A DNA stretch of 64,000 nt from Dendrobates tinctorius (GCF_039654945.1 NW_027361872.1:11842001-11906000); one strand, 5' to 3'; positions 1-64,000 are shown, counted from the first letter of the stretch. Translations and numbers: made by a program. Notes: generated by a model from the sequence alone, not told the origin.

Positions 1-754
1 CAGAGTCGGGACCACGCTGTGAAGGCTGTTAAAGAAAAAGACAAAAATAACATAATTAGCCTCCACAAAAGAAATGAAATAAAAAGTGCAAAAAAACAAA
101 GCAAAAATATTTATACTTACACGCTGGTGACCGCCGCGTTGCTGTCGCCGACGACCCTGGGAGGCACTGCGAGGACCTCTTGGCCGAGCACCAGATTGGG
201 AAGACTAGAGAAGAAAACAAAAAATGTTATGTCTTTGGATGTAGGCATTTGTTTGCTGTGTGTGGTCTGCAGAACATTGTTTTCTATGTGTTGTGTGTAG
301 TGTGATGTTGTGTTTCTGCGTTTGATGCCAAAAACTTACCAATTGTGAGCCCACTCCAGGTGTCTGTCCACCCCTTCCTTCTTCTTCTGGGAGCTCCTCT
401 TCATCTTGTGATTCCTGTTTTGAAATAAAAGGCTATGAATAGACATATATTACAGAGATGATGGATTTTGGAAATAAAAACTTACCGTCAAACGCTGACG
501 ATGAAAGGGAGGGCTCCCAGAAGATGATGTGCTGTCTTCCTGCTGGCCAGACTCCATGCCTGTGGGTGGTGTTACAGCTGCTGCCAGTGCTGCTGCTGCA
601 TCTCTTGGGCGGCTGTTGAATAAAGAGAAACAAAGGGCCAATGAATATCTTGATATTCCATGGCCCTAGTTTGGAGGAATGGGGGATTTGATAATTACCG
701 TCTCTCATCTGCTGCTGGACTCCCCTCCTCAGCATGTTCCATTTGCTGCTCCAT
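1..754 (-). CDS. Spliced, partial transposon-borne gene (probable Harbinger Myb/MADF ORF N-terminus); exons 699-754, 486-612, 340-414, 121-204, <1-25
   Basis: Four short GT-AG introns (86, 71, 135, 95 bp) with pyrimidine tracts. The joined frame is stop-free: MEQQMEHAEEGSPAADERRRPRDAAAALAA...RQRLT ESQDEEELPEEEG...SQL SSQSGARPRG...GGHQR PSQRGPDS. The MADF identity is inferred because the domain would lie outside the window. Confidence 0.72.
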
Positions 755-862
755 TTGGGGTGGTGGTGGTGCTGATGGTGCTGCAGTGGTCTCCTGCCTT
801 CTCCTGCGCCTGGTTCCTGTCTTGGGTGGCAAGTTGGGTGTGGCTGAGGGTCCCACTGTCTT

Positions 863-874
863 GCTTTTATATAT
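863..874 (-). promoter_or_regulatory. TATA box for the spliced transposon gene
   Basis: Minus strand reads ATATATAAAAGC, about 110 bp upstream of the ATG at 754 and just inside the subterminal repeats. Confidence 0.5.
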
Positions 875-1546
875 GTGTCTTGTGGGCAGAGCTACTGAGC
901 ATGCTCAGACCAAAAAAAACGGATCCGGCCACCGGATCCGGCTGTCGCCGGATCCGGCGCATTGCGGCGCTCATAGGCTTTCATTGTGTGAAAAAGCCGG
1001 ACGCGCCGGATCCGGCGTGTCCGGCTTTTTCGCCGGAGACAAAAAACGTTACAGCGAAAACCGGATGTGTGAAAGAGGCCTTACTCACCAATCTGCTACA
1101 CCGACGCCTTTGGCCCATGTGCCCACCCGGACCTTAGGCTTAGAAAATCCACCTCACCCAGTGAACCCCTTGAACTTCTTGTAACAAAGTTCCTGTTTAT
1201 GCCATAATAATGCTGGTGATGGTTTCACATTTTATTATACTACACAAAGTTGTACAGGATATTACTGACCTGTTACATGAAGAAACAATGCAGAAAAATA
1301 CTGCAGAATGTAGCATCCTGTCCACAGCAGACACTGAGGGTGGCCGAGCAGAAAAACTCTTGGTCCGCCTTCTCCTATTTGGGTGTTATGATCGAGATCC
1401 TTAGCAGGAAAGTTATAGATGGGAAGTCGTTACTTGCATGAAATCCCCTATGTAGGCCAGAATGGGAAGCTGCTCTGTAAGGGGGAGTTTAGCACTAATG
1501 GGCTGGCCATACCTTAATGATAGTTATTTTGGTGATTACCTTTAAT

Positions 1547-1864
1547 AGGGGTTGTCCACTTTTTCTTTATTTTAATAAATGTGTTGCAGACATGATTTTG
1601 TGGAACTTACTAATATATAAGCATTACAGGTTCTCCTCCTTCCTCAATGACTGCACATTTCTCCTGTTCTCCAATAACTGCTCAGAGTGGGGCACACGTG
1701 GGGTCACACGCTCCTCCATCAACCATTATATGGACAGGAGATCTGTGCAGTCATTGAGGAAAGCTGAACTACACAAGTACAAGAGGAAAACCTGTAATAC
1801 TTAAATAACAAGTGTCCATAAAACGTCCTCCAACACAATTATTACAATAAAGTGGACAACCCCT
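1547..1864. mobile_element. T2/Kolobok-type MITE
   Basis: TIRs AGGGGTTGTCCACT...AGTGGACAACCCCT with TTAA-type flanks; a related internal sequence occurs at about 43009-43385. Confidence 0.75.
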
Positions 1865-2399
1865 TTAAGGTTTGCACAACCTAGAATGAAGAGGGAAGTC
1901 TAAATCCCATTATTAGATATGATATACTCTTACATCAATTTTCTGTGTCAGTTTTCAGATATTCATTTCCACCCTACAGGGGAGCCGGACGCGTTACGAC
2001 CCATCTAAAATGACAGTTATATTAAGATATAAATAAATCACGCTACGAGGCCGGCAACATCTTTCTTATTGGAATAAAACTTAACAAAAGATGTGTCTGG
2101 AGTCAAGAACCAGCTGAATTATGTCTTTTGTTTGTGAAATGAGTGAAAAACCTTGATGCCCGTGAAGGTTTTGGAAAAAAAAAAACAAACAAAAATGACA
2201 AGGGAAAAAGCATTTCTACGGCACTTTTTACACATTTACATCTCCACTCCCTGCTCCTTGAAAGTCAGATTTACATACGGTAGCAGAAAGTCTCAGTCCG
2301 GGACATAAGAACGGCTCTCTATAAAACGCAGGACTCAGTAATGAAGCTCAGCCTAGAGCAGAGTATTAATGTCCAGTCAAGGTGATGTACGGATTTCCA

Positions 2400-2617
2400 T
2401 CAATCACTTGTTTGAGAGATATTTTCCAAGTTATCCTCCAGAGAATCATCTTTTCTGGCAACACCGTAGTGATGTAGCACATCAGAATACTGCAGATAAT
2501 CTTGAAGGCAGACAGGAAGAGGCAGCTGAGATATGAATTTATTAGACCGTAAATGCTCAGTTCTCAAGAGGGAGCGGATCTGAAGCCGACAGAGATGCAT
2601 CAGTGACGGGAGGGATG
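2400..2617 (-). CDS. asb3: ASB3 last coding exon (SOCS box) to TGA stop
   Basis: Acceptor cccctgcacag|CATC; the G|CA join gives [18 protein letters not shown]...[16 protein letters not shown], a SOCS box (BC box plus LPLP cullin box); stop at 2400-2402. Confidence 0.94.
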
Positions 2618-3745
2618 CTGTGCAGGGGGAAACAAAAAAAGAAAAAAAAATATTTTAGATTTTAGAAGGCAAATAAAACTTTGGAGGAGTGTTTCAGTAA
2701 GCTACGAGGTGTGACCAATGGTGGTGTATGTTGCTCATCTTCCAGCCAAAGTTTTGGGACCCCAGTACACTTTCCGCAGCTAAAGCTGGCCATACTCATG
2801 ATGGCTGACTGACGAGCATCCATTTGGCCGACAGCGATTTCTGACTCCCCCATACACAACAGACACATGATCATTTTGCTCAAATGAATGGGAAAAGGAG
2901 GAAGCTGCTGCCAAATAACTCTGGCAGCGGCTTGTGTCCAGAAGAACAAAAAGGTAAAGTTCAAACTGCCTAACCAATGTTATCTGTCGGTGGAAGAGTC
3001 GAGAGGTATCTACACACATCAGACCGAAGTCCAATCCCAACAACATCAGCAAATTCGGACGAGGACGACTTTAGCATAATGTGTATGGTGCCTCAGTATG
3101 CCTTGTATTTTCTGCAGAATTCACCCCATGCATGGAAAATTGACAATGAAAATCTGCATCAAGAATTGACATTTTGCGGAATTGAAATATCAGGTATATT
3201 TATGTGTAGAAAATAGAATCTAATTATTTTCTGTAAAACGCTGCACACAAATCTGCGACGTGTGCATTTCTCCTAAATCTGACTGTGCAACCAGCAGCTT
3301 GGGCGCCACTATTCCAGAGTTGTTATATTACGCCACTGTTCCTAAGTTCCTGTCTAATACTGGGGAACATGCAGGCTTACTGTGGGAACTTAGTTGGTCT
3401 ATTCTGCACCCAAGTTGTATACATTTGTAGGTACTTGGCACAAGTGCACCTGTTTTATAGTAACTGACAGAATATGAAATCCGTGAACATTTACACAGAA
3501 ATCCTATGGATTGAAGTTGTAGGCACTCTGTATAGTGGAGTTACACTTCCCTCAAAAGTATTACTGACATTGAAGAAATCCTTACTAAGGCAACATGCCA
3601 TCCAGGATTGCGTTATTCTTTATTTTCTAACTTTGGCAGAAAAAAATCTTTTAAATGAAATTGGAGATACATCATGAGCACACATACCACTATGGGTGCC
3701 CATGCCATACAAACTGGAGCTTGTACAGAGGTATAAAATGGCTGC

Positions 3746-4266
3746 TGTAAGGATGCAGCTGGACAGGTCATGGATGGGAGTTATGTGTCACCAAGGAGGT
3801 TAGCCTTGATGATGTGAAGTCCAGAGAAAGGCCCCAAAGTAGTTACTGAGAATCTTTTTAATAGGCTTGTATTTTTGGGTCCAGGTTTTAGGAGTGGGCA
3901 GAAGAGCTGGGTGGCACTGGCTTTTTTTCACATCTTCACTTTGGGGTTTTAACTGCATATTTAAGGCAGCTCATCTGCCTCAGAGGGTGTTTGTGTGTGA
4001 AGGTGAAAAGACCTGTTTGTTGTATACTGGATAGCCTCAGTTAAAGGTTGAGTAAGTCTGGATTTACCTTTGAACGGGTGAGTCCACTCTGTGAAGCTGA
4101 ATCTTTGACAGTTCTGATTATTTTTTCCCTTTGTGCCATGCCAAGGCTGTTTTGCTGTGTGAGCTTGGACGGATTATGGACTTTTAATATACCACTCCCT
4201 ATTTGAACCTGAGAACTTGCTGCCTGTGTCTACTTGAACCACTGCCAGAGAGAGTGAACCTCCACA
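3746..4266 (+). mobile_element. Probable decayed solo LTR
   Basis: TG...CA ends; its 3' end (gagagagtgaacctccaca) resembles the LTR end just before the PBS at 50509; no clear TSD. Confidence 0.45.
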
Positions 4267-6673
4267 ATGTGTATGAGACTTTAGTCCTATAATTTGTGTT
4301 CTGTATTAATTTTATTTGCACCATACTAATCATTTTTCCTCGCCTTAGCTCTAACCTAAGGTCAACTTTCAAGTTCTTTGATACAAGTGGAAATTATATA
4401 TTTTTTTCTATGATTTTTCTAATATGAGATCGAAAAAGCTTGTCTTATTCCTTATGATAAAAACTGGATATGGATACAATTTTTTCATGGTCTGATCTGT
4501 AGACTGGCCTCGGGTCACCTGAACTGAACTCAACAGCCTTATACAACAAGCCTATAACACTGGTGAGTTTGGGCTAGGAGACCTGCAGGCGGTCTGGACA
4601 TTGCGGTTCGTACTTGAGATCGTAAATGTCAAACATGTGAAACCAGCCATAGGCAGGGAAGCTATTAGATCCTGGCTCTGGCTATACGTATTCTCATTTT
4701 GTACAATTGATAATTTGGGATTTAACTAAATGTATTAACATTTTTATTGTAAAACTCATGAATGCTAACCCTGTATCCTGCTACTTTCAATTATCCTCAT
4801 CGTTTGCAGTCGAGAAGGCACCAGTGCCACTCGTCTCATTCACCTCTATCCTTTCATGACACTGCTGGCTGAGTACACATCAAAAGAATTTCAAAGCCTT
4901 TTGCTTCATCCATCACCTCCTCAATAGATATTTTACATACGGATTATATTTCTCTCTCCATCTTCATTTTTTTTTTCTCCCGGAGGATTACAGTGTGAAT
5001 ACATTTATAAAGTTTTGGACTGGCTGTTTGCAAGTATTAGACAGTCTTTAACTGAGCAGTTACAGTGTGTTCTTATAGGAGCCAGGAGGTTTATGATTGT
5101 CAAGCTTGTTATACAAGCTACAGCTCCTCGCTAACTTTATGTGCTGACAGGAAACATTGGAAATCATCATTTATAAAGTCTGTCAGTGCTGGACTGTAAA
5201 AAGAAGAAAAAAAATAATAAAAAAAAAAATTCCAATCCATTCTATTTTTAGTCGAAGCAGTTCTGAAACTTTTAAAGACTTTTGTGAAGACTTTTTTGAG
5301 AAGTTTAAAACTAAAAGAGTTCCACTCTCCTAGACGGAGCAGATAATCTGTAAAGCATCGTGAATTCTCCGGTGAGTCCTGCAGTCTGCTCCCATGGATG
5401 TGCTGGAATTATTCACCGTGGGTCAACAGTTTGAGATTACAGCCCCGATTCATCAGTTTTTTTTCAAGAAATCTGGCATAAAATTGTTTGAAAATGTCGT
5501 AACTCACAATAGTGAAAAAAAAAAAAGTGCAACTTTTGATGCTTTTACGCCTGCTCCGCCAACTCTTTGAAAAGTGCGATAAGCTTAGAGGAAAGGGGGC
5601 TTGGCGGACATTGGTCTTGTAAATCTACCATAATTTATACCACAAATATGGCGTAAAGTGAGTAGTCCCATCATCCGACGGCAGTGACCGGAGGTAAACA
5701 TTATACGTCTGATTGCAACTGTTAGCTATCTGACTAGTGGTAATGATTTTACTGCAGATCAGAGGCAGTGTTTGCTGCGCCGTCAAATGACAGCGTGAGA
5801 ACGCAGCTGCAATCGGACAGGGAAAAACACGTGAAAGTCCATGCCCGAGCAGTAGGTGTTCAGTATGGACCCTGAACTTTACTGTTTTGGTCCGTCTATC
5901 TAGAAATGATTTCTAGGGCTTAAGTTAAAGATGACACATTCACCCTCTATTTTAGGGAATGCGGGTCATGTGAATTTGTATCGACTGTATATGGCCTCGG
6001 AATTGCTTATGTGAATAAATAATCACACAGTTTGTGGAGCTGGAGTCTCTTCATTTTGCATTTTCCCTGCCTTGACAAGGCGCTTCCGGGTTCCGAACAC
6101 CCTCAAGATGCAATCAAGGTCAGCTGGATTTTATAATTTTTTTTATGTCTCAAAAAACTCTACTCTGGTATCTTAGGACAGCTTTGTGTTCACTATCATA
6201 GTTAATTATGGATTACCATGTAAAAACAATGCAACTTCATGCACGAGTGCAGCCTCAGACCACAGGCGTATGTTCACCCGATTGACTATGAGGGCATGCT
6301 CACATGTGGTGTTACTGCCATGTTTTTTTTCTGACCCAAAAAACAAGTTTTCGCACTTCTCATGCTTTTATGTACGGTTTTTCTTGCAATTTTCTCTTTT
6401 TCATTTGAATAGGTGAAAAGCACTGCAAAAACAACGGAAAAATTTGCATTGCTCAAAATACACATGGAAAAAAAGCAATGCAGCATGAGGGACATGAGAT
6501 TTCAGAAATCAAATGCTGCCTATTTTAAAGGAGTTGTCCACTACTCGGACAACCCCTTCTTGATCAAAATGTGTGGACCCCATAAAATAATGAAGCTTGT
6601 GCTCACCTCCCATGCCAGTGCCGTTCCCGTGGTGGCGGCAGTCACTCTCCTGGTGCTCCCGTGCGGTTGTTTT

Positions 6674-7828
6674 TGTTAGGCGTCGGGTTCCTGCCGCTGC
6701 ACAGCAGGAATCCCGAGCCTTGCACTCGGCGGTCTCCCATTCCCCTTCGGCCACAGAGGAGCCTGCTCAGCAGACTCGTCGATCCAGGCGCTCTGCTCAG
6801 ACCAGCTCTGTGGGCTTGGTTGCTGCTGCCACCTCTGGTCCAGCTATAGCAACGCATGCTGGTCAGCAGCGAGCTACTCCAGGGACTAAGTCCTCCTTTC
6901 GGTCCATTGAGCATGCCCGTGGAACAATCTCTCATTGGAGTTCGGAGGTCACATGCTCAGGTCCTTCTCCAGCTTGGATTGAACCATCTGAAAGGTCTGG
7001 AGGGTCCCGGAAGGACGCTGCTATAAAAGGTTTGCATGGCCGCTTGGCCATACGCTAGTATAGACTGCATTATCAGACTATGAGGAGTGCTGTATGCATG
7101 TATGAATGTCTCTGGTGAATGACTCATTAAGAAACCCCTACCCTTGGTACGCATGTGTTGTGCAGCCTAGCCTGTTAAGCGCCCAGGCTTAGGTGTAGGT
7201 AGGACAGAGTCTGAGACAGGCATCAGTGTCCACCGCTGGCTCGGCACGCCACGGTGCACGTGCTTGATACTCCATAGTCAGCGTCTATAGTGGCGTCTGC
7301 AGGTGCGACGTCGCACGCTCAGAAGGTCTAGAGCAGTATTTCTCAACTCCAGTCCTCAAGACCCACCAACAGGTCAAGTTTTCAGGATTTCCTTAGTATT
7401 GCACAGGTGATAACGTCATCACCTGCTCAAGCATTAATAGCATCACCTGTGCAATACTAAGGGAATCCTGAAAACTTGACCTGTTGGTGGGTCTTGAGGA
7501 CTGGAGTTGAGAAACACTGGTCTAGAGGGACTCTGACCCCATGTCCTTGGGGCAGAGTTCCGTGACCACTTTCTGTGCGATCCGTGGCCAGGCTCTGAGA
7601 GCCAAACAGGCACTGGCATTTATGTTCCGCGGTAGCGCGGCTCTGTGAGTTAACAGAGTTCGCTTCTGTTCACACTGGGTGACGTTAACCCACGTGTGAC
7701 CTTCTATACACGGCTTTATAATTCCACCATTACTAAGCAGCAGTTTACCACCCCTGCACGGTGGACGCCGGGCTGCGAACGCACCTTACTGTTATTTTAT
7801 TATTTTGTGAGTTCCGCCAGCCCTAACA
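6674..7828. mobile_element. Solo LTR with 5-bp TSD
   Basis: TGTTAGG...CCTAACA inverted termini; GTTTT duplicated at 6669-6673 and 7829-7833. Confidence 0.82.
7334..7519. mobile_element. hAT-type palindromic MITE (186 bp)
   Basis: Near-perfect ~90-bp inverted arms (CAGTATTTCTCAACTCCAG...CTGGAGTTGAGAAACACTG); 8-bp TSD GTCTAGAG at 7326-7333 and 7520-7527. Confidence 0.92.
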
Positions 7829-8602
7829 GTTTTGACATGCAACGCCGATACCCAAACAGCACTGACGTCACTGTCACCCATCTTTGGACAAATCAAACAA
7901 GAAGAGGAAGTCTGGTCTGCAGCTGACCTCTGACTTCCTCTTCATGGTCAATTCGACAGAAGGCGGCGCTGTTTGGGCGCTGACGTCACATATCACATCA
8001 ACCGTACGGGAGCCCCGGGGAGAGCGAGAGCCGACACCGCAAGAACAGCGCCGGCACGGGAGGGGAGTATAAGCTTTATTATTTTATGGGGGGTAAGCGA
8101 AGGGTATGACAAGAAGTTGTCCAAGTTTTGGCCAACTTTTTTAAGCACCAAATACACCACGTGCGAGACACCCTAAGACCCTGTCCATGCTTGCTTTGGA
8201 AGATCCATTGGCAATTCCGTCAAATCCGACTGTCTAAATGACACTGCATGTAGAACTATTCTGGTAGTCAATATTCAGAAACCCAGAAGGAGCTCCAAGG
8301 ATTATGATTGGGTTCGACCGGGTTTCTGAATATTGACGGCAAAAATAGCTCTGCAAGATGGACTGATCCGGCCCAGCCTCAATGCTTAGGTGAATCCTCA
8401 CGACACTTATACCTCCATGCGGTCATCTTCTTCACTTATCAGTGAAGTCCAATAATACTCTTTCGGCCTTCAAAAAAAAAACAGGGATGGTTATTTCAGC
8501 CTAAAACATCGCCTTGATCCAGCTCCGCAGAAGAGCTTGTTACCCCCCTGTAAACACTATAAGCCCCGGCACAGAGAATTCATCTGACAGTTGTTTGCTT
8601 AC

Positions 8603-8730
8603 CGAAATGCTTTTGTGGAGTGAAATGTTTTGCGTCGGGGGATAGAAGCAACTCCACATCGGCAGAAAGCATCTTCCAATTAGTGAACTCCAATGTAAAA
8701 TTAATAACTTCGTTATTTGAAAAAAAAACC
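8603..8730 (-). CDS. asb3: ASB3 penultimate coding exon
   Basis: Poly-pyrimidine tract then gtgcag|GGTT; donor TTCG|gtaagc; 128 bp with consistent phase. Encodes VFFSNNEVINFTLEFTNWKMLSADVELLLS (ASB3 motif FTLEFTNWK). Confidence 0.92.
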
Positions 8731-11700
8731 CTGCACGGTAAGGAAAAAAAAAAAAATGGTAACAAGATGTTAATACAGCGTCCTGTAAATACACACTAAT
8801 TAGTTCTCTACGTGTTGGTAAGATCACTCTGCAAGCACTGAAGGGAAAGATAAACCTATGGTCAAAGCATTGAATGGGAGAAAATAATAATATAAACTTA
8901 TCATATACATTTTATTGGACTCCATTAGGTGTCAGCACATTGTTGTGTCAAAAGACTTGTTGAAAGAATTGAAAAAAAATATTCTCATCCTTTCATATAC
9001 ATTCTGTAGAATGTTCTCGCTGCCTTCATCCTCCACAAGTTAAAATTAATTTGGGTGCACAAACCAACATAATAATTTGTCCAAAAGTTCTGCCCATTGT
9101 CAATGTCTGTACCTTTGCAATACATTCTTTTTGAGTGAGCACTACAGGTTCTGGAACTGCCACTTCCTCACTTTCCAGCATGTATTGGTACTGCCATGGT
9201 CCCATTCCCTGAATTGAATGTCCATCTCTCTTTTATGCCTGTATGCAATTTGCAATACACTCTTTTTGAGTGAGCAGTTCATCAGGATTCTGCCAGCACT
9301 ACAAGTTCTGGAACTTTCATTTCCTCACTTTCCAGCATGCATTGTTACTGCCATGGTCCAATGCGCTAAACTGAATGCCCATATCTCTTTTATGCCTGTA
9401 TGCAACTTGCAAAACATCAGAGTAGCAATTGGGAGACAAAGACCTGCTCAAAGTCCTTGAAGCCTTCCAACTGTCTTTACTGCCAGAGAAGGATTACACT
9501 TGTTAACACTCAGTAGACGGCAGGTTACACAGAAGGGAGGCACAAAGTGGCCAGCAGCAGCGTGATTTTTGAGGGTTAGACGACAACATAATTTTTTAAC
9601 TAAATTATTTGCAAATTTGTCTATCACATTATTCATCAGATGAAATTGAGTTATTTAAAGGAACAGGGACCGATTAATTGGCGTTTATAAGCCAGTAACT
9701 AGCAGCAGTGATGAAGAACTGCCGATCGTTCAATTTTCTAGGCGGGACAAAACAAAAATAAAAGAGAATACAAAAATTAAAAAAATATAGCAAAATAAAT
9801 ACCGTCTATAAAAAGTTAGAATCACCCCCTTTTCCCAGTTAAATAATTGTCAATCACATTTGGTACTGAAGCATTTGTTAAAGTCTCATCTATGAAAATA
9901 TATCATTAACCGATAAAGAAAAGGCTGTCAAAAGAAAATAAAAAAATCAAAAGTCCATAATTGCTGGGTTTTGGTCACAGAAAAAGCAATCCAAAACACC
10001 GCTTATACAGGACCATAAAGAGAAAAAAAAAAAAAAGTTATGGGTCTCAATAAATGGTGATACGAACCAAAGTTGTTTTTTAGTTTTTGAATTTTTTTCA
10101 TTAACTATGCATGCAGCCACGGGGACTCAAACATATTTTCCGAGCACGCTCGGTCAGCACCCAAGCATGCTCAGATAACACCTTACCCGAGCAAGTTCGC
10201 TCAATGCTAGTGGTAATCCTCAACTTCAACCCTCACTTTTCAATTACTTTTCCAATATCTACGAGCAATTGGAGTTTAACACCAATGGTGCTGCTTGGCT
10301 GAATGGTAGAATCACACACCAATGTCTGCCAGTACGCTATGTAACGAAACTATCACTTTTAGCTTCCATAATTCATTGCAGTCGGCATTGAAAAAAAGTT
10401 ACGTTACGCTTCAGAATGTGGTCTTTGAGCCGGTCGTTCCACTCTCTATGAGAGAGACAAATGCAGCTGGAAATTACCGAAGAATTACTGTCTGTAGGAG
10501 CGGAGTGTACTTTGGGAGAGCCGTGGGTGAATCCTTGTCTAGGAGGACAGGAGGAAATCCGTATGCACCGAAAAAGGAGATTTCACATGGCAAAAGTCTA
10601 TGCCTGATTTTATTACCGGTTTAATACTAGTCTGCAATGACATTTGCTGGTCGCAGAGCAAAAAATGGTTAATAAGGTATATTATGAGGTTGTACATTTG
10701 CCAATGCTTTATTCAATTATTGAAAAAAAAAAAGGAAAAATTAAACGATAACGACCCTTTAAAGGATCTGGACTCGCATGGCTCGGTTCACATTTCACAA
10801 ATAAATACTTGGTGACCTTTTCCCACAATACATCTTTAGTGTGTCTATTGGGGCTGATGCCTACGAGTTCTGCACACTAACGAGAAGTGACATCTGTCCT
10901 TTCATCTAGGCAATTGCCTTTTATTCTGAGATTTCTCGTACATTGTCGGAGGACCACGATTGTCATGTAGCCGTCCACTACATACAGGATACTGACTGGA
11001 CCTCTCGAGAAATTCACTTTTTATTTGGTCACTAAGTTTATGGTTTAGAGACGTGTAGGGCCTGGAGAAATGTCAGATGGTTCGCTTATATTTCTTATTT
11101 TAATAATAAGGCTCCGTTATAAGAGACGTCTAATATCTGGCTCACTATATCTAGCAAGTTATCCGTTTTCTTTTTGGGAATAAGTCTCATTTAAGAGCAG
11201 AGTTTCCCAAATATAACAGATCTGTAGCTCGCTGGTTTGTCTGGGTCAGTCTACCAAGTCTCCGACAATTCCCGGCACAGGGCTGGTGCTCGGTCTCCGT
11301 TCTTGGTCTTACGGTATCACCTTCGGGAAGCTTTAACATCTGTCGCTCTCCAATAATTCACATATGCAGAGATTTCATTTTGCTGGCACAAGAGTTCTGA
11401 CATCAGCTATTAATAAAGACTTCTACTCCCATAAAATAACACTCCTGCAGCGCATCTTCTTATTCTTTTACACTCGTTATATTGGTATTTTCCATGGAAA
11501 TGCGTATAAGACCTAATAAAGGCATAAAAGAGGCTTCAATATCACAATTCTCACTGCCTATGTTATTCTCCCGACATAAGCAGCTGATCTGTACGTGTCC
11601 GGGTCCTAAGACCCCCACTAATCGCCCAGGACTGCTCACTTCTGCAAGCAGCTGCGCTCAGCTGCTGCCCGAGTGCAGGCACAGAGTGGTACACGGACCA

Positions 11701-12159
11701 CAGGAGAATCCTCCGGTGGGCCCATCTTGTGCTAGGGTGAGCCACCACCCTCTTATATGAGCAGTAAAATGCTTGCAAGTCCATATACCACTCTGTACCT
11801 GCACTCAGGCAGGCGCCGAGCGCAGCTGCTTGCAGAAGTGAGCACTTGTAAGCAATCCTCCGAGAAATCGACCAGTCTTCACAGCATTTAAGGGGAAGGG
11901 AGAAAAACATATTTATAAAAAAATAAAAAAATAACTAATATTCTTTTTGTGATAAATGTGTGACCCTATACTATCAGGCATATTCTGTACTGATTGGACT
12001 GTGCAAGGGCAACCACCATGAACAATGGAAATGGGAACACCCAGTTGTCAATTCATTTATACATGCCCGAAGGAGTAACTAAGCAATGGCAGAGCTCGAA
12101 AATATGGTGTTTGTGTTAATATTGTAGGGGGCTTGCAAGCATTTAGCAAAGCAGACATA

Positions 12160-13770
12160 CAGCTCTGGCAAAACTTAAGACACCACTGCAAAATTTTCAG
12201 TTTGTCTGATTTTTCTCTTTATAGATATATTTTTGAGTAAAATGTAAATTGCTCTTTTATTCTGTAAACTACTGACAACATGTCTCCGAATTTTCAAGCA
12301 ATAAGTTTTGTATTTATTTTCAGAAAATGAGAAATGGTCAAAATAACAAAGAAATGCAGTGCTTGCCGACCTCAAATAATGCTAAGAAAACAAAGTTCAT
12401 AATCATTTAGAAACAACAATACTAATGTTTAAACTCAGGAAGAGTTCAGAAATCAATATTTTGTGGAATAACCATGATTGTTAATCACAGTTTTCATGCG
12501 TCTTGGCATGCTTTCCACCAATGTTTCACACTGCTTTTGGGTGACCTTATGCCATTCCTGGTAAAAAAAATGTAAGCAGTTCTTCTATATTTGATGGCTT
12601 GTGACTATCCATCTTCCTCTTGATTACATTCCAGAGGTTTTCAATGGGGTTGAGGTCTGGAGATGGGCTGCCCATGACAGGGATTTGATGTGGTGGTCCT
12701 TCATCCACACATTGATTGACCTAGCTGTGAGACATGTCGCATTGTCCTGCTGGAAAAACCAGTCCTCAGAGTTGGGGAACATTGCCTGAGCAGAAGGAAT
12801 CAACTGTTTTTCCAGGATAACCTTGTATGCAGCTTGATTCATATGTCCTTCGCAAAGATTAAGCTGCCCAATTCAGGATTGCTGAAGCATCACCGATCCT
12901 CCACCAAATTTCTCACTGGGTGCAAGACACTGTGGCTTGTACGTCTCTCCAGGTCTCCGTCTAACCATTAGACGACCAGGTGTTGGGCAAAGCTGAACAT
13001 TAGACTCATCAGAGAAGATTACCTTACTCCAGTCCTCTATGGTCCATTCCTTATGGTCTTTGGCAAACTTCAACCTGGCTCTCCTTTGCTTCTCATTGAT
13101 AAAAGGCTTTTTTCTAGCTTTACATGACTTGGCCCTGCCTCTAGGAACCTGTTACGAACTGCTCTTGCCATGCACTTCACCCCAGCTGCCATTTGCCATT
13201 CCTTTTGTAGGTCACTTGATGTCATCCCGCGGTTGCTGAGTGACAATCGAATAAGATGCCGGTCATCCCGGTCAGTGGAGAGTCGTTTTCGCCCTCTGCC
13301 GGTCTGTAGCTTTGCTGTCCCCAATGTCTGCTGCTTGACCTTGTTGTAATGGACTGTTGTCTTAGAAATATTAAGGATGGAGGCAACATGATGCTCACTG
13401 TATCCCTCTGATAGTAAAGCCAGAATTGAGCCCTTCTTTTCCTCACTCAAGACTTTTCTTTTCAACTCCTTTGGCATGGTTAAAAGTTAATTTTTTCATT
13501 CCTATTACTTTTCGGATATTAGTAGCACTTGTTTTGCCATCCAGCTTGTCCTATTGCAAGAGGATTGTGAACACCACAGCAGGGTTTTTTATACTTTCCT
13601 TCATCAAATAAAATTTGGTTCAAGTAATCACCTAATCAGAAGCACATTAAGTAGAATGAGGTGTAGTCTGGTTGGAGTTCAACTGACAATGGAATGGAAT
13701 GGCTGTCAGACATGTAGAGAATTAATTTTTATAAACTGCGCAGTGGTCTCTTAATTTTTTGCCAGAGCTG
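12160..13770 (-). mobile_element. Full-length Tc1-like transposon with a frameshifted transposase
   Basis: TA|CAGCTCTGGCAAAA...TTTTGCCAGAGCTG|TA. ORF pieces 13070-13477 (paired-like HTH, GRGRKR), 12873-13073 (WSKVIFSDES) and 12624-12842 (FQQDNA). Confidence 0.93.
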
Positions 13771-15276
13771 TATCTTGAGGGGTTTACAGGTCGCATCCCA
13801 CAATCATCCCATGGCGTGTGCCTCGCCACAAATCTTACTACAGTCCCAGGTAGTCATGAATTAGACCAGCGGTAGCATCACGCCCCAGCGTGTCCCATTT
13901 TGATGGAGCTGACAGAAACTGGGGTGAAATTGGTAAATGTTGCAACTTTTAAAAGGAACTTACTCCAGAATCATGATGAAATTGCTTAGATGAATTATGA
14001 CTGACTGGTCACCATAAACTGAGCCAAGTGTACAGTATGTATTGGTTCCATTGTTTTTAGGATAAATTCATGAAAGTCCATTTTTTTTTTCCTACCGGTT
14101 ATATATTTGTCAATCAGTTGAATAATTAGAAATAACATCACTAAATACACCAAAAAAAAACCTTACTTTATGCCCGAGATAAAATGTCACAGTCTCTAAA
14201 AGTGACTATTTTTTCACTCTTTACCCAAGAGAGTCCAATGTGAAGAGGGCCGTGACGTGCGCCAATTCCTAAGAGGGAGCCAAGGTGGTTAGCTGGTGGT
14301 TCAGAACGGCTTTTTTATGAAGTAGAAAGTGATATCTCAGGCCCTGGAGAAATGATACCTGAGCTGCTAATTCTTTATGCTATGTGAAGCTTGTTCATCT
14401 ATATACAACGCTGCTCGCATCTCTTCCCAACGATGCCACCGCTGACACGGTCCGGTATGTTTGCACTATGTACGGTATATTACTATATATATTATGAAGA
14501 GCTAATTACTTTTGTGTTCCTTCAATAAAATCCCCGTTACTAAGAAATACAAGAAAGAAAATAGAAACAAGAAATCGAATCCCAAAACCAAGACGTGACC
14601 AAGAGACATCCCTGGTGTTTATTACACACCATTTTGTGGTAGCAGTAAGTCCTGAAATTAGTAGTAATTTAGTCAACTGAATTAATGAAACTAAAGAGGT
14701 TGTCCAGGCATATGCTATCCACAGGATAGGTCATCAATGTGCTGCCCGTCACCCGTTATTAGCCCTGGCGGCATCAAATCTAAGTATTGAGCGGAGCTGA
14801 TCAGTAAAGTGTAGCGGCCGCTGGCAAGAAAAGCCCGTCAGGTTCCTGTTCTTTTCCAATTACTTCTTTTTTTTTTCTGGCGGTATTCTTTACAACAGTT
14901 TTTTTATTTTCATTATTCCACTTGGAAATGACCAACAATCGCGTCACAAGGAGTAATGGATTGATAGTATCTTGCCATCAGATTAATATTAGGGATGTCA
15001 CTTAATAGGGACACAGAGTTAAGAAAATAATAGTGCACATAGAGAGGTAAGGTTCTAGAGTTTGGTACCATCTTGACTGGGTACACCTTGGTGTAGTGCG
15101 ATGGATTTTACCCTTTTTTTAATCTAAGGGGCAACGTTTCTCCTTGTGGAGATAACAAGATAGGCCTGGCATGTCAGCGTAAGGAGACTTCATAGAATCA
15201 TAGAATCATAGAATCGTAGAGTTGGAAGGGACCTCCTGGGCCATCTGGTCCAACCCCCTGCTCAGAGCAGGATTCG

Positions 15277-18191
15277 CTAAATCATCCCAGTCAGATGTCT
15301 GTCCAGCCTCTGTTTGAAGACTTCCATTGAAGGAGAACTCACCACTTCTCGTGGCAGCCTGTTCCACTCATTGATCACTCTAACTGTCAAAAAGTTTTTT
15401 CTAATATCTAATCTGTGTCTCTTCCCATTCAGTTTCATCCCATTGCTTCTAGTCTTTCCTTGTGCAAATGAGAATAAAGTTGATCCTTCTACAATGTGAC
15501 AGCCCTTTAGATATTTGTAGACAGCTATTAAGTCTCCTCTCAGTCTTCTCTTTTGCAAACTAAACATTCCCAAATCCTGCAACCTTTCCTCATAAGACAG
15601 GGTTTGCAGACCGGTCTCCATTCTGGTCGCTCTTTTCTGAACTTGCTCCAGTTTGTTGATGTCTTTTTTAAAATGTGGTGCCCAAAACTGGACACAATAT
15701 TCCAGATGAGGTCTGACCAAAGAGGAGTAGAGGGAAATAATGACTTCACGTGATCTAGACTGTATGCTTCTGTTAATACATCCTAGAATTGCATTTGCCT
15801 TTTTTGCTGCTGCATCACACTGTTGACTCATATTCAGTCTGTGATCTATTAGTATACCCAAGTCTTTTTCACATGTGCTGTCACTTAGCCCTATTCCTCC
15901 CATTCTATATATGCTTTTTTCATTTTTATTGCCCAGATGTAGTACTTTGCATTTCTCCCTGTTAAAAACCATTCTGTTAGTTGCTGCCCACTTCTCCAGT
16001 TTATTTAAATCTTTTTGAATCATCTCTCTCTCCTCTCTAGTATTAGCTATCCCTCCTAGCTTTGTGTCATCAGCAAATTTAATCAGTTTACCCTCAATTC
16101 CTTCATCTAAATCGTTGATAAAGATGTTGAACAATACAGGGCCCAGGACAGAGCCCTGTGGTACCCCACTTGAGACATTCTTCCAAGTGGATGTGCAGCC
16201 ATTTACGACCACTCTTTGGGTCCGATCACTAAGCCAGTTATGAATCCACCTAACAGTTGCCTTGTCCATTCCATACTTAGTCATTTTTTCAATAAGGATT
16301 GTATGAGAGACTTTGTCAAATGCTTTGCTGAAGTCAAGATATACTATATCTACAGCATTTCCTTGATCCACCCAATCAGTGATACCGTCATAGAAGGAAA
16401 TTAAGTTAGTCTGACATGACTTATCAGTTACAAACCCATGCTGACTCTGTTTAATCACTTCATTCTTATCCAGGTATTGACATACATGTTGTTTAATAAT
16501 TTGTTCAAAGATCTTTCCTGGTATAGAAGTCAGACTCACCGGCCTATAGTTGCCTGGGTCCACCTTCTTCCCCTTTTTGAAGATAGGAACAACATTTGCT
16601 CTTCTCCAGTCTTCTGGCACTTCTCCTGTTCTCCAAGAATTTTCAAAGATTATGGAGAGGGGTTCAAAAATTTCTTCTGCTATCTCCTTCAGTACTCTGG
16701 GGTGTAATTCATCTGGACCTGGAGACTTGAATTCATTTAGGTTAGCCAAGTGTTTCCTCACTATCTTTCTGTTTATAGATATCCTGGATTCTTCTATTCC
16801 CTTAATAGGACAGTGAATAACAGTTGATGTTGCATTTCCTTTCTGAGAGAAAACAGATGCAAAATAGGAATTTAAAAGTTCAGCCTTCTCAACATCCTGT
16901 CTTACCATTTCATCATTTTCATCCTGTAAAAATACTATAGCATCTTTGACTTTTCTTTTACTTTTGACATATCCCCAAAATCCTTTATTATTGCTTTTGA
17001 CATCTCTTGCAAGCCTCAGTTCATTTTCAGCTTTAGATAATCTGATTTGTGCCCTGCAGGTTCTGCAGACAGCATTATATTCTTCTTTAGATATGCCTCC
17101 CTCTTTCCATTTTATAAACATTTTTTTCTTCCTTTTTAGCATGTGCTTAAGTTCTGTGTTCATCCATCCTGGTTTCCTTAAATGCTTCCTATTCTTCCCT
17201 CTTTTCGGAATTGTTAACAACTGTGCATTGAGAATTTCATTTTTCAAGATTTCCCATCCTTCCTGGACATTTTTGTCTTTAAGGATATCCAGCCATTGGA
17301 TCCCTCCAATTCTCTTTCTGAATCCCTTAAAATCTGCCTTTCTGAAATCTAACCTTGACGTCTGAGTCTTCACAGGTCTTCCGCCTCTAGTTATCCAAAA
17401 TTCTAAAATAGCATGGTCGCTACCTCCTAGGGTCCCAGCCACTTTTACCTCCTCAACCATTTCCTCCCTGTTTATAAGGATTAGATCCAAGGTAGCAGTT
17501 CCCCTTGTTTTCTCCCTTACCTTTTGGAAGATAAAGTTGTCAGCAAGAGAGGATAAGAATTTCCTTGACCTGTTAGTTTTGCCTGAGAGAGATTCCCAAC
17601 AAATGTCTGGATAGTTGAAATCTCCCATGACAACTATGTCATATTTTTTGGAGAACTTGGCCATTTGATGCATAAAGAGTTCATCTATATCTTCGGCTTG
17701 CACAGGCGGCCTGTAGTAAATGCCTACAATGGTGTCCTTTCCATTGTTCTGTCCTTGTATTCTTACCCAAACAGTTTCCACAGAACTCCCAGTCTCTGAA
17801 GCTTCAATCTCTGTGCAGATATACGCGTTTCGAACATACAATGCGACACCTCCTCCTCGTTTATCAAGTCTGTTTCTTGCAAATAAGTTGTATCCTTCTA
17901 GTCTTGTATTCCAATCATGTGTATAGTCCCACCAAGTTTCAGTGATTCCAATGACATCATATTTCTTTTCCTGTGTTAGTAGTTCCAATTCTCCTTGTTT
18001 GTTGCCCATGCTTTGTGCATTAGTATAGAAACATTTTAGTTTGTGATTGGTTTCTCTTTCTCCAATATTTTTATTAATTAGATTCTTTCGTCTTTGTTCT
18101 TCCTTTCCACATCTAATAGCAGAGTTCTCAATAGCATTTGTCAGGTGTATGGCTTTTTCTGGTCTTTTGCTTCCCTTCCCATGTTGTTCTA
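15277..18191 (-). CDS. CR1 ORF2: APE endonuclease plus reverse transcriptase
   Basis: 910-aa ORF from Met 18009, with the frame open upstream through LKCFYTNAQS into the ORF1 end. Motifs ITETWW, GDFNYPDI, SDH, PGPD, YRPVSLTS, GVPQGSVLGP and FADD. Confidence 0.95.
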
Positions 18192-19187
18192 GTTTAAAGC
18201 TCTCCTTACAAGTGTAGCAAGGTGACTTCCAAATACATGCTTTCCAGTCTTCGTAAGGTGCACCCCATCTCTAGCAAGTAGTCCATCGTATAAGTAGTTC
18301 ACTCCGTGATCCAGAAATCCAAATCGTTGCTGACGGCACCATCGACGTAGCCAGTTGTTCACCTGCAGAATCTTATTCCACCTCCTTGTTCCATGGCCAT
18401 CCACTGGGAGGATGGAAGAGAAGACCACCTGCGCTCCCAGTTCTTTCACTTTCTTGCCTAAGTCTTCAAAGTCTCTGCAGATGGTTTCCAGGTCGTTTCT
18501 TGCGGTGTCATTTGTCCCCACATGTAGTAGCAGGAATGGGTAGTCATCTGTAGGTCTGAAGAGTCCTGATATCCTGTCAGACACATCTTTAATTTTTGCA
18601 CCTGGAAGACAGCACATTTCTCTTGTAGTTATATCCGGTCTGCAGATAGCGGCCTCTGTTCCTCTCAACAGGGAATCCCCCATGACCACCACTCTCCGTT
18701 TCTTCTTCACAACATTTTTCTTTCTCCATCCAGGAGGACTCTGAAGGCGTACAAGGTTGCTGTTTGTTGGCAGAGTCTTATCCTGATGTATTTCTTCATC
18801 GTTTTCCTGCGTGAGAGCCTGGTACTGGTTTCTGAGCAGTATGGGTGCTGACTGCCTCCTGATCCTCCTGCTTCTCTGGGTCACATGTCTCCATTCCTCT
18901 GTTTCTTCAGGTGCACTTCGAATTTCTTCTCTTTCTGTAACATGAAGAGATAATTCTGCTCTGTCCAAGAACTCTTCACCTTCCTTAATGATCTTCAACG
19001 TAGCTAACCTCTCTTCGAGATTTTGCAACTTTTCCTCCAACAGGGACACAAACTTGCATTTGTGGCATGTGAAGTTTGGCTTTTCCACTGGTAAATCTGT
19101 GAACATGTAGCAAGAAATGCAGCTCACCAAATGACTCCTGGCCTCTTCCATCTTGAGATTTCTTAAAAACGATGAAAGATGAGCCAA
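18189..19187 (-). CDS. CR1 ORF1: Cys zinc finger, coiled coil and SGNH/GDSL esterase domain
   Basis: CISC...CHKC, a leucine heptad, GDSLLRG, HVGTND, DGVHL and the C-terminal RALN typical of CR1 ORF1. Confidence 0.9.
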   Translation of the reverse strand: MAHLSSFLRNLKMEEARSHLVSCISCYMFTDLPVEKPNFTCHKCKFVSLLEEKLQNLEERLATLKIIKEGEEFLDRAELSLHVTEREEIRSAPEETEEWRHVTQRSRRIRRQSAPILLRNQYQALTQENDEEIHQDKTLPTNSNLVRLQSPPGWRKKNVVKKKRRVVVMGDSLLRGTEAAICRPDITTREMCCLPGAKIKDVSDRISGLFRPTDDYPFLLLHVGTNDTARNDLETICRDFEDLGKKVKELGAQVVFSSILPVDGHGTRRWNKILQVNNWLRRWCRQQRFGFLDHGVNYLYDGLLARDGVHLTKTGKHVFGSHLATLVRRALN

Positions 19188-19421
19188 ATTTCGGCGCGCG
19201 GTTTTTCCAATTTCCTCTTTTCAGCTGCAACGGCCAAAACCCAGTGATCGTTGAGCTCGCGGAGACTCTTCACTTATCCCAGAAGGCACTGGGAATATGC
19301 AAATGATCTCCTCAAGACTCTTCCCCTGGTTTTCCGATTTCCTCTTTTCAGCTGCAACGGCCAAAACCCAGTGATCGTTGAGCTCGCGGAGACTCCACTT
19401 ATCCCAGAAGGCACTGGGAAT

Positions 19422-19700
19422 ACTTATACACCATGCATGCTCCTCTGGGAAACTAAATATGCAAAATTGCTTATCAGAGAGGAAGAGGATTTGAACTCTA
19501 GTGCCACCTATTGTAAACAGCAATCCTAAAAGTGAACATCCACCTTTAATGAGCCTTGTCATATGACTTAGGATTAAAGACAAAACCAAAAGGAAAAATA
19601 TTACCCCTTAGATCCCAGCCAGAACCCTCTCATCTAGCCTTGCACTGAGGAGGGGCAGTACCCTGAAACACAGTGTCTGCAAATTGAGATTCTGGTGCAT
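19422..19700. repeat. Hammerhead-bearing ~325-bp repeat, locus 1 (continues at 15121-15190 across the CR1; contains an inversion)
   Basis: Shares blocks with 23020-24225 and 49585-49917 (ttttaggattgct, ataggtggcactag, ttcccagaggagcat, ctctccacaaggagaaacgtt, ttaccccttaga). Confidence 0.8.
19640..19682 (+). ncRNA. Type I hammerhead ribozyme within a dispersed repeat
   Basis: TTGCA-CTGAGGA-GGGG cagta CCCT-GAAA-CACAGTGT-C-TGCAA. Stem I is TTGCA/TGCAA, the core is CUGANGA...GAAA, stem II and a palindromic stem III are present, and the UC cleavage site falls at 19677. Confidence 0.85.
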
Positions 19701-20469
19701 GGATGAAAATCCCTCAAACAAGAATTGAAAGACTTATGTCTGTCTTCCAAAATTGTCTACAAGCTGTGATACTTTCAAAAGTGGGGTTGCTACTAGGTAG
19801 TAATCATGCCGGTGGACCAAACATTTGTATCGGACCATTTTGATTTTAGTTATTTTTAAAATGTAAAATATGAAAATATAAATATTTTTTGCCTAAAATA
19901 CAAAAAAAAGTGTCACCTTTAACTTTAGGCGTTTTAGAGATCATTTCATTTTCCACTTGCTTAACTGTTCCCAATAACAGTAATTTTGACCAGGGGTGCC
20001 CAAACTTTTACAGGCCACTGTAAGTGTGTAAAACACGATCACGACAAAGCATTTAGGTTTTGTATCGATGACTGTTACCCTGTGGTTTTCCAGTCATTTT
20101 CCATTTACTTATAGTAATGATGACCTCAAAATATTACAGTAATTAAAGCGGACCGGTCATAAGACTATAGAGCACGATCCACTATTAGCCAAAACGTTAC
20201 ATTGTCATTGTATTTTTTTTATGGCACCCATTAACCAAACGGCAAAGTTTTCTTTGTACTATTTTGTTTGGACCTGTTTTTATACTAGACTGACATTTTA
20301 CAGATCTCCAGCACGATGGATAGACTTCCAGTCAGCCTTGGATCCTTACAGGTACAATAGCTAAAGCTATTATTCAACAGTCATATACTGTGTCTATAAT
20401 GGGGAGGCGGTGACCAAGATACACGTGAAAGAAAGGACGCATGGGGGGCTGCTTCAACCAAGGTCCTAA

Positions 20470-21271
20470 AGGGCCTGTCACACTAAGCGATATTGCTAGC
20501 AATATCACTGTAACGTCACTGGTTTTTGTGACGTTATAGCGATATTGCTAGCGATATCGCTATGTGTGATACTTATCTCCGACCGGCTCCCCCGCTGGTT
20601 ATCGCTGATCGCGCGAGAACGTCCTGGGCCGTTTCTCGTCGTCAGCTTCCTGCTGTGGAGACGAGCGACGCGTGGACGCGGGCGGGAGGATGTCAGGCTC
20701 GCCTCGTCTGACAGGTAAGTAGCGACCCCCGACCCCTGCGATGTCGCTGGTGAGATCTGCCTGTGTGGCAGCTCACTAGCGACCACCTAGCGATGCACCA
20801 GCGATCCTGACCACGTCATATCGCTGGTCGGGATCACTGGTGCATCGCTAAGGCTGGTTTCACACTTGCGTTTTTTTTGCGCTGCTTTTTAGCGCAAAAA
20901 AACGCATGCGTTTTTTCCCCTATACTTTAAAATGGGTGCACATATGTGCACATACATATGAGCACATACGCAATTGTATGCGCATGCGTTTTTTTGCAGT
21001 GTGCGCTCGGGCGCACAAAATGCATCCTGTTGCATTTTTTGTGCGTCCCTAAAAAAAGTATGCGCACGCAATGCGTTTTTTTACAGCAAAACACCCATGA
21101 AAGTCTATGGGTGCGAATTGTAATGCGCAAAAAACGCATGCGTTTTTTTTAAAAAATGCACCAAAACCCGCAAAAAAAACGCATGATGCGTTTTTTTCAT
21201 GCGTTTGTGTGCGCAAAAAACGCGCAGCAAAAAAACGCAAGTGTGAAAGTAGCCTAAGTGTGACAGCACCT
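20470..21271. mobile_element. Harbinger-type MITE (outer)
   Basis: TAA|AGGGCCTGTCACACT...AGTGTGACAGCACCT|TAA; same family as 62533-63011. Confidence 0.8.
20852..21254. mobile_element. Harbinger-type MITE nested in the TIR of the outer MITE
   Basis: TAA|GGCTGGTTTCACACTTGCG...CGCAAGTGTGAAAGTAGCC|TAA; internal AAAACGCATGCGTTTT palindromes. Confidence 0.88.
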
Positions 21272-21832
21272 TAAGACAATAATTGCACATGAGAGTTCAT
21301 TAGTATGCCTGTCCCCCATCATTGGTCAGTGTAAACATGGATAGAAACGAGCGAAACGCTTATTCGACATGTAATTTCATATCTTTATGTTGACAAAAAA
21401 AATCACCAGTCGCCAGCAGATTGTCCTGTATAATTAGGGAATGTGGCGCCAATGATATGCACGCTGTATGGGGACAGAGCGATCATCGGCACACGTGATC
21501 ATGCCTTTAAATAAGTGCCAGTCTGTGCTCATTATGGGTCGAATTCTGACCGTGTTATGGACCTTAACCCATAATCTCCAACAAGATTATTCATCCATTC
21601 AACCACTTGTCACTAAGCAGACACAACACATTTGTATGGCATTTACTGTGCTCCTGGCTTCTCCTCTGGAGGCTGGATCTATTGCCTGCTTGACACCATT
21701 TGACTATAATGGGGCTAGTCAGATTTTGGTGATGATGTCTGCTATTTTATGATATAATGCTTATTTTTCTGTCTTTTTATTGAGCCTGCATGAGTCTCCT
21801 AACAGATGTCAACCTAACGTAACATACAAGGC

Positions 21833-22975
21833 TGTTGTGAATTCGCTTTCTGGCCTACCTCTGCTTACTAGAGAAGGTAGTGGAGCTGGTTGTATTGACA
21901 GAGGGGTCGCGAGTTCTCTTTCCGGGCTCCCTCTGGTGGTTACTGGAGGTAATGGAGCTGATCTAATTAACAGAGGCCTGCCACCTGATAATGAGGAGGA
22001 TGACTGGACATCTGGAGTTTCTGACTGGATTTAAGACAGCCAACTCCCTCTATTCCTGCTGATTTTTTTATTTTGTTGTGATTGGGTCACCGAGGAGGAA
22101 AGAAAACCAAGCTAAGCCAAAGAAAGTCAGAGAGGTTGGTAACTAAGCGGATTCCAGACCCCTGATCCTATCCACACAACTAGCAGTAGCCGTGGATTAT
22201 CCTAGACCCCTCGACACAGCTGGAGAACTAAATAAGCCTAAAGCAAGAAAGGGGAAATCTAAACTGCCGCACAGCAGACCACAAAGGAATAGATAGCCCC
22301 CAAACATATACTGTCGGTGAGACAAGATGAAAACACAAACGAAGCCAGGAAATTAGACTGAGCAAATGATGGGGCCCACACTAACTAGACAGGACAGGAA
22401 AGGAAAGACACTGTCTGCAATCACGCAAAAAACCCTGCTTCAAAAAATGCCCAACAAATCTGATAGAAAAATACTGAAGTCAGTAGACTTCGCCCACTAT
22501 ATCAGCACTCTGGTATATTCTGAAAGCAGAGCAAAAAGAGGTCAATCTAATAAGGGACAAAAACAAACTGGCACAAGCGGTAACATAAGGATGGAAATTC
22601 AGCGCAGCCCCAGCCGGAGCTGGCTGAACACACAAAACTGAAATAGACAAAACCAGATCAAATGTGAACACTAGCAAAAGAACACTTAACTGAGCATGCA
22701 GAAACTGAGCTGGAAACTAAGACCTCAGGAGGCAGGAAAAAATCACCAGCAGGGATAGAGGGAGTCGGCTGTCTTAAATCCAGTCAGAAACTCCAGATCG
22801 CCAGTCATCCTCCTGATTATCAAGTGGCAGGCCTCTGTTAATTAGATCAGCTCCATTACCTCCAGTAACCACCAGAGGGAGCCCGGAAAGAGAACTTGCG
22901 ACCCCTCTGTCAATACATCCAGCTCCCCTACCTTCACTAGTAACCAGAGGTAGACCAGAAAGCGAATTCAAAACA
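21833..22975. mobile_element. Composite of a partial forward LTR (21833-22073) and a complete reverse solo LTR (22074-22975)
   Basis: Homologous to the solo LTR at 59087-60002; ~240-bp inverted repeats; CAAGGC on both outer flanks. Confidence 0.8.
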
Positions 22976-23019
22976 CAAGGCCATGAAATACAAGGGTCGG
23001 TTTTTCATAAAACTTTTGT

Positions 23020-24225
23020 TCTAAGGGGGAATGTTTCTCTTTGTGGAGAGTGATATGTCAAGCATGGCATGTCAGAGTAAGAGACTTAAAAGGCATGCAT
23101 GGTCCTCTGGGAAGTTAAATATGCAAATTGGCTCGTTGAATGGCCGATACTGACTTTTAGGATTGCTACTTTCAATGGGTGGCACTAGAATTCAAGTCCT
23201 CTTGCAGGAGACAATTTGCATATTTAATTTCCCTGATGGCCATTTATTTTTGAATTCGGGGCAGCTCTGGTTCTGCTATAATTTAAATGTTGCTTTTTTC
23301 CTGTTGGGCCAGCAAGGGTTAATGTCAGTTTTCTTGCTGGCAGCTGCTTTGCTGCTGGTCAGCCAATGTGGGTTGTGACATCTCCCACCATCCTTTAAAT
23401 TGTCACAGCCTGGAGTTTGGTGCTCTCTGGTGCCAGTGGTGTATCTGCTGCTTCTGCGGAGGAGTTTGGTTCCTGGCCCCGTATCCTCTGATGGTTGGAG
23501 TTTAGGTTCCTGGTCCCATATCCTCTGCTGTTTGGAGTTTGGGTTCCTGGTCCCGTTTCCTCTGCTGTTTGGAGCATAGCAGCAGAGGCTGGAGATAAGT
23601 ATCATTTTACCATTCCTCGTCTGTCTTGTGTTTGTTACTTCCCCTGTCTTGATACCACCTGCAGTGGTAAGGCTAGCGTCCTTGCCAGCCAGTGCACTAG
23701 CCAGGGTATAGTGAGGTGACAACTAGGGACTAGGCACGTGATGGCAGCGGCGGGGGGGAAATACCTGCATAGTGGAGTTAGGGGATCTTAGGGATAGGCA
23801 CAGGTTGGAGTTAAGAAGTGCTCCATCCCTCGCTCCCTACTGTACTGTTAGGGCCTTCCTCTCCCTATTCCAGTCCGTTGTTTGTGTATGTTGTGCCATC
23901 GGCTGGACTTACCCATCTCAAGCGTGACAGCATGGCTTTTAAGTCTCTTCACTCTGATATGCCAGGCTTAACATGTCACTCTCCACAAGGAGAAACGTTA
24001 CCCCTTAGACCCCAGTTCGAAGCCCCTCAGCTAGGCAAATCAGATCTCATATTTTGCAATGAGGTGGGGCACTCACCTCAAAACATTGTCTGCAAATTGA
24101 GATTCTGGTTTGGATTTTACCCTAAGTCATGTAGCAAAGCTCGGTAAAGGGTCGATATTGACTTTTAGGATTGCTACTACCAATAGGTGGAGGTAGAGTT
24201 CTCTGAAGAGGCAATATGCATATCA
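23020..24225. repeat. Hammerhead-bearing repeat, locus 2 (inverted piece plus more than one monomer, split by an LTR-like insert at about 23245-23929)
   Basis: Same blocks as locus 1; degenerate hammerhead at about 24053-24095; the block ttttaggattgctact occurs twice, giving a monomer of about 320-330 bp once the insert is removed. Confidence 0.78.
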
Positions 24226-25399
24226 TAAAACTTTTGAAACCTTCACATTTTATCAAAGTAAAATTACCCCCCAGAACCACCTACTTCGCCCATGTATCTT
24301 TCTGACATTGTTATAAAGTTGCTAGCTCTGTAAGAAGGCTTTTTGCGATAGCGATCAGTCCAAGTAAATGTATGTTTTCGACTCTATGATCTTTTTTTTA
24401 GTTTGTTTTTTTTTACTATTGCCGTGTACACTGAGTGTTATAATTATCCACACGGCTGTGCCGCTGTTCTCTTGTCTGCATATGTGAAAGGTACTGTATG
24501 ATTTGTGTGAACAACAGTGTTTCGCTCAGGAAACCTCATTGTTAGTAGATGTGTCCTTCAATTATACCACAGGGAACAGTGCTGTAAACACCAGATATTT
24601 AACTTTCATATAAATCATAAGTGATGGCTTTCTGAAGCAATATTGTATCCGGCCCATGACAACACCATGGCAAGTTTAATTAGTAAACATTTCTTATTCT
24701 ATTGGAAACAATTTTAATTTGTTGTGGGATTTTTTTTCTCACTCGCTTTGGCTGACTTGCATGTATTTTATATATCATGCCTGTCTTAAGCCTTTTCAGA
24801 ATATCCAATTTGCAAACTGTATTGTGACAGGCAATTATTTCAGCAAGTAAATCTTTCTAACTTCAAACTCTCTAATTTTTTTCCTGTGTGTATATTTTGT
24901 TACGCATGAGAATAATGAGAACAATCAGACGTAAATGCCAAGTCTGCGGCTGCTGGAGGAGGTATTTTTATTGTTTTGCTGCATTTAGAAAATGTGGAAT
25001 CCTAAAATATTACAGTATTAAAGGGTTTATTACTATTTGCTATTGTTAGGACTCGGTGCTGAACTTTGTAGAAAAGTTAGTGATGCAAATAGACACTTGT
25101 GACAGCTTTTGGCCATTGGCTTGGCTTCACAGGAATACCAATGATGCCAGGCATGGTCGCCTTCATCAGGCCATTATCTGCCATGGCAAATTATCGGCAC
25201 CCCATTATTGCATAACCGGGGGTCAGATGGGCACCTTTGTAATGAGTGTGCTCATTACTCGAATTTTCCAAGCATGCCCGGTTGACCTTCGAGTCTTTTG
25301 GGCGTGCTCGGAGATTATGTTTGAGTCGCCGCAGCTGCATGATTTGCGGCTGCTAGACAGCCTGAATACATGTGGGGATAGTCTGTTTGTTAGGGAGTG

Positions 25400-26390
25400 T
25401 TCTAACGGATTAAGGTTCGGGGACTGAGCTGGCCACTCCATATCCTCAATTTTGTAGGACAGGAACCAACATTTTGCTCGTTGACTGGTGTGTTTAGGGT
25501 CGGTCTTGTTGAAACACCCATTTCAAGGGCATATCCTCTTCAGCGTAAGGCGACATGACCTCTTTAAGTATTTTGATATATGCAAACTGGTCCATGATCC
25601 CTGGCATGCGATAAATCGGTCTGGCACCATAGTAAGAGAAACATGCTTATATCATGATGCTTGCACCACCAGGCTTCATTGGCTTGAGAGTGGCTTGAAT
25701 GCAGCGTTTGGGGGTCTCGTCTGACGAACGTCAAAAAGAACAATTTTATTTTCATCAGTCCTCAAAATGTTTCTCCATTTCTCTTTAGGCCAGTAGAAGT
25801 GTTCTTTGGCAAATTGTATCCTCTTCAATAAATGTTTTGTTTTTCTTTTTTAACATTAGGACTTTACGTGACTTCTTGCTAAGAGATTAGCTTCACGCAG
25901 GCGTCTTTTAACTGTCACGATCCTCACAGGTGACTTGAGACTGTCTTTGATCATCCTGGAGCTGATCCATTCGAATGGTAGTCTTCTGTTTTCGTCCATG
26001 TCTCTTTGGTTTGGCTTTCCATTTTCGCTGAACAGCCAATCATTGACTGCACTTCTTTATAAGTTTTACCCTCTCCAGTCAACGTTTTAATCAAAGTACA
26101 CTGTTCTTCTGAACAATATTTCAAACAACTCATATTTCTCAGGCTTTCAATGAGAAATGCATGTACAACGTGTCCTGGGCTTCACCCTTAAATAAGGGCC
26201 ACCTGATTCTCACCTGTATCTTCACAGAATGATTGACCTCACAAATTGAACTCCACACTGCTATTATTTTCATCACACTCCCTTTTAAATTAATTATTCT
26301 AAGACACAGACTCAAAACCTGCAGATCATGAATGCAGAGTCTGGTGGTTATCTTAGAATCTACTGCACCAACTGGTAAATTGTTTGACAG
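25400..26390 (-). pseudogene. Decayed Tc1 transposase and element
   Basis: Fragments EEQCTLIKTL..EGKTYKEVQSMIGCSAKM and WPAQSPNLNP; many disablements. Confidence 0.75.
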
Positions 26391-26395
26391 GTGAT

Positions 26396-27025
26396 TGTCA
26401 TGATCCCAGTGCAGGGTTTGACCTGCACGTCAGGGGTTAATGTCTTGAGCTCAGTGCAGGCTTTGACCTGCACACCTGGGGTTAATTATTGTGGCCTCTC
26501 TTTGGTTCAGGCAGAGCTTTTTATTGCCCTGAGATACTCCAATCCCTGTCAGTTATACTTTTGCCTTTGGCCGAGTGTTGTGACGCCTGTGTGCCTGTTC
26601 GTTGTCTTATAGCTTGCTTATATGGTTCTGTCCCCCGTTGTGAGTTTGCCTGTTGATTCTGTACTGTATATCTGCTTCTCTGGTTTCTGACTTCTTGGCT
26701 ACGTCTTGTCTATCCGTTCTGTCTTGCCCTTTGGTAATTGTCGTGCTATCTCGTGCTTTGACCCCGGCAAGATCTGGTTTATTTCCCTGTTTATGCCTAT
26801 TAGTAACTTTGTTCCGTAGTTACCATTCTAGGAGTTTTCCTGCAGCTCCTAACTCTCGGGAGTTTAGGCCACGCCCCCAGCAGTCACATGCTTCAGGTCC
26901 TGAGAGTCTGAAGCACGCATCTTCTCTGCTGCTGCCCTGCTCCACAGGTATCTCTGAGCACAGGTTGTCTTACTCAGGACACGCGCACTGGCTCAGGGAG
27001 CAAGTGCAGTGCAGTGTTCCTGACA
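26396..27025 (+). mobile_element. Solo LTR
   Basis: TGTCATGATCC...CCTGACA; flanks GTGAT and GCGAT (5-bp TSD with one mismatch); same terminal type as 31942-32552. Confidence 0.72.
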
Positions 27026-28429
27026 GCGATAATATAATTTATACCTAAAATAGTGATTAATCTGCTTAGTCATATTGGACTGCTATTATTTTGAACACTA
27101 CAGTATATCATCTGATAACAATAACTGGGAAGAATTTTTTTTTTTGGTCAATAAAAGCAAAAAACTATCAGGAACAACATATAATACCATCTGTTTTGCC
27201 CAACAACTCATTACTACAGTGATACAGTGTGGTCTGACAACCATCAAATCATTACTGAGAACCTGTGAATGCAAATCCATTAATTAATTGTTGTCTGCTG
27301 CCTTATGAATGTGGATTCCTTTTCCTGACCAAGGTCAGGGAGCATTGTTAATAAGCAATGTGGCAGCTTAAGCTATTTGAGGTGTGTGATAATGGAACGA
27401 AATACAATATCCTAGAGGTCATTAAGAAACCGCTCCATTTTACACTTCTCAATGACTGTAATATCCATGCAAATGATAAAAGGTAGCAGTGGTGGCAGGC
27501 TTTCCTCCAATCTCTACATTGTATGCAGATGAGGAGAATATTCTACCTCTTGGAGGACTGCAGTGACTGACCCCAACACAATGGGAGCCTATGTGCAATA
27601 TGCCATTGAATACTTATATGATGTAATACCGACGTCAAAACACAATGTAAACAGAACCTAGAAATTAAGAGCTATTTTTCTCAAATAGCAGTAACCGTCA
27701 TTTTAATTTTTATTTTTTTCATAAATCAATAATACACATAAAAACAAGCAATTTTGTAATATATTATATCAGAGAAATCTGCTTCTTTCTCCTCCAGTAC
27801 TTATCATTCACTTTCAAAATTATCAATTCTGCTGTAAAAATCTGTATTCAGTGAAGACAGACTGCAACATTACTGAGATAAGAGATGAAAGTTGCTACTG
27901 ATAAGTTTCTATGTAGATGGAGGAGGAGCTCTGCCTCTAGCTTTTCCATCCCCCTCTGTCCCCTCTACAGATGACTGCTACTGATAAGATTATTTAACCC
28001 CTTCGCACCCGAGCCTGTTTATGCCTTCGTGACTGGGCCAATTTTTTCAATTCTGACCAGTGTCACTTTATGAGGTCATAACTCTAGAACGCTTCAACGG
28101 ATCCTACTGATTCTGACATTGTTTTCTCATGACATATTGTACTTCATGATGGTGGTAAAAATTTTTAGATATGATCTGCACTTATTTGTTAAAAAAATCA
28201 AAATTTGGCAAAAATTTAGAAAATTTTGCAATTTTCAAACTTTTAATTTTTATGCCCTTAAATCAGAGAGTGATATCGCACAAAATAGTTAATAAATAAC
28301 AGTTCCCACATGTCTACTTTACATCTGCACAATTTTGGAAACATAATTTTTTTTTTTTAGGAAGTTATAAGGGTTAAAAGTTGACCAGCGATTTCTCATT
28401 TTTACAACAAAATTTGCAACACCATTTTT

Positions 28430-30440
28430 TTTAGGGACCACCTCACATTTGAAGTGAGTTTGGGGGGTCAATATGACAGAAAATACCCAAAATTGACACC
28501 ATTCTAAAAACTGCACCTCTCAATGTACTCAAAACCACATTCAAGAAGTTTATTAACCCTTCAGGTGCTTCACATGAATGAATGGAATATGGAAGGAAAA
28601 AATAAACATTTAACTTTTTTTCACAAACATTTTACTTCAAAACCATTTTTTTTACTTTCACAAGTGTAAAAAGAGAAAATGAACCACTAAATTTTTTGTG
28701 CAATTTCTCCCAAATACGCCAATACGCCGTATGTGGGGCTAAACCACTGTTTGAGCACACGGCAGAGCTCAGAACGGAAGGAGTGCCGTTTGACTTTTTC
28801 AATGCAGAATTGGCTGGAATTGAGATCGGATGCCATGTCGCATTTGGAGAGCCCCTGATGTACCTAAACAGTGGCAACCCCCCACAAGTGACCCCATTTT
28901 GGAAACTAGACCCCCCAAGGAACTTATATAGATGTGTGGTGAGCACTTTGAACCCCCAAGTGTTTCAGTAAAGTTTATAATGTAGAGGCGTGAAAATAAA
29001 AAAATCATTTTTTTTCCACAAAAATGATCTTTTAGCCCCCAATTTTTATTTTCACAAGGGTAACAGGATAAATTGGACCCTAAGAGTTGTTGTCCAATTT
29101 GTCCTGAGTATGCTGGTACGCCATATGTTGGAGAAAACTACTGTTTGGGCACACGGTGGGGCTCGGAAGGGAAGTAGTGACGTTCTGAAATGCAGACTTT
29201 GATGGAATGGGCTGTGGGTGTCATGTCGCGTTTGCAGAGCCCCTGATGTACCTAAACAGTGGAAACCCCACACAAGTGACCCCATTTTGGAAACTAGACC
29301 CCCCAAGGAACTTATCTAGATGTGTAGTGAGCACTTTGAACCCCCAAGTGTTTCAGTAAAGTTTATAATGTAGAGGCGTGAAAATAAAAAAATCATTTTT
29401 TTTTTCCACAAAAATGATCTTTTAGCCCCCAATTTTTATTTTCACAAGGGTAACAGGAGAAATTGGACCCTAAGAGTTGTTGTCCAATTTGTCCTGAGTA
29501 CGCTGGTACGCCATATGTTGGAGAAAACTACTGTTTGGGTACACGGTGGGGCTCGGAAGGGAAGTAGTGACGTTCTGAAATGCAGACTTTGATGGAATGG
29601 TCTGTGGGTGTCATGTCGCGTTTGCAGAGCCCCTGATGTACCTAAACAGTGGAAACCCCACACAAGTGACCCCATTTTGGCAACTAGACCCCCCAAGGAA
29701 CTTATCTAGATGTGTGGTGAGCACTTTGAACCCCCAAGTGTTTCAGTAAAGTTTATAATGTAGAGGCGTGAAAATAAAAAAATCATTTTTTTTCCACAAA
29801 AATGATCTTTTAGCCCCCAATTTTTATTTTCACAAGGGTAACAGGAGAAATTGGACCCTAAGAGTTGTTGTCCAATTTGTCCTGAGTATGCTGGTACGCC
29901 ATATGTTGGAGAAAACTACTGTTTGGGCACACGGTGGGGCTCGGAAGGGAAGTAGTGACGTTCTGAAATGCAGACTTTGATGGAATGGTCTGTGGGTGTC
30001 ATGTCGCGTTTGCAGAGCCCCTGATGTACCTAAACAGTGGAAACCCCACACAAGTGACCCCATTTTGGCAACTAGACCCCCCAAGGAACTTATCTAGATG
30101 TGTGGTGAGCACTTTGAACCCCCAAGTGTTTCAGTAAAGTTTATAATGTAGAGGCGTGAAAATAAAAAAATCATTTTTTTTCCACAAAAATGATCTTTTA
30201 GCCCCCAATTTTTATTTTCACAAGGGTAACGGGAGAAATTGGACCCTAAGAGTTGTTGTCCAATTTGTCCTGAGTCCTGAGTACGCTGGTACCCCATATG
30301 TGGGAGAAAACTACTGTTTGGGCACACGGTGGGGCTCGGAAGGGAAGTAGTGACGTTCTGAAATGCAGACTTTGATGGAATGGTCTGCGGGCGTCATATT
30401 GCATTTACAGAGCCCCTGATGTACCTAAACAGTGGAAACC
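28430..30440. repeat. ~389-bp tandem repeat (about 5 units)
   Basis: The anchor ccccaaggaactta recurs at about 28913, 29302, 29692 and 30080; the ORF track shows repeated near-identical ORFs. Confidence 0.92.
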
Positions 30441-30444
30441 CCCA

Positions 30445-30598
30445 ATTCTAATTCCAACCCTAACCCCAACGCACCCCTAACCCTAATCTCAGCCCTAACC
30501 ATAACCCTAACCACAAACCTAACACCAACACACCCATAACCTTAATCCCAGCCCTAGCCCTAGCCCTAACCCTAGCCCTAACCCTAACCCTAACCCCT
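30445..30598 (+). repeat. Degenerate telomere-like (CCCTAA/CCCTAG)n tract
   Basis: Directly visible hexamer array. Confidence 0.9.
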
Positions 30599-31496
30599 GC
30601 ATTTTTTTTTTTACTTTTTTTTTTTATTTTTGTCACAAGATCGCTGCCCTGCGATCTGACTCATAGTAACGCCACTTCACCTCTGATCATCTGTCAGTGT
30701 GAGATCAGAGGAGAAGCAGCGTTACTATGTGACAAGATCGCTGCCTGGCACATAATAACGCGACTTCTCCTCTGATCTCACAATGACAGATGATCAGAGG
30801 TGAAGCAGCGTTACTGTGTGACAAGATCGCTGCCTGGCACAGCTGTGCCAGGCAGCGATCTAGTCACACAATAACGCTGTTTCACCTCTGATCAGCTGTC
30901 AGTGTTAGATCAGAGGGAGAAGCCGCGTTACAATGAGGGAGATCGCCGGGAAACAAGCAGCTTTCCCAGCGATCGCTCCCATTGGCTGCTGTGACGCTGA
31001 CGTCATCGGGACCTGAACCAATCAGGTCTCGATGACGTCGGGGGTCCCAGCATGCATTGCGCACCGGGATCCCCGCGTTGTAAGGTATGTGGGGGTCCCG
31101 GGGGGCACAAAACCGCCGACAGTAGATAAACGTCGGCGCTGCACAAAGCCCAGCAAGCGCCAACGTTTATCTACTGTGGGCGGTCGTGAAGAGGTTAAGC
31201 TGGACATTACATTTATATATCGTCCCACTGCTGGGTGTCCATGGTTGGACCTCGGGTTATGCTTGGCCCTCATTCTTATTGAGGTCATTTTTGACACATG
31301 GTAATTTTTGACTACAGGTTAGGACCGTCCTGACTGGGTACACCTTGCTGATGGTGGGATGGCTTTTACACTTTTTTTTATTTATTTTTTTTTTTTTAAC
31401 AAAAACAGTGTTTTGCTAAGTACGCTATATTTATATGCACTAATGCTTTTTACTTACTTATAGGAGGGTATAAGTTAATTTCTATCTTAGGTTTTG

Positions 31497-33707
31497 TGTC
31501 ACAGGGATACCATGACAGACGGACCATTAGATTGCAGCGTCTGGTTTCAAAAACTCCTGCACTGAATAGAACAGGTTCGCAATATTATTAAACAGTGCAG
31601 GTTTCTTCCTTGGTGGCAGTGAAAGGGTTAATCAATTCAGTTGCTCTCTTGGAGCTCTTCAACCTGGATTGACTCAGCTGTTTAGTGTTGACCACTCCCC
31701 TCTGCTATAAATGCTCGCCACTGGCACTTGGGAGTTGCCAGTGATATTTTTTACTGCGTGGTTAGGAATTGGAGGTGAAGTTCATGTTTGTAGTCCCCGT
31801 TCTTCAGCGCATGCAATTTTCATCCATAATTCTGCTCCTTCAACAGGAATCGTTCTTCAGGAGTAAAATGACGAGGAATGGTTTTCTTCATCTACGCAAG
31901 GTGTTCTTAATAATTTAAGGAGGATGGGTTCCAAACATAAGTGTCATGATCCAGGATGGGGTTTCGCTTTCACCCGTTCTGGTCAGACTGGGGGTTAATT
32001 GTTCTGCCTCTCTCTGGCAGAGGGCGGCTATTTAATGCTCACTGGACCTAGGTCCGGTGTCAGTTATACTCCTGCCCTCGGCTGAGTTAGTTAACCTCTT
32101 GTGTACGTGTGCCTTGTGCCTGATAACTTGTTGCTTGTTTGGTTGTGATCCGGTTCTGTCCCTGTTACGAGTTCTGCCTGCCCCTCTTGTACCGCACCCT
32201 CTCTCGTGTATGACTCTCTGCTCGTCCCTTTGGTACCGCACCGCCCTCTTGAGTATGACCTTTGGCTTTGTCTGACCTCCCGTCTGTTTATCCCACCTGT
32301 ACCTCGTTTGCCCGTACTGTGGAAGACCTCCGTTTTGCCCACTCTGAGTTTTCTATCTTCTCTGAAAGCTGGACGCTAAGCCCCGCCCCTTGCAGTCAGA
32401 TGACCGTAGGTCCTGTGCCGGCTTGCTAACCTTCAGCGTTCAGGTCCTGTGCATCTGTACTTTCTGGCTGTTCCTGTCCCCAGGGGTCCCTACAGTGAGG
32501 GTAAGTCCCTGCTCAGTGGAGGCTGTACACCGGCGCTGTCAGGATCCTGATAATAAGAGTATGGCTGATCGGAAACACTTGGTGGGTCTGGACCCGAGTG
32601 CTAGTGATTTGGTGTGGTTGTCCTTGGAGAACAATCAGTTGAAGGTTCCTTCCTGGAAACTGGCACCCAGTTTCATCGACCTCTATAAAATAGTTGCCGT
32701 TAATTCAGTAGCGTTTCGCCTTGCTTTACCACCTACTTTCAAGATTCATAACGTGTTCCACCAATCACTTCTCAAAACATACACTTTTCCTCTGAACTAT
32801 CTTCACCAGCACCTTTCCGAGTCATTGTTGATAGGAATCTGGAATTCAAGATAGCAAAGATTATCGATTCTCGTGTTGTACACCGGTCTCTTCAATATTT
32901 GGTACATTTGAAGGGTTACAGTCCTGGGGAGAGAATGCGGGTACCAGTGTCGGATGTGCAAGTGATCAGGTTCGTCCAGTTTTATCAAGCTTCACATCCA
33001 GACAAAGCTGATTCTGAGATTCTGGAGGTCCCTCTTAGGAAGGGGGGTACTGTCATGAAGATACCGCAACAGAGAGGGGCCAGAACAGAAGTTTTCGGCA
33101 TCTGGTTACACAAACTCCTGCACTGATTTGAACTGTTATACATTCTTATTACACAGTGCAGGTTTCTTCCTTGCTTGCAGTGCAAGGGTTAATCAGTTCG
33201 GTTGATCTCCCGGAGCTCTTCAACCAGGCTTGTCTCAGCGATTTAGTGTTGGCCATTCCCCTCTGTTATATATGCTCATCACTGACACTTGAGAATTGCC
33301 AGTGATAGTTCTTACTGCCTGGTTAGAAGTTGGAGGTGAAGTTCGTGTTGGGGAGTAGGCGTGGTTCAGGAGATTTTTGTGTTCATCCTAATCCCCTATT
33401 TGGCTTGACCTTCCTATACCAACCCTGTGTTCAACTATGTTGTTTGGTGAGTGTATTTTGTATGATTGTAGTTTTTATTTATCCATGTCCATCTCTCTTG
33501 TTTGTCTGTCAGTGTTATCCTATACACTTCAGCATCACACTTCTCGGGGTGGAGAAGGGAACAAATAACGGATAATATAGGAGTACAGCAATTCACGTGA
33601 CCCCGACGTCTCCACCTTAGCGAGTAATCCGGGGGGACAGAGATAAACTAAGTGCCCCAAGATCGAGGAATTGGGTATTCACCCAAAGTCCCTACTCACT
33701 ACAAGAC
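31497..33707 (+). mobile_element. Internally deleted Gypsy (chromovirus-like) LTR retrotransposon
   Basis: Related LTRs start at 31497 (tgtcacagggatacc) and 33051 (tgtcatgaagatacc); PPT aggaaggggggtac lies before the 3' LTR. Integrase C-terminal and chromodomain remnants (KLAPSF..YKI, IHNVFHQSLLK, QYLVHLKGY) are at 32560-33030. Confidence 0.8.
31942..32552 (+). mobile_element. Solo LTR nested in the Gypsy element
   Basis: TGTCATGATCC...CCTGATA; 5-bp TSD ATAAG. Confidence 0.78.
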
Positions 33708-33870
33708 AGTTTGTCTGTTTAATGGCCCGTGTGAACATGCTCCTACATGTTGCATGTAGAACAGCTTATACTACAGCTCATTTCTTTTGGTTTTGATAAG
33801 ATTCAATGTAGAGTGGACAGAGGAGGTAGGAGCTAGAGATAGAACTTTTCCTCCGCCTACATAGAAACTT

Positions 33871-35140
33871 TTGTGTTTTTTGCTTTTTGTTTTCTCTGGT
33901 TAATGGTCATGTGTTAACATGCACTTACATTGTGCATACACATTAACTTACTTTTCTCAGTTCAGATTTGTTTTTTATTCATTTCATTGTGCATTCAGTG
34001 CATATAGGGGTGTGACCGCCCTCTTTCTGAGCTGGGAAAGCCATCCAGTCTGGCCTAAGCTGTTACTAGTGGTTCAGCCGCTCGACCCTTATTCACATTC
34101 ACGCCACTTGGCAAGTGAAAAGGTTTTAAATACTAGAGCAGGGACTGTCCCACAAGGGTTGCCGTGACGTGGCGGGATGGCTTGTACATTATTTTGATCA
34201 AAATTATGTTTACTAAATACCCTTATTATTATTATTACCTTTATGCATTATTTGCAGTATATTTTTTACTTTTTAGTTCAGGATATTTGTGTTTTTTGCT
34301 TTTTGTTTTCTCTGGTTAATGGTCATGTGTTAACATGCACTTACATTGTGCATACACATTAACTTACTTTTCTCAGTTCAGATTTGTTTTTTATTCATTT
34401 CATTGTGCATTCAGTGCATATAGGGGTGTGACCGCCCTCTTTCTGAGCTGGGAAAGCCATCCAGTCTGGCCTAAGCTGTTACTAGTGGTTCAGCCGCTCG
34501 ACCCTTATTCACATTCACGCCACTTGGCAAGTGAAAAGGTTTTAAATACTAGAGTAGGGACTGTCCCACAAGGGTTGCCGTGACGTGGCGGGATGGCTTG
34601 TACATTATTTTGATCAAAATTATGTTTACTAAATACCCTTATTATTATTATTACCTTTATGCATTATTTGCAGTATATTTTTTACTTTTTAGTTCAGGAT
34701 ATTTGTGTTTTTTGCTTTTTGTTTTCTCTGGTTAATGGTCATGTGTTAACATGCACTTACATTGTGCATACACATTAACTTACTTTTCTCAGTTCAGATT
34801 TGTTTTTTATTCATTTCATTGTGCATTCAGTGCATATAGGGGTGTGACCGCCCTCTTTCTGAGCTGGGAAAGCCATCCAGTCTGGCCTAAGCTGTTACTA
34901 GTGGTTCAGCCGCTCGACCCTTATTCACATTCACGCCACTTGGCAAGTGAAAAGGTTTTAAATACTAGAGTAGGGACTGTCCCACAAGGGTTGCCGTGAC
35001 TTGGCAAGATGGCTTGTACATTATTTTGATCAAAATTATGTTTACTAAATACCCTTATTATTATTACCTTTATGCATTATTTGCAGTATATTTTTTACTT
35101 TTTAGTTCAGGATATTTGTGTTTTTTGCTTTTTGTTTTCT
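33871..35140 (+). repeat. 416-bp unit x3 plus 25 bp, flanked by a 10-bp TSD
   Basis: Units start at 33871, 34287, 34703 and 35116; ATAGAAACTT occurs at 33861-33870 and 35141-35150. Confidence 0.93.
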
Positions 35141-35963
35141 ATAGAAACTTATCAGTAGCAACTGTCATTTTCTATCTCAGTAATATAAAATCTGTCTTTA
35201 AGGAACACAAATTTTACCTGTAAATTGAGAATTCTGAAAAGGAATGATTAGTACTGGTGGAGAAAAAAAGCAGATTGCACTAATGAAATATATTGTAAAG
35301 TTCTTTATTTTCCATTGTAATATTAATTTGTGAAATAAAAATTAGAACGACTGTTACTCTTTAAGTGATTGCGGACGACCCCATGACTCAAAATGTCAGG
35401 GTGGTCCACATGTTTTGGAAAGTCATTGCAGAGTCAGCAACTGCACTTAGACAATGCAGCTGCAAGGACCGGGCAGCCAGCTGTCAGACAGGAGGATTCA
35501 CTCAGAGTCCCCCAGAGAGAACAGAGATGGTTTATCATCATATCTGCCTTCATAGCCGCTTTATGCAGCGGTTAGAAATGTCATGCAAGATCAGCTCAGA
35601 AAGCCAATTTTGCCCTGTAACTATGGCTATTTTATGCCAGCACCAGCTACAGCGAAAATCAAGAATTAAAAGAATGTATTTAAAAGTTGAAATGCCTATT
35701 CAAGATCCTTTATGACCATAAGGGGAAAACAATGTGTGAATTAAATGGAAAAAAGAAAGAAAAGCAGGAAAACAAAATTTTAAAAAAGCCACTGCTAGTC
35801 TAATTTACCATTTTTAGCACCATCCCGTACAAAAAACAAAAATGTATCCAATATGTAAAAAATGGTACTTAAAGTGAGCGTAATACAATTTTAAAAAAAA
35901 GTATCTTAGGTATCCTTTATGGCCCTAATATCTGAAAAAAAAGAAACAAAAAGTAAAACATAT

Positions 35964-37075
35964 ACAGGACTGTGCAAAAGTATTAGGAAGCTGGGGAAAA
36001 AGGTGCAAAGTACGAATGTTTTCAAAATAGAATTAGTTTATTTTTTATCAATTAAAAAATGTAAAAAACGCAAAGTGAATGAAAAAAAAAAAGAGAAATC
36101 TAAAATCCCATCAATATTTGGTGTGATCATCCCTTGCCTTCAAAACAGCATCAATTCTTCTAGGTACACTTGTACCCAGTTTTTAAAGGCAGGCATATAC
36201 TTATCCATAAGGCAATACCATTCGGGAGGTGTCCGATTGGCTCCATATAGGGTACGTAGATACGGCACTCATGGGTATGCCAGGTTCTCGGATAGGCTCC
36301 CATCCCATAGTATATGTAGAAAAAATCCGGCACGCCAATCTTCAAAAAATACCAGACTTATATTCTACAAAGTACAGCCCAATAGCGTGTAAAGTGTGAC
36401 GTTCCGGCCTATGCAACCTTTCTCAAACATGCACCAGAATATTTGGACCTTAGGGTTAACTTGCTGATTAGCGCTATAGAAATGCGACCACCGTCGCTGT
36501 GAGCAAGGCGCCGATTGACTCCATATTTATTGTTAAGCAGAACGACCTCAAAAATACAGCCAACATCATTAAAGGAAACTTGTCATGTAAACAAAAAATG
36601 CTACTAACCTGCAGATGTGGGGTTAATCTGCAGGTTTATAATGTTCTGAAGCTGCCTAGCACCACCAGTACTGAGAGCACCCTTGCCAGGAGCAAATTAA
36701 CTTTATTCCTCCCGCGAGCCTCTCCTAGTAAAGAAGAACAAGAAGTCCTGGAAGTGTTGATATGAACCCCACAGATTCCTGATCCTAACATCATCGAGCC
36801 TGTCTGGGATTACGTGAAGAGTTAGAAGGTTTTACACAAGAGACATCCACAGACCTGAGGTTAGTTCTCCAAGATGTTTGGAACAACCTCTCTGCAGAGT
36901 TCCTTCAAAAACTATGCACAAGTGTATTTATGAGAAATGATGCTCTGATGCTGTTTTGAAGGCAAAGAACGATCACAACAAATAGAGATTTCATTTTTAT
37001 TTCTTTTATTTATTAACTTTGCATTTTCTAAATTGCTAAAATTAAATTATTAACACTGCTATTTTAGAAAGCACA
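35964..37075. mobile_element. Decayed Tc1-type remnants with nested fragments
   Basis: TA|CAGGACTGTGCAAAAGTATT terminus; C-terminal transposase-like DNA near 36750-36980; T2 MITE fragment at 36572. Confidence 0.5.
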
Positions 37076-37239
37076 CACACACTTAAGTGTGTGCGGGACA
37101 AAAGTGGTTATTATTTTTTTTATTTACAATGTGCTAGCAAATTCTACGAGCTTAATATCAACTGATAATCGTGTACAAAAATGACATAAAAGTAATGTAC
37201 ATCAGAAGAACATAAAAACAAGTAAATAAAACAGCTTAC

Positions 37240-37485
37240 CCTGCAGCTTCCAGCAAAGGTGTAGGGTCAAATCCAGCTAGTAGCAAATAGGGCAGCCATT
37301 CTTTGTAATGGCATTCATATAACTGTTGTCTAAATGCATCCAGTTGATCCCCAGAAGGCAATGGGCAGTGCTGGCTCAGAAAGTAACGAAATAAAGGAAA
37401 ATTGCTGTGTTTCAAACATCTCATTAGGTAAAAGCTTGACAGCTGGAATCCATATTTGAGAAGAAGCAGAGCCATTACTGAATGC
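37240..37485 (-). CDS. asb3: ASB3 internal coding exon
   Basis: Acceptor ttttag|GCAT and donor GCAGG|gtaagc; 246 bp; phase fits the upstream exon (GG|G). Encodes HSVMALLLLKYG...FRYFL...YKEWLPYLLLAGFDP, matching the ASB3 motif YKEWLPHLLVAGFDP. Confidence 0.93.
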
Positions 37486-38309
37486 CTAAAACAGATAGGA
37501 ACAGTTCAATGCTTAATGAAACCACTGTTTAGTTATTGCAAAGAAATTAACAATTTACTCTTACTCTGTATAAAAATCATTGTATCAAAGACAAAACTGG
37601 ATATTAAGATATGTTCACTGACTTTCAAATCATAAATGCACCCTTTTCAGATCATGTTAGAAATCAGAAATTATAGTAAAAGATGACACATTTTTCTCTA
37701 TTTAGGACAAGTACAAAAGAAGCAGCATAAAATACAATATATAGCAGTACTAAGCAGTGTAACTGTGATTCCAGCTCTGGATTAAACTAAATCAGTCACT
37801 TGATTCATCACAACTTGGGTGTCTCTGTCTCTGCTTGTTTTCTTGCTCTACCCCAAACCCCTCACCTTTCTGCTCTCCTTAGATTATTATACTGCTGTAA
37901 CCTGACAGCTCAGTCTGCTGGGTGTCCATCATGCTGTGACAAAGACAGATATGATATGCGCTTTAAAGTGGATTGAGAGCTCAGATGTCAAAGAGAGGGA
38001 AATAGCGCAGGGGGCCCAAGGGGCCCATGGCCAGATGGCTCATTAAAGTCTTTTTTGTCTCCATTGGCAGCACGCATCAGCTGGCAGGGAGCATTCCTGA
38101 GGCTCCACTGCCGGCAATAGCAAATTGCAGAGTAGCTGCCGTAAACCGCTCTCAACTTCCTGCATGGAACTATCTCTATGAGTAAGCTGGCGCCAAGAGT
38201 CACACCAGCTGCTTCACTTAGCAGATAACTGGTCAGGAGAGACTGGAAGCGGGGGATCAATTGGAGGGGAACAAGAAAACTTTTTTTGTTAACACAGTGG
38301 GTAGAAAAC

Positions 38310-38790
38310 GACACAAGTGGGATAAAGGTGGGAGAGAGGACATGAAATTGTAATGAACTGGGGGTAGTGGTATAAATAGGACATTAAATTGTAATGAATT
38401 TGGGGAGGGGTGAATAAGAGTACATGGAATTGTAATGAAATGGGGGGAGAGGACATGGAATTGTAATGAAATGGGGGGAGAAGACATGGAATTGTAATGA
38501 ATTGTGGGTGGTGGTAGGAGAGAGGTCATGAAATTGTAATTAATTGGGAGGGAAAACTATGAAATGGAATTGCAATGAATTGGTGTGGGAAAGTATATTG
38601 ATTTGTAATATATTGGGGAGCGTTTGGAAAAAGAACATGAAATAATAAAGAATTGGAGTGCAAGTGGAAGAGAGAACATTGATTTGTAATGAACTGTGGG
38701 AGGGATGGGACAGAGGACATGTAATTGCAATGAACTGGGGGGATAGGATGCAGAACAGGGACATAATGAATTGTGGTGAGAAGCATGGTG
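38310..38790. repeat. Degenerate ~31-36 bp minisatellite
   Basis: Recurrent gaggacatggaattgtaatgaa..gggg units. Confidence 0.8.
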
Positions 38791-39605
38791 GCTAATTAAT
38801 TTATATTTTATTGGAAAAAATGGTTAAAATGGGAGGCAGGGTGCCGACTTATCAATTTTTAATTTTAATGGTGGGTTTCACAGTGCTTAATTATACAGTA
38901 CAAATATATTGTGGTGCCGCGGTAGCACCGTACACAGTGATGAGGCAGTGACCCAAAAAGTTTCAACACAAAAGTCTATTTACTGTGTTACTTCACACAT
39001 TAAAGTCTAATTCCCACAATTGCATAATATTCAGAATCCACTTCGGATAAGTGCATATAACCTCAGTGCATATTATCAGTGTTAAATTCACACCAGTTCA
39101 TAGCACTACACGGCTTTGTATCACAGTCCCTAAACATGCCGGACTTCACCTTGTCCAGTTTCCATGGGCGACTGCACGCCGTGCCAATGTCTCTCACAGC
39201 CTCCTTTAGCCTGCAGTCACGACACACGCTAGTCCACCTCTGACTAGTTCCCGTGGGTGTCCTGCACCACTGTATCACAGTCTCTACTCACAGCCGTACA
39301 CAGACATTGACATCCTCCTGTCTGCAGCTGTGACACATGCCAGTCCTCCTTCGGGCACAGGACAGCCTAACCTCCGGGTCTCCTCCGGGCACAAGACCTG
39401 TCCACATACGAGACCAGTCGCCATGGACGGCAGCACTGCTGTGTACACTGTGGGGTACTAGGCCTCACTCTGGCCCTGACACACCTGAGACTCACTAAGA
39501 ACTCACTAACCCTTTCCTGCAGGGTTTTTAACATAGCAACCTGTGGCTTTCAGCCACCTGGAAAACCTGGGTCCGGAATGGAATAGACTGCAACACTAAC
39601 ATACT

Positions 39606-40219
39606 AGAGAAAACAAAAAGCAAAAAACACAAATAAAAAGTAAAAAATAAACTGCAAATAATGCATAAAGGTAATAATAATAAGGGTATTTAGTAAACAT
39701 AATTTTGATCAAAATAATGTACAAGCCATCCCGCCACGTCACGGCAACCCTTGTGGGACAGTCCCTACTCTAGTATTTAAAACCTTTTCACTTGCCAAGT
39801 GTCGTGAATGTGAACAAGGATCTGACCCATTAGTAAAAGCATAGGCCAGACTGGATGGTTTTCCCAGATCAGAAAGAGGGCGGTCACACCCTTATATGCA
39901 CTGAATGCACAATGAAATGGATAAAAAAAACTGAAGTCTGAACTGAGAAAATAAATTAATGTGTATGCACAATGTAAGTGCATATTAACACATGACCATT
40001 AACCAGAAAAAAACAAAAAGCAAAAAACACAAATAAAAAGTAAAAAATAAAAATTGCAAATAATGCATAAAGGATCCCTCGATCCTTGTTCACATTCACG
40101 TCACTTGGCAAGTGCAAAGGTTTTAAATACTAGAGTAGGACTGTCCCACAAGGGTTGCCGTGACGTGGCAGGATGGCTTCTACATTATTTTGATCAAAAT
40201 TATGTTTACTAAATACCCT
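39606..40219. repeat. Second locus of the 416-bp family: reverse copy (39606-40073) joined to a forward fragment (40081-40219)
   Basis: High identity to the units at 33871-35140; inserted in an LTR-like element that starts at about 38910. Confidence 0.88.
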
Positions 40220-40400
40220 ACGGCCTTCATACACCTCCTTGCATATCCTGGGGAGACTACACAGCGACCCCCTACATGTAACATCGGTCACTGCTTCACC
40301 ATTGCTATCCCAGCTATGCTTGTGACCGTAATGCATTCCCATAGCCTCAATACAACTCCGTGTGTATCCTGGAGAGAACACACAGTGCCCCCCAGCTGTA

Positions 40401-40538
40401 NNNNNNNNNNNNNNNNNNNNNNNNNNNNNNNNNNNNNNNNNNNNNNNNNNNNNNNNNNNNNNNNNNNNNNNNNNNNNNNNNNNNNNNNNNNNNNNNNNNN
40501 NNNNNNNNNNNNNNNNNNNNNNNNNNNNNNNNNNNNNN
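40401..40538. other. Assembly gap (N run)
   Basis: 138 N bases. Confidence 0.99.
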
Positions 40539-40684
40539 TGAAATAAGTATTGAACACGCCACCAATTTTCGGGCACACATGATCACCCGGCTACTGCAGC
40601 TTCTGGCACGGGAAAAAGCGCTGCAAGGGAGCTCAAGGACGGTAAGTAGGATGGTTTACTTTTTTGTATGTTTTTCTGATGGGG

Positions 40685-40960
40685 GCCATGCATACCAGGA
40701 TAGGGATGAGGAAGCATGCATACCAGGATAGGGATGAGGTGGCCATGCATACCAGGACGGGGATGAAGAGACATGAATACCAGGATGGGGATGAGGGGTC
40801 CATGCATACCAGGGTAGGGATGAGGAGCCATGCATACCAGGATAGGGATGAGGAAGACATGCATACCAGGATAGGGATGAGGAGCCATGCATACCAGGAT
40901 AGGGATGAGGAGAAGCCATACATATCAGGATAGGGATGAGGGGACAATGTATACCAGGCC
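40685..40960. repeat. ~29-bp minisatellite inside a Tc1/pogo-type MITE, followed by (TG)n(TA)n
   Basis: atgcataccaggatagggatgaggagcc units; gcttatactcgg terminal motif; TA microsatellite at 41049-41096. Confidence 0.8.
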
Positions 40961-42241
40961 TATACTCTAGTCAAGACGTTTTCCGTTTTTTTGTGGTAAA
41001 ATTAGGTGCCTCAGCTTATACTCGGTTCGGCTTATACGGTGTGTGTGTGTATATATATATATATATACCGTATATATATATATATATATATATATATTTA
41101 CAATTTTTGGAATGTTCAAGTAAACTTTGGAAAATCCACTAATCCATCATAAACACAGTCTCGACGTTAAAGGATTTACTGAATGTTAATATAAATTTAA
41201 ATATCTTACAAAACCATTTGAATAAATCTTGACCCTAATCTGGCCCCCGAAACTATATTAAAAGTTACAACAAGCCATTAAGATTTACTTTCCAAAAATT
41301 AGTCACTAGCCATGGATTCCATTTAAAAGCTGTCTGATGGAACTCACGTAGAATCACAATAAATTCCAGCTCTGGAGTCTGACTACGGTGTTTGTTATTC
41401 TGTTCACACTCCGCTCTGCCCTAAATAACAAAACTCGGCTAAGAAAGCCGGCCACTTGCAGTCGATAGATTTCAGCAATCATACCTAATGGCGAAAAAAC
41501 AAACAAGAACAATGATACTCGGTGACAAGTGTTGAACAAATGAAACCTGAACTAATTTGATTTCTCCGGTTTAAGATCATTCTGAGAAGAACGGCCGCAA
41601 TATGGGTTATCAATACGCGGTCTTTTTATTAAATAAGAACTGCAAAAAAAAAGCCTCTCTGATGACTTGACAGCTTAGATCCTCCAGAACAAGAGAGAAA
41701 ATTAACAATACAAACATCATCTAAATAGTCAATATTCAGACAGCGTTATTGACCAAAGATAAAAAGGAAGAAGAAGCCACAACAATGGCGTCACCCTACT
41801 TATCTATTTTTATTAAGTCATTTGCTGCAGACCAAACAAAAACACGCAAATAATGTGCGGGGATTTCGGGAGACATGCTCGAGTTGATACACTGTAAAAT
41901 GCTATACAATGAACCTTAAGCAGTGCTTCATTGCAAGCCTCATGCATAATTTATAAGGGACCTGCCAGAGAAAACTCTGGCTATTATCCAGGCGTACGTG
42001 TTCACATGTGCAAGCAAGGGTTTGGATGAGTTCCTGCCTCGAGCAATTTCAAATCATCCACCGTCTGACCACAGAAACATTAACTATAATAGGTTAGCCA
42101 TAATGCAAATGCTTTCATTAGACGGGGTGATCTCGCTCCTGTGCTTGCTTTTTAATACCGCTCTTTTTTTTTTAGGTAGAGTGAATGTATTTGGTATAAA
42201 CGTATTTGACAGTTTTAGACTTCTAGAATAAGAAAACTTAA

Positions 42242-42848
42242 AGGGAATCTGTCACCTCATTTTTGGCCTATAAGCTGTGGCCACAGCCATCAGGGGCTTA
42301 TCTACAGCATTCTGTAATGCTGTAGATAAGCCCCCGATGTAACCTGAAAGATAAGAAAAGCGAGTTAGATTATACTCACCCCAGGGTCCGGTCCAGTCTG
42401 ATGAGTGTCACGGTCCGGCGCCTTCCACCTTCTAGCGATGACGTCCTCCTCCTTACTTCTGCTGTGGCTCCTGCGCAGGCGTACTTTCTCTGACCTGTTG
42501 AGGGCAGGGCAGAGCAGAGTACTGCAGTGCCCAGGCGCCGGGAAAGGTCAGAGAGGTCCGGCCCCTGCGCACTGCAGTACTTTACTCTGCCCTCAACCAG
42601 GCAGAGAAAGTACACCTGTGCAGGAGCCGCAGCAGAAGTAAGGAGGAGGATGTCATCGCTAGAAGATGGGAGGCGCCGGACCGCGACACCAACCGCACCG
42701 GACCGGACCCCGCAGTGAGTATAATCTAACTCGTTTTTCTTCTCTTTCAGGTTACATAGGGGGCTTATCTACAGCATTACAGAATGCTGTAATGCTGATG
42801 TGGCGGTAGCCGCATCTCGTAGGCCAAAAATGAGGTGACAGATTCCCT
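42242..42848. mobile_element. Palindromic T2/Kolobok MITE
   Basis: TTAA|AGGGAATCTGTCACCTCATTTTTGGCCT...AGGCCAAAAATGAGGTGACAGATTCCCT|TTAA; inverted symmetry over the whole length. Confidence 0.92.
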
Positions 42849-43888
42849 TTAATGCACTCATCATAAAACAGGCCAAGATGTAGCAGAGGGCCGAGTTTAT
42901 CATCTCATACAAACAGATATATTATTTGCTGTTATATACAGTCACAGTGCTATACAAAAGGTCCCCAGCTCACATACAAGAGTGACAATTTTATAGGAAG
43001 CCAATTAAAAGGGTTGTCAGCCTTATTTTAAATAATGTTAATGTGTTGGGGACATTATTGTGTGGCATTTACTGATATATCAGTATCACAAGTTCTCCTC
43101 TTACACTTGATAGTGCCGCTTTCCTCATAGACTCCTCTAAAAATGTCTGCCGACACGTGACTAGACCTGCCCATCAGTTTCCTCCAATTGCAAACACTGT
43201 ATATTGGAAAGCTACTTTTCAACTGGAGGAATCTGATGGGCAGGTCTGGTCACAGGCTCCTCCACCAGGAACCATTTTCAGAGGATTCTGTGAGGAAGGC
43301 TGTACTAACAAGAGCAGGAGGAGAACCTGTAATACCTGTATGATAGGAAGTGTCACCAAATCATGTCCTCAACACATCTGTTAAAATTACGAAAAACTTA
43401 TTAACCCTTGTAAGCCCATGCTTTTATCACCCTTTCATTCTTTTTTAAACGTATATACCGAGAAAAGCAGCAGACATATATTGAATTGGGGCTAACATTG
43501 ACCAACTGTACACTATAATGTTATCTGTTTAATAAATGCATCGTAAGTAGAGATGAGCAAGCCCAAATTGTAAACTTCAGGGTTCCTACCGGAGACTTAG
43601 TGTCCGGTGTTGAACTCCGAACGCGGGCTTCTCCTGGAAATCCGTTTTACAGCTCTTGAGTCCCCACTGATTACTATGGAGTTCAGGTTCAAGCTCGGGT
43701 ACAGTTCTGGTACCCGAACAGAACTTTGGACTAAAGTTCGGTCGAACTCGAATTTCCATGGGTCATCTCATCCCTAATAATAAGCTCTTGTATAGATTTG
43801 CATTATACAGAATATCTGTAAAATGAATGCCATTTTAACCCATAGGTAACAATCGCCACTGTATGCACAAGCTACGGTCACACAAAGG

Positions 43889-46800
43889 ATTAGCTTAGAT
43901 ACTCACCGATAACGGTGTTTCTCGGAACCCATGATAGCATCACGGAGAGAGGGGATCCGCCCTTCAGGGACAGGAACCTTCAGATAAAAGGGCAGTACCT
44001 CTCCTCCGCCTTCAGTTGGTTACAGAGCATCAGAGGGTCTCCAGGTTAGTTAAACAGAAATATATGCACAACATTATAATATTGCTTATTTATCAGAAGC
44101 ACCGTGCTTAAACGGAAACACTCTACAAACAGTAAAACGTGCTCACCACACTCGTGAAGGGGAGGGGAATAAGTCATGGGTTCCGAGAAACACCGTTATC
44201 GGTGAGTAACTAAGCTATTCTCTCTCACCCATGACAGCACCACGGAGAGAATTACAGAGATTGGTAGCTTAGGGAGGGACCACCGCCTGAAGGACCCTTC
44301 TCCCAAAGGTCAGGTCAGACGTAGAGGCTAGATCTAATCTATAGTGCCTGAAAAAGGTCGAAGGTGATGACCAGGTGACCGCCTTACAGATTTGTTCTAT
44401 CGATACCTCAGATCTTTCAGCCCATGAGGTCGCCATCGCTCTTGTGGAATGGGCTCTCAAACCTTCCGGGATGGTATTTCCACTGGATGAGTATGCCAGG
44501 GCAATCACATCCCTTATCCACCTTGCCAGGGTACTCTTAGATGCTTTGAGTCCCTTCCGAGGTCCCTGGAAACACACACAGAGAGAGCCTTCCTTCCAAT
44601 ATTTTTGGTGACCTCTAGATAATGTACTAGGCACCTCTTCACATCTAAGGTGTGGAATTTTTCTTCTCCCTTATTTTTAGGATTTGGGCAGAAGAAGGAA
44701 GGACTACCTCTTGGGACCTATGAAAATGTGATGACACTTTTGGTAGATAGGCCGGGTCAGGTTTTAAAATGACTCTATCCTCTAGAATTTTTGTGAAAGG
44801 AGGCCCCGCTGATAAAGCTTGCATATCGCTCACCCTGCGAGCTGATGTTAATGACACCAGAAGCACTGTTTTTAACAACAGGATTCTTAGGGATGCCGAG
44901 TGGATAGGTTCGAACGGAGGGCCTGTTAGTGTGGACAGTACAATATTCAGGTCCCACGATGGTACTCTTTGACTAGCTATTGGTCTAGATCTGGTTACGG
45001 CCTTAATAAATCTTGTCACCCAAGGATTACCTGCCACATCATGGTTATAAAGGGCGCCTAAAGCCGCTACTTGCACCTTTAATGTGTTGACCGCTAGACC
45101 CTGTTCTAGGCCCCTTTGTAGAAATTCAAAGATCTTATCAATGTGAACCCCGTCCTGATCCTTTACCCCAGAAGTGGATAAGAATTTTTTCCACGTTCTC
45201 CCATAAGCTCTCATCGTAACCGGTTTTCTATTTTTTTGTAGTGTAGTTATCAGGTTCTCGGAAAATGCTCTGTCTCTCATCAGTGCCCTCTCAAATTCCA
45301 TGCAGTTAAATGGAGATTCCCTGCCTGAGGGTGTAACACTGGGCCCTGTGATAGCAGGTCCGGGAGATGTGGTAGGATCCATGGGTCGGTTACCGAGAGC
45401 ATTCATAGCCAGGAGAACCACGTTCTTTTGGGCCAGAAGGGGGCTATTAATATCATTCTTGCTCCGTCCTTCATGACTTTACTAAGGACTGTCGGAATAA
45501 GTATTATCGGGGGAAAGGCATATGTTAGGCTCTGTGTCCATGGGAGCATGAAGGCATCCAGAGCTAGAGGATTCCCACTGGGGTCTAGGGAGCAGAAGGT
45601 TTTCACTTTTTTGTTTCTGAAGTCGGCAAACAGATCTATGTCCGGGGCCCCCGACATTTTTACAATCTGACGAAAATCAGACCACTTTAGGACCCATTCC
45701 CCTTGCCGTAATTGGGTGCGGCTCAGAAAGTCTGCTTTTTGATTCTCCGTGCCTCGGATGTGTAGCGCTGACAGAGATAGCAGGTTTGCCTCTGCTAGTT
45801 TGAGGACTCTGAGGATGTGTCCATTAGGGCTCGGGACCTCGTTCCCCCCTAGTGATTTATATAGGTTACTGTGACTCGATTGTCCGAAAATATGCGGACA
45901 TGATGATCTTTGAGCAAGGGTAGGAAGTGTTTTAACGCGTAGCCCACTGCTAAGAGCTCTTTCTGGTTTGAGGGGGCTTCTACTTTAATTCTTGACCTCT
46001 CCACGCACCCTGAGCCACCTCATGGTTCATGTCTGCTCCCCATCCTGTGGGACTGGCATCTGTAACTATGTGTGTTATTTTTGTTACCCAGGGAATCCCT
46101 TTGGAAAGGTTGTCTTGGCTTCTCCACTAGGCTAGGGAATGAGTCGTTTTTGAATTTAGGGTGATACGACCCTCTAGGTGTCCCCCCACTGCTGACTGGT
46201 TGGCTAGTACGTCCCACTGTAGATCTCTCGTGTGTAACTGAGCCCATTGGACTGCTGGCAGGCAGGCGGAGAGGGAACCCAGCAGTGACATAGCTTTCCT
46301 CCCCGATATAGGTAGGGGTCTAGTACAAGTGGGGCATTCCCTGTTCTTTTTACCCTTCTTCTTTCCCTATTAAGGATAGGAATTCTATTACAATGGTGAA
46401 CATTCACGGAGATCACTCACCCAGAAGTATGCGGCTGCAGGTACCGATTCGGGGGACGGAGTCAGGTCCTGTACAGGCTGATCTCCTTGTGGCGATTTGC
46501 TCCTTGCAGCTGACGTGCTGCGCTGCATGGAGTGACTGCTGGAACGGCCATTCCTGTCTCGTTCCTTCTGGCGATGATGGTGGTGGTGCTGCTGCTGCTG
46601 TTTAAGCTGCTGCCTAGCTTGCTGCTCCTGTTGCTGGTCGCTATCCCCCATTGTTCAGGATCACTTCCAGCCAGGAGTGTTGCTAGCCCCACCATTTTAA
46701 ATTTCCCGGCTTGTGCCGTCACCGCTCCCATCCTGCACCTCGTTCGTCGGGGAAAGCGCTCCTGCGCATGCGCCGGTTCCAGGGACCCGGAAGCCGGCTT

Positions 46801-47189
46801 CTATTTCCGGGGAGGCCGCCATCTTGGTACACCTCTGTACCATGGCGCCGCCCGCGTGTTTTCCGGGTCCCTGCGAGCCCCGACCTCCTCTCTGGAGCGG
46901 CGGCTCCGACGTCTCTCCCGCCCGCTCACCTGGCAGCCCGCATCGGCCCCAGCAGTGGCGGCTTCGGGCACCGCACCTCCCTGTGGCAGGGGGCTCCCTG
47001 CTGCCATGCACCGGTCAGGCCGGCCCCGGATCCTCGGACACAGCGAACAGGTACTGTCCTGTGGGTCCCCCGTCAGGGACAGGAACCCAACTGAAGGCGG
47101 AGGAGAGGTACCGCCCTTTTATCTGTAGGTTCCTGTCCCTGAAGGGCGGATGCCCTCTCTCCGTGGTGCTGTCATGGGTGAGAGAGAAA
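43889..47189 (-). mobile_element. DIRS1-like tyrosine-recombinase retrotransposon A (internally deleted)
   Basis: Inverted terminal repeats (cccatga.agca.cacggagaga...gggacaggaacc) and an internal complementary region at 44175-44250. YR motifs SARRVSDM, RAHSTRA and FFRHYR at 44269-45421; DLFA..YAFPP methyltransferase-like motif; RNase H remnants. Confidence 0.9.
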
Positions 47190-49584
47190 TAATGGCATCC
47201 GATTACTAAACAGATCAAGAAAAGTTAATGAAAAGCTCATGACACATCCATTTATTGGATGCCATGAATGACAGTATGAATTCGCATTAGTCATCCATAG
47301 GCTTCTATGTTAACCACTTCCCAACATAGGAAATAACTAGTACCTTCTGCATCAGGTGTGGGTGTATTGAGTGGGCTCAGAAGCTTAACCTCCTCCAAAC
47401 AAAATGGACGCCGGCTGTATTATACAGCCAGCATCAACCTGTAACAGCAGCGACCGGAGATAGCTCCAATCACTGCTCTTTAATCATTAAGATGCCAACG
47501 TCAAACTGGATTGTTTTAATTAGCTAGTACTTGCATCCTTGCCCCCCACAATCTCGAAATTGTGAAGTGCAGGTGGTTTAAACTGGGGATCCAAGGCCTA
47601 CTAAAGAACTCCTTCACCATCTTATGAAGCCTAGTGAGGTACTGCACTGTATAGAACAAGTGATCGGTCAGTGGAAAAAAAACTTAAAAATGAAAAAAAA
47701 ATTTTTTTTAAATAATTTAGAATCATTGCCCTTTTTCCAATTTAGCAAGTAGTGGGAGGATAAGAGTGGTAGTCCACAATGCTTATGTAACTCAAGAAAT
47801 CCATACCATGTTTGTTCTCAACGCCATTTGAAGGTGAACCAACTTCATCATCAGAAAATTAGGTTCAACTTCCAAACGCGTTGAAATAAACTGCATGATC
47901 AATCCTATACATCTTCTGGATTTCTTGAATTACATCAGCAGCGCAGACTATCACTCCTATCATCCCACCACTTGTTCTATACGGTTACAACAGCAGCTGT
48001 CAATACTTGACTGGTTAGTTGTGGGTTAAACAATCTTAAAAGGTTAACAGTTATTTACCCCTCACCTATACAAATTTGTTAATCGGATAAGACCCTATTG
48101 CACTTGGTGTTCCCCTGTTTCTTCTTCCAATTAGGGAATAAATGAAAAAAAAATTGGCATCGCAGTGTCCATAAAAGTCAGATTTGAGAAATTCTCAACT
48201 TAGTGAACATGTACAGTAAATGCTGTAAAGAACAAAATCTAAATGCCTAAATTGCCTATTTTTGGTCATCATGAAATCAAAAGCAATCTAATCTAATTGC
48301 TGTATGTACTCCAAAATGGTACCAATAAAAATTACAATTTTTTGTTTTTTCAACCACATAAATATAAAAAAAAAATGCCGTGATCACCTGGAAAATTATG
48401 TAGCCTGATCATTTTTAGTATACAATGAGTGCTGTAAAAATTAACCTTTTTTCCACTATTTCACCCCACTTTAATTTTTTTTTTAATTTTTCAGTACAAT
48501 TGAAAACTGTCTGGAATAGTGAGTCATTATGTTTTTGGAATGAGTACAAATCCATTAGAAGAAAATAATGTGAACAGAGCGAGAACGTAAAAAGTGCACA
48601 TAGATGTGGTCTGTGGTCAGGTTTGAGCCGAGGATGTCCGTACAAGAGACAACCCAAGTGCGCAGAACCACTCATGGCGCGCGAACAATGCAGACTGAAA
48701 GTCAACTAAAAACATTTTACTCTGCTATCTGCATAATCCGGCAACACAAACAGCTAGACCGATTTCTGATCTAACCTCTACTTCTTCCCAAAGTGCATTT
48801 CTCTTGATTCGGTTCCAATTTATAAGGGAGAAAAGAAAGGCGGCACGTTGAGCGGCTGTCACACTCTTAAATAAAAAGTGAAAACCTTCCAGCAAGAAGA
48901 GTATGCGACTAGGTAGCTTACATGAGAAATTCTAATTTAATTCATGCTGAGCCATAGACAATCTGGTGCAACAGCGGTAAAAAGAAAAAAAAATAGAAAA
49001 AAATGTCAATTTAGTATTGGCTTCATTCAATTACAGCATCATGTCAAGCTCCAAAGACAGGGAGAGTTGATAACCGCAATTGGAAAGAGAAGGAACTTGA
49101 ATGCAATTATGTTTTACAACTCTGCTCAACAGCCGAGCTTCCCCGAGGAATATTTAGGTAGATCATTTATCACTTTTGAGGCCCAGAGAAGGTATTGATG
49201 ACAGTATTCTTCAGAAAATAATACATTCCTGTTTACTTCTAAAAGTGTGGATTATTCTAGAACTTTATAGCTCAGGATCATCCATACATGGGGCTGGGTC
49301 GATGATAATCTTCATGTGCTAAATCTATTACAATGGCTTGCTTACCCTCAGCCAGCCCCCTCCATTCTAGAGACTCCACCAGTTCACTCCCTCCATGCAA
49401 AAAAACATAGCCACTACCAGCCGTCCCCCCCACTCTTGCACCAGGACATGATATGCCTTATGCTGCAGGAAGGTAGTAGAATCAGTGTGTATCTAATGTG
49501 ACGCCTCCCTTTTGGGTGGAGATGCTTTTTCAACGGCATTAACCCTGAAATCGCTCATGTCACCTTCATCACTATGTACACTTA

Positions 49585-49917
49585 CAATAGGTGGCACTAG
49601 CATTCAAGCCCTCATCCTCTCCAATGACACAATAATTTAATTTCCCAGAGAACTGCCTGGCCTAAAAGTCTCCTTTTGCCAGCTTGGCACTCTCCACAAG
49701 GAGAGACGTTCATCCTAACATACGTGTCAAAAGTTGTCCTCTTGTTTTGCACAGAGGAGGGGCAAACAACCTACAACACATGTCTATAAGTCATATGGTT
49801 TGTTAGAGGGTTGAAATTGACTTTTAGGATTGGTAACCCTATTAGGAGGCACTATAGTTCAAGACCTCTCCTTTTCTGAATATACAATGTGATTTAATTT
49901 CCCAGAAGAGCATTCCA
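49585..49917 (+). repeat. Hammerhead-bearing repeat, locus 3 (decayed)
   Basis: caataggtggcactag...aatttcccagag...ctctccacaaggagagacgtt...ttgcacagaggaggggc (decayed core), then the start of a second monomer. Confidence 0.7.
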
Positions 49918-51440
49918 TGGTGGCGCAAAACCAGGTAGGACTGGGTTAAATCATTGCACTGCAGGTCTTTATTAGATACACCTGGCTAGCTTTAACTAGG
50001 AACCATGAAGCAGTCGATTGTGCTGCTGGTTAGTGACCAGCCAAAATGTGAGCTGCAGCTGGGAGAGAAACAAACCAGAGTCTCTCTCTGAATGGAGACT
50101 GCATAGGTCAGCTAGGATAGTTGAGCAATGTGTGTGTGTGGAGCTAAGAATAATGTGTGAATGCTTCAGCCTGTGCCAAGAGTTGAATACTTTCGTTTGG
50201 CACTGGAAGCTGCTGGAGCTCGGGCTGAAGGTTATACCAAGACTGGTGGGATCGTTCCTCTACTGTATATGAAGTTTTCTCTGGGAGAAGGGACTGAAAT
50301 CTGTTCAGGTGAGGCCGCACTAATATATGTACCATGCTAAGTGAACTGTTTATTTTCTGTGATACCTTTTATGCTCAGAAGAGGCTGTTTTTGGTTTTGA
50401 ATCCCTTGGAGTTTTATGAAAGTAATAAAACTGCACCTGTTTGGGCCAAACCACATTACCTGTGTGAATGCTACCTAATGCCTACCTGAGAGAGTGAATC
50501 CCTATAACTGGTGGAGAATGCAGGCTAAAGTCCCATAGAGCAAAGGTGATTGAAGTGTAAGGATATGTGCACACGATCGGTAAACTCTGCAGGTTGGACG
50601 CTGCGTACCTGTCCAGCATGCAACCCGCAGCAGCCAAAGGTTACAGCAAAGTGGATGGGATTTCAAGACATCGCATGCCCACTATGCGTCCACAGATGCC
50701 TGCGGCTCAAACGCGAAGACGGACATGGGGCGCATCTCTCCAGAACGCAGCATGTCAATTTCTCTTGCAGAGAAATTTCACCAATAGTATGTATTGGACA
50801 CGGTGAATCAGCACGGTTCAGTGGACACATGCGGATTCACCTGCATTTAATAGATGGCAACGCTGTGGACACAGCAAACATGTGCTGTGTCCAAAGCGCT
50901 GCCACTTCCAGATCACGTGCACCCTGCCTAAAGATTGGGGGTCCTGGGTAAAGGCAGCTACAGCATTGCAAGCACAGTCTGAAAGCATGGAGGAGCTGGA
51001 CTGCCGGAAGGTGACATTGCTATGGTGTCATTGCATTGCTGGTGCAGCTCAGGAGAGTGCCGAGTGTTTGGGGCCGTCTCTGCAGTGGATTTGTGTGGAA
51101 GAGAACCAGAGTCCGCAATCCCGGGAGCGAGGTTCACACAACACATTGCTGTTCCTCATCATAGAAGGGTGTCTCAGGAATGCCAGGTGACATGTAATGG
51201 TGTCTAAGTGATGTGTCACTGGGTTACCGCAACAGAGAGGAGCCAGAAGACCACAGCATATGATAAGTAATTTGTATCCATGCACACACCAAGAACTATC
51301 CCATGGGCCAGGTAGATATGCACATAGAATGTGGTTCCATGCCACATGAAGTGGGTGTGGGTTAAGGACTTCTTGCATGCTATTATTATTGGTAGAGATT
51401 TTCCGTTATTCAGGGATTTAAGGGCTAAAGTTATAGCACC
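49918..51440 (+). mobile_element. Gypsy 5' LTR with PBS and decayed internal region (a MITE is inserted at about 50560-50923)
   Basis: The LTR end gagagagtgaatccctata is followed by TGGTGGAGAATGCAGGC (50509-50525), complementary to the 3' end of a vertebrate tRNA-Ala as I recall it. Confidence 0.65.
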
Positions 51441-52140
51441 CAGTGGTCGGGTGTTTATCGAAAACAGAATGAAGCCTACAAAGAAAAGAACACAGTACCT
51501 ACAGTCAAATATAGTGGAGGTTAAAAGATGTTTTGGGGTTGTTTTGCTGCCTCTGGCACTGGGTTCCTTGACTGTGTTCAGGACATCATGAAATCTGAAG
51601 ATTACCAAAAGGATTTGGGGTCACAATGTAGTACCCAGTGTCAGAAAGCTGGTTTTGCGTCCTAGGTCATAGGTCTTCCAGCAGGACAATGACCACCAAA
51701 CATACTTCAAGAAGCACCCAGAAATGGATGGAAACAAAGTACTGGAGAGTTCTGAAGTGGCCAGAAATGAGTCCGGATCTAAATTCCCATTGAACGCCTG
51801 TGGAGAGATCGTAAAATTGCTGTTCGGAGAAGGCACCCTTCAAATATGAGAGACCTGGAGCAGTTTGCAAAAGAAGAGTGGTCTAAAATTCCAGTTGAGA
51901 GTTGTAAGGAGCTTACTGATGGCTATAGGAAATGATTGATTGCAGTTATTTATTCCAAAGGGTGTTCAACCAAACATTAAGTTGAGAGTGCCAACAATTT
52001 TGTCCGGCCCATTTTTAGGGTTTTGCATCTAATTATGCCCAATTTGCCATTTTTTTTTTTGTGCTGTTCCAATAAACACAAAAGAAATAAACATGCGTAT
52101 AACAAAAACATATGAAACTGCAATAATTTTCTGGGAGAAA
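51440..52140 (+). pseudogene. 3' half of a Tc1 element, whose TIR is interrupted by DIRS B and resumes at 60670
   Basis: GCFAASGTG, FQQDND and VLKWPEMSPDLN motifs; the sequence joins across the DIRS element (ctgggagaaa|tactttattttctgg). Confidence 0.8.
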
Positions 52141-55100
52141 CATGGATTTTTGTGATAAACTCACCGTAAAATCCTTTTCTCCGAGACGCTCATTGGGGGA
52201 CACAGGTACTGTGGGTGTATGCTTCTGCCGCCTGGAGGCTGACACTAAGTGAAAAAAAGAGCTTAGCTCCTCCTCCACCGTATACACCCTCGCCCCGGTT
52301 GCAGGCGGAATCAGTTTGGTGCAAAAGCAGTAGGAGATCAAACAAAAATCAGACAATATCAACCTTAATGCAGGTAACAACATCTAGAAAAGACACCACC
52401 CTAATATCATTCAAAAAAAGTATATTAATTAAACAAAACAGAAGCCAACTTGGCTAACAGGGTGGGTGCTGTGTCCCCCAATGAGCGTCTTGGAGAAAAG
52501 GATTTTACGGTGAGTTTATCACAAAAATCCATGTTTCTCCTTCGCCTCATTGGGGGACACAGGTACTGTGGGACGCCCTAAAGCAGTCCCTGGGTGGGAA
52601 GTTGACTCACCGATCCAAGCTACATGCACCTCCTGTCTAAAGGTGCGCCACCGCTGCTTGGAGAATCCTTCTGCTTGGAGAATCCATCTGATGAAGCCTG
52701 AGTATGGATAATATAGTGCTTTGCGAATGTGTGCAAGCTGGATCAGGTTGCAGCCTTGCAAACCTGTTCCGCCGATGCCTGGTGCCGAAGCGCCCAAGAG
52801 GCGCCCACTGCCCGAGTAGAGTGCGCTCTGATCCCTGCTGGAACTGGTGTGCCTCTGATGCGGTAAGACTCCTGAATAGTCAAGCGAATCCATCTGGCTA
52901 TGGTCGATTTTGAGGCAGCGAGTCCCTTCCTGCGCCCCTCGGGATGCACGAACAGCGTGTCCATCTGACGAAAGGGTGCCGTCCGTGACACGTACCTCCT
53001 GAGAGCTCTCACCAGGTCCAACGTATGAAGAGCCTTTTCCACACGGTGTAGCGGTGCTGGACAAAAAAAGGGCAGGACAATATCCTCATTAATGTGGAAC
53101 GAGGAAATGACCTTCGGCAGAAAAGGAGGGGCTGGTCTCAGAACCACCTTATCTTTGTGGAAGACCAGAAACGGAGCTCGGCAGGATTGAACTGGCAGCT
53201 CTGAGACCCGCCTGATTGACGTTATTGCCACAAGAAATGCTACCTTCCAAGAAAGGTGGGCTAAAGAGACCTCCTGTAACGGTTCAAATGGAGCCTCCTG
53301 TAGGACTCTTAGGACCAGGTTAAGGTCCCAAGCGTCCAGGGGCGCCCTATAAGGAGGTACCAAGTGGGAGACCCCCTGAATGAAGGTCTTCACCTGCAGA
53401 TTGGTAACAATCCTGTACTGGAACAGAACGGATAAGGCCGATATCTGTCTCCAGAGGGAACTTGGGGCCAAGCCTGCGTCTAGGCCAGACTGGAGAAAAG
53501 CCAAGATGTTGGGAATAGAAAATCTCAGTGGAGAACAACCATGGTTCCGACACCATGTGAAAAAAACCTTCCAGGTGCGATGATAAATACGTGCTGAGGT
53601 TGGCGTCCAGGCGCTAACCATTGTAGCGACCACATTGCAGCTGAACCCAACCTGGGTTAGAATCCAGGATTCAACGGCCAAGTCAAACACGGGCCCTGAG
53701 TTTGGGTGGTAGATCGGGCCCTGGGACAGTAGGTCTGGGTGCTCTGGCAGGCGCCAAGGAACACCGGCAAGTAGCTGTACTAGGTCTGCGTACCATGCCC
53801 GACGAGGCCAATCTGGGGCCAGCAGAATCACTGGCAAACCTTCCGCCTTGATCTTCTTGATGACCCTCGGAAGTAGTGGCAACGGGGGAAATAGGTATGG
53901 GAGGCGAAAGTGGTTCCATGGCAGAACCAGCGCATCCACGGCAATTGCCTGCGGATCCCAGGATCGAGCGACGAACGCTAGTACCTTGACGTTCACTCTG
54001 GAGGCCATTAGGTCCACATCCGGCATCCCCCAAGGTTGGCAAATCTGCTGGAAGATCTCATGGTGAAGTGACCATTCCCCGGATGCGAGACCCTGCCGGC
54101 TGAGGAAGTCTGCCGCCCAGTTCTCCACGCCCGGGATGTGGACTGCTGATATCGCCGAGTGGTTTCTCTCGGCCCAATGAAGCACTGCCCTACCTCACGC
54201 ATGGCTGCCCTGCTGCGGGTGTCCCCTGATGATTTATGTAAGCCACAGCTGTGGTGTTGTCCAACTGAATCCGAACGGGCCGGCCTGCTAGAAGGGGATG
54301 AAACTGTCGCAAAGCTAGCCGGATTGACCGTATTTCCAAAAAGTTGATTGGGAGGCGTGCCTCCTGCGGCGACCACCGTCCTTGGGTCGTGTGGTGACGA
54401 AAAACCGCTCCCCAACCGAGGAGGCTGGCGTCGGTTGTCACCACCAACCAATGGTCTGGGGGAAAGGGCTTGCCCTGAAGAAGTAAGGCACTGGCTGTCC
54501 ACCACCCGAGTGCCTGTGTGACCGGCGTGGGCAACCGGCACCAGCGAACGAGAGAGAATGGGTTTTTGTCCCATACTGATAACAGGGTGTGCTACAGGGG
54601 GCGAAGATGGAACTGGGCAAACGGAATTGCCTCCATCGCTGCCACCATCTTTCCTAGGATCCTCATGCAGAAGCGGATGGTATGAGGGACCGATTGGCAC
54701 AGCTTCCGGACTCCCTGCCGGAGAGCTAAGGCCTTGTCCTGAGGGAGAATTACCAACCCTTGGGAAGTGTCGAAGATCATTCCTAAGAAGGAAATCCTCT
54801 GAGCTGGCACAGGGGATGAATTTTTCAGATTGACCAACCATCCTAAGTGGGAAACAGTATCTAGCGAGATGCTGACACTGTCCTCGCATGCCCGAAAGGA
54901 AGGGCCTTTGACCAAGAGGTCATCTAAATAAGGAAAGACAACTATGCCCTGGAAGTGCAGGGTGGCCATGAAGACTGCCATGACCTTTGTGAATACCCTG
55001 GGTGCGGTGGCCAAACCGAAGGGCAGTGCTGCAAACTGAAAGTGTAGGCCGTTGATGACGAAGCGCAGGAACCTTTGGTGCGGGGGAAAAATGGGGATGT

Positions 55101-55702
55101 GTAGGTAGGCATCTTTGATGACGATAGAAGCCAAGTATTCTCCCCACCCCATGGCAGATATGACTGAACGGAGAGACTCCATCTGGAAATGTCTGATCCT
55201 GATAAACTTGTTTAGGACCTTTAGGTCCAGAAAGGGCCTGACGGCCCCATCCTTTTTGGGCACCGTGAACAGGTTGGAGTAGAACCCCTGATAATTTTCG
55301 TTCTCCGGAACGGGAACAATGACTCCGCTGTGCTGGAGTAATTTTATGGCCTTGAGTAAAGCCCTTGCTCGGGCGATTACGTTGAGAGGACGGGAAAGAA
55401 AAAACCATCTTGGGGGGTATTTGATGAATTCTATCTTGTACCCCGAGGACACCAGCTCCATTACCCATGTGTCGTGTGTGACGGAGAGCCAGGCGTGGCG
55501 AAACCAAAGCAGGCGGCCGCCTACCTTGCTGAAATCGCCTTGAGATTGCCTCGAGTCATTTGGCTGCAGATCTCAGGGACCTAGGTCCTCTTGATCTGGG
55601 CTGGTGGGTACGCATTCTCCCCAATGGGTTGGCTCTATATGAGACCTGCCGATCCCTATCCTGGTTGGGATGACCTGAAGCAGCGGGAATGGTCGCTGCA
55701 GC

Positions 55703-57620
55703 CTGGGCCGGCGTCTCCACCCGGCGTACCCGGGCAAGTGCCGTGGCCCTGGCGAGACGGAGGGGCCCACTCGGCGCCTGAACAAGTTTTATTTTTTTTT
55801 TATTTATAAGTATGGTGTTAGTCCCCCGCTCTCCGCCCTCCCCTCTCCGCCCAACATCATACTGACCACCATCTCTTTTCCTGTGAGAGAGCGCGGTCTG
55901 CATGTTACTGCTCATTAAGGTCATGAATATGGACGCCACTCCACTCTCATAGGCGTGGCGCCCATGTTCATGACCTTAATAAGCGGTACCACGTGACCGC
56001 GCGCTCTCACAGGAAAAAGCTACCGGTGCCTGGACTCAGGTGAGCGGCGTTGAGAATGAGCGGCGGCGGGGCCGGGGGGAGAATGAGCGGGGGCAGGGGG
56101 AGAATGAGGGGCTGGGGGAGATGAGAGTGAGCGGGGGGGAAATTGAGCCCAGCAGGGGAGATGAGAGTGAGGGGGAGGGAAATGAGCCCAGTGGGGGAGA
56201 TGAGCCCATTATTCTCTATGGGGCATTATATGGGGCCCATAATCCAGTACGGAGCATTATCCTGTACGGAGCATTACATGGTGTCCATTATTCTGTATGG
56301 AGCATTATATGGGTCCCATTATCCAGTACGGACCATTATATGGGGCCCATTAACCAGTATGGACCATTATATGGGGCCCATTATCCTGTATGAAGCATTA
56401 TATGGGGCCCATTATCCAGTATGGAGCATTATATGGGGCCCATTATCCTGTTTGGAGAATTACATGGTATCCATTGTTCTGTATGGAGCATTATATGGGG
56501 CCCATAATCCAGTATGGAGCATTATCCAGTATGAACCATTATATGGGGCCCATTATCCTGTATGAAGCATTATATGGGGCCCATTATCCAGTATGGAGCA
56601 TTATATGGGGCCCATTATCCTGTTTGGAGAATTACATGGTATCCATTGTTCTGTATGGAGCATTATATGGGGCCCATAATCCAGTATGGAGCATTATCCA
56701 GTATGGAGCATTATATGGGGCCCATTATCCTGTATGAAGCATTATATGGGGCCCATTATCCTGTATGGAGCATTATATTGGGCCTGTTATTCTGTATGGA
56801 GCATTATATTGGGCCCAATATTCTGTATGGAACATTATATTGGGCCCATTATTCTGTATGGAGCATTATATGGTTTCCATTATTCTGTATGGAGCATCAT
56901 ATTAGGCCCATTTTCTGTATGGAGTTCTGTATGGAGCATTGTAAGGGGCCCATTATTCTGTATAGACCATTATATGATGCCCATTATTATGTAAGGAGCA
57001 TTATATGAGGACCCTTTTTCTGTATGAAGCAATACATGGGGCCCATTATTCTGTATGAAGCAATATATGGGGCTCATTATACTGTATGAAGCAATATATG
57101 GGGCCCATTATTCTGTATGGAGCATTATATGGGGCTCATTATGCTGTATGGAGCATTATTCTGTATGAAGCAATATTTTTGGCTCATTATATTGTATGGA
57201 GCATTACATGAGGCCCATTATTCTGTATGAAGCAATATTTGGGGCTCATTATTCTGTATGAAGCATATATGAGGCTCATTATTCTGTATGGAGCAATATG
57301 TGGTGCCCAATAAACTGTATGGAAGACTATGTGATGCCCAGAATACTGTATGGAGTTATATACTTTCCGGTCTTAAATAAAAACTTTTGAATCCCCACTA
57401 GGGCACACACTGTGCTCTGTGAGGATTTGCTGGTTTCTGAGCTATTGTAAAATTTACAATAGAGATCACTCATGTAATGTAAGAAGTAAGTGATATCTTT
57501 GGCATTGTACTATACCTATATTTCTTTGCTGTATCTGTGCATCATGAATTGTGGTACGTGTTAAAGGGGCCCACTGAGACTCTTTCGCCCTGGGCCCACA
57601 AAAACCTGGAGCCGGCCCTT
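55703..57620. mobile_element. Non-autonomous hAT element with an internal ~30-bp minisatellite (56205-57350)
   Basis: TIRs CTGGGCCGGC...GCCGGCCCTT; 8-bp TSD GCTGCAGC; gtatggagcattatatggggcccattat units. Confidence 0.88.
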
Positions 57621-59086
57621 GCTGCAGCCCACCCGGGGTGGCGAAAGGCCCGAAACAGTCTGAGGTTGGTGGCGAAACGGCTGCTTAACCCTTTGTTGAG
57701 GGAGGAAACTGCTCTTTCCACCTGTGGAATCAGAGATGAGCTGATCCAACTTCTCCCCGAACAGACGACCGCTCTGATAAGGCAAGGAAGTCAGGGATTT
57801 CTTGGAAGTTGCGTCTGCCCGCCATGTCCTCAACCATAAAGCCCTCCTAATGGAGATTGCATTCGCCGCAGCGAGAGCCGCGCAGTTGGCCGCATCCAAA
57901 GATGCATTAATTAGGTAGTCCACGGCCAAAGTGATCTGATTTGCGATCTCTGATACCTCTGCTGGTAGGTCCATACCCTGCAGGGCTCTGATTCTGACCA
58001 AGCCATCATGGCCTTTGCTACTCAGGTTGCCGCAAATGAGGGGGAGAGTCCTGAACCTGATGCCTCAAATACTGAGCGAGCTAGGCTCTCTATGAGACGG
58101 TCAGTGGGATCCTTGATAGAGGACCCACTAGGTATCGATAACAGGGTCCTAGAGACCAAGCGTGACACAGGTGGATCTACTGTTGGGGACTCTGCCCATT
58201 TCTTACGGAGATCAGGGGCGAACGGAAAACTCGCCTCAAGCACCTTTTGCCCTGAGAACCGTTTGTCAGGCCGCTCTCTGTGTTGATGTACTATGTCCTC
58301 AAACTCTGGGTGAGAACTAAACACTCTATGCGGCCGCTTTGCTTGCTTAAATGAGACCTTATGACCTGAGGCCAAGGTGGAATCATCTTCGATCCCAAGG
58401 GTCGGTTGACGGCCTCAATGAGACTGTCAATTGTTTCCCAGTATTCTGGAGTACCCGAATCAATCGGCTCATCCGAGTCGTACACTGACCTCGGTCGCAG
58501 GGGAGGGCTCCTGGGCACGTTCGGAATCGCAGGCTTCGCAAATCTGCTTGGTTTGTGCCCGTGGGAAGGAGTACTGACAGGAGGCGCACGCAACATATAA
58601 GAATGTGTATGCCTTTGCTTTTCTGGACATGATGACTGCTAAGTGATATGCCAAGGTCCAAAAAACCGCTTAGCCTCTGGAAAACACAGAGGGTGCCCTT
58701 CCTCCAGGGGTAGCACTTACCCCAGTCCTGTCTCCCCGTCCTGGCCTGTCAGACATCCAGCCCGCCGCCCAGCTGTTCGTTTTTTTTAAAAAACAGTGCT
58801 CTCTGGCGTGTGGGCGGGCCTCCGGACGAAGTGGCGGCCCCGGGGACGTCATGGGGTGGGACTTCCGTCAGCGGCCTAGTCCCTGGCAGAAGCGGGGACT
58901 AAATTTTGCCGTCCACCCGAGGCCCCGATGGGCGGGTCCGCCGTAAGTGGCCGCGTCACGGGGGGCAGGACTTCCACCGCCACCTTGCTCCGGGAAGAGC
59001 CGGGGACTAAATTTCCGGCCTGCGCCCGGACTCGGGGCAAGACCGCCGGACACCGGGCCAGGAGCCTGCGCCGCCAGATGCCACGC

Positions 59087-60002
59087 TGTTGTGAATTCTC
59101 TCTCTGGCTTCCCTCTGGTGATTACTGAAGGTAGTGAAGCTGGTCTGTTTGACAGAGGGGTTGCGAGTTCTCTTTCTGGGCTCCCTCTGGTGGTTACTGG
59201 AGGTAGTGGAGCTGATCTGATTGACAGAGGCTTGCCACCTGATAATGAGGAAGACGATTGGAGATCTGGGGTTTCTGATTGGGATTTAAGACAGCTGACT
59301 CCATCTATCCCTGGTGATTTTCTTCCTGTGCCTTCTGAGGTCTGATGTCTCCTGCTCTTTCCCTGCATGGTTCAGCTAATTGGTTCATTTGCTATTCTGT
59401 TTGCATTTGATCTGGTTTTGTTTCTCTCTACTTTGTGCGGGTCAGCTAGCTGCAGCTGGGGCTGTGCTGAATCACCGCCCATATGTTACTGCTTGTGCCA
59501 GTTTGTTTTGTGCCCTGTTATATTGGTCTCTTTTTGCTTTGGTTTCAAAATATACCAGAGTGCTGATATAGTGGGGGCGAAGTCGTGCGACTTCAGTGTT
59601 TTTTGTGCATCAGACGTGTTGGACTTTTTGCAGGGTTTTTTGCGTGATTGCAGACAGTCTTTCCTTTCCTGTCCTGTCTAGTCAGTGTGGGCCCCATCGT
59701 TTGCTCAGTCTATTTTTCTGCCTGCGTTTGTGTTTCCATCTTGTCTCACCGACATATGTTTGGGGGCTATCTATTCCTTTGGGGACTGCTCTGGGGCAGT
59801 TTAGATTTCCCCTTTCTTGCTTTAGGCTTAGTTAGCTCTCCGGCTGTGCCGAGGCGTCTAGGATCATCGTAGGTACGCTCCACGGCTACTGCTAGTTGTG
59901 TAGATAAGATCAGGGGTCTGCAATCCGCTTAGTTACCAACCTCTCTGGTTTTCTGTGGCTTAGTCTGGGCCTGCTATCCTCCTCGTTAACCCATTCATAA
60001 CA
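59087..60002 (+). mobile_element. Solo LTR with 6-bp TSD, inside DIRS B
   Basis: TGTTGTGAA...TTCATAACA; CCACGC at 59081-59086 and 60003-60008. Confidence 0.88.
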
Positions 60003-60914
60003 CCACGCTATATGGTGCAGCCAGGGAGCCCGGAATGCCTAAGAATGGCGCCAGGAGCGCAGACCACGGGGGTCCGCAGGAGCCCTCCCAGCCCACCTCC
60101 TTCCATACCTCACCCCTCGACATCCATCTTCATCCTCAGGTGGGGGAGGGGGCGAAAAAAAGTTTAAGGACAGTGCAGGCACCCTAGCTCCATCTTTCCT
60201 TATAGGGGATGAGGAGAGGGACCGTCCGCCACCTTCCATCACCGCTGTCTGGCATTGGTGATGCAGTGGGGGCCGCACAGACTGTTCGCAGGCCTCTGTA
60301 CAGCCTAGGGTTTCTCTACATTAGGGTGGTCAAGGCTCAGTCCGGCATCATATCCCACGTAGCAGGAACGGGTACGTGGAGGCGACACTTGCACGTGCTC
60401 GCCCGTTGTTGGTTTGGGGAAATCAGACCCTTTCAAGACGATGCGTTGCCCCTGTCTTATCTTCATGGAAAAAATGAGAGAGTCTGGAAAAAAAGACCAG
60501 ACGTGTGCCTCCAATGAACACTAAGCAAAAACTGATTCCGCCCGCAACCAGGGCGAGGGTGTATACGGCGGAGGAGGAGCTAACCTCTTTTTTTCACTTA
60601 GCATCAGCCTCCAGGCGGCAGAAGCATACACCCACAGTACCTGTGTCCCCCAATGAGGCAAAGGAGAAATACTTTATTTTCTGGACAATTTCAAGGGTGT
60701 CAATGACTGTATATGCTGAACAATGTGATACTTCTGTATTTACGGTAAATGTGTTGTACTGGATTTTAAGAATATTGCTTAAGAGCAAGAATGGTATAAA
60801 AAAATCAGCATTACATCTTTGCTAAATCGTAGCCTTCCAGTGACGACATTACATCCATTATTAATGTGATGCAAGCAGAGGCCAGTGGTAACGATGGGCA
60901 TGATGTAGTCATTA

Positions 60915-61350
60915 TGTTTCTGTCTTTGTTTTTTTCTGTTCAGTGGCCAGTGTGAACGTGTGCTTACACGCTGCATGCACACCAGTTTATATCCCAGTTC
61001 ATACCTTTTCGGGGTTTTTTTGCCTGTTTGCATCATGCGCATATAAAGGTATGGCATGCCTTTCCTTTGAGTTGGGCATTATATTGAAGAGGTCTCCCTT
61101 GGCTGTGTATCCACTAGTTGGGCCCAGTCCTTCTCAGCCCTTATCTACATGCATGTCACTTGACAAATGGTAAGGCTTTTAATATTAGAGTTAGGACTGT
61201 CCCAATTACAGTCACCGTGGGATGGCTTTCCCATTTTTTTTTTTAAATCAAAAAACATGTCAACTAATTACCGCATATTATTTTCATGCTGTATGCTTCT
61301 TATTTATTTACTGCAGGGTATTTAATCAATATGTTTCTGTCTTTGTTTTT
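60915..61350 (+). repeat. Highly diverged member of the 416-bp structured family
   Basis: Colinear blocks cagttca, gcatata, tgagttggg, cactag, cacttgacaaatg, aaggcttttaatattagag and ggactgtccc...gggatggctt. Confidence 0.68.
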
Positions 61351-62127
61351 TTTTGTGGTGTAACCATTGCAGACAAACTACCGAAGCGGCACAGCTTGAG
61401 CAATAAAGCATACACAAGTAATGGTTATTTTTTACATTTCCTGTATACCATTTCACGTTTGTAGGCAAAGGTCTAAAATCCTAATAACCCCTATAAAAGG
61501 GCTTTTACGATCATTAGAATTCAAGGTATATCGCAAAACTACTGCCTCTTTTCGCCAGGACCCCCATGAGGAATGTATATAGCAGTTTCATTCACAGTGG
61601 GTGGGTAGGCATCGTGCTCTATGGAGAAAACTGGAATAGCTTATGCAGTTGGGAAGAGGAAGATGATGAACACAGAACCATGTTCCTGATGTCTAGAGTG
61701 AGATTATCTTCTATTAGAAAATTAATGACTCGAGACTCCAGATTAATGTCAATTTTCAAAAAACAATACAATATCTACCGTCTGACCACAGGTGGTAGTG
61801 AAACGCGGGTCAGGTATTCTACTGCTCTATATTTTTTATAACTATGGCTAAAGGAAATTATAAGCACTAGCTTTCTCATCCTTATTCCATGAACAATCAC
61901 TTTGTGACATTAATATTATACTGAACTCCTCTTGAGCATTACAGTATCTTTATGTATCAGTTATTTCATTAATACGCTAGACCTTAATACATTATTGATT
62001 ATTTTTAAATATAATGTCTCCCATGCAGTATGTTGGTTCAATGTTATATTGATAGGTTGATGTGATTCGATCCTCTGCAGCTTTATGACCAATGCCAAGA
62101 CACTACGTTTAATATAAGGGCATTTAA

Positions 62128-62528
62128 AGGGAATCTGTCAGAAGGTTTTTGCGACCTCATCTTACAGCAGCAAATTGCAGGCAAAGAGAAGCTGAATCCA
62201 ACAATGTATCACTTAGATTACTGGGTGCAGCAGTTCCAACACAACTAGGGCTATTAGATTTAGAATGAAGCAGAGCTGAGAAAGCTAACCCCGCCCACAC
62301 GAGACTCTGTATGTACAAAGTCCTTAGACCGCGAGCTGCTTATCACAGGAGGAGGGGGTGTTGCCAGACTAGTGTTTTCCAGGAATGTTAATCTCTTAGT
62401 GATAAATCATTCACAGTTAGTAAACAACAGCACGCACTTTGACTAGTGACATCGCTGAATTCTGTATTTCAGTCTCTATCTCCTGCTGTCATCAGATTAC
62501 ATAGCAAAAACCTGCTGACAGATTTTCT
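62128..62528. mobile_element. T2/Kolobok MITE
   Basis: TTAA|AGGGAATCTGTCAG...CTGACAGATTTTCT|TTAA. Confidence 0.85.
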
Positions 62529-62532
62529 TTAA

Positions 62533-63011
62533 AGGCCCCGTCACACTAAACGATGTCCCAGCGATCCCAAAAACGATCCGACATGATGGGATCGCTGGGA
62601 CATCGTTAGACAGCCCCAGCGATCAGGACCAGCGACGCTAGACGCTGGTTTCTAATGTAAACGTCGGGTATCCAGGAGCCGCGCAACTCCTGGATACCCG
62701 CTGTTTACCGTGGAAACCAGCGTGTACGCCGGTTTCCAAGGTAAACAGCGGGTATCCAGGAGCCGCGGCCCCTGGATACCCGACGTTTACATTAGCAACC
62801 AGCGTCCAGCGTCACTGATCGCTGGTGTCTCGCTGCCACACGCAGCGATGCGCGCTGGGCAGCGGGAGACCAGAGATCGAAAAACGGCCCAGGCCGCTCG
62901 ATCACGATCAGCGATAACAGGCGGAGGGGGGGGCGGTCGCTGATCCCCGTCACACACAGCGATCTCGCTGGCGAGATCGCTGATGTGTCACAAAAAAGTG
63001 TGACGGGGCCT
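62533..63011. mobile_element. Harbinger-type MITE inserted at the TAA of the preceding TTAA
   Basis: TAA|AGGCCCCGTCACAC...GTGTGACGGGGCCT|TAA; internal palindromes. Confidence 0.88.
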
Positions 63012-63076
63012 TAACTTGACAGGGTTCTACTGAATCTGTGCCATGTTTATTGAACTTGTAGAGATCCATTTACCAC

Positions 63077-63356
63077 TAAAGATGAGCGAGTACACTCGTT
63101 ACTCGAGATTTCCGAGCATGCTCGGGTGTTCTCCGAGTATCTTGGGCGTGCTCGGAGATTTAGTTTGTGTCACTGCAGCTGCATGATTTGCGGCTGCTAG
63201 ACAGGCAATCCTCACATGTATTCAAGGCTGTGTAGCAGCCACAAATCATGCAACTGCGGCGACACAAACTAAATCTCCGAGCACGCCCAAGATACTCGGA
63301 GATCACTCGAGCATGCTCGGGAAATCTCGAGTAACAAGTATACTCGCTCATCACTA
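63077..63356. mobile_element. hAT-type palindromic MITE
   Basis: TIRs TAAAGATGAGCGAGTA...TACTCGCTCATCACTA; 8-bp TSD TTTACCAC; related fragments at about 10140-10210 and 25250-25400. Confidence 0.9.
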
Positions 63357-63471
63357 TTTACCACTCTTTCTTTCTATTTGTGTTGCATGTATTCAATAAA
63401 CTTTAGAATATTTTATACTATTTGAATCCGTTGCACTCACACTACATCGCTGTAGGTGCACATGTACATAC

Positions 63472-63669
63472 CCTCGTTCAGTAGCCATACACATCGGGGT
63501 CTCATACTCATAGAGTGTCCGTTCCTGAGCTTCGGGGCTATAGCCTCCAGACAGTAACATATCCAGGCACTGCCTGTCGCCTCCATAGACGGCAGAATAC
63601 ACGGGACTCACTTGATCTTTTCCAGTATCGCACACACGACTTGTGACCGCCATGAGCATTTCCAGAAGC
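63472..63669 (-). CDS. asb3: ASB3 internal coding exon (ankyrin-repeat region)
   Basis: Acceptor ttttag|GCTT and donor CGAGG|gtatgt; 198 bp, phase 2 in and 2 out. Encodes LLEMLMAVTSRVCDTGKDQVSPVYSAVYGGDRQCLDMLLSGGYSPEAQ, which I recognise as the vertebrate ASB3 segment (VSPVYSAVFGG..CL..LL..GYSPDAQ). Confidence 0.93.
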
Positions 63670-64000
63670 CTAAAAATACATTTGCATTAAATATGGACAC
63701 TATATGAGAACAATTACATTCCAATTATCAGCACAGATAATGGCCCTCACTCATATATGGAGTACACCATACATACGTCATGTAATGCCATGTTTTTTTT
63801 ACCTGATGTAATTATCGCTCTTCTCCTGAATCTGGAGAGATTTTTCTCTTGCTCCTGCTCCTCTCCATTCCTGAGACATGGACCCCTCTTCCCTGTATAT
63901 AAAAATAGTCTTGTTACCAAGTGGGTGTGGTCTACATTTTCTCTATAGAAGTATTCTAAAGGACCACACCCACTTAGTTTAAAAATAATAGTTTTATACA

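What the first reader, a model, noticed from the sequence alone, without database searches (positions are those of the whole stretch)
33955..34183. Helices of the 416-bp family are preserved across very diverged copies: a conserved structured RNA
Seen: the stem UCUCAGUUCAGA (33955-33966) / UCUGAGCUGGGA (34026-34037) becomes CCCAGUUCA / UGAGUUGGG at 60993-61076. After an invariant GCAUAUA, the hairpin GGGGUG-ugac-CGCCCU becomes AAAGGUAU-ggc-AUGCCUUU (61045-61063). CACUU-ggc-AAGUG follows. A terminal GGACYGUCCY...GGGAUGGCUU stem with a variable interior recurs at 34142, 31322, 61194 and weakly at about 15065. The G-U pairs work only on the plus strand, which points to RNA-level selection and gives the sense. 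Inference: a possible unrecognised ribozyme or RT-recruiting element.
Basis: partly seen in the sequence, partly recalled or inferred. Interest (0 to 1): 0.75.

Follow-up and report, generated by a model that had tools for sequence, protein, structure and literature searches.

The report
Ribozyme-less Penelope-type frog repeat, folded
The 416-base repeat is a very abundant, non-coding jumping element, most likely copied in by Penelope-type retrotransposon machinery; one 83-base stretch of its RNA keeps the same fold in very diverged copies, but nothing supports a new self-cutting RNA.

Summary

- **5' domain, 33955-34037.** This long closing helix plus the GGGGUG/CGCCCU hairpin is the only real structural signal. 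In a shuffle scan of the two most diverged copies it is the sole outlier: z about -6 on the plus strand, -3 to -4 on the minus strand. It carries two G-C to A-U double changes. With only two lineages, the formal covariation counts do not beat their controls.
- **Other helices.** CACUU/AAGUG is not conserved. The terminal GGACYGUCC/GGGAUGGCUU stem is conserved, but it changes only by one-sided CpG-decay steps and scores no better than neighbouring sequence.
- **What the family is.** Its insertion anatomy is that of Penelope-like elements: head-to-tail multimers, a 25-31 bp "tail", a flipped 5'-truncated copy, 5' truncation and a 10-bp target duplication.
- **Ribozymes.** It has no hammerhead, no conserved HDV-like fold and no Rfam match.

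My best reading is a hammerhead-less, non-autonomous Penelope-type retroelement. Its conserved fold starts about 60 nt downstream of the reverse-transcription start sites and may recruit the enzyme; that role is inferred. Earlier notes of this scan describe similar ribozyme-less Penelope-type units elsewhere in this genome.

The parts
33861..33870 (.). Left target-site duplication ATAGAAACTT
   Evidence: Exact 10-bp repeat of 35141-35150
33871..35140 (+). Young insertion of 3.05 head-to-tail units (416, 416 and 413 bp). Units 1 and 2 differ at one base.
   Evidence: TRF period 416, 3.1 copies, 99%; BLAST and nhmmer; unit comparison
35116..35140 (+). The 'tail': the first 25 bp of a fourth unit, giving the terminal redundancy. 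Its two ends mark the two alternative 3'-end sites, A and B.
   Evidence: Same feature at 61325-61355 and at about 39603-39633 (minus strand). The 31 kb copy ends at site A without a tail.
35141..35150 (.). Right target-site duplication ATAGAAACTT
33955..34037 (+). Conserved 83-nt domain: closing helix H1, a small hairpin ending in the invariant GCAUAUA, and hairpin H2. It repeats at 34371-34453 and 34787-34869.
   Evidence: MFE and centroid structure of u34; consensus-fold z -6 to -8 on the plus strand, the only outlier of the unit; pair counts; covariance model hits
34142..34183 (+). Terminal stem GGACUGUCC / GGAUGGCUU with an inner hairpin UGCC-GUGACGU-GGCG
   Evidence: Pattern found 5 times against 0 expected; RNAalifold consensus; only one-sided changes in the outer stem; z about -3 on both strands
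39603..40075 (-). Copy of 1.1 units, 91.5% identical to the 34 kb unit, with a tail at its 3' end (low coordinates)
40076..40242 (+). Flipped, 5'-truncated partial copy (unit positions about 210-377), abutting the 5' end of the minus-strand copy
   Evidence: No TSD was found for this composite. An N run at 40401-40538 lies close by and was left alone.
60905..61355 (+). Old copy of 1.07 units, about 70% identical, with a 31-bp tail
   Evidence: nhmmer E 1e-25; sequence; profile search
60993..61076 (+). The H1/H2 domain in the diverged copy (CCCAGUUCA / UGAGUUGGG; AAAGGUAU-ggc-AUGCCUUU)
   Evidence: covariance model 75.8 bits
31196..31479 (+). 5'-truncated copy (from unit position about 165) that ends at site A without a tail; it carries the terminal stem at 31322-31365
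33710..33819 (+). Old partial copy (head region and H1 5' arm only), lying just upstream of the site where the young trimer inserted
   Evidence: nhmmer E 6e-8 to 1e-10; alignment
15046..15126 (+). Decayed fragment holding the terminal stem region
   Evidence: nhmmer E 3e-7 against the 31 kb copy; alignment

Best explanation
**What it is.** The 416-bp family is a very high-copy, non-coding, non-autonomous retroelement of a frog-like genome. It is most likely mobilised in trans by Penelope-like element (PLE) reverse transcriptase/GIY-YIG endonuclease. That makes it a hammerhead-less counterpart of the animal 'non-LTR retrozymes', which derive from PLE pseudo-LTRs.

**Shown here.**
- The copies are homologous.
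- Insertions are head-to-tail multimers or 1.07-1.1-mers.
- Insertions end at one of two fixed sites 25-31 nt apart (the 'tail').
- Copies are 5'-truncated, or carry a flipped 5'-truncated copy at the 5' side.
- The young trimer has a 10-bp AT-rich target duplication.
- The transcribed sense is therefore the window's plus strand for the 34 kb, 61 kb and 31 kb copies.
- An 83-nt domain, starting about 60 nt downstream of the distal 3'-end site, keeps a three-helix fold on the plus strand between copies only about 70% alike.

**Inferred.** A multimeric plus-strand RNA is bound by a PLE protein. Reverse transcription then starts internally at site A or site B, as shown in vitro for the Anolis PLE. 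The conserved H1/H2 domain, possibly with the conserved head hairpin upstream of it, would be part of the RNA surface that recruits the enzyme. The terminal stem is more likely conserved sequence of uncertain role.
For: **Homology.**

**Insertion anatomy.**
- Tandem of 3.05 units with a 25-bp tail and the TSD ATAGAAACTT.
- A tail also at 61325-61355 and at about 39603-39633. The 31 kb copy ends tail-less at site A and is 5'-truncated.
- A flipped partial copy at 40076-40242 abuts the 5' end of the 40 kb copy.

These are the features the literature gives as the PLE signature and says are not seen with LINE-type insertion: partial tandems, a 30-40 bp tail, and an inverted 5'-truncated copy (PMC8557442). 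The tail equals the stretch between two internal RT start sites, and multimeric RNA is the template (PMC11167929). Animal tandem retrozymes, averaging 316 bp in amphibians, are pLTR-derived non-autonomous PLE sequences (bioRxiv 10.64898/2026.07.22.740005).

**Abundance.** More than 3,300 Logan contigs of one DNA run lie on two units, with very high summed depth. Two organisms hold the family.

**Fold.**

**No coding capacity.** The ORFs are frame-inconsistent, and a protein word search found nothing.
Against: - No autonomous PLE lies in this window. The ORFs scanned (8 of the 16 of at least 150 aa) are CR1 and DIRS-like or match no family, so similarity of the unit to a PLE pLTR or 3' region could not be tested.
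- The tail is 25-31 bp, a little short of the published 30-40 bp.
- Only one of the three composite insertions has a detectable TSD.
- The fold rests on two independent lineages. The pair-count controls are not exceeded.
- The u61 full-length MFE does not use H1/H2.
- An old partial copy (33710-33819) lacks H2.
- No RNA run shows that the element is transcribed.
- The invariant GCATATA(A/G/T) inside the domain could be a DNA-level TATA-like promoter signal instead.
Confidence: 0.6

Rival explanations
1. The helices are by-products. The family is a PLE-type passenger, but H1/H2 and the terminal stem are just conserved sequence blocks of the master copies that happen to be self-complementary. 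They have no RNA-level function.
For: The pair-count controls are not exceeded. Most changes are one-sided transitions. The terminal-stem variants CCGUC, CUGUC and CCAUC are plain CpG decay. The column-shuffle null is biased: the median z of unrelated windows is about -1.6 to -2. The u61 MFE prefers other pairings.
Against: The H1/H2 domain is the single outlier of the scan, and only on the plus strand (z -6 against at most -3.9 elsewhere). It has two G-C to A-U double changes in a 6-bp hairpin. H1 forms with high probability in both isolated domains.
Confidence: 0.22
2. The conserved block acts at the DNA level as the element's internal promoter. The invariant GCATATA would be a TATA-like box flanked by GC-rich sequence, as in Penelope, where the pLTR holds the start site and an internal promoter.
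For: GCATATA is invariant in the two lineages that cover this region (u34/u40 and u61). Most family members read T at 34007, which gives TATAT. PLE pLTRs carry the promoter (PMC8557442).
Against: G.U pairs and the strong strand asymmetry of the consensus fold argue for RNA. A promoter does not explain compensatory changes in H2. The two roles are not exclusive.
Confidence: 0.1
3. A SINE-like element mobilised by a LINE (CR1/L2 type), with the terminal stem as the LINE RT recognition hairpin. Tandem and flipped forms would arise by template switching or twin priming.
For: An intact-looking CR1 lies in the window (15277-19187, RT plus endonuclease). Stem-loop 3' ends recruit stringent-type LINE RTs (general knowledge). 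5' inversions also arise by twin priming.
Against: - There is no tRNA-like head.
- The terminal stem lies about 130 nt from the actual 3' end.
- The family's 3' end carries no such microsatellite or poly(A) tail, unlike the CR1, which ends in an 8-bp microsatellite.
- No similarity to the CR1 was found by nhmmer.
- The two-site tail plus partial tandems are described as PLE-specific.
Confidence: 0.05
4. A retrozyme-like circular RNA with a new, unrecognised self-cleaving ribozyme in place of the hammerhead.
For: Unit-plus-a-bit multimers resemble retrozyme insertions. Hammerhead retrozyme-like repeats are noted in the same window and genome. A conserved three-way junction exists.
Against: - No Rfam ribozyme matches even at E 10, and there is no hammerhead core.
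- HDV-like descriptor hits do not clearly exceed shuffles and fall apart in u61 and u31, where P3 is deleted and P2 has no partner.
- The junction strands of the domain are U-rich and variable, not conserved as a catalytic core would be.
- The Anolis PLE needs no ribozyme cleavage to insert.
- The whole unit is only weakly structured.
Confidence: 0.03

Closest known systems
Animal non-LTR retrozymes (tandem hammerhead units, non-autonomous derivatives of PLE pseudo-LTRs; Cervera and de la Pena 2020, PMC7229834; Li, Clavereau and Pollet 2026 preprint)
   Same: A non-coding unit of a few hundred bp (amphibian mean 316 bp). Head-to-tail multimers, dispersed high-copy insertions with target duplications, and occurrence in an amphibian genome reported to be rich in PLEs.
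   Different: No hammerhead ribozyme on either strand, which is the feature that defines retrozymes. No evidence of circular RNA. Similarity to a pLTR could not be tested.
Penelope-like elements, insertion signature (Evgen'ev and Arkhipova 2005; Craig et al. 2021, PMC8557442; Frangieh et al. 2024, PMC11167929)
   Same: Partial tandems, an optional tail bounded by two alternative 3'-end sites, an inverted 5'-truncated copy at the 5' side, 5' truncation, and an AT-rich target with a TSD.
   Different: No RT/GIY-YIG ORF, so the element is non-autonomous. The tail is 25-31 bp rather than 30-40 bp. The region around the start sites is U/G-rich, whereas the Anolis start sites lie in an AC-rich stem-loop.
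Non-autonomous Chlamys elements such as MRC1 of Chlamydomonas (PMC8557442)
   Same: Hammerhead-less, non-coding passengers of PLE machinery that give pLTR-like repeats and multicopy head-to-tail insertions.
   Different: They belong to a green alga and a different PLE clade (N-terminal endonuclease). They have no sequence relation to this family, and no conserved RNA fold is described for them.

Membership tests
PLE-mobilised non-autonomous retroelement | Head-to-tail partial tandem insertions | tested here: met
   3.05 units at 33871-35140, 1.07 at 60905-61355 and 1.1 at 39603-40075
PLE-mobilised non-autonomous retroelement | Optional 30-40 bp tail, i.e. two alternative 3'-end (RT start) sites | tested here: met
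   Tails of 25-31 bp on three copies. The 31 kb copy ends at the proximal site without a tail. The tails are slightly shorter than published.
PLE-mobilised non-autonomous retroelement | Inverted 5'-truncated copy adjacent to the 5' end | tested here: met
   40076-40242 (+) abuts the 5' end of the minus-strand copy
PLE-mobilised non-autonomous retroelement | Target-site duplication of variable length at AT-rich DNA | tested here: inconclusive
   A clean 10-bp TSD for the young trimer only. None was detectable for the 40 kb and 61 kb copies.
PLE-mobilised non-autonomous retroelement | Sequence similarity of the unit to the pLTR or 3' end of an autonomous PLE of the same genome | not testable with these tools
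   No PLE was found among the 8 window ORFs scanned. Eukaryotic genome DNA outside the window is not searchable. Earlier notes report many PLEs in this genome, which I did not verify.
Retrozyme (hammerhead-bearing) | Hammerhead ribozyme (CUGANGA ... GAAA core, three stems) in each unit | tested here: not met
   No Rfam match at the gathering score or at E 10. No core motif on either strand of any copy.
Retrozyme (hammerhead-bearing) | Unit-length circular RNA | not testable with these tools
   No listed run is on record as RNA. Contigs show no informative joints.
HDV-like (delta) ribozyme | Nested double pseudoknot P1-P2-P3-P1.1-P4 conserved across copies, with G1.U wobble and a catalytic C in J4/2 | tested here: not met
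   No Rfam delta-family hit at E 10. A permissive descriptor gives hits not clearly above shuffles. The best hit, on the minus strand of the u34 lineage, starts with U.G. It loses P3 in u61 and has no P2 partner in u61 or u31.
tRNA-derived SINE | tRNA-like head with Pol III A and B boxes | tested here: not met
   ARAGORN finds nothing in 31000-35300. T4-T6 runs inside the unit would terminate Pol III.
Any Rfam family | Score at or above the gathering threshold | tested here: not met
   0 matches in the whole window

The most novel reading that the evidence does not exclude
The H1/H2 three-helix domain is a new RNA module. Hammerhead-less passengers would use it to hijack vertebrate Penelope-like reverse transcriptase, or, less likely, it is a new protein-assisted self-cleaving motif. 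Either way it would give the first defined RNA recognition element for PLE retrotransposition in vertebrate non-autonomous elements.
Probability: 0.15. Interest if true: 0.7.

Novelty: new variant of a known kind. Interest (0 to 1): 0.35.

Why it matters
How Penelope-like elements choose their RNA template is barely known. One in-vitro study shows internal RT initiation next to a protein-binding stretch. An abundant passenger RNA that has shed both the ORF and the hammerhead, yet keeps a small strand-specific fold beside the two RT start sites, would be a natural minimal substrate. It could be used to map what the enzyme recognises. It would also show that the 'retrozyme' lifestyle in vertebrates does not require a ribozyme. 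As it stands, the finding is mainly a clean annotation of an ordinary, if very successful, repeat family.

Tried and rejected
- **Rfam:** no match at the gathering score on the whole window or at E 10 on both diverged copies; only chance-level hits to bacterial families.
- **Hammerhead core regex:** none on either strand of any copy.
- **HDV-like descriptor:** too permissive. The one attractive minus-strand candidate in the u34 lineage is not conserved.
- **Metagenome scan for the terminal-stem pattern:** 119 stretches, all chance matches; none is homologous by nhmmer. No deeper alignment could be built this way.
- **The 82-aa ORF of the unit as a handle to fetch contigs:** the protein word search found nothing. 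The ORF is not frame-conserved, so it is taken as non-coding.
- **Public runs:** all are Logan contigs and none is on record as RNA. They show very high copy number and presence in two organisms, but no strand, no ends and no GT..AG joints.
- **Covariance model of the domain:** it finds only its own training copies in the window, so the fold is not shared with the window's other repeats.
- **tRNA head:** none.
- **Whole-unit rod-like or viroid-like folding:** weak, z -2.3 and -1.3.
- **TSDs for the 40 kb and 61 kb copies:** not found.

Full report
**What is there**

The window is vertebrate-like DNA. Earlier notes of the scan call it a frog, poison-frog-like genome. It is full of interspersed repeats.

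Positions 33871-35140 hold 3.05 head-to-tail copies of a 416-bp non-coding unit. TRF reports period 416 and 99% matches. Units 1 and 2 differ at one base. The array sits between two exact copies of ATAGAAACTT, at 33861-33870 and 35141-35150.

BLAST and nhmmer find further members:
- a minus-strand copy of 1.1 units at 39603-40075, 91.5% identical;
- a flipped partial copy at 40076-40242 on the plus strand, abutting it;
- an old copy of 1.07 units at 60905-61355, about 70% identical, E 1e-25;
- a 5'-truncated copy at 31196-31479, E 1e-11 against the 61 kb copy;
- a partial old copy at 33710-33819;
- a fragment at 15046-15126, E 3e-7 against the 31 kb copy.

**Check of the helices**

All quoted strings are at the quoted places.

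- **H1** (33955-33966 with 34026-34037) has 12 bp in the young unit and 9 bp in the 61 kb copy. The differences are one-sided (U.G to C-G, G-C to G.U) or break a pair.
- **H2** (34007-34012 with 34017-34022) becomes an 8-bp hairpin at 61045-61063. It has two G-C to A-U double changes and one G.U to A-U change.
- **CACUU-ggc-AAGUG** has a C x A mismatch in the 61 kb copy and does not exist in the 31 kb and 15 kb copies.
- **The terminal stem** pattern occurs five times against none expected, and 95% of its cells pair. Every change in its outer helix is on the 5' arm. The series is CCGUC (31 kb), CUGUC (34, 40 and 61 kb) and CCAUC (15 kb). That is what deamination of a CpG on either strand produces, so the preserved wobble pairing needs no selection.

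The observed number of pairs with double changes is reached in 63 of 500 shuffles, and the covariation score in 108 of 500. Structures slid by 1-3 columns give 2-3 double-change pairs too.

I then ran a second kind of test, comparing the RNAalifold consensus energy with column-shuffled versions of the same alignment.
- For the H1/H2 domain the plus strand gives z -6.5 (34 kb against 61 kb copy) and -8.3 (three copies), with 0 of 300 shuffles as good. The minus strand gives -4.1 and -5.3.
- In a scan of the whole unit in 105-column windows, the three windows that hold the complete domain are the only outliers on the plus strand. They give z -5.6 to -6.0 with consensus energy -18.3 kcal/mol, against -7.2 on the minus strand.
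- All other windows stay between +0.4 and -3.9 on the plus strand.
- The null is somewhat biased (median z about -1.6 to -2), so the terminal stem's z of about -3 on both strands is not remarkable.

Other fold results:
- Single-sequence folding of 33955-34183 gives z -3.4 on the plus strand and -1.1 on the minus strand.
- The 61 kb copy gives -1.4 and -0.2.
- In the isolated 61 kb domain H1 forms with probability 0.74-0.99, and a fold containing H2 lies 1.5 kcal/mol above the optimum.
- The family-wide variant table from a DNA run lists seven variable positions inside the domain. Four are unpaired, two keep a pair (G.U to A-U, G-C to G.U) and one breaks a pair. This is consistent with the fold but weak.

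Verdict on the observation: there is a real, plus-strand-specific conserved fold of 83 nt. It is supported by only two lineages. The other two helices are not demonstrably structural.

**What the family is**

The insertion anatomy is the informative part.

All copies with an intact 3' side end at one of two sites. Site A is the unit boundary, between GGRTAT..TAAT and the T-rich start. Site B lies 25-31 nt further on.
- The 34 kb, 40 kb and 61 kb copies end at B, so they carry a short terminal redundancy.
- The 31 kb copy ends at A.

The 5' sides lie at site A (34 kb, 61 kb), are truncated (31 kb), or are joined to a flipped 5'-truncated copy (40 kb).

The literature gives exactly this set as the signature of Penelope-like elements: partial tandems, an optional 30-40 bp tail, and an inverted 5'-truncated copy at the 5' end. 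[quoted passage not shown]

The only biochemical study shows four relevant things (PMC11167929):
- A PLE protein uses multimeric RNA as template.
- It starts reverse transcription internally at two adjacent sites, and the spacing between them is the tail.
- The RNA it needs surrounds those sites.
- Hammerhead cleavage is not needed for insertion.

A 2026 preprint shows that amphibian tandem 'non-LTR retrozymes' (mean 316 bp) are derivatives of PLE pseudo-LTRs.

The family is very abundant. More than 3,300 contigs of one 2-Gb DNA run lie on two units, with summed depths of 1e5 and more. Small runs of two organisms hold it.

It is non-coding. The 82-aa ORF of the young unit changes frame relative to the 61 kb copy, and a protein word search found no relative.

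**Ribozyme question**

- Rfam finds nothing at the gathering score in the window, and nothing but chance-level bacterial hits at E 10 on either diverged copy.
- No copy has a CUGANGA...GAAA core on either strand.
- Earlier notes of the scan report HDV-like folds in roughly 400-nt units of this genome, so I ran a permissive delta-type descriptor. Its hits do not clearly exceed shuffles.
- The one attractive candidate is on the minus strand of the young lineage: P1 UAAGGGU/ACCCUUG, P2 AAGCCAUCC/GGAUGGCUU, P3 GCC/GGC. It starts with U.G instead of G.U. It loses P3 through a 9-nt deletion in the 61 kb copy, and it has no P2 partner in the 61 kb and 31 kb copies.
- The minus-strand consensus fold is weak, -10.4 kcal/mol over 278 columns.
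- The junction strands of the H1/H2 domain are U-rich and variable, not what a catalytic core looks like.
- A covariance model of the domain finds no other instance in the window.

**Most likely mechanism**

Shown: homology, anatomy, polarity, the conserved fold, and the absence of known ribozymes.

Inferred: plus-strand multimeric transcripts of source arrays are bound by the protein of an autonomous PLE. The endonuclease cuts AT-rich DNA, and reverse transcription starts inside the RNA at site A or B and runs towards the 5' end. Occasional priming from the other DNA strand gives the flipped copy. The H1/H2 domain begins 60 nt 3' of site B. Together with the conserved head hairpin between them, it is the best candidate for the protein-binding surface.

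The invariant GCAUAUA inside the domain could in addition, or instead, be a TATA-like promoter signal. This would match Penelope, whose pLTR holds the promoter.

**Limits**

- No autonomous PLE lies among the window ORFs I scanned. Of the 16 ORFs of at least 150 aa, I scanned eight; they are CR1, DIRS-like or match no family. Frog DNA outside the window could not be searched, so the partner is unnamed.
- The metagenome scan returned only chance matches.
- No RNA data were available.
- The N run at 40401-40538 was left untouched.

**Relation to earlier notes of the scan**

Notes on other pieces of this genome describe non-coding tandem-plus-flipped units of about 404-429 bp and 540 bp with TSDs of 9-15 bp. 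Follow-ups on three of them (units of about 420, 540 and 542 bp) concluded 'ribozyme-less Penelope-type tandem retroelement insertion'. I reached the same reading here from the anatomy and the papers. I could not check whether those units are the same family.

Noticed in passing
61170-61316; 31301-31463; 15047: Older copies carry a full set of splice-like signals that the young subfamily lacks. These are donor-like GGTAAGG/GGTAATT, branch-like CTAAT/CTAAG, and a pyrimidine tract plus AG. Together they bound a 147-163 nt 'intron' that holds the terminal stem and the T run. The 34 kb and 40 kb copies have GA or GC in place of the donor GT. PLEs are known to keep introns through retrotransposition (PMC8557442).
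   Followed up: partly
34039-34047 with 34175-34183: In the young lineage only, AAGCCAUCC pairs perfectly (9 bp) with the 3' arm of the terminal stem. The partner is absent from the 61 kb and 31 kb copies.
   Followed up: partly
33710-33870: The young trimer inserted about 40 bp downstream of an old partial copy of the same family. This could be chance, or the homing into own sequence proposed for the Anolis PLE.
   Followed up: no
28834-30442 and 30456-30596: Another non-coding tandem repeat (388-bp unit, 4.1 copies, 97%), directly followed by about 24 degenerate telomere-like AACCCT repeats.
   Followed up: no
52519-55507 (-) and 44645-45421 (-): ORFs with a reverse transcriptase domain and weak, sub-threshold matches to the SAM-like N-terminal domain of phage-type integrases. 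This suggests DIRS-like retroelement remains.
   Followed up: partly
15190-19187 (-): A CR1-type LINE with a 910-aa endonuclease-RT ORF. It ends in a (TTCTATGA)n microsatellite on the minus strand at 15190-15220, right next to the 15 kb fragment of the family, which lies on the opposite strand.
   Followed up: partly
56255-57362: A 31-bp satellite array (CATTATCCTGTATGGAGCATTATATGGGGCC and variants) with higher-order periods of 62, 93 and 172 bp.
   Followed up: no
   Followed up: no
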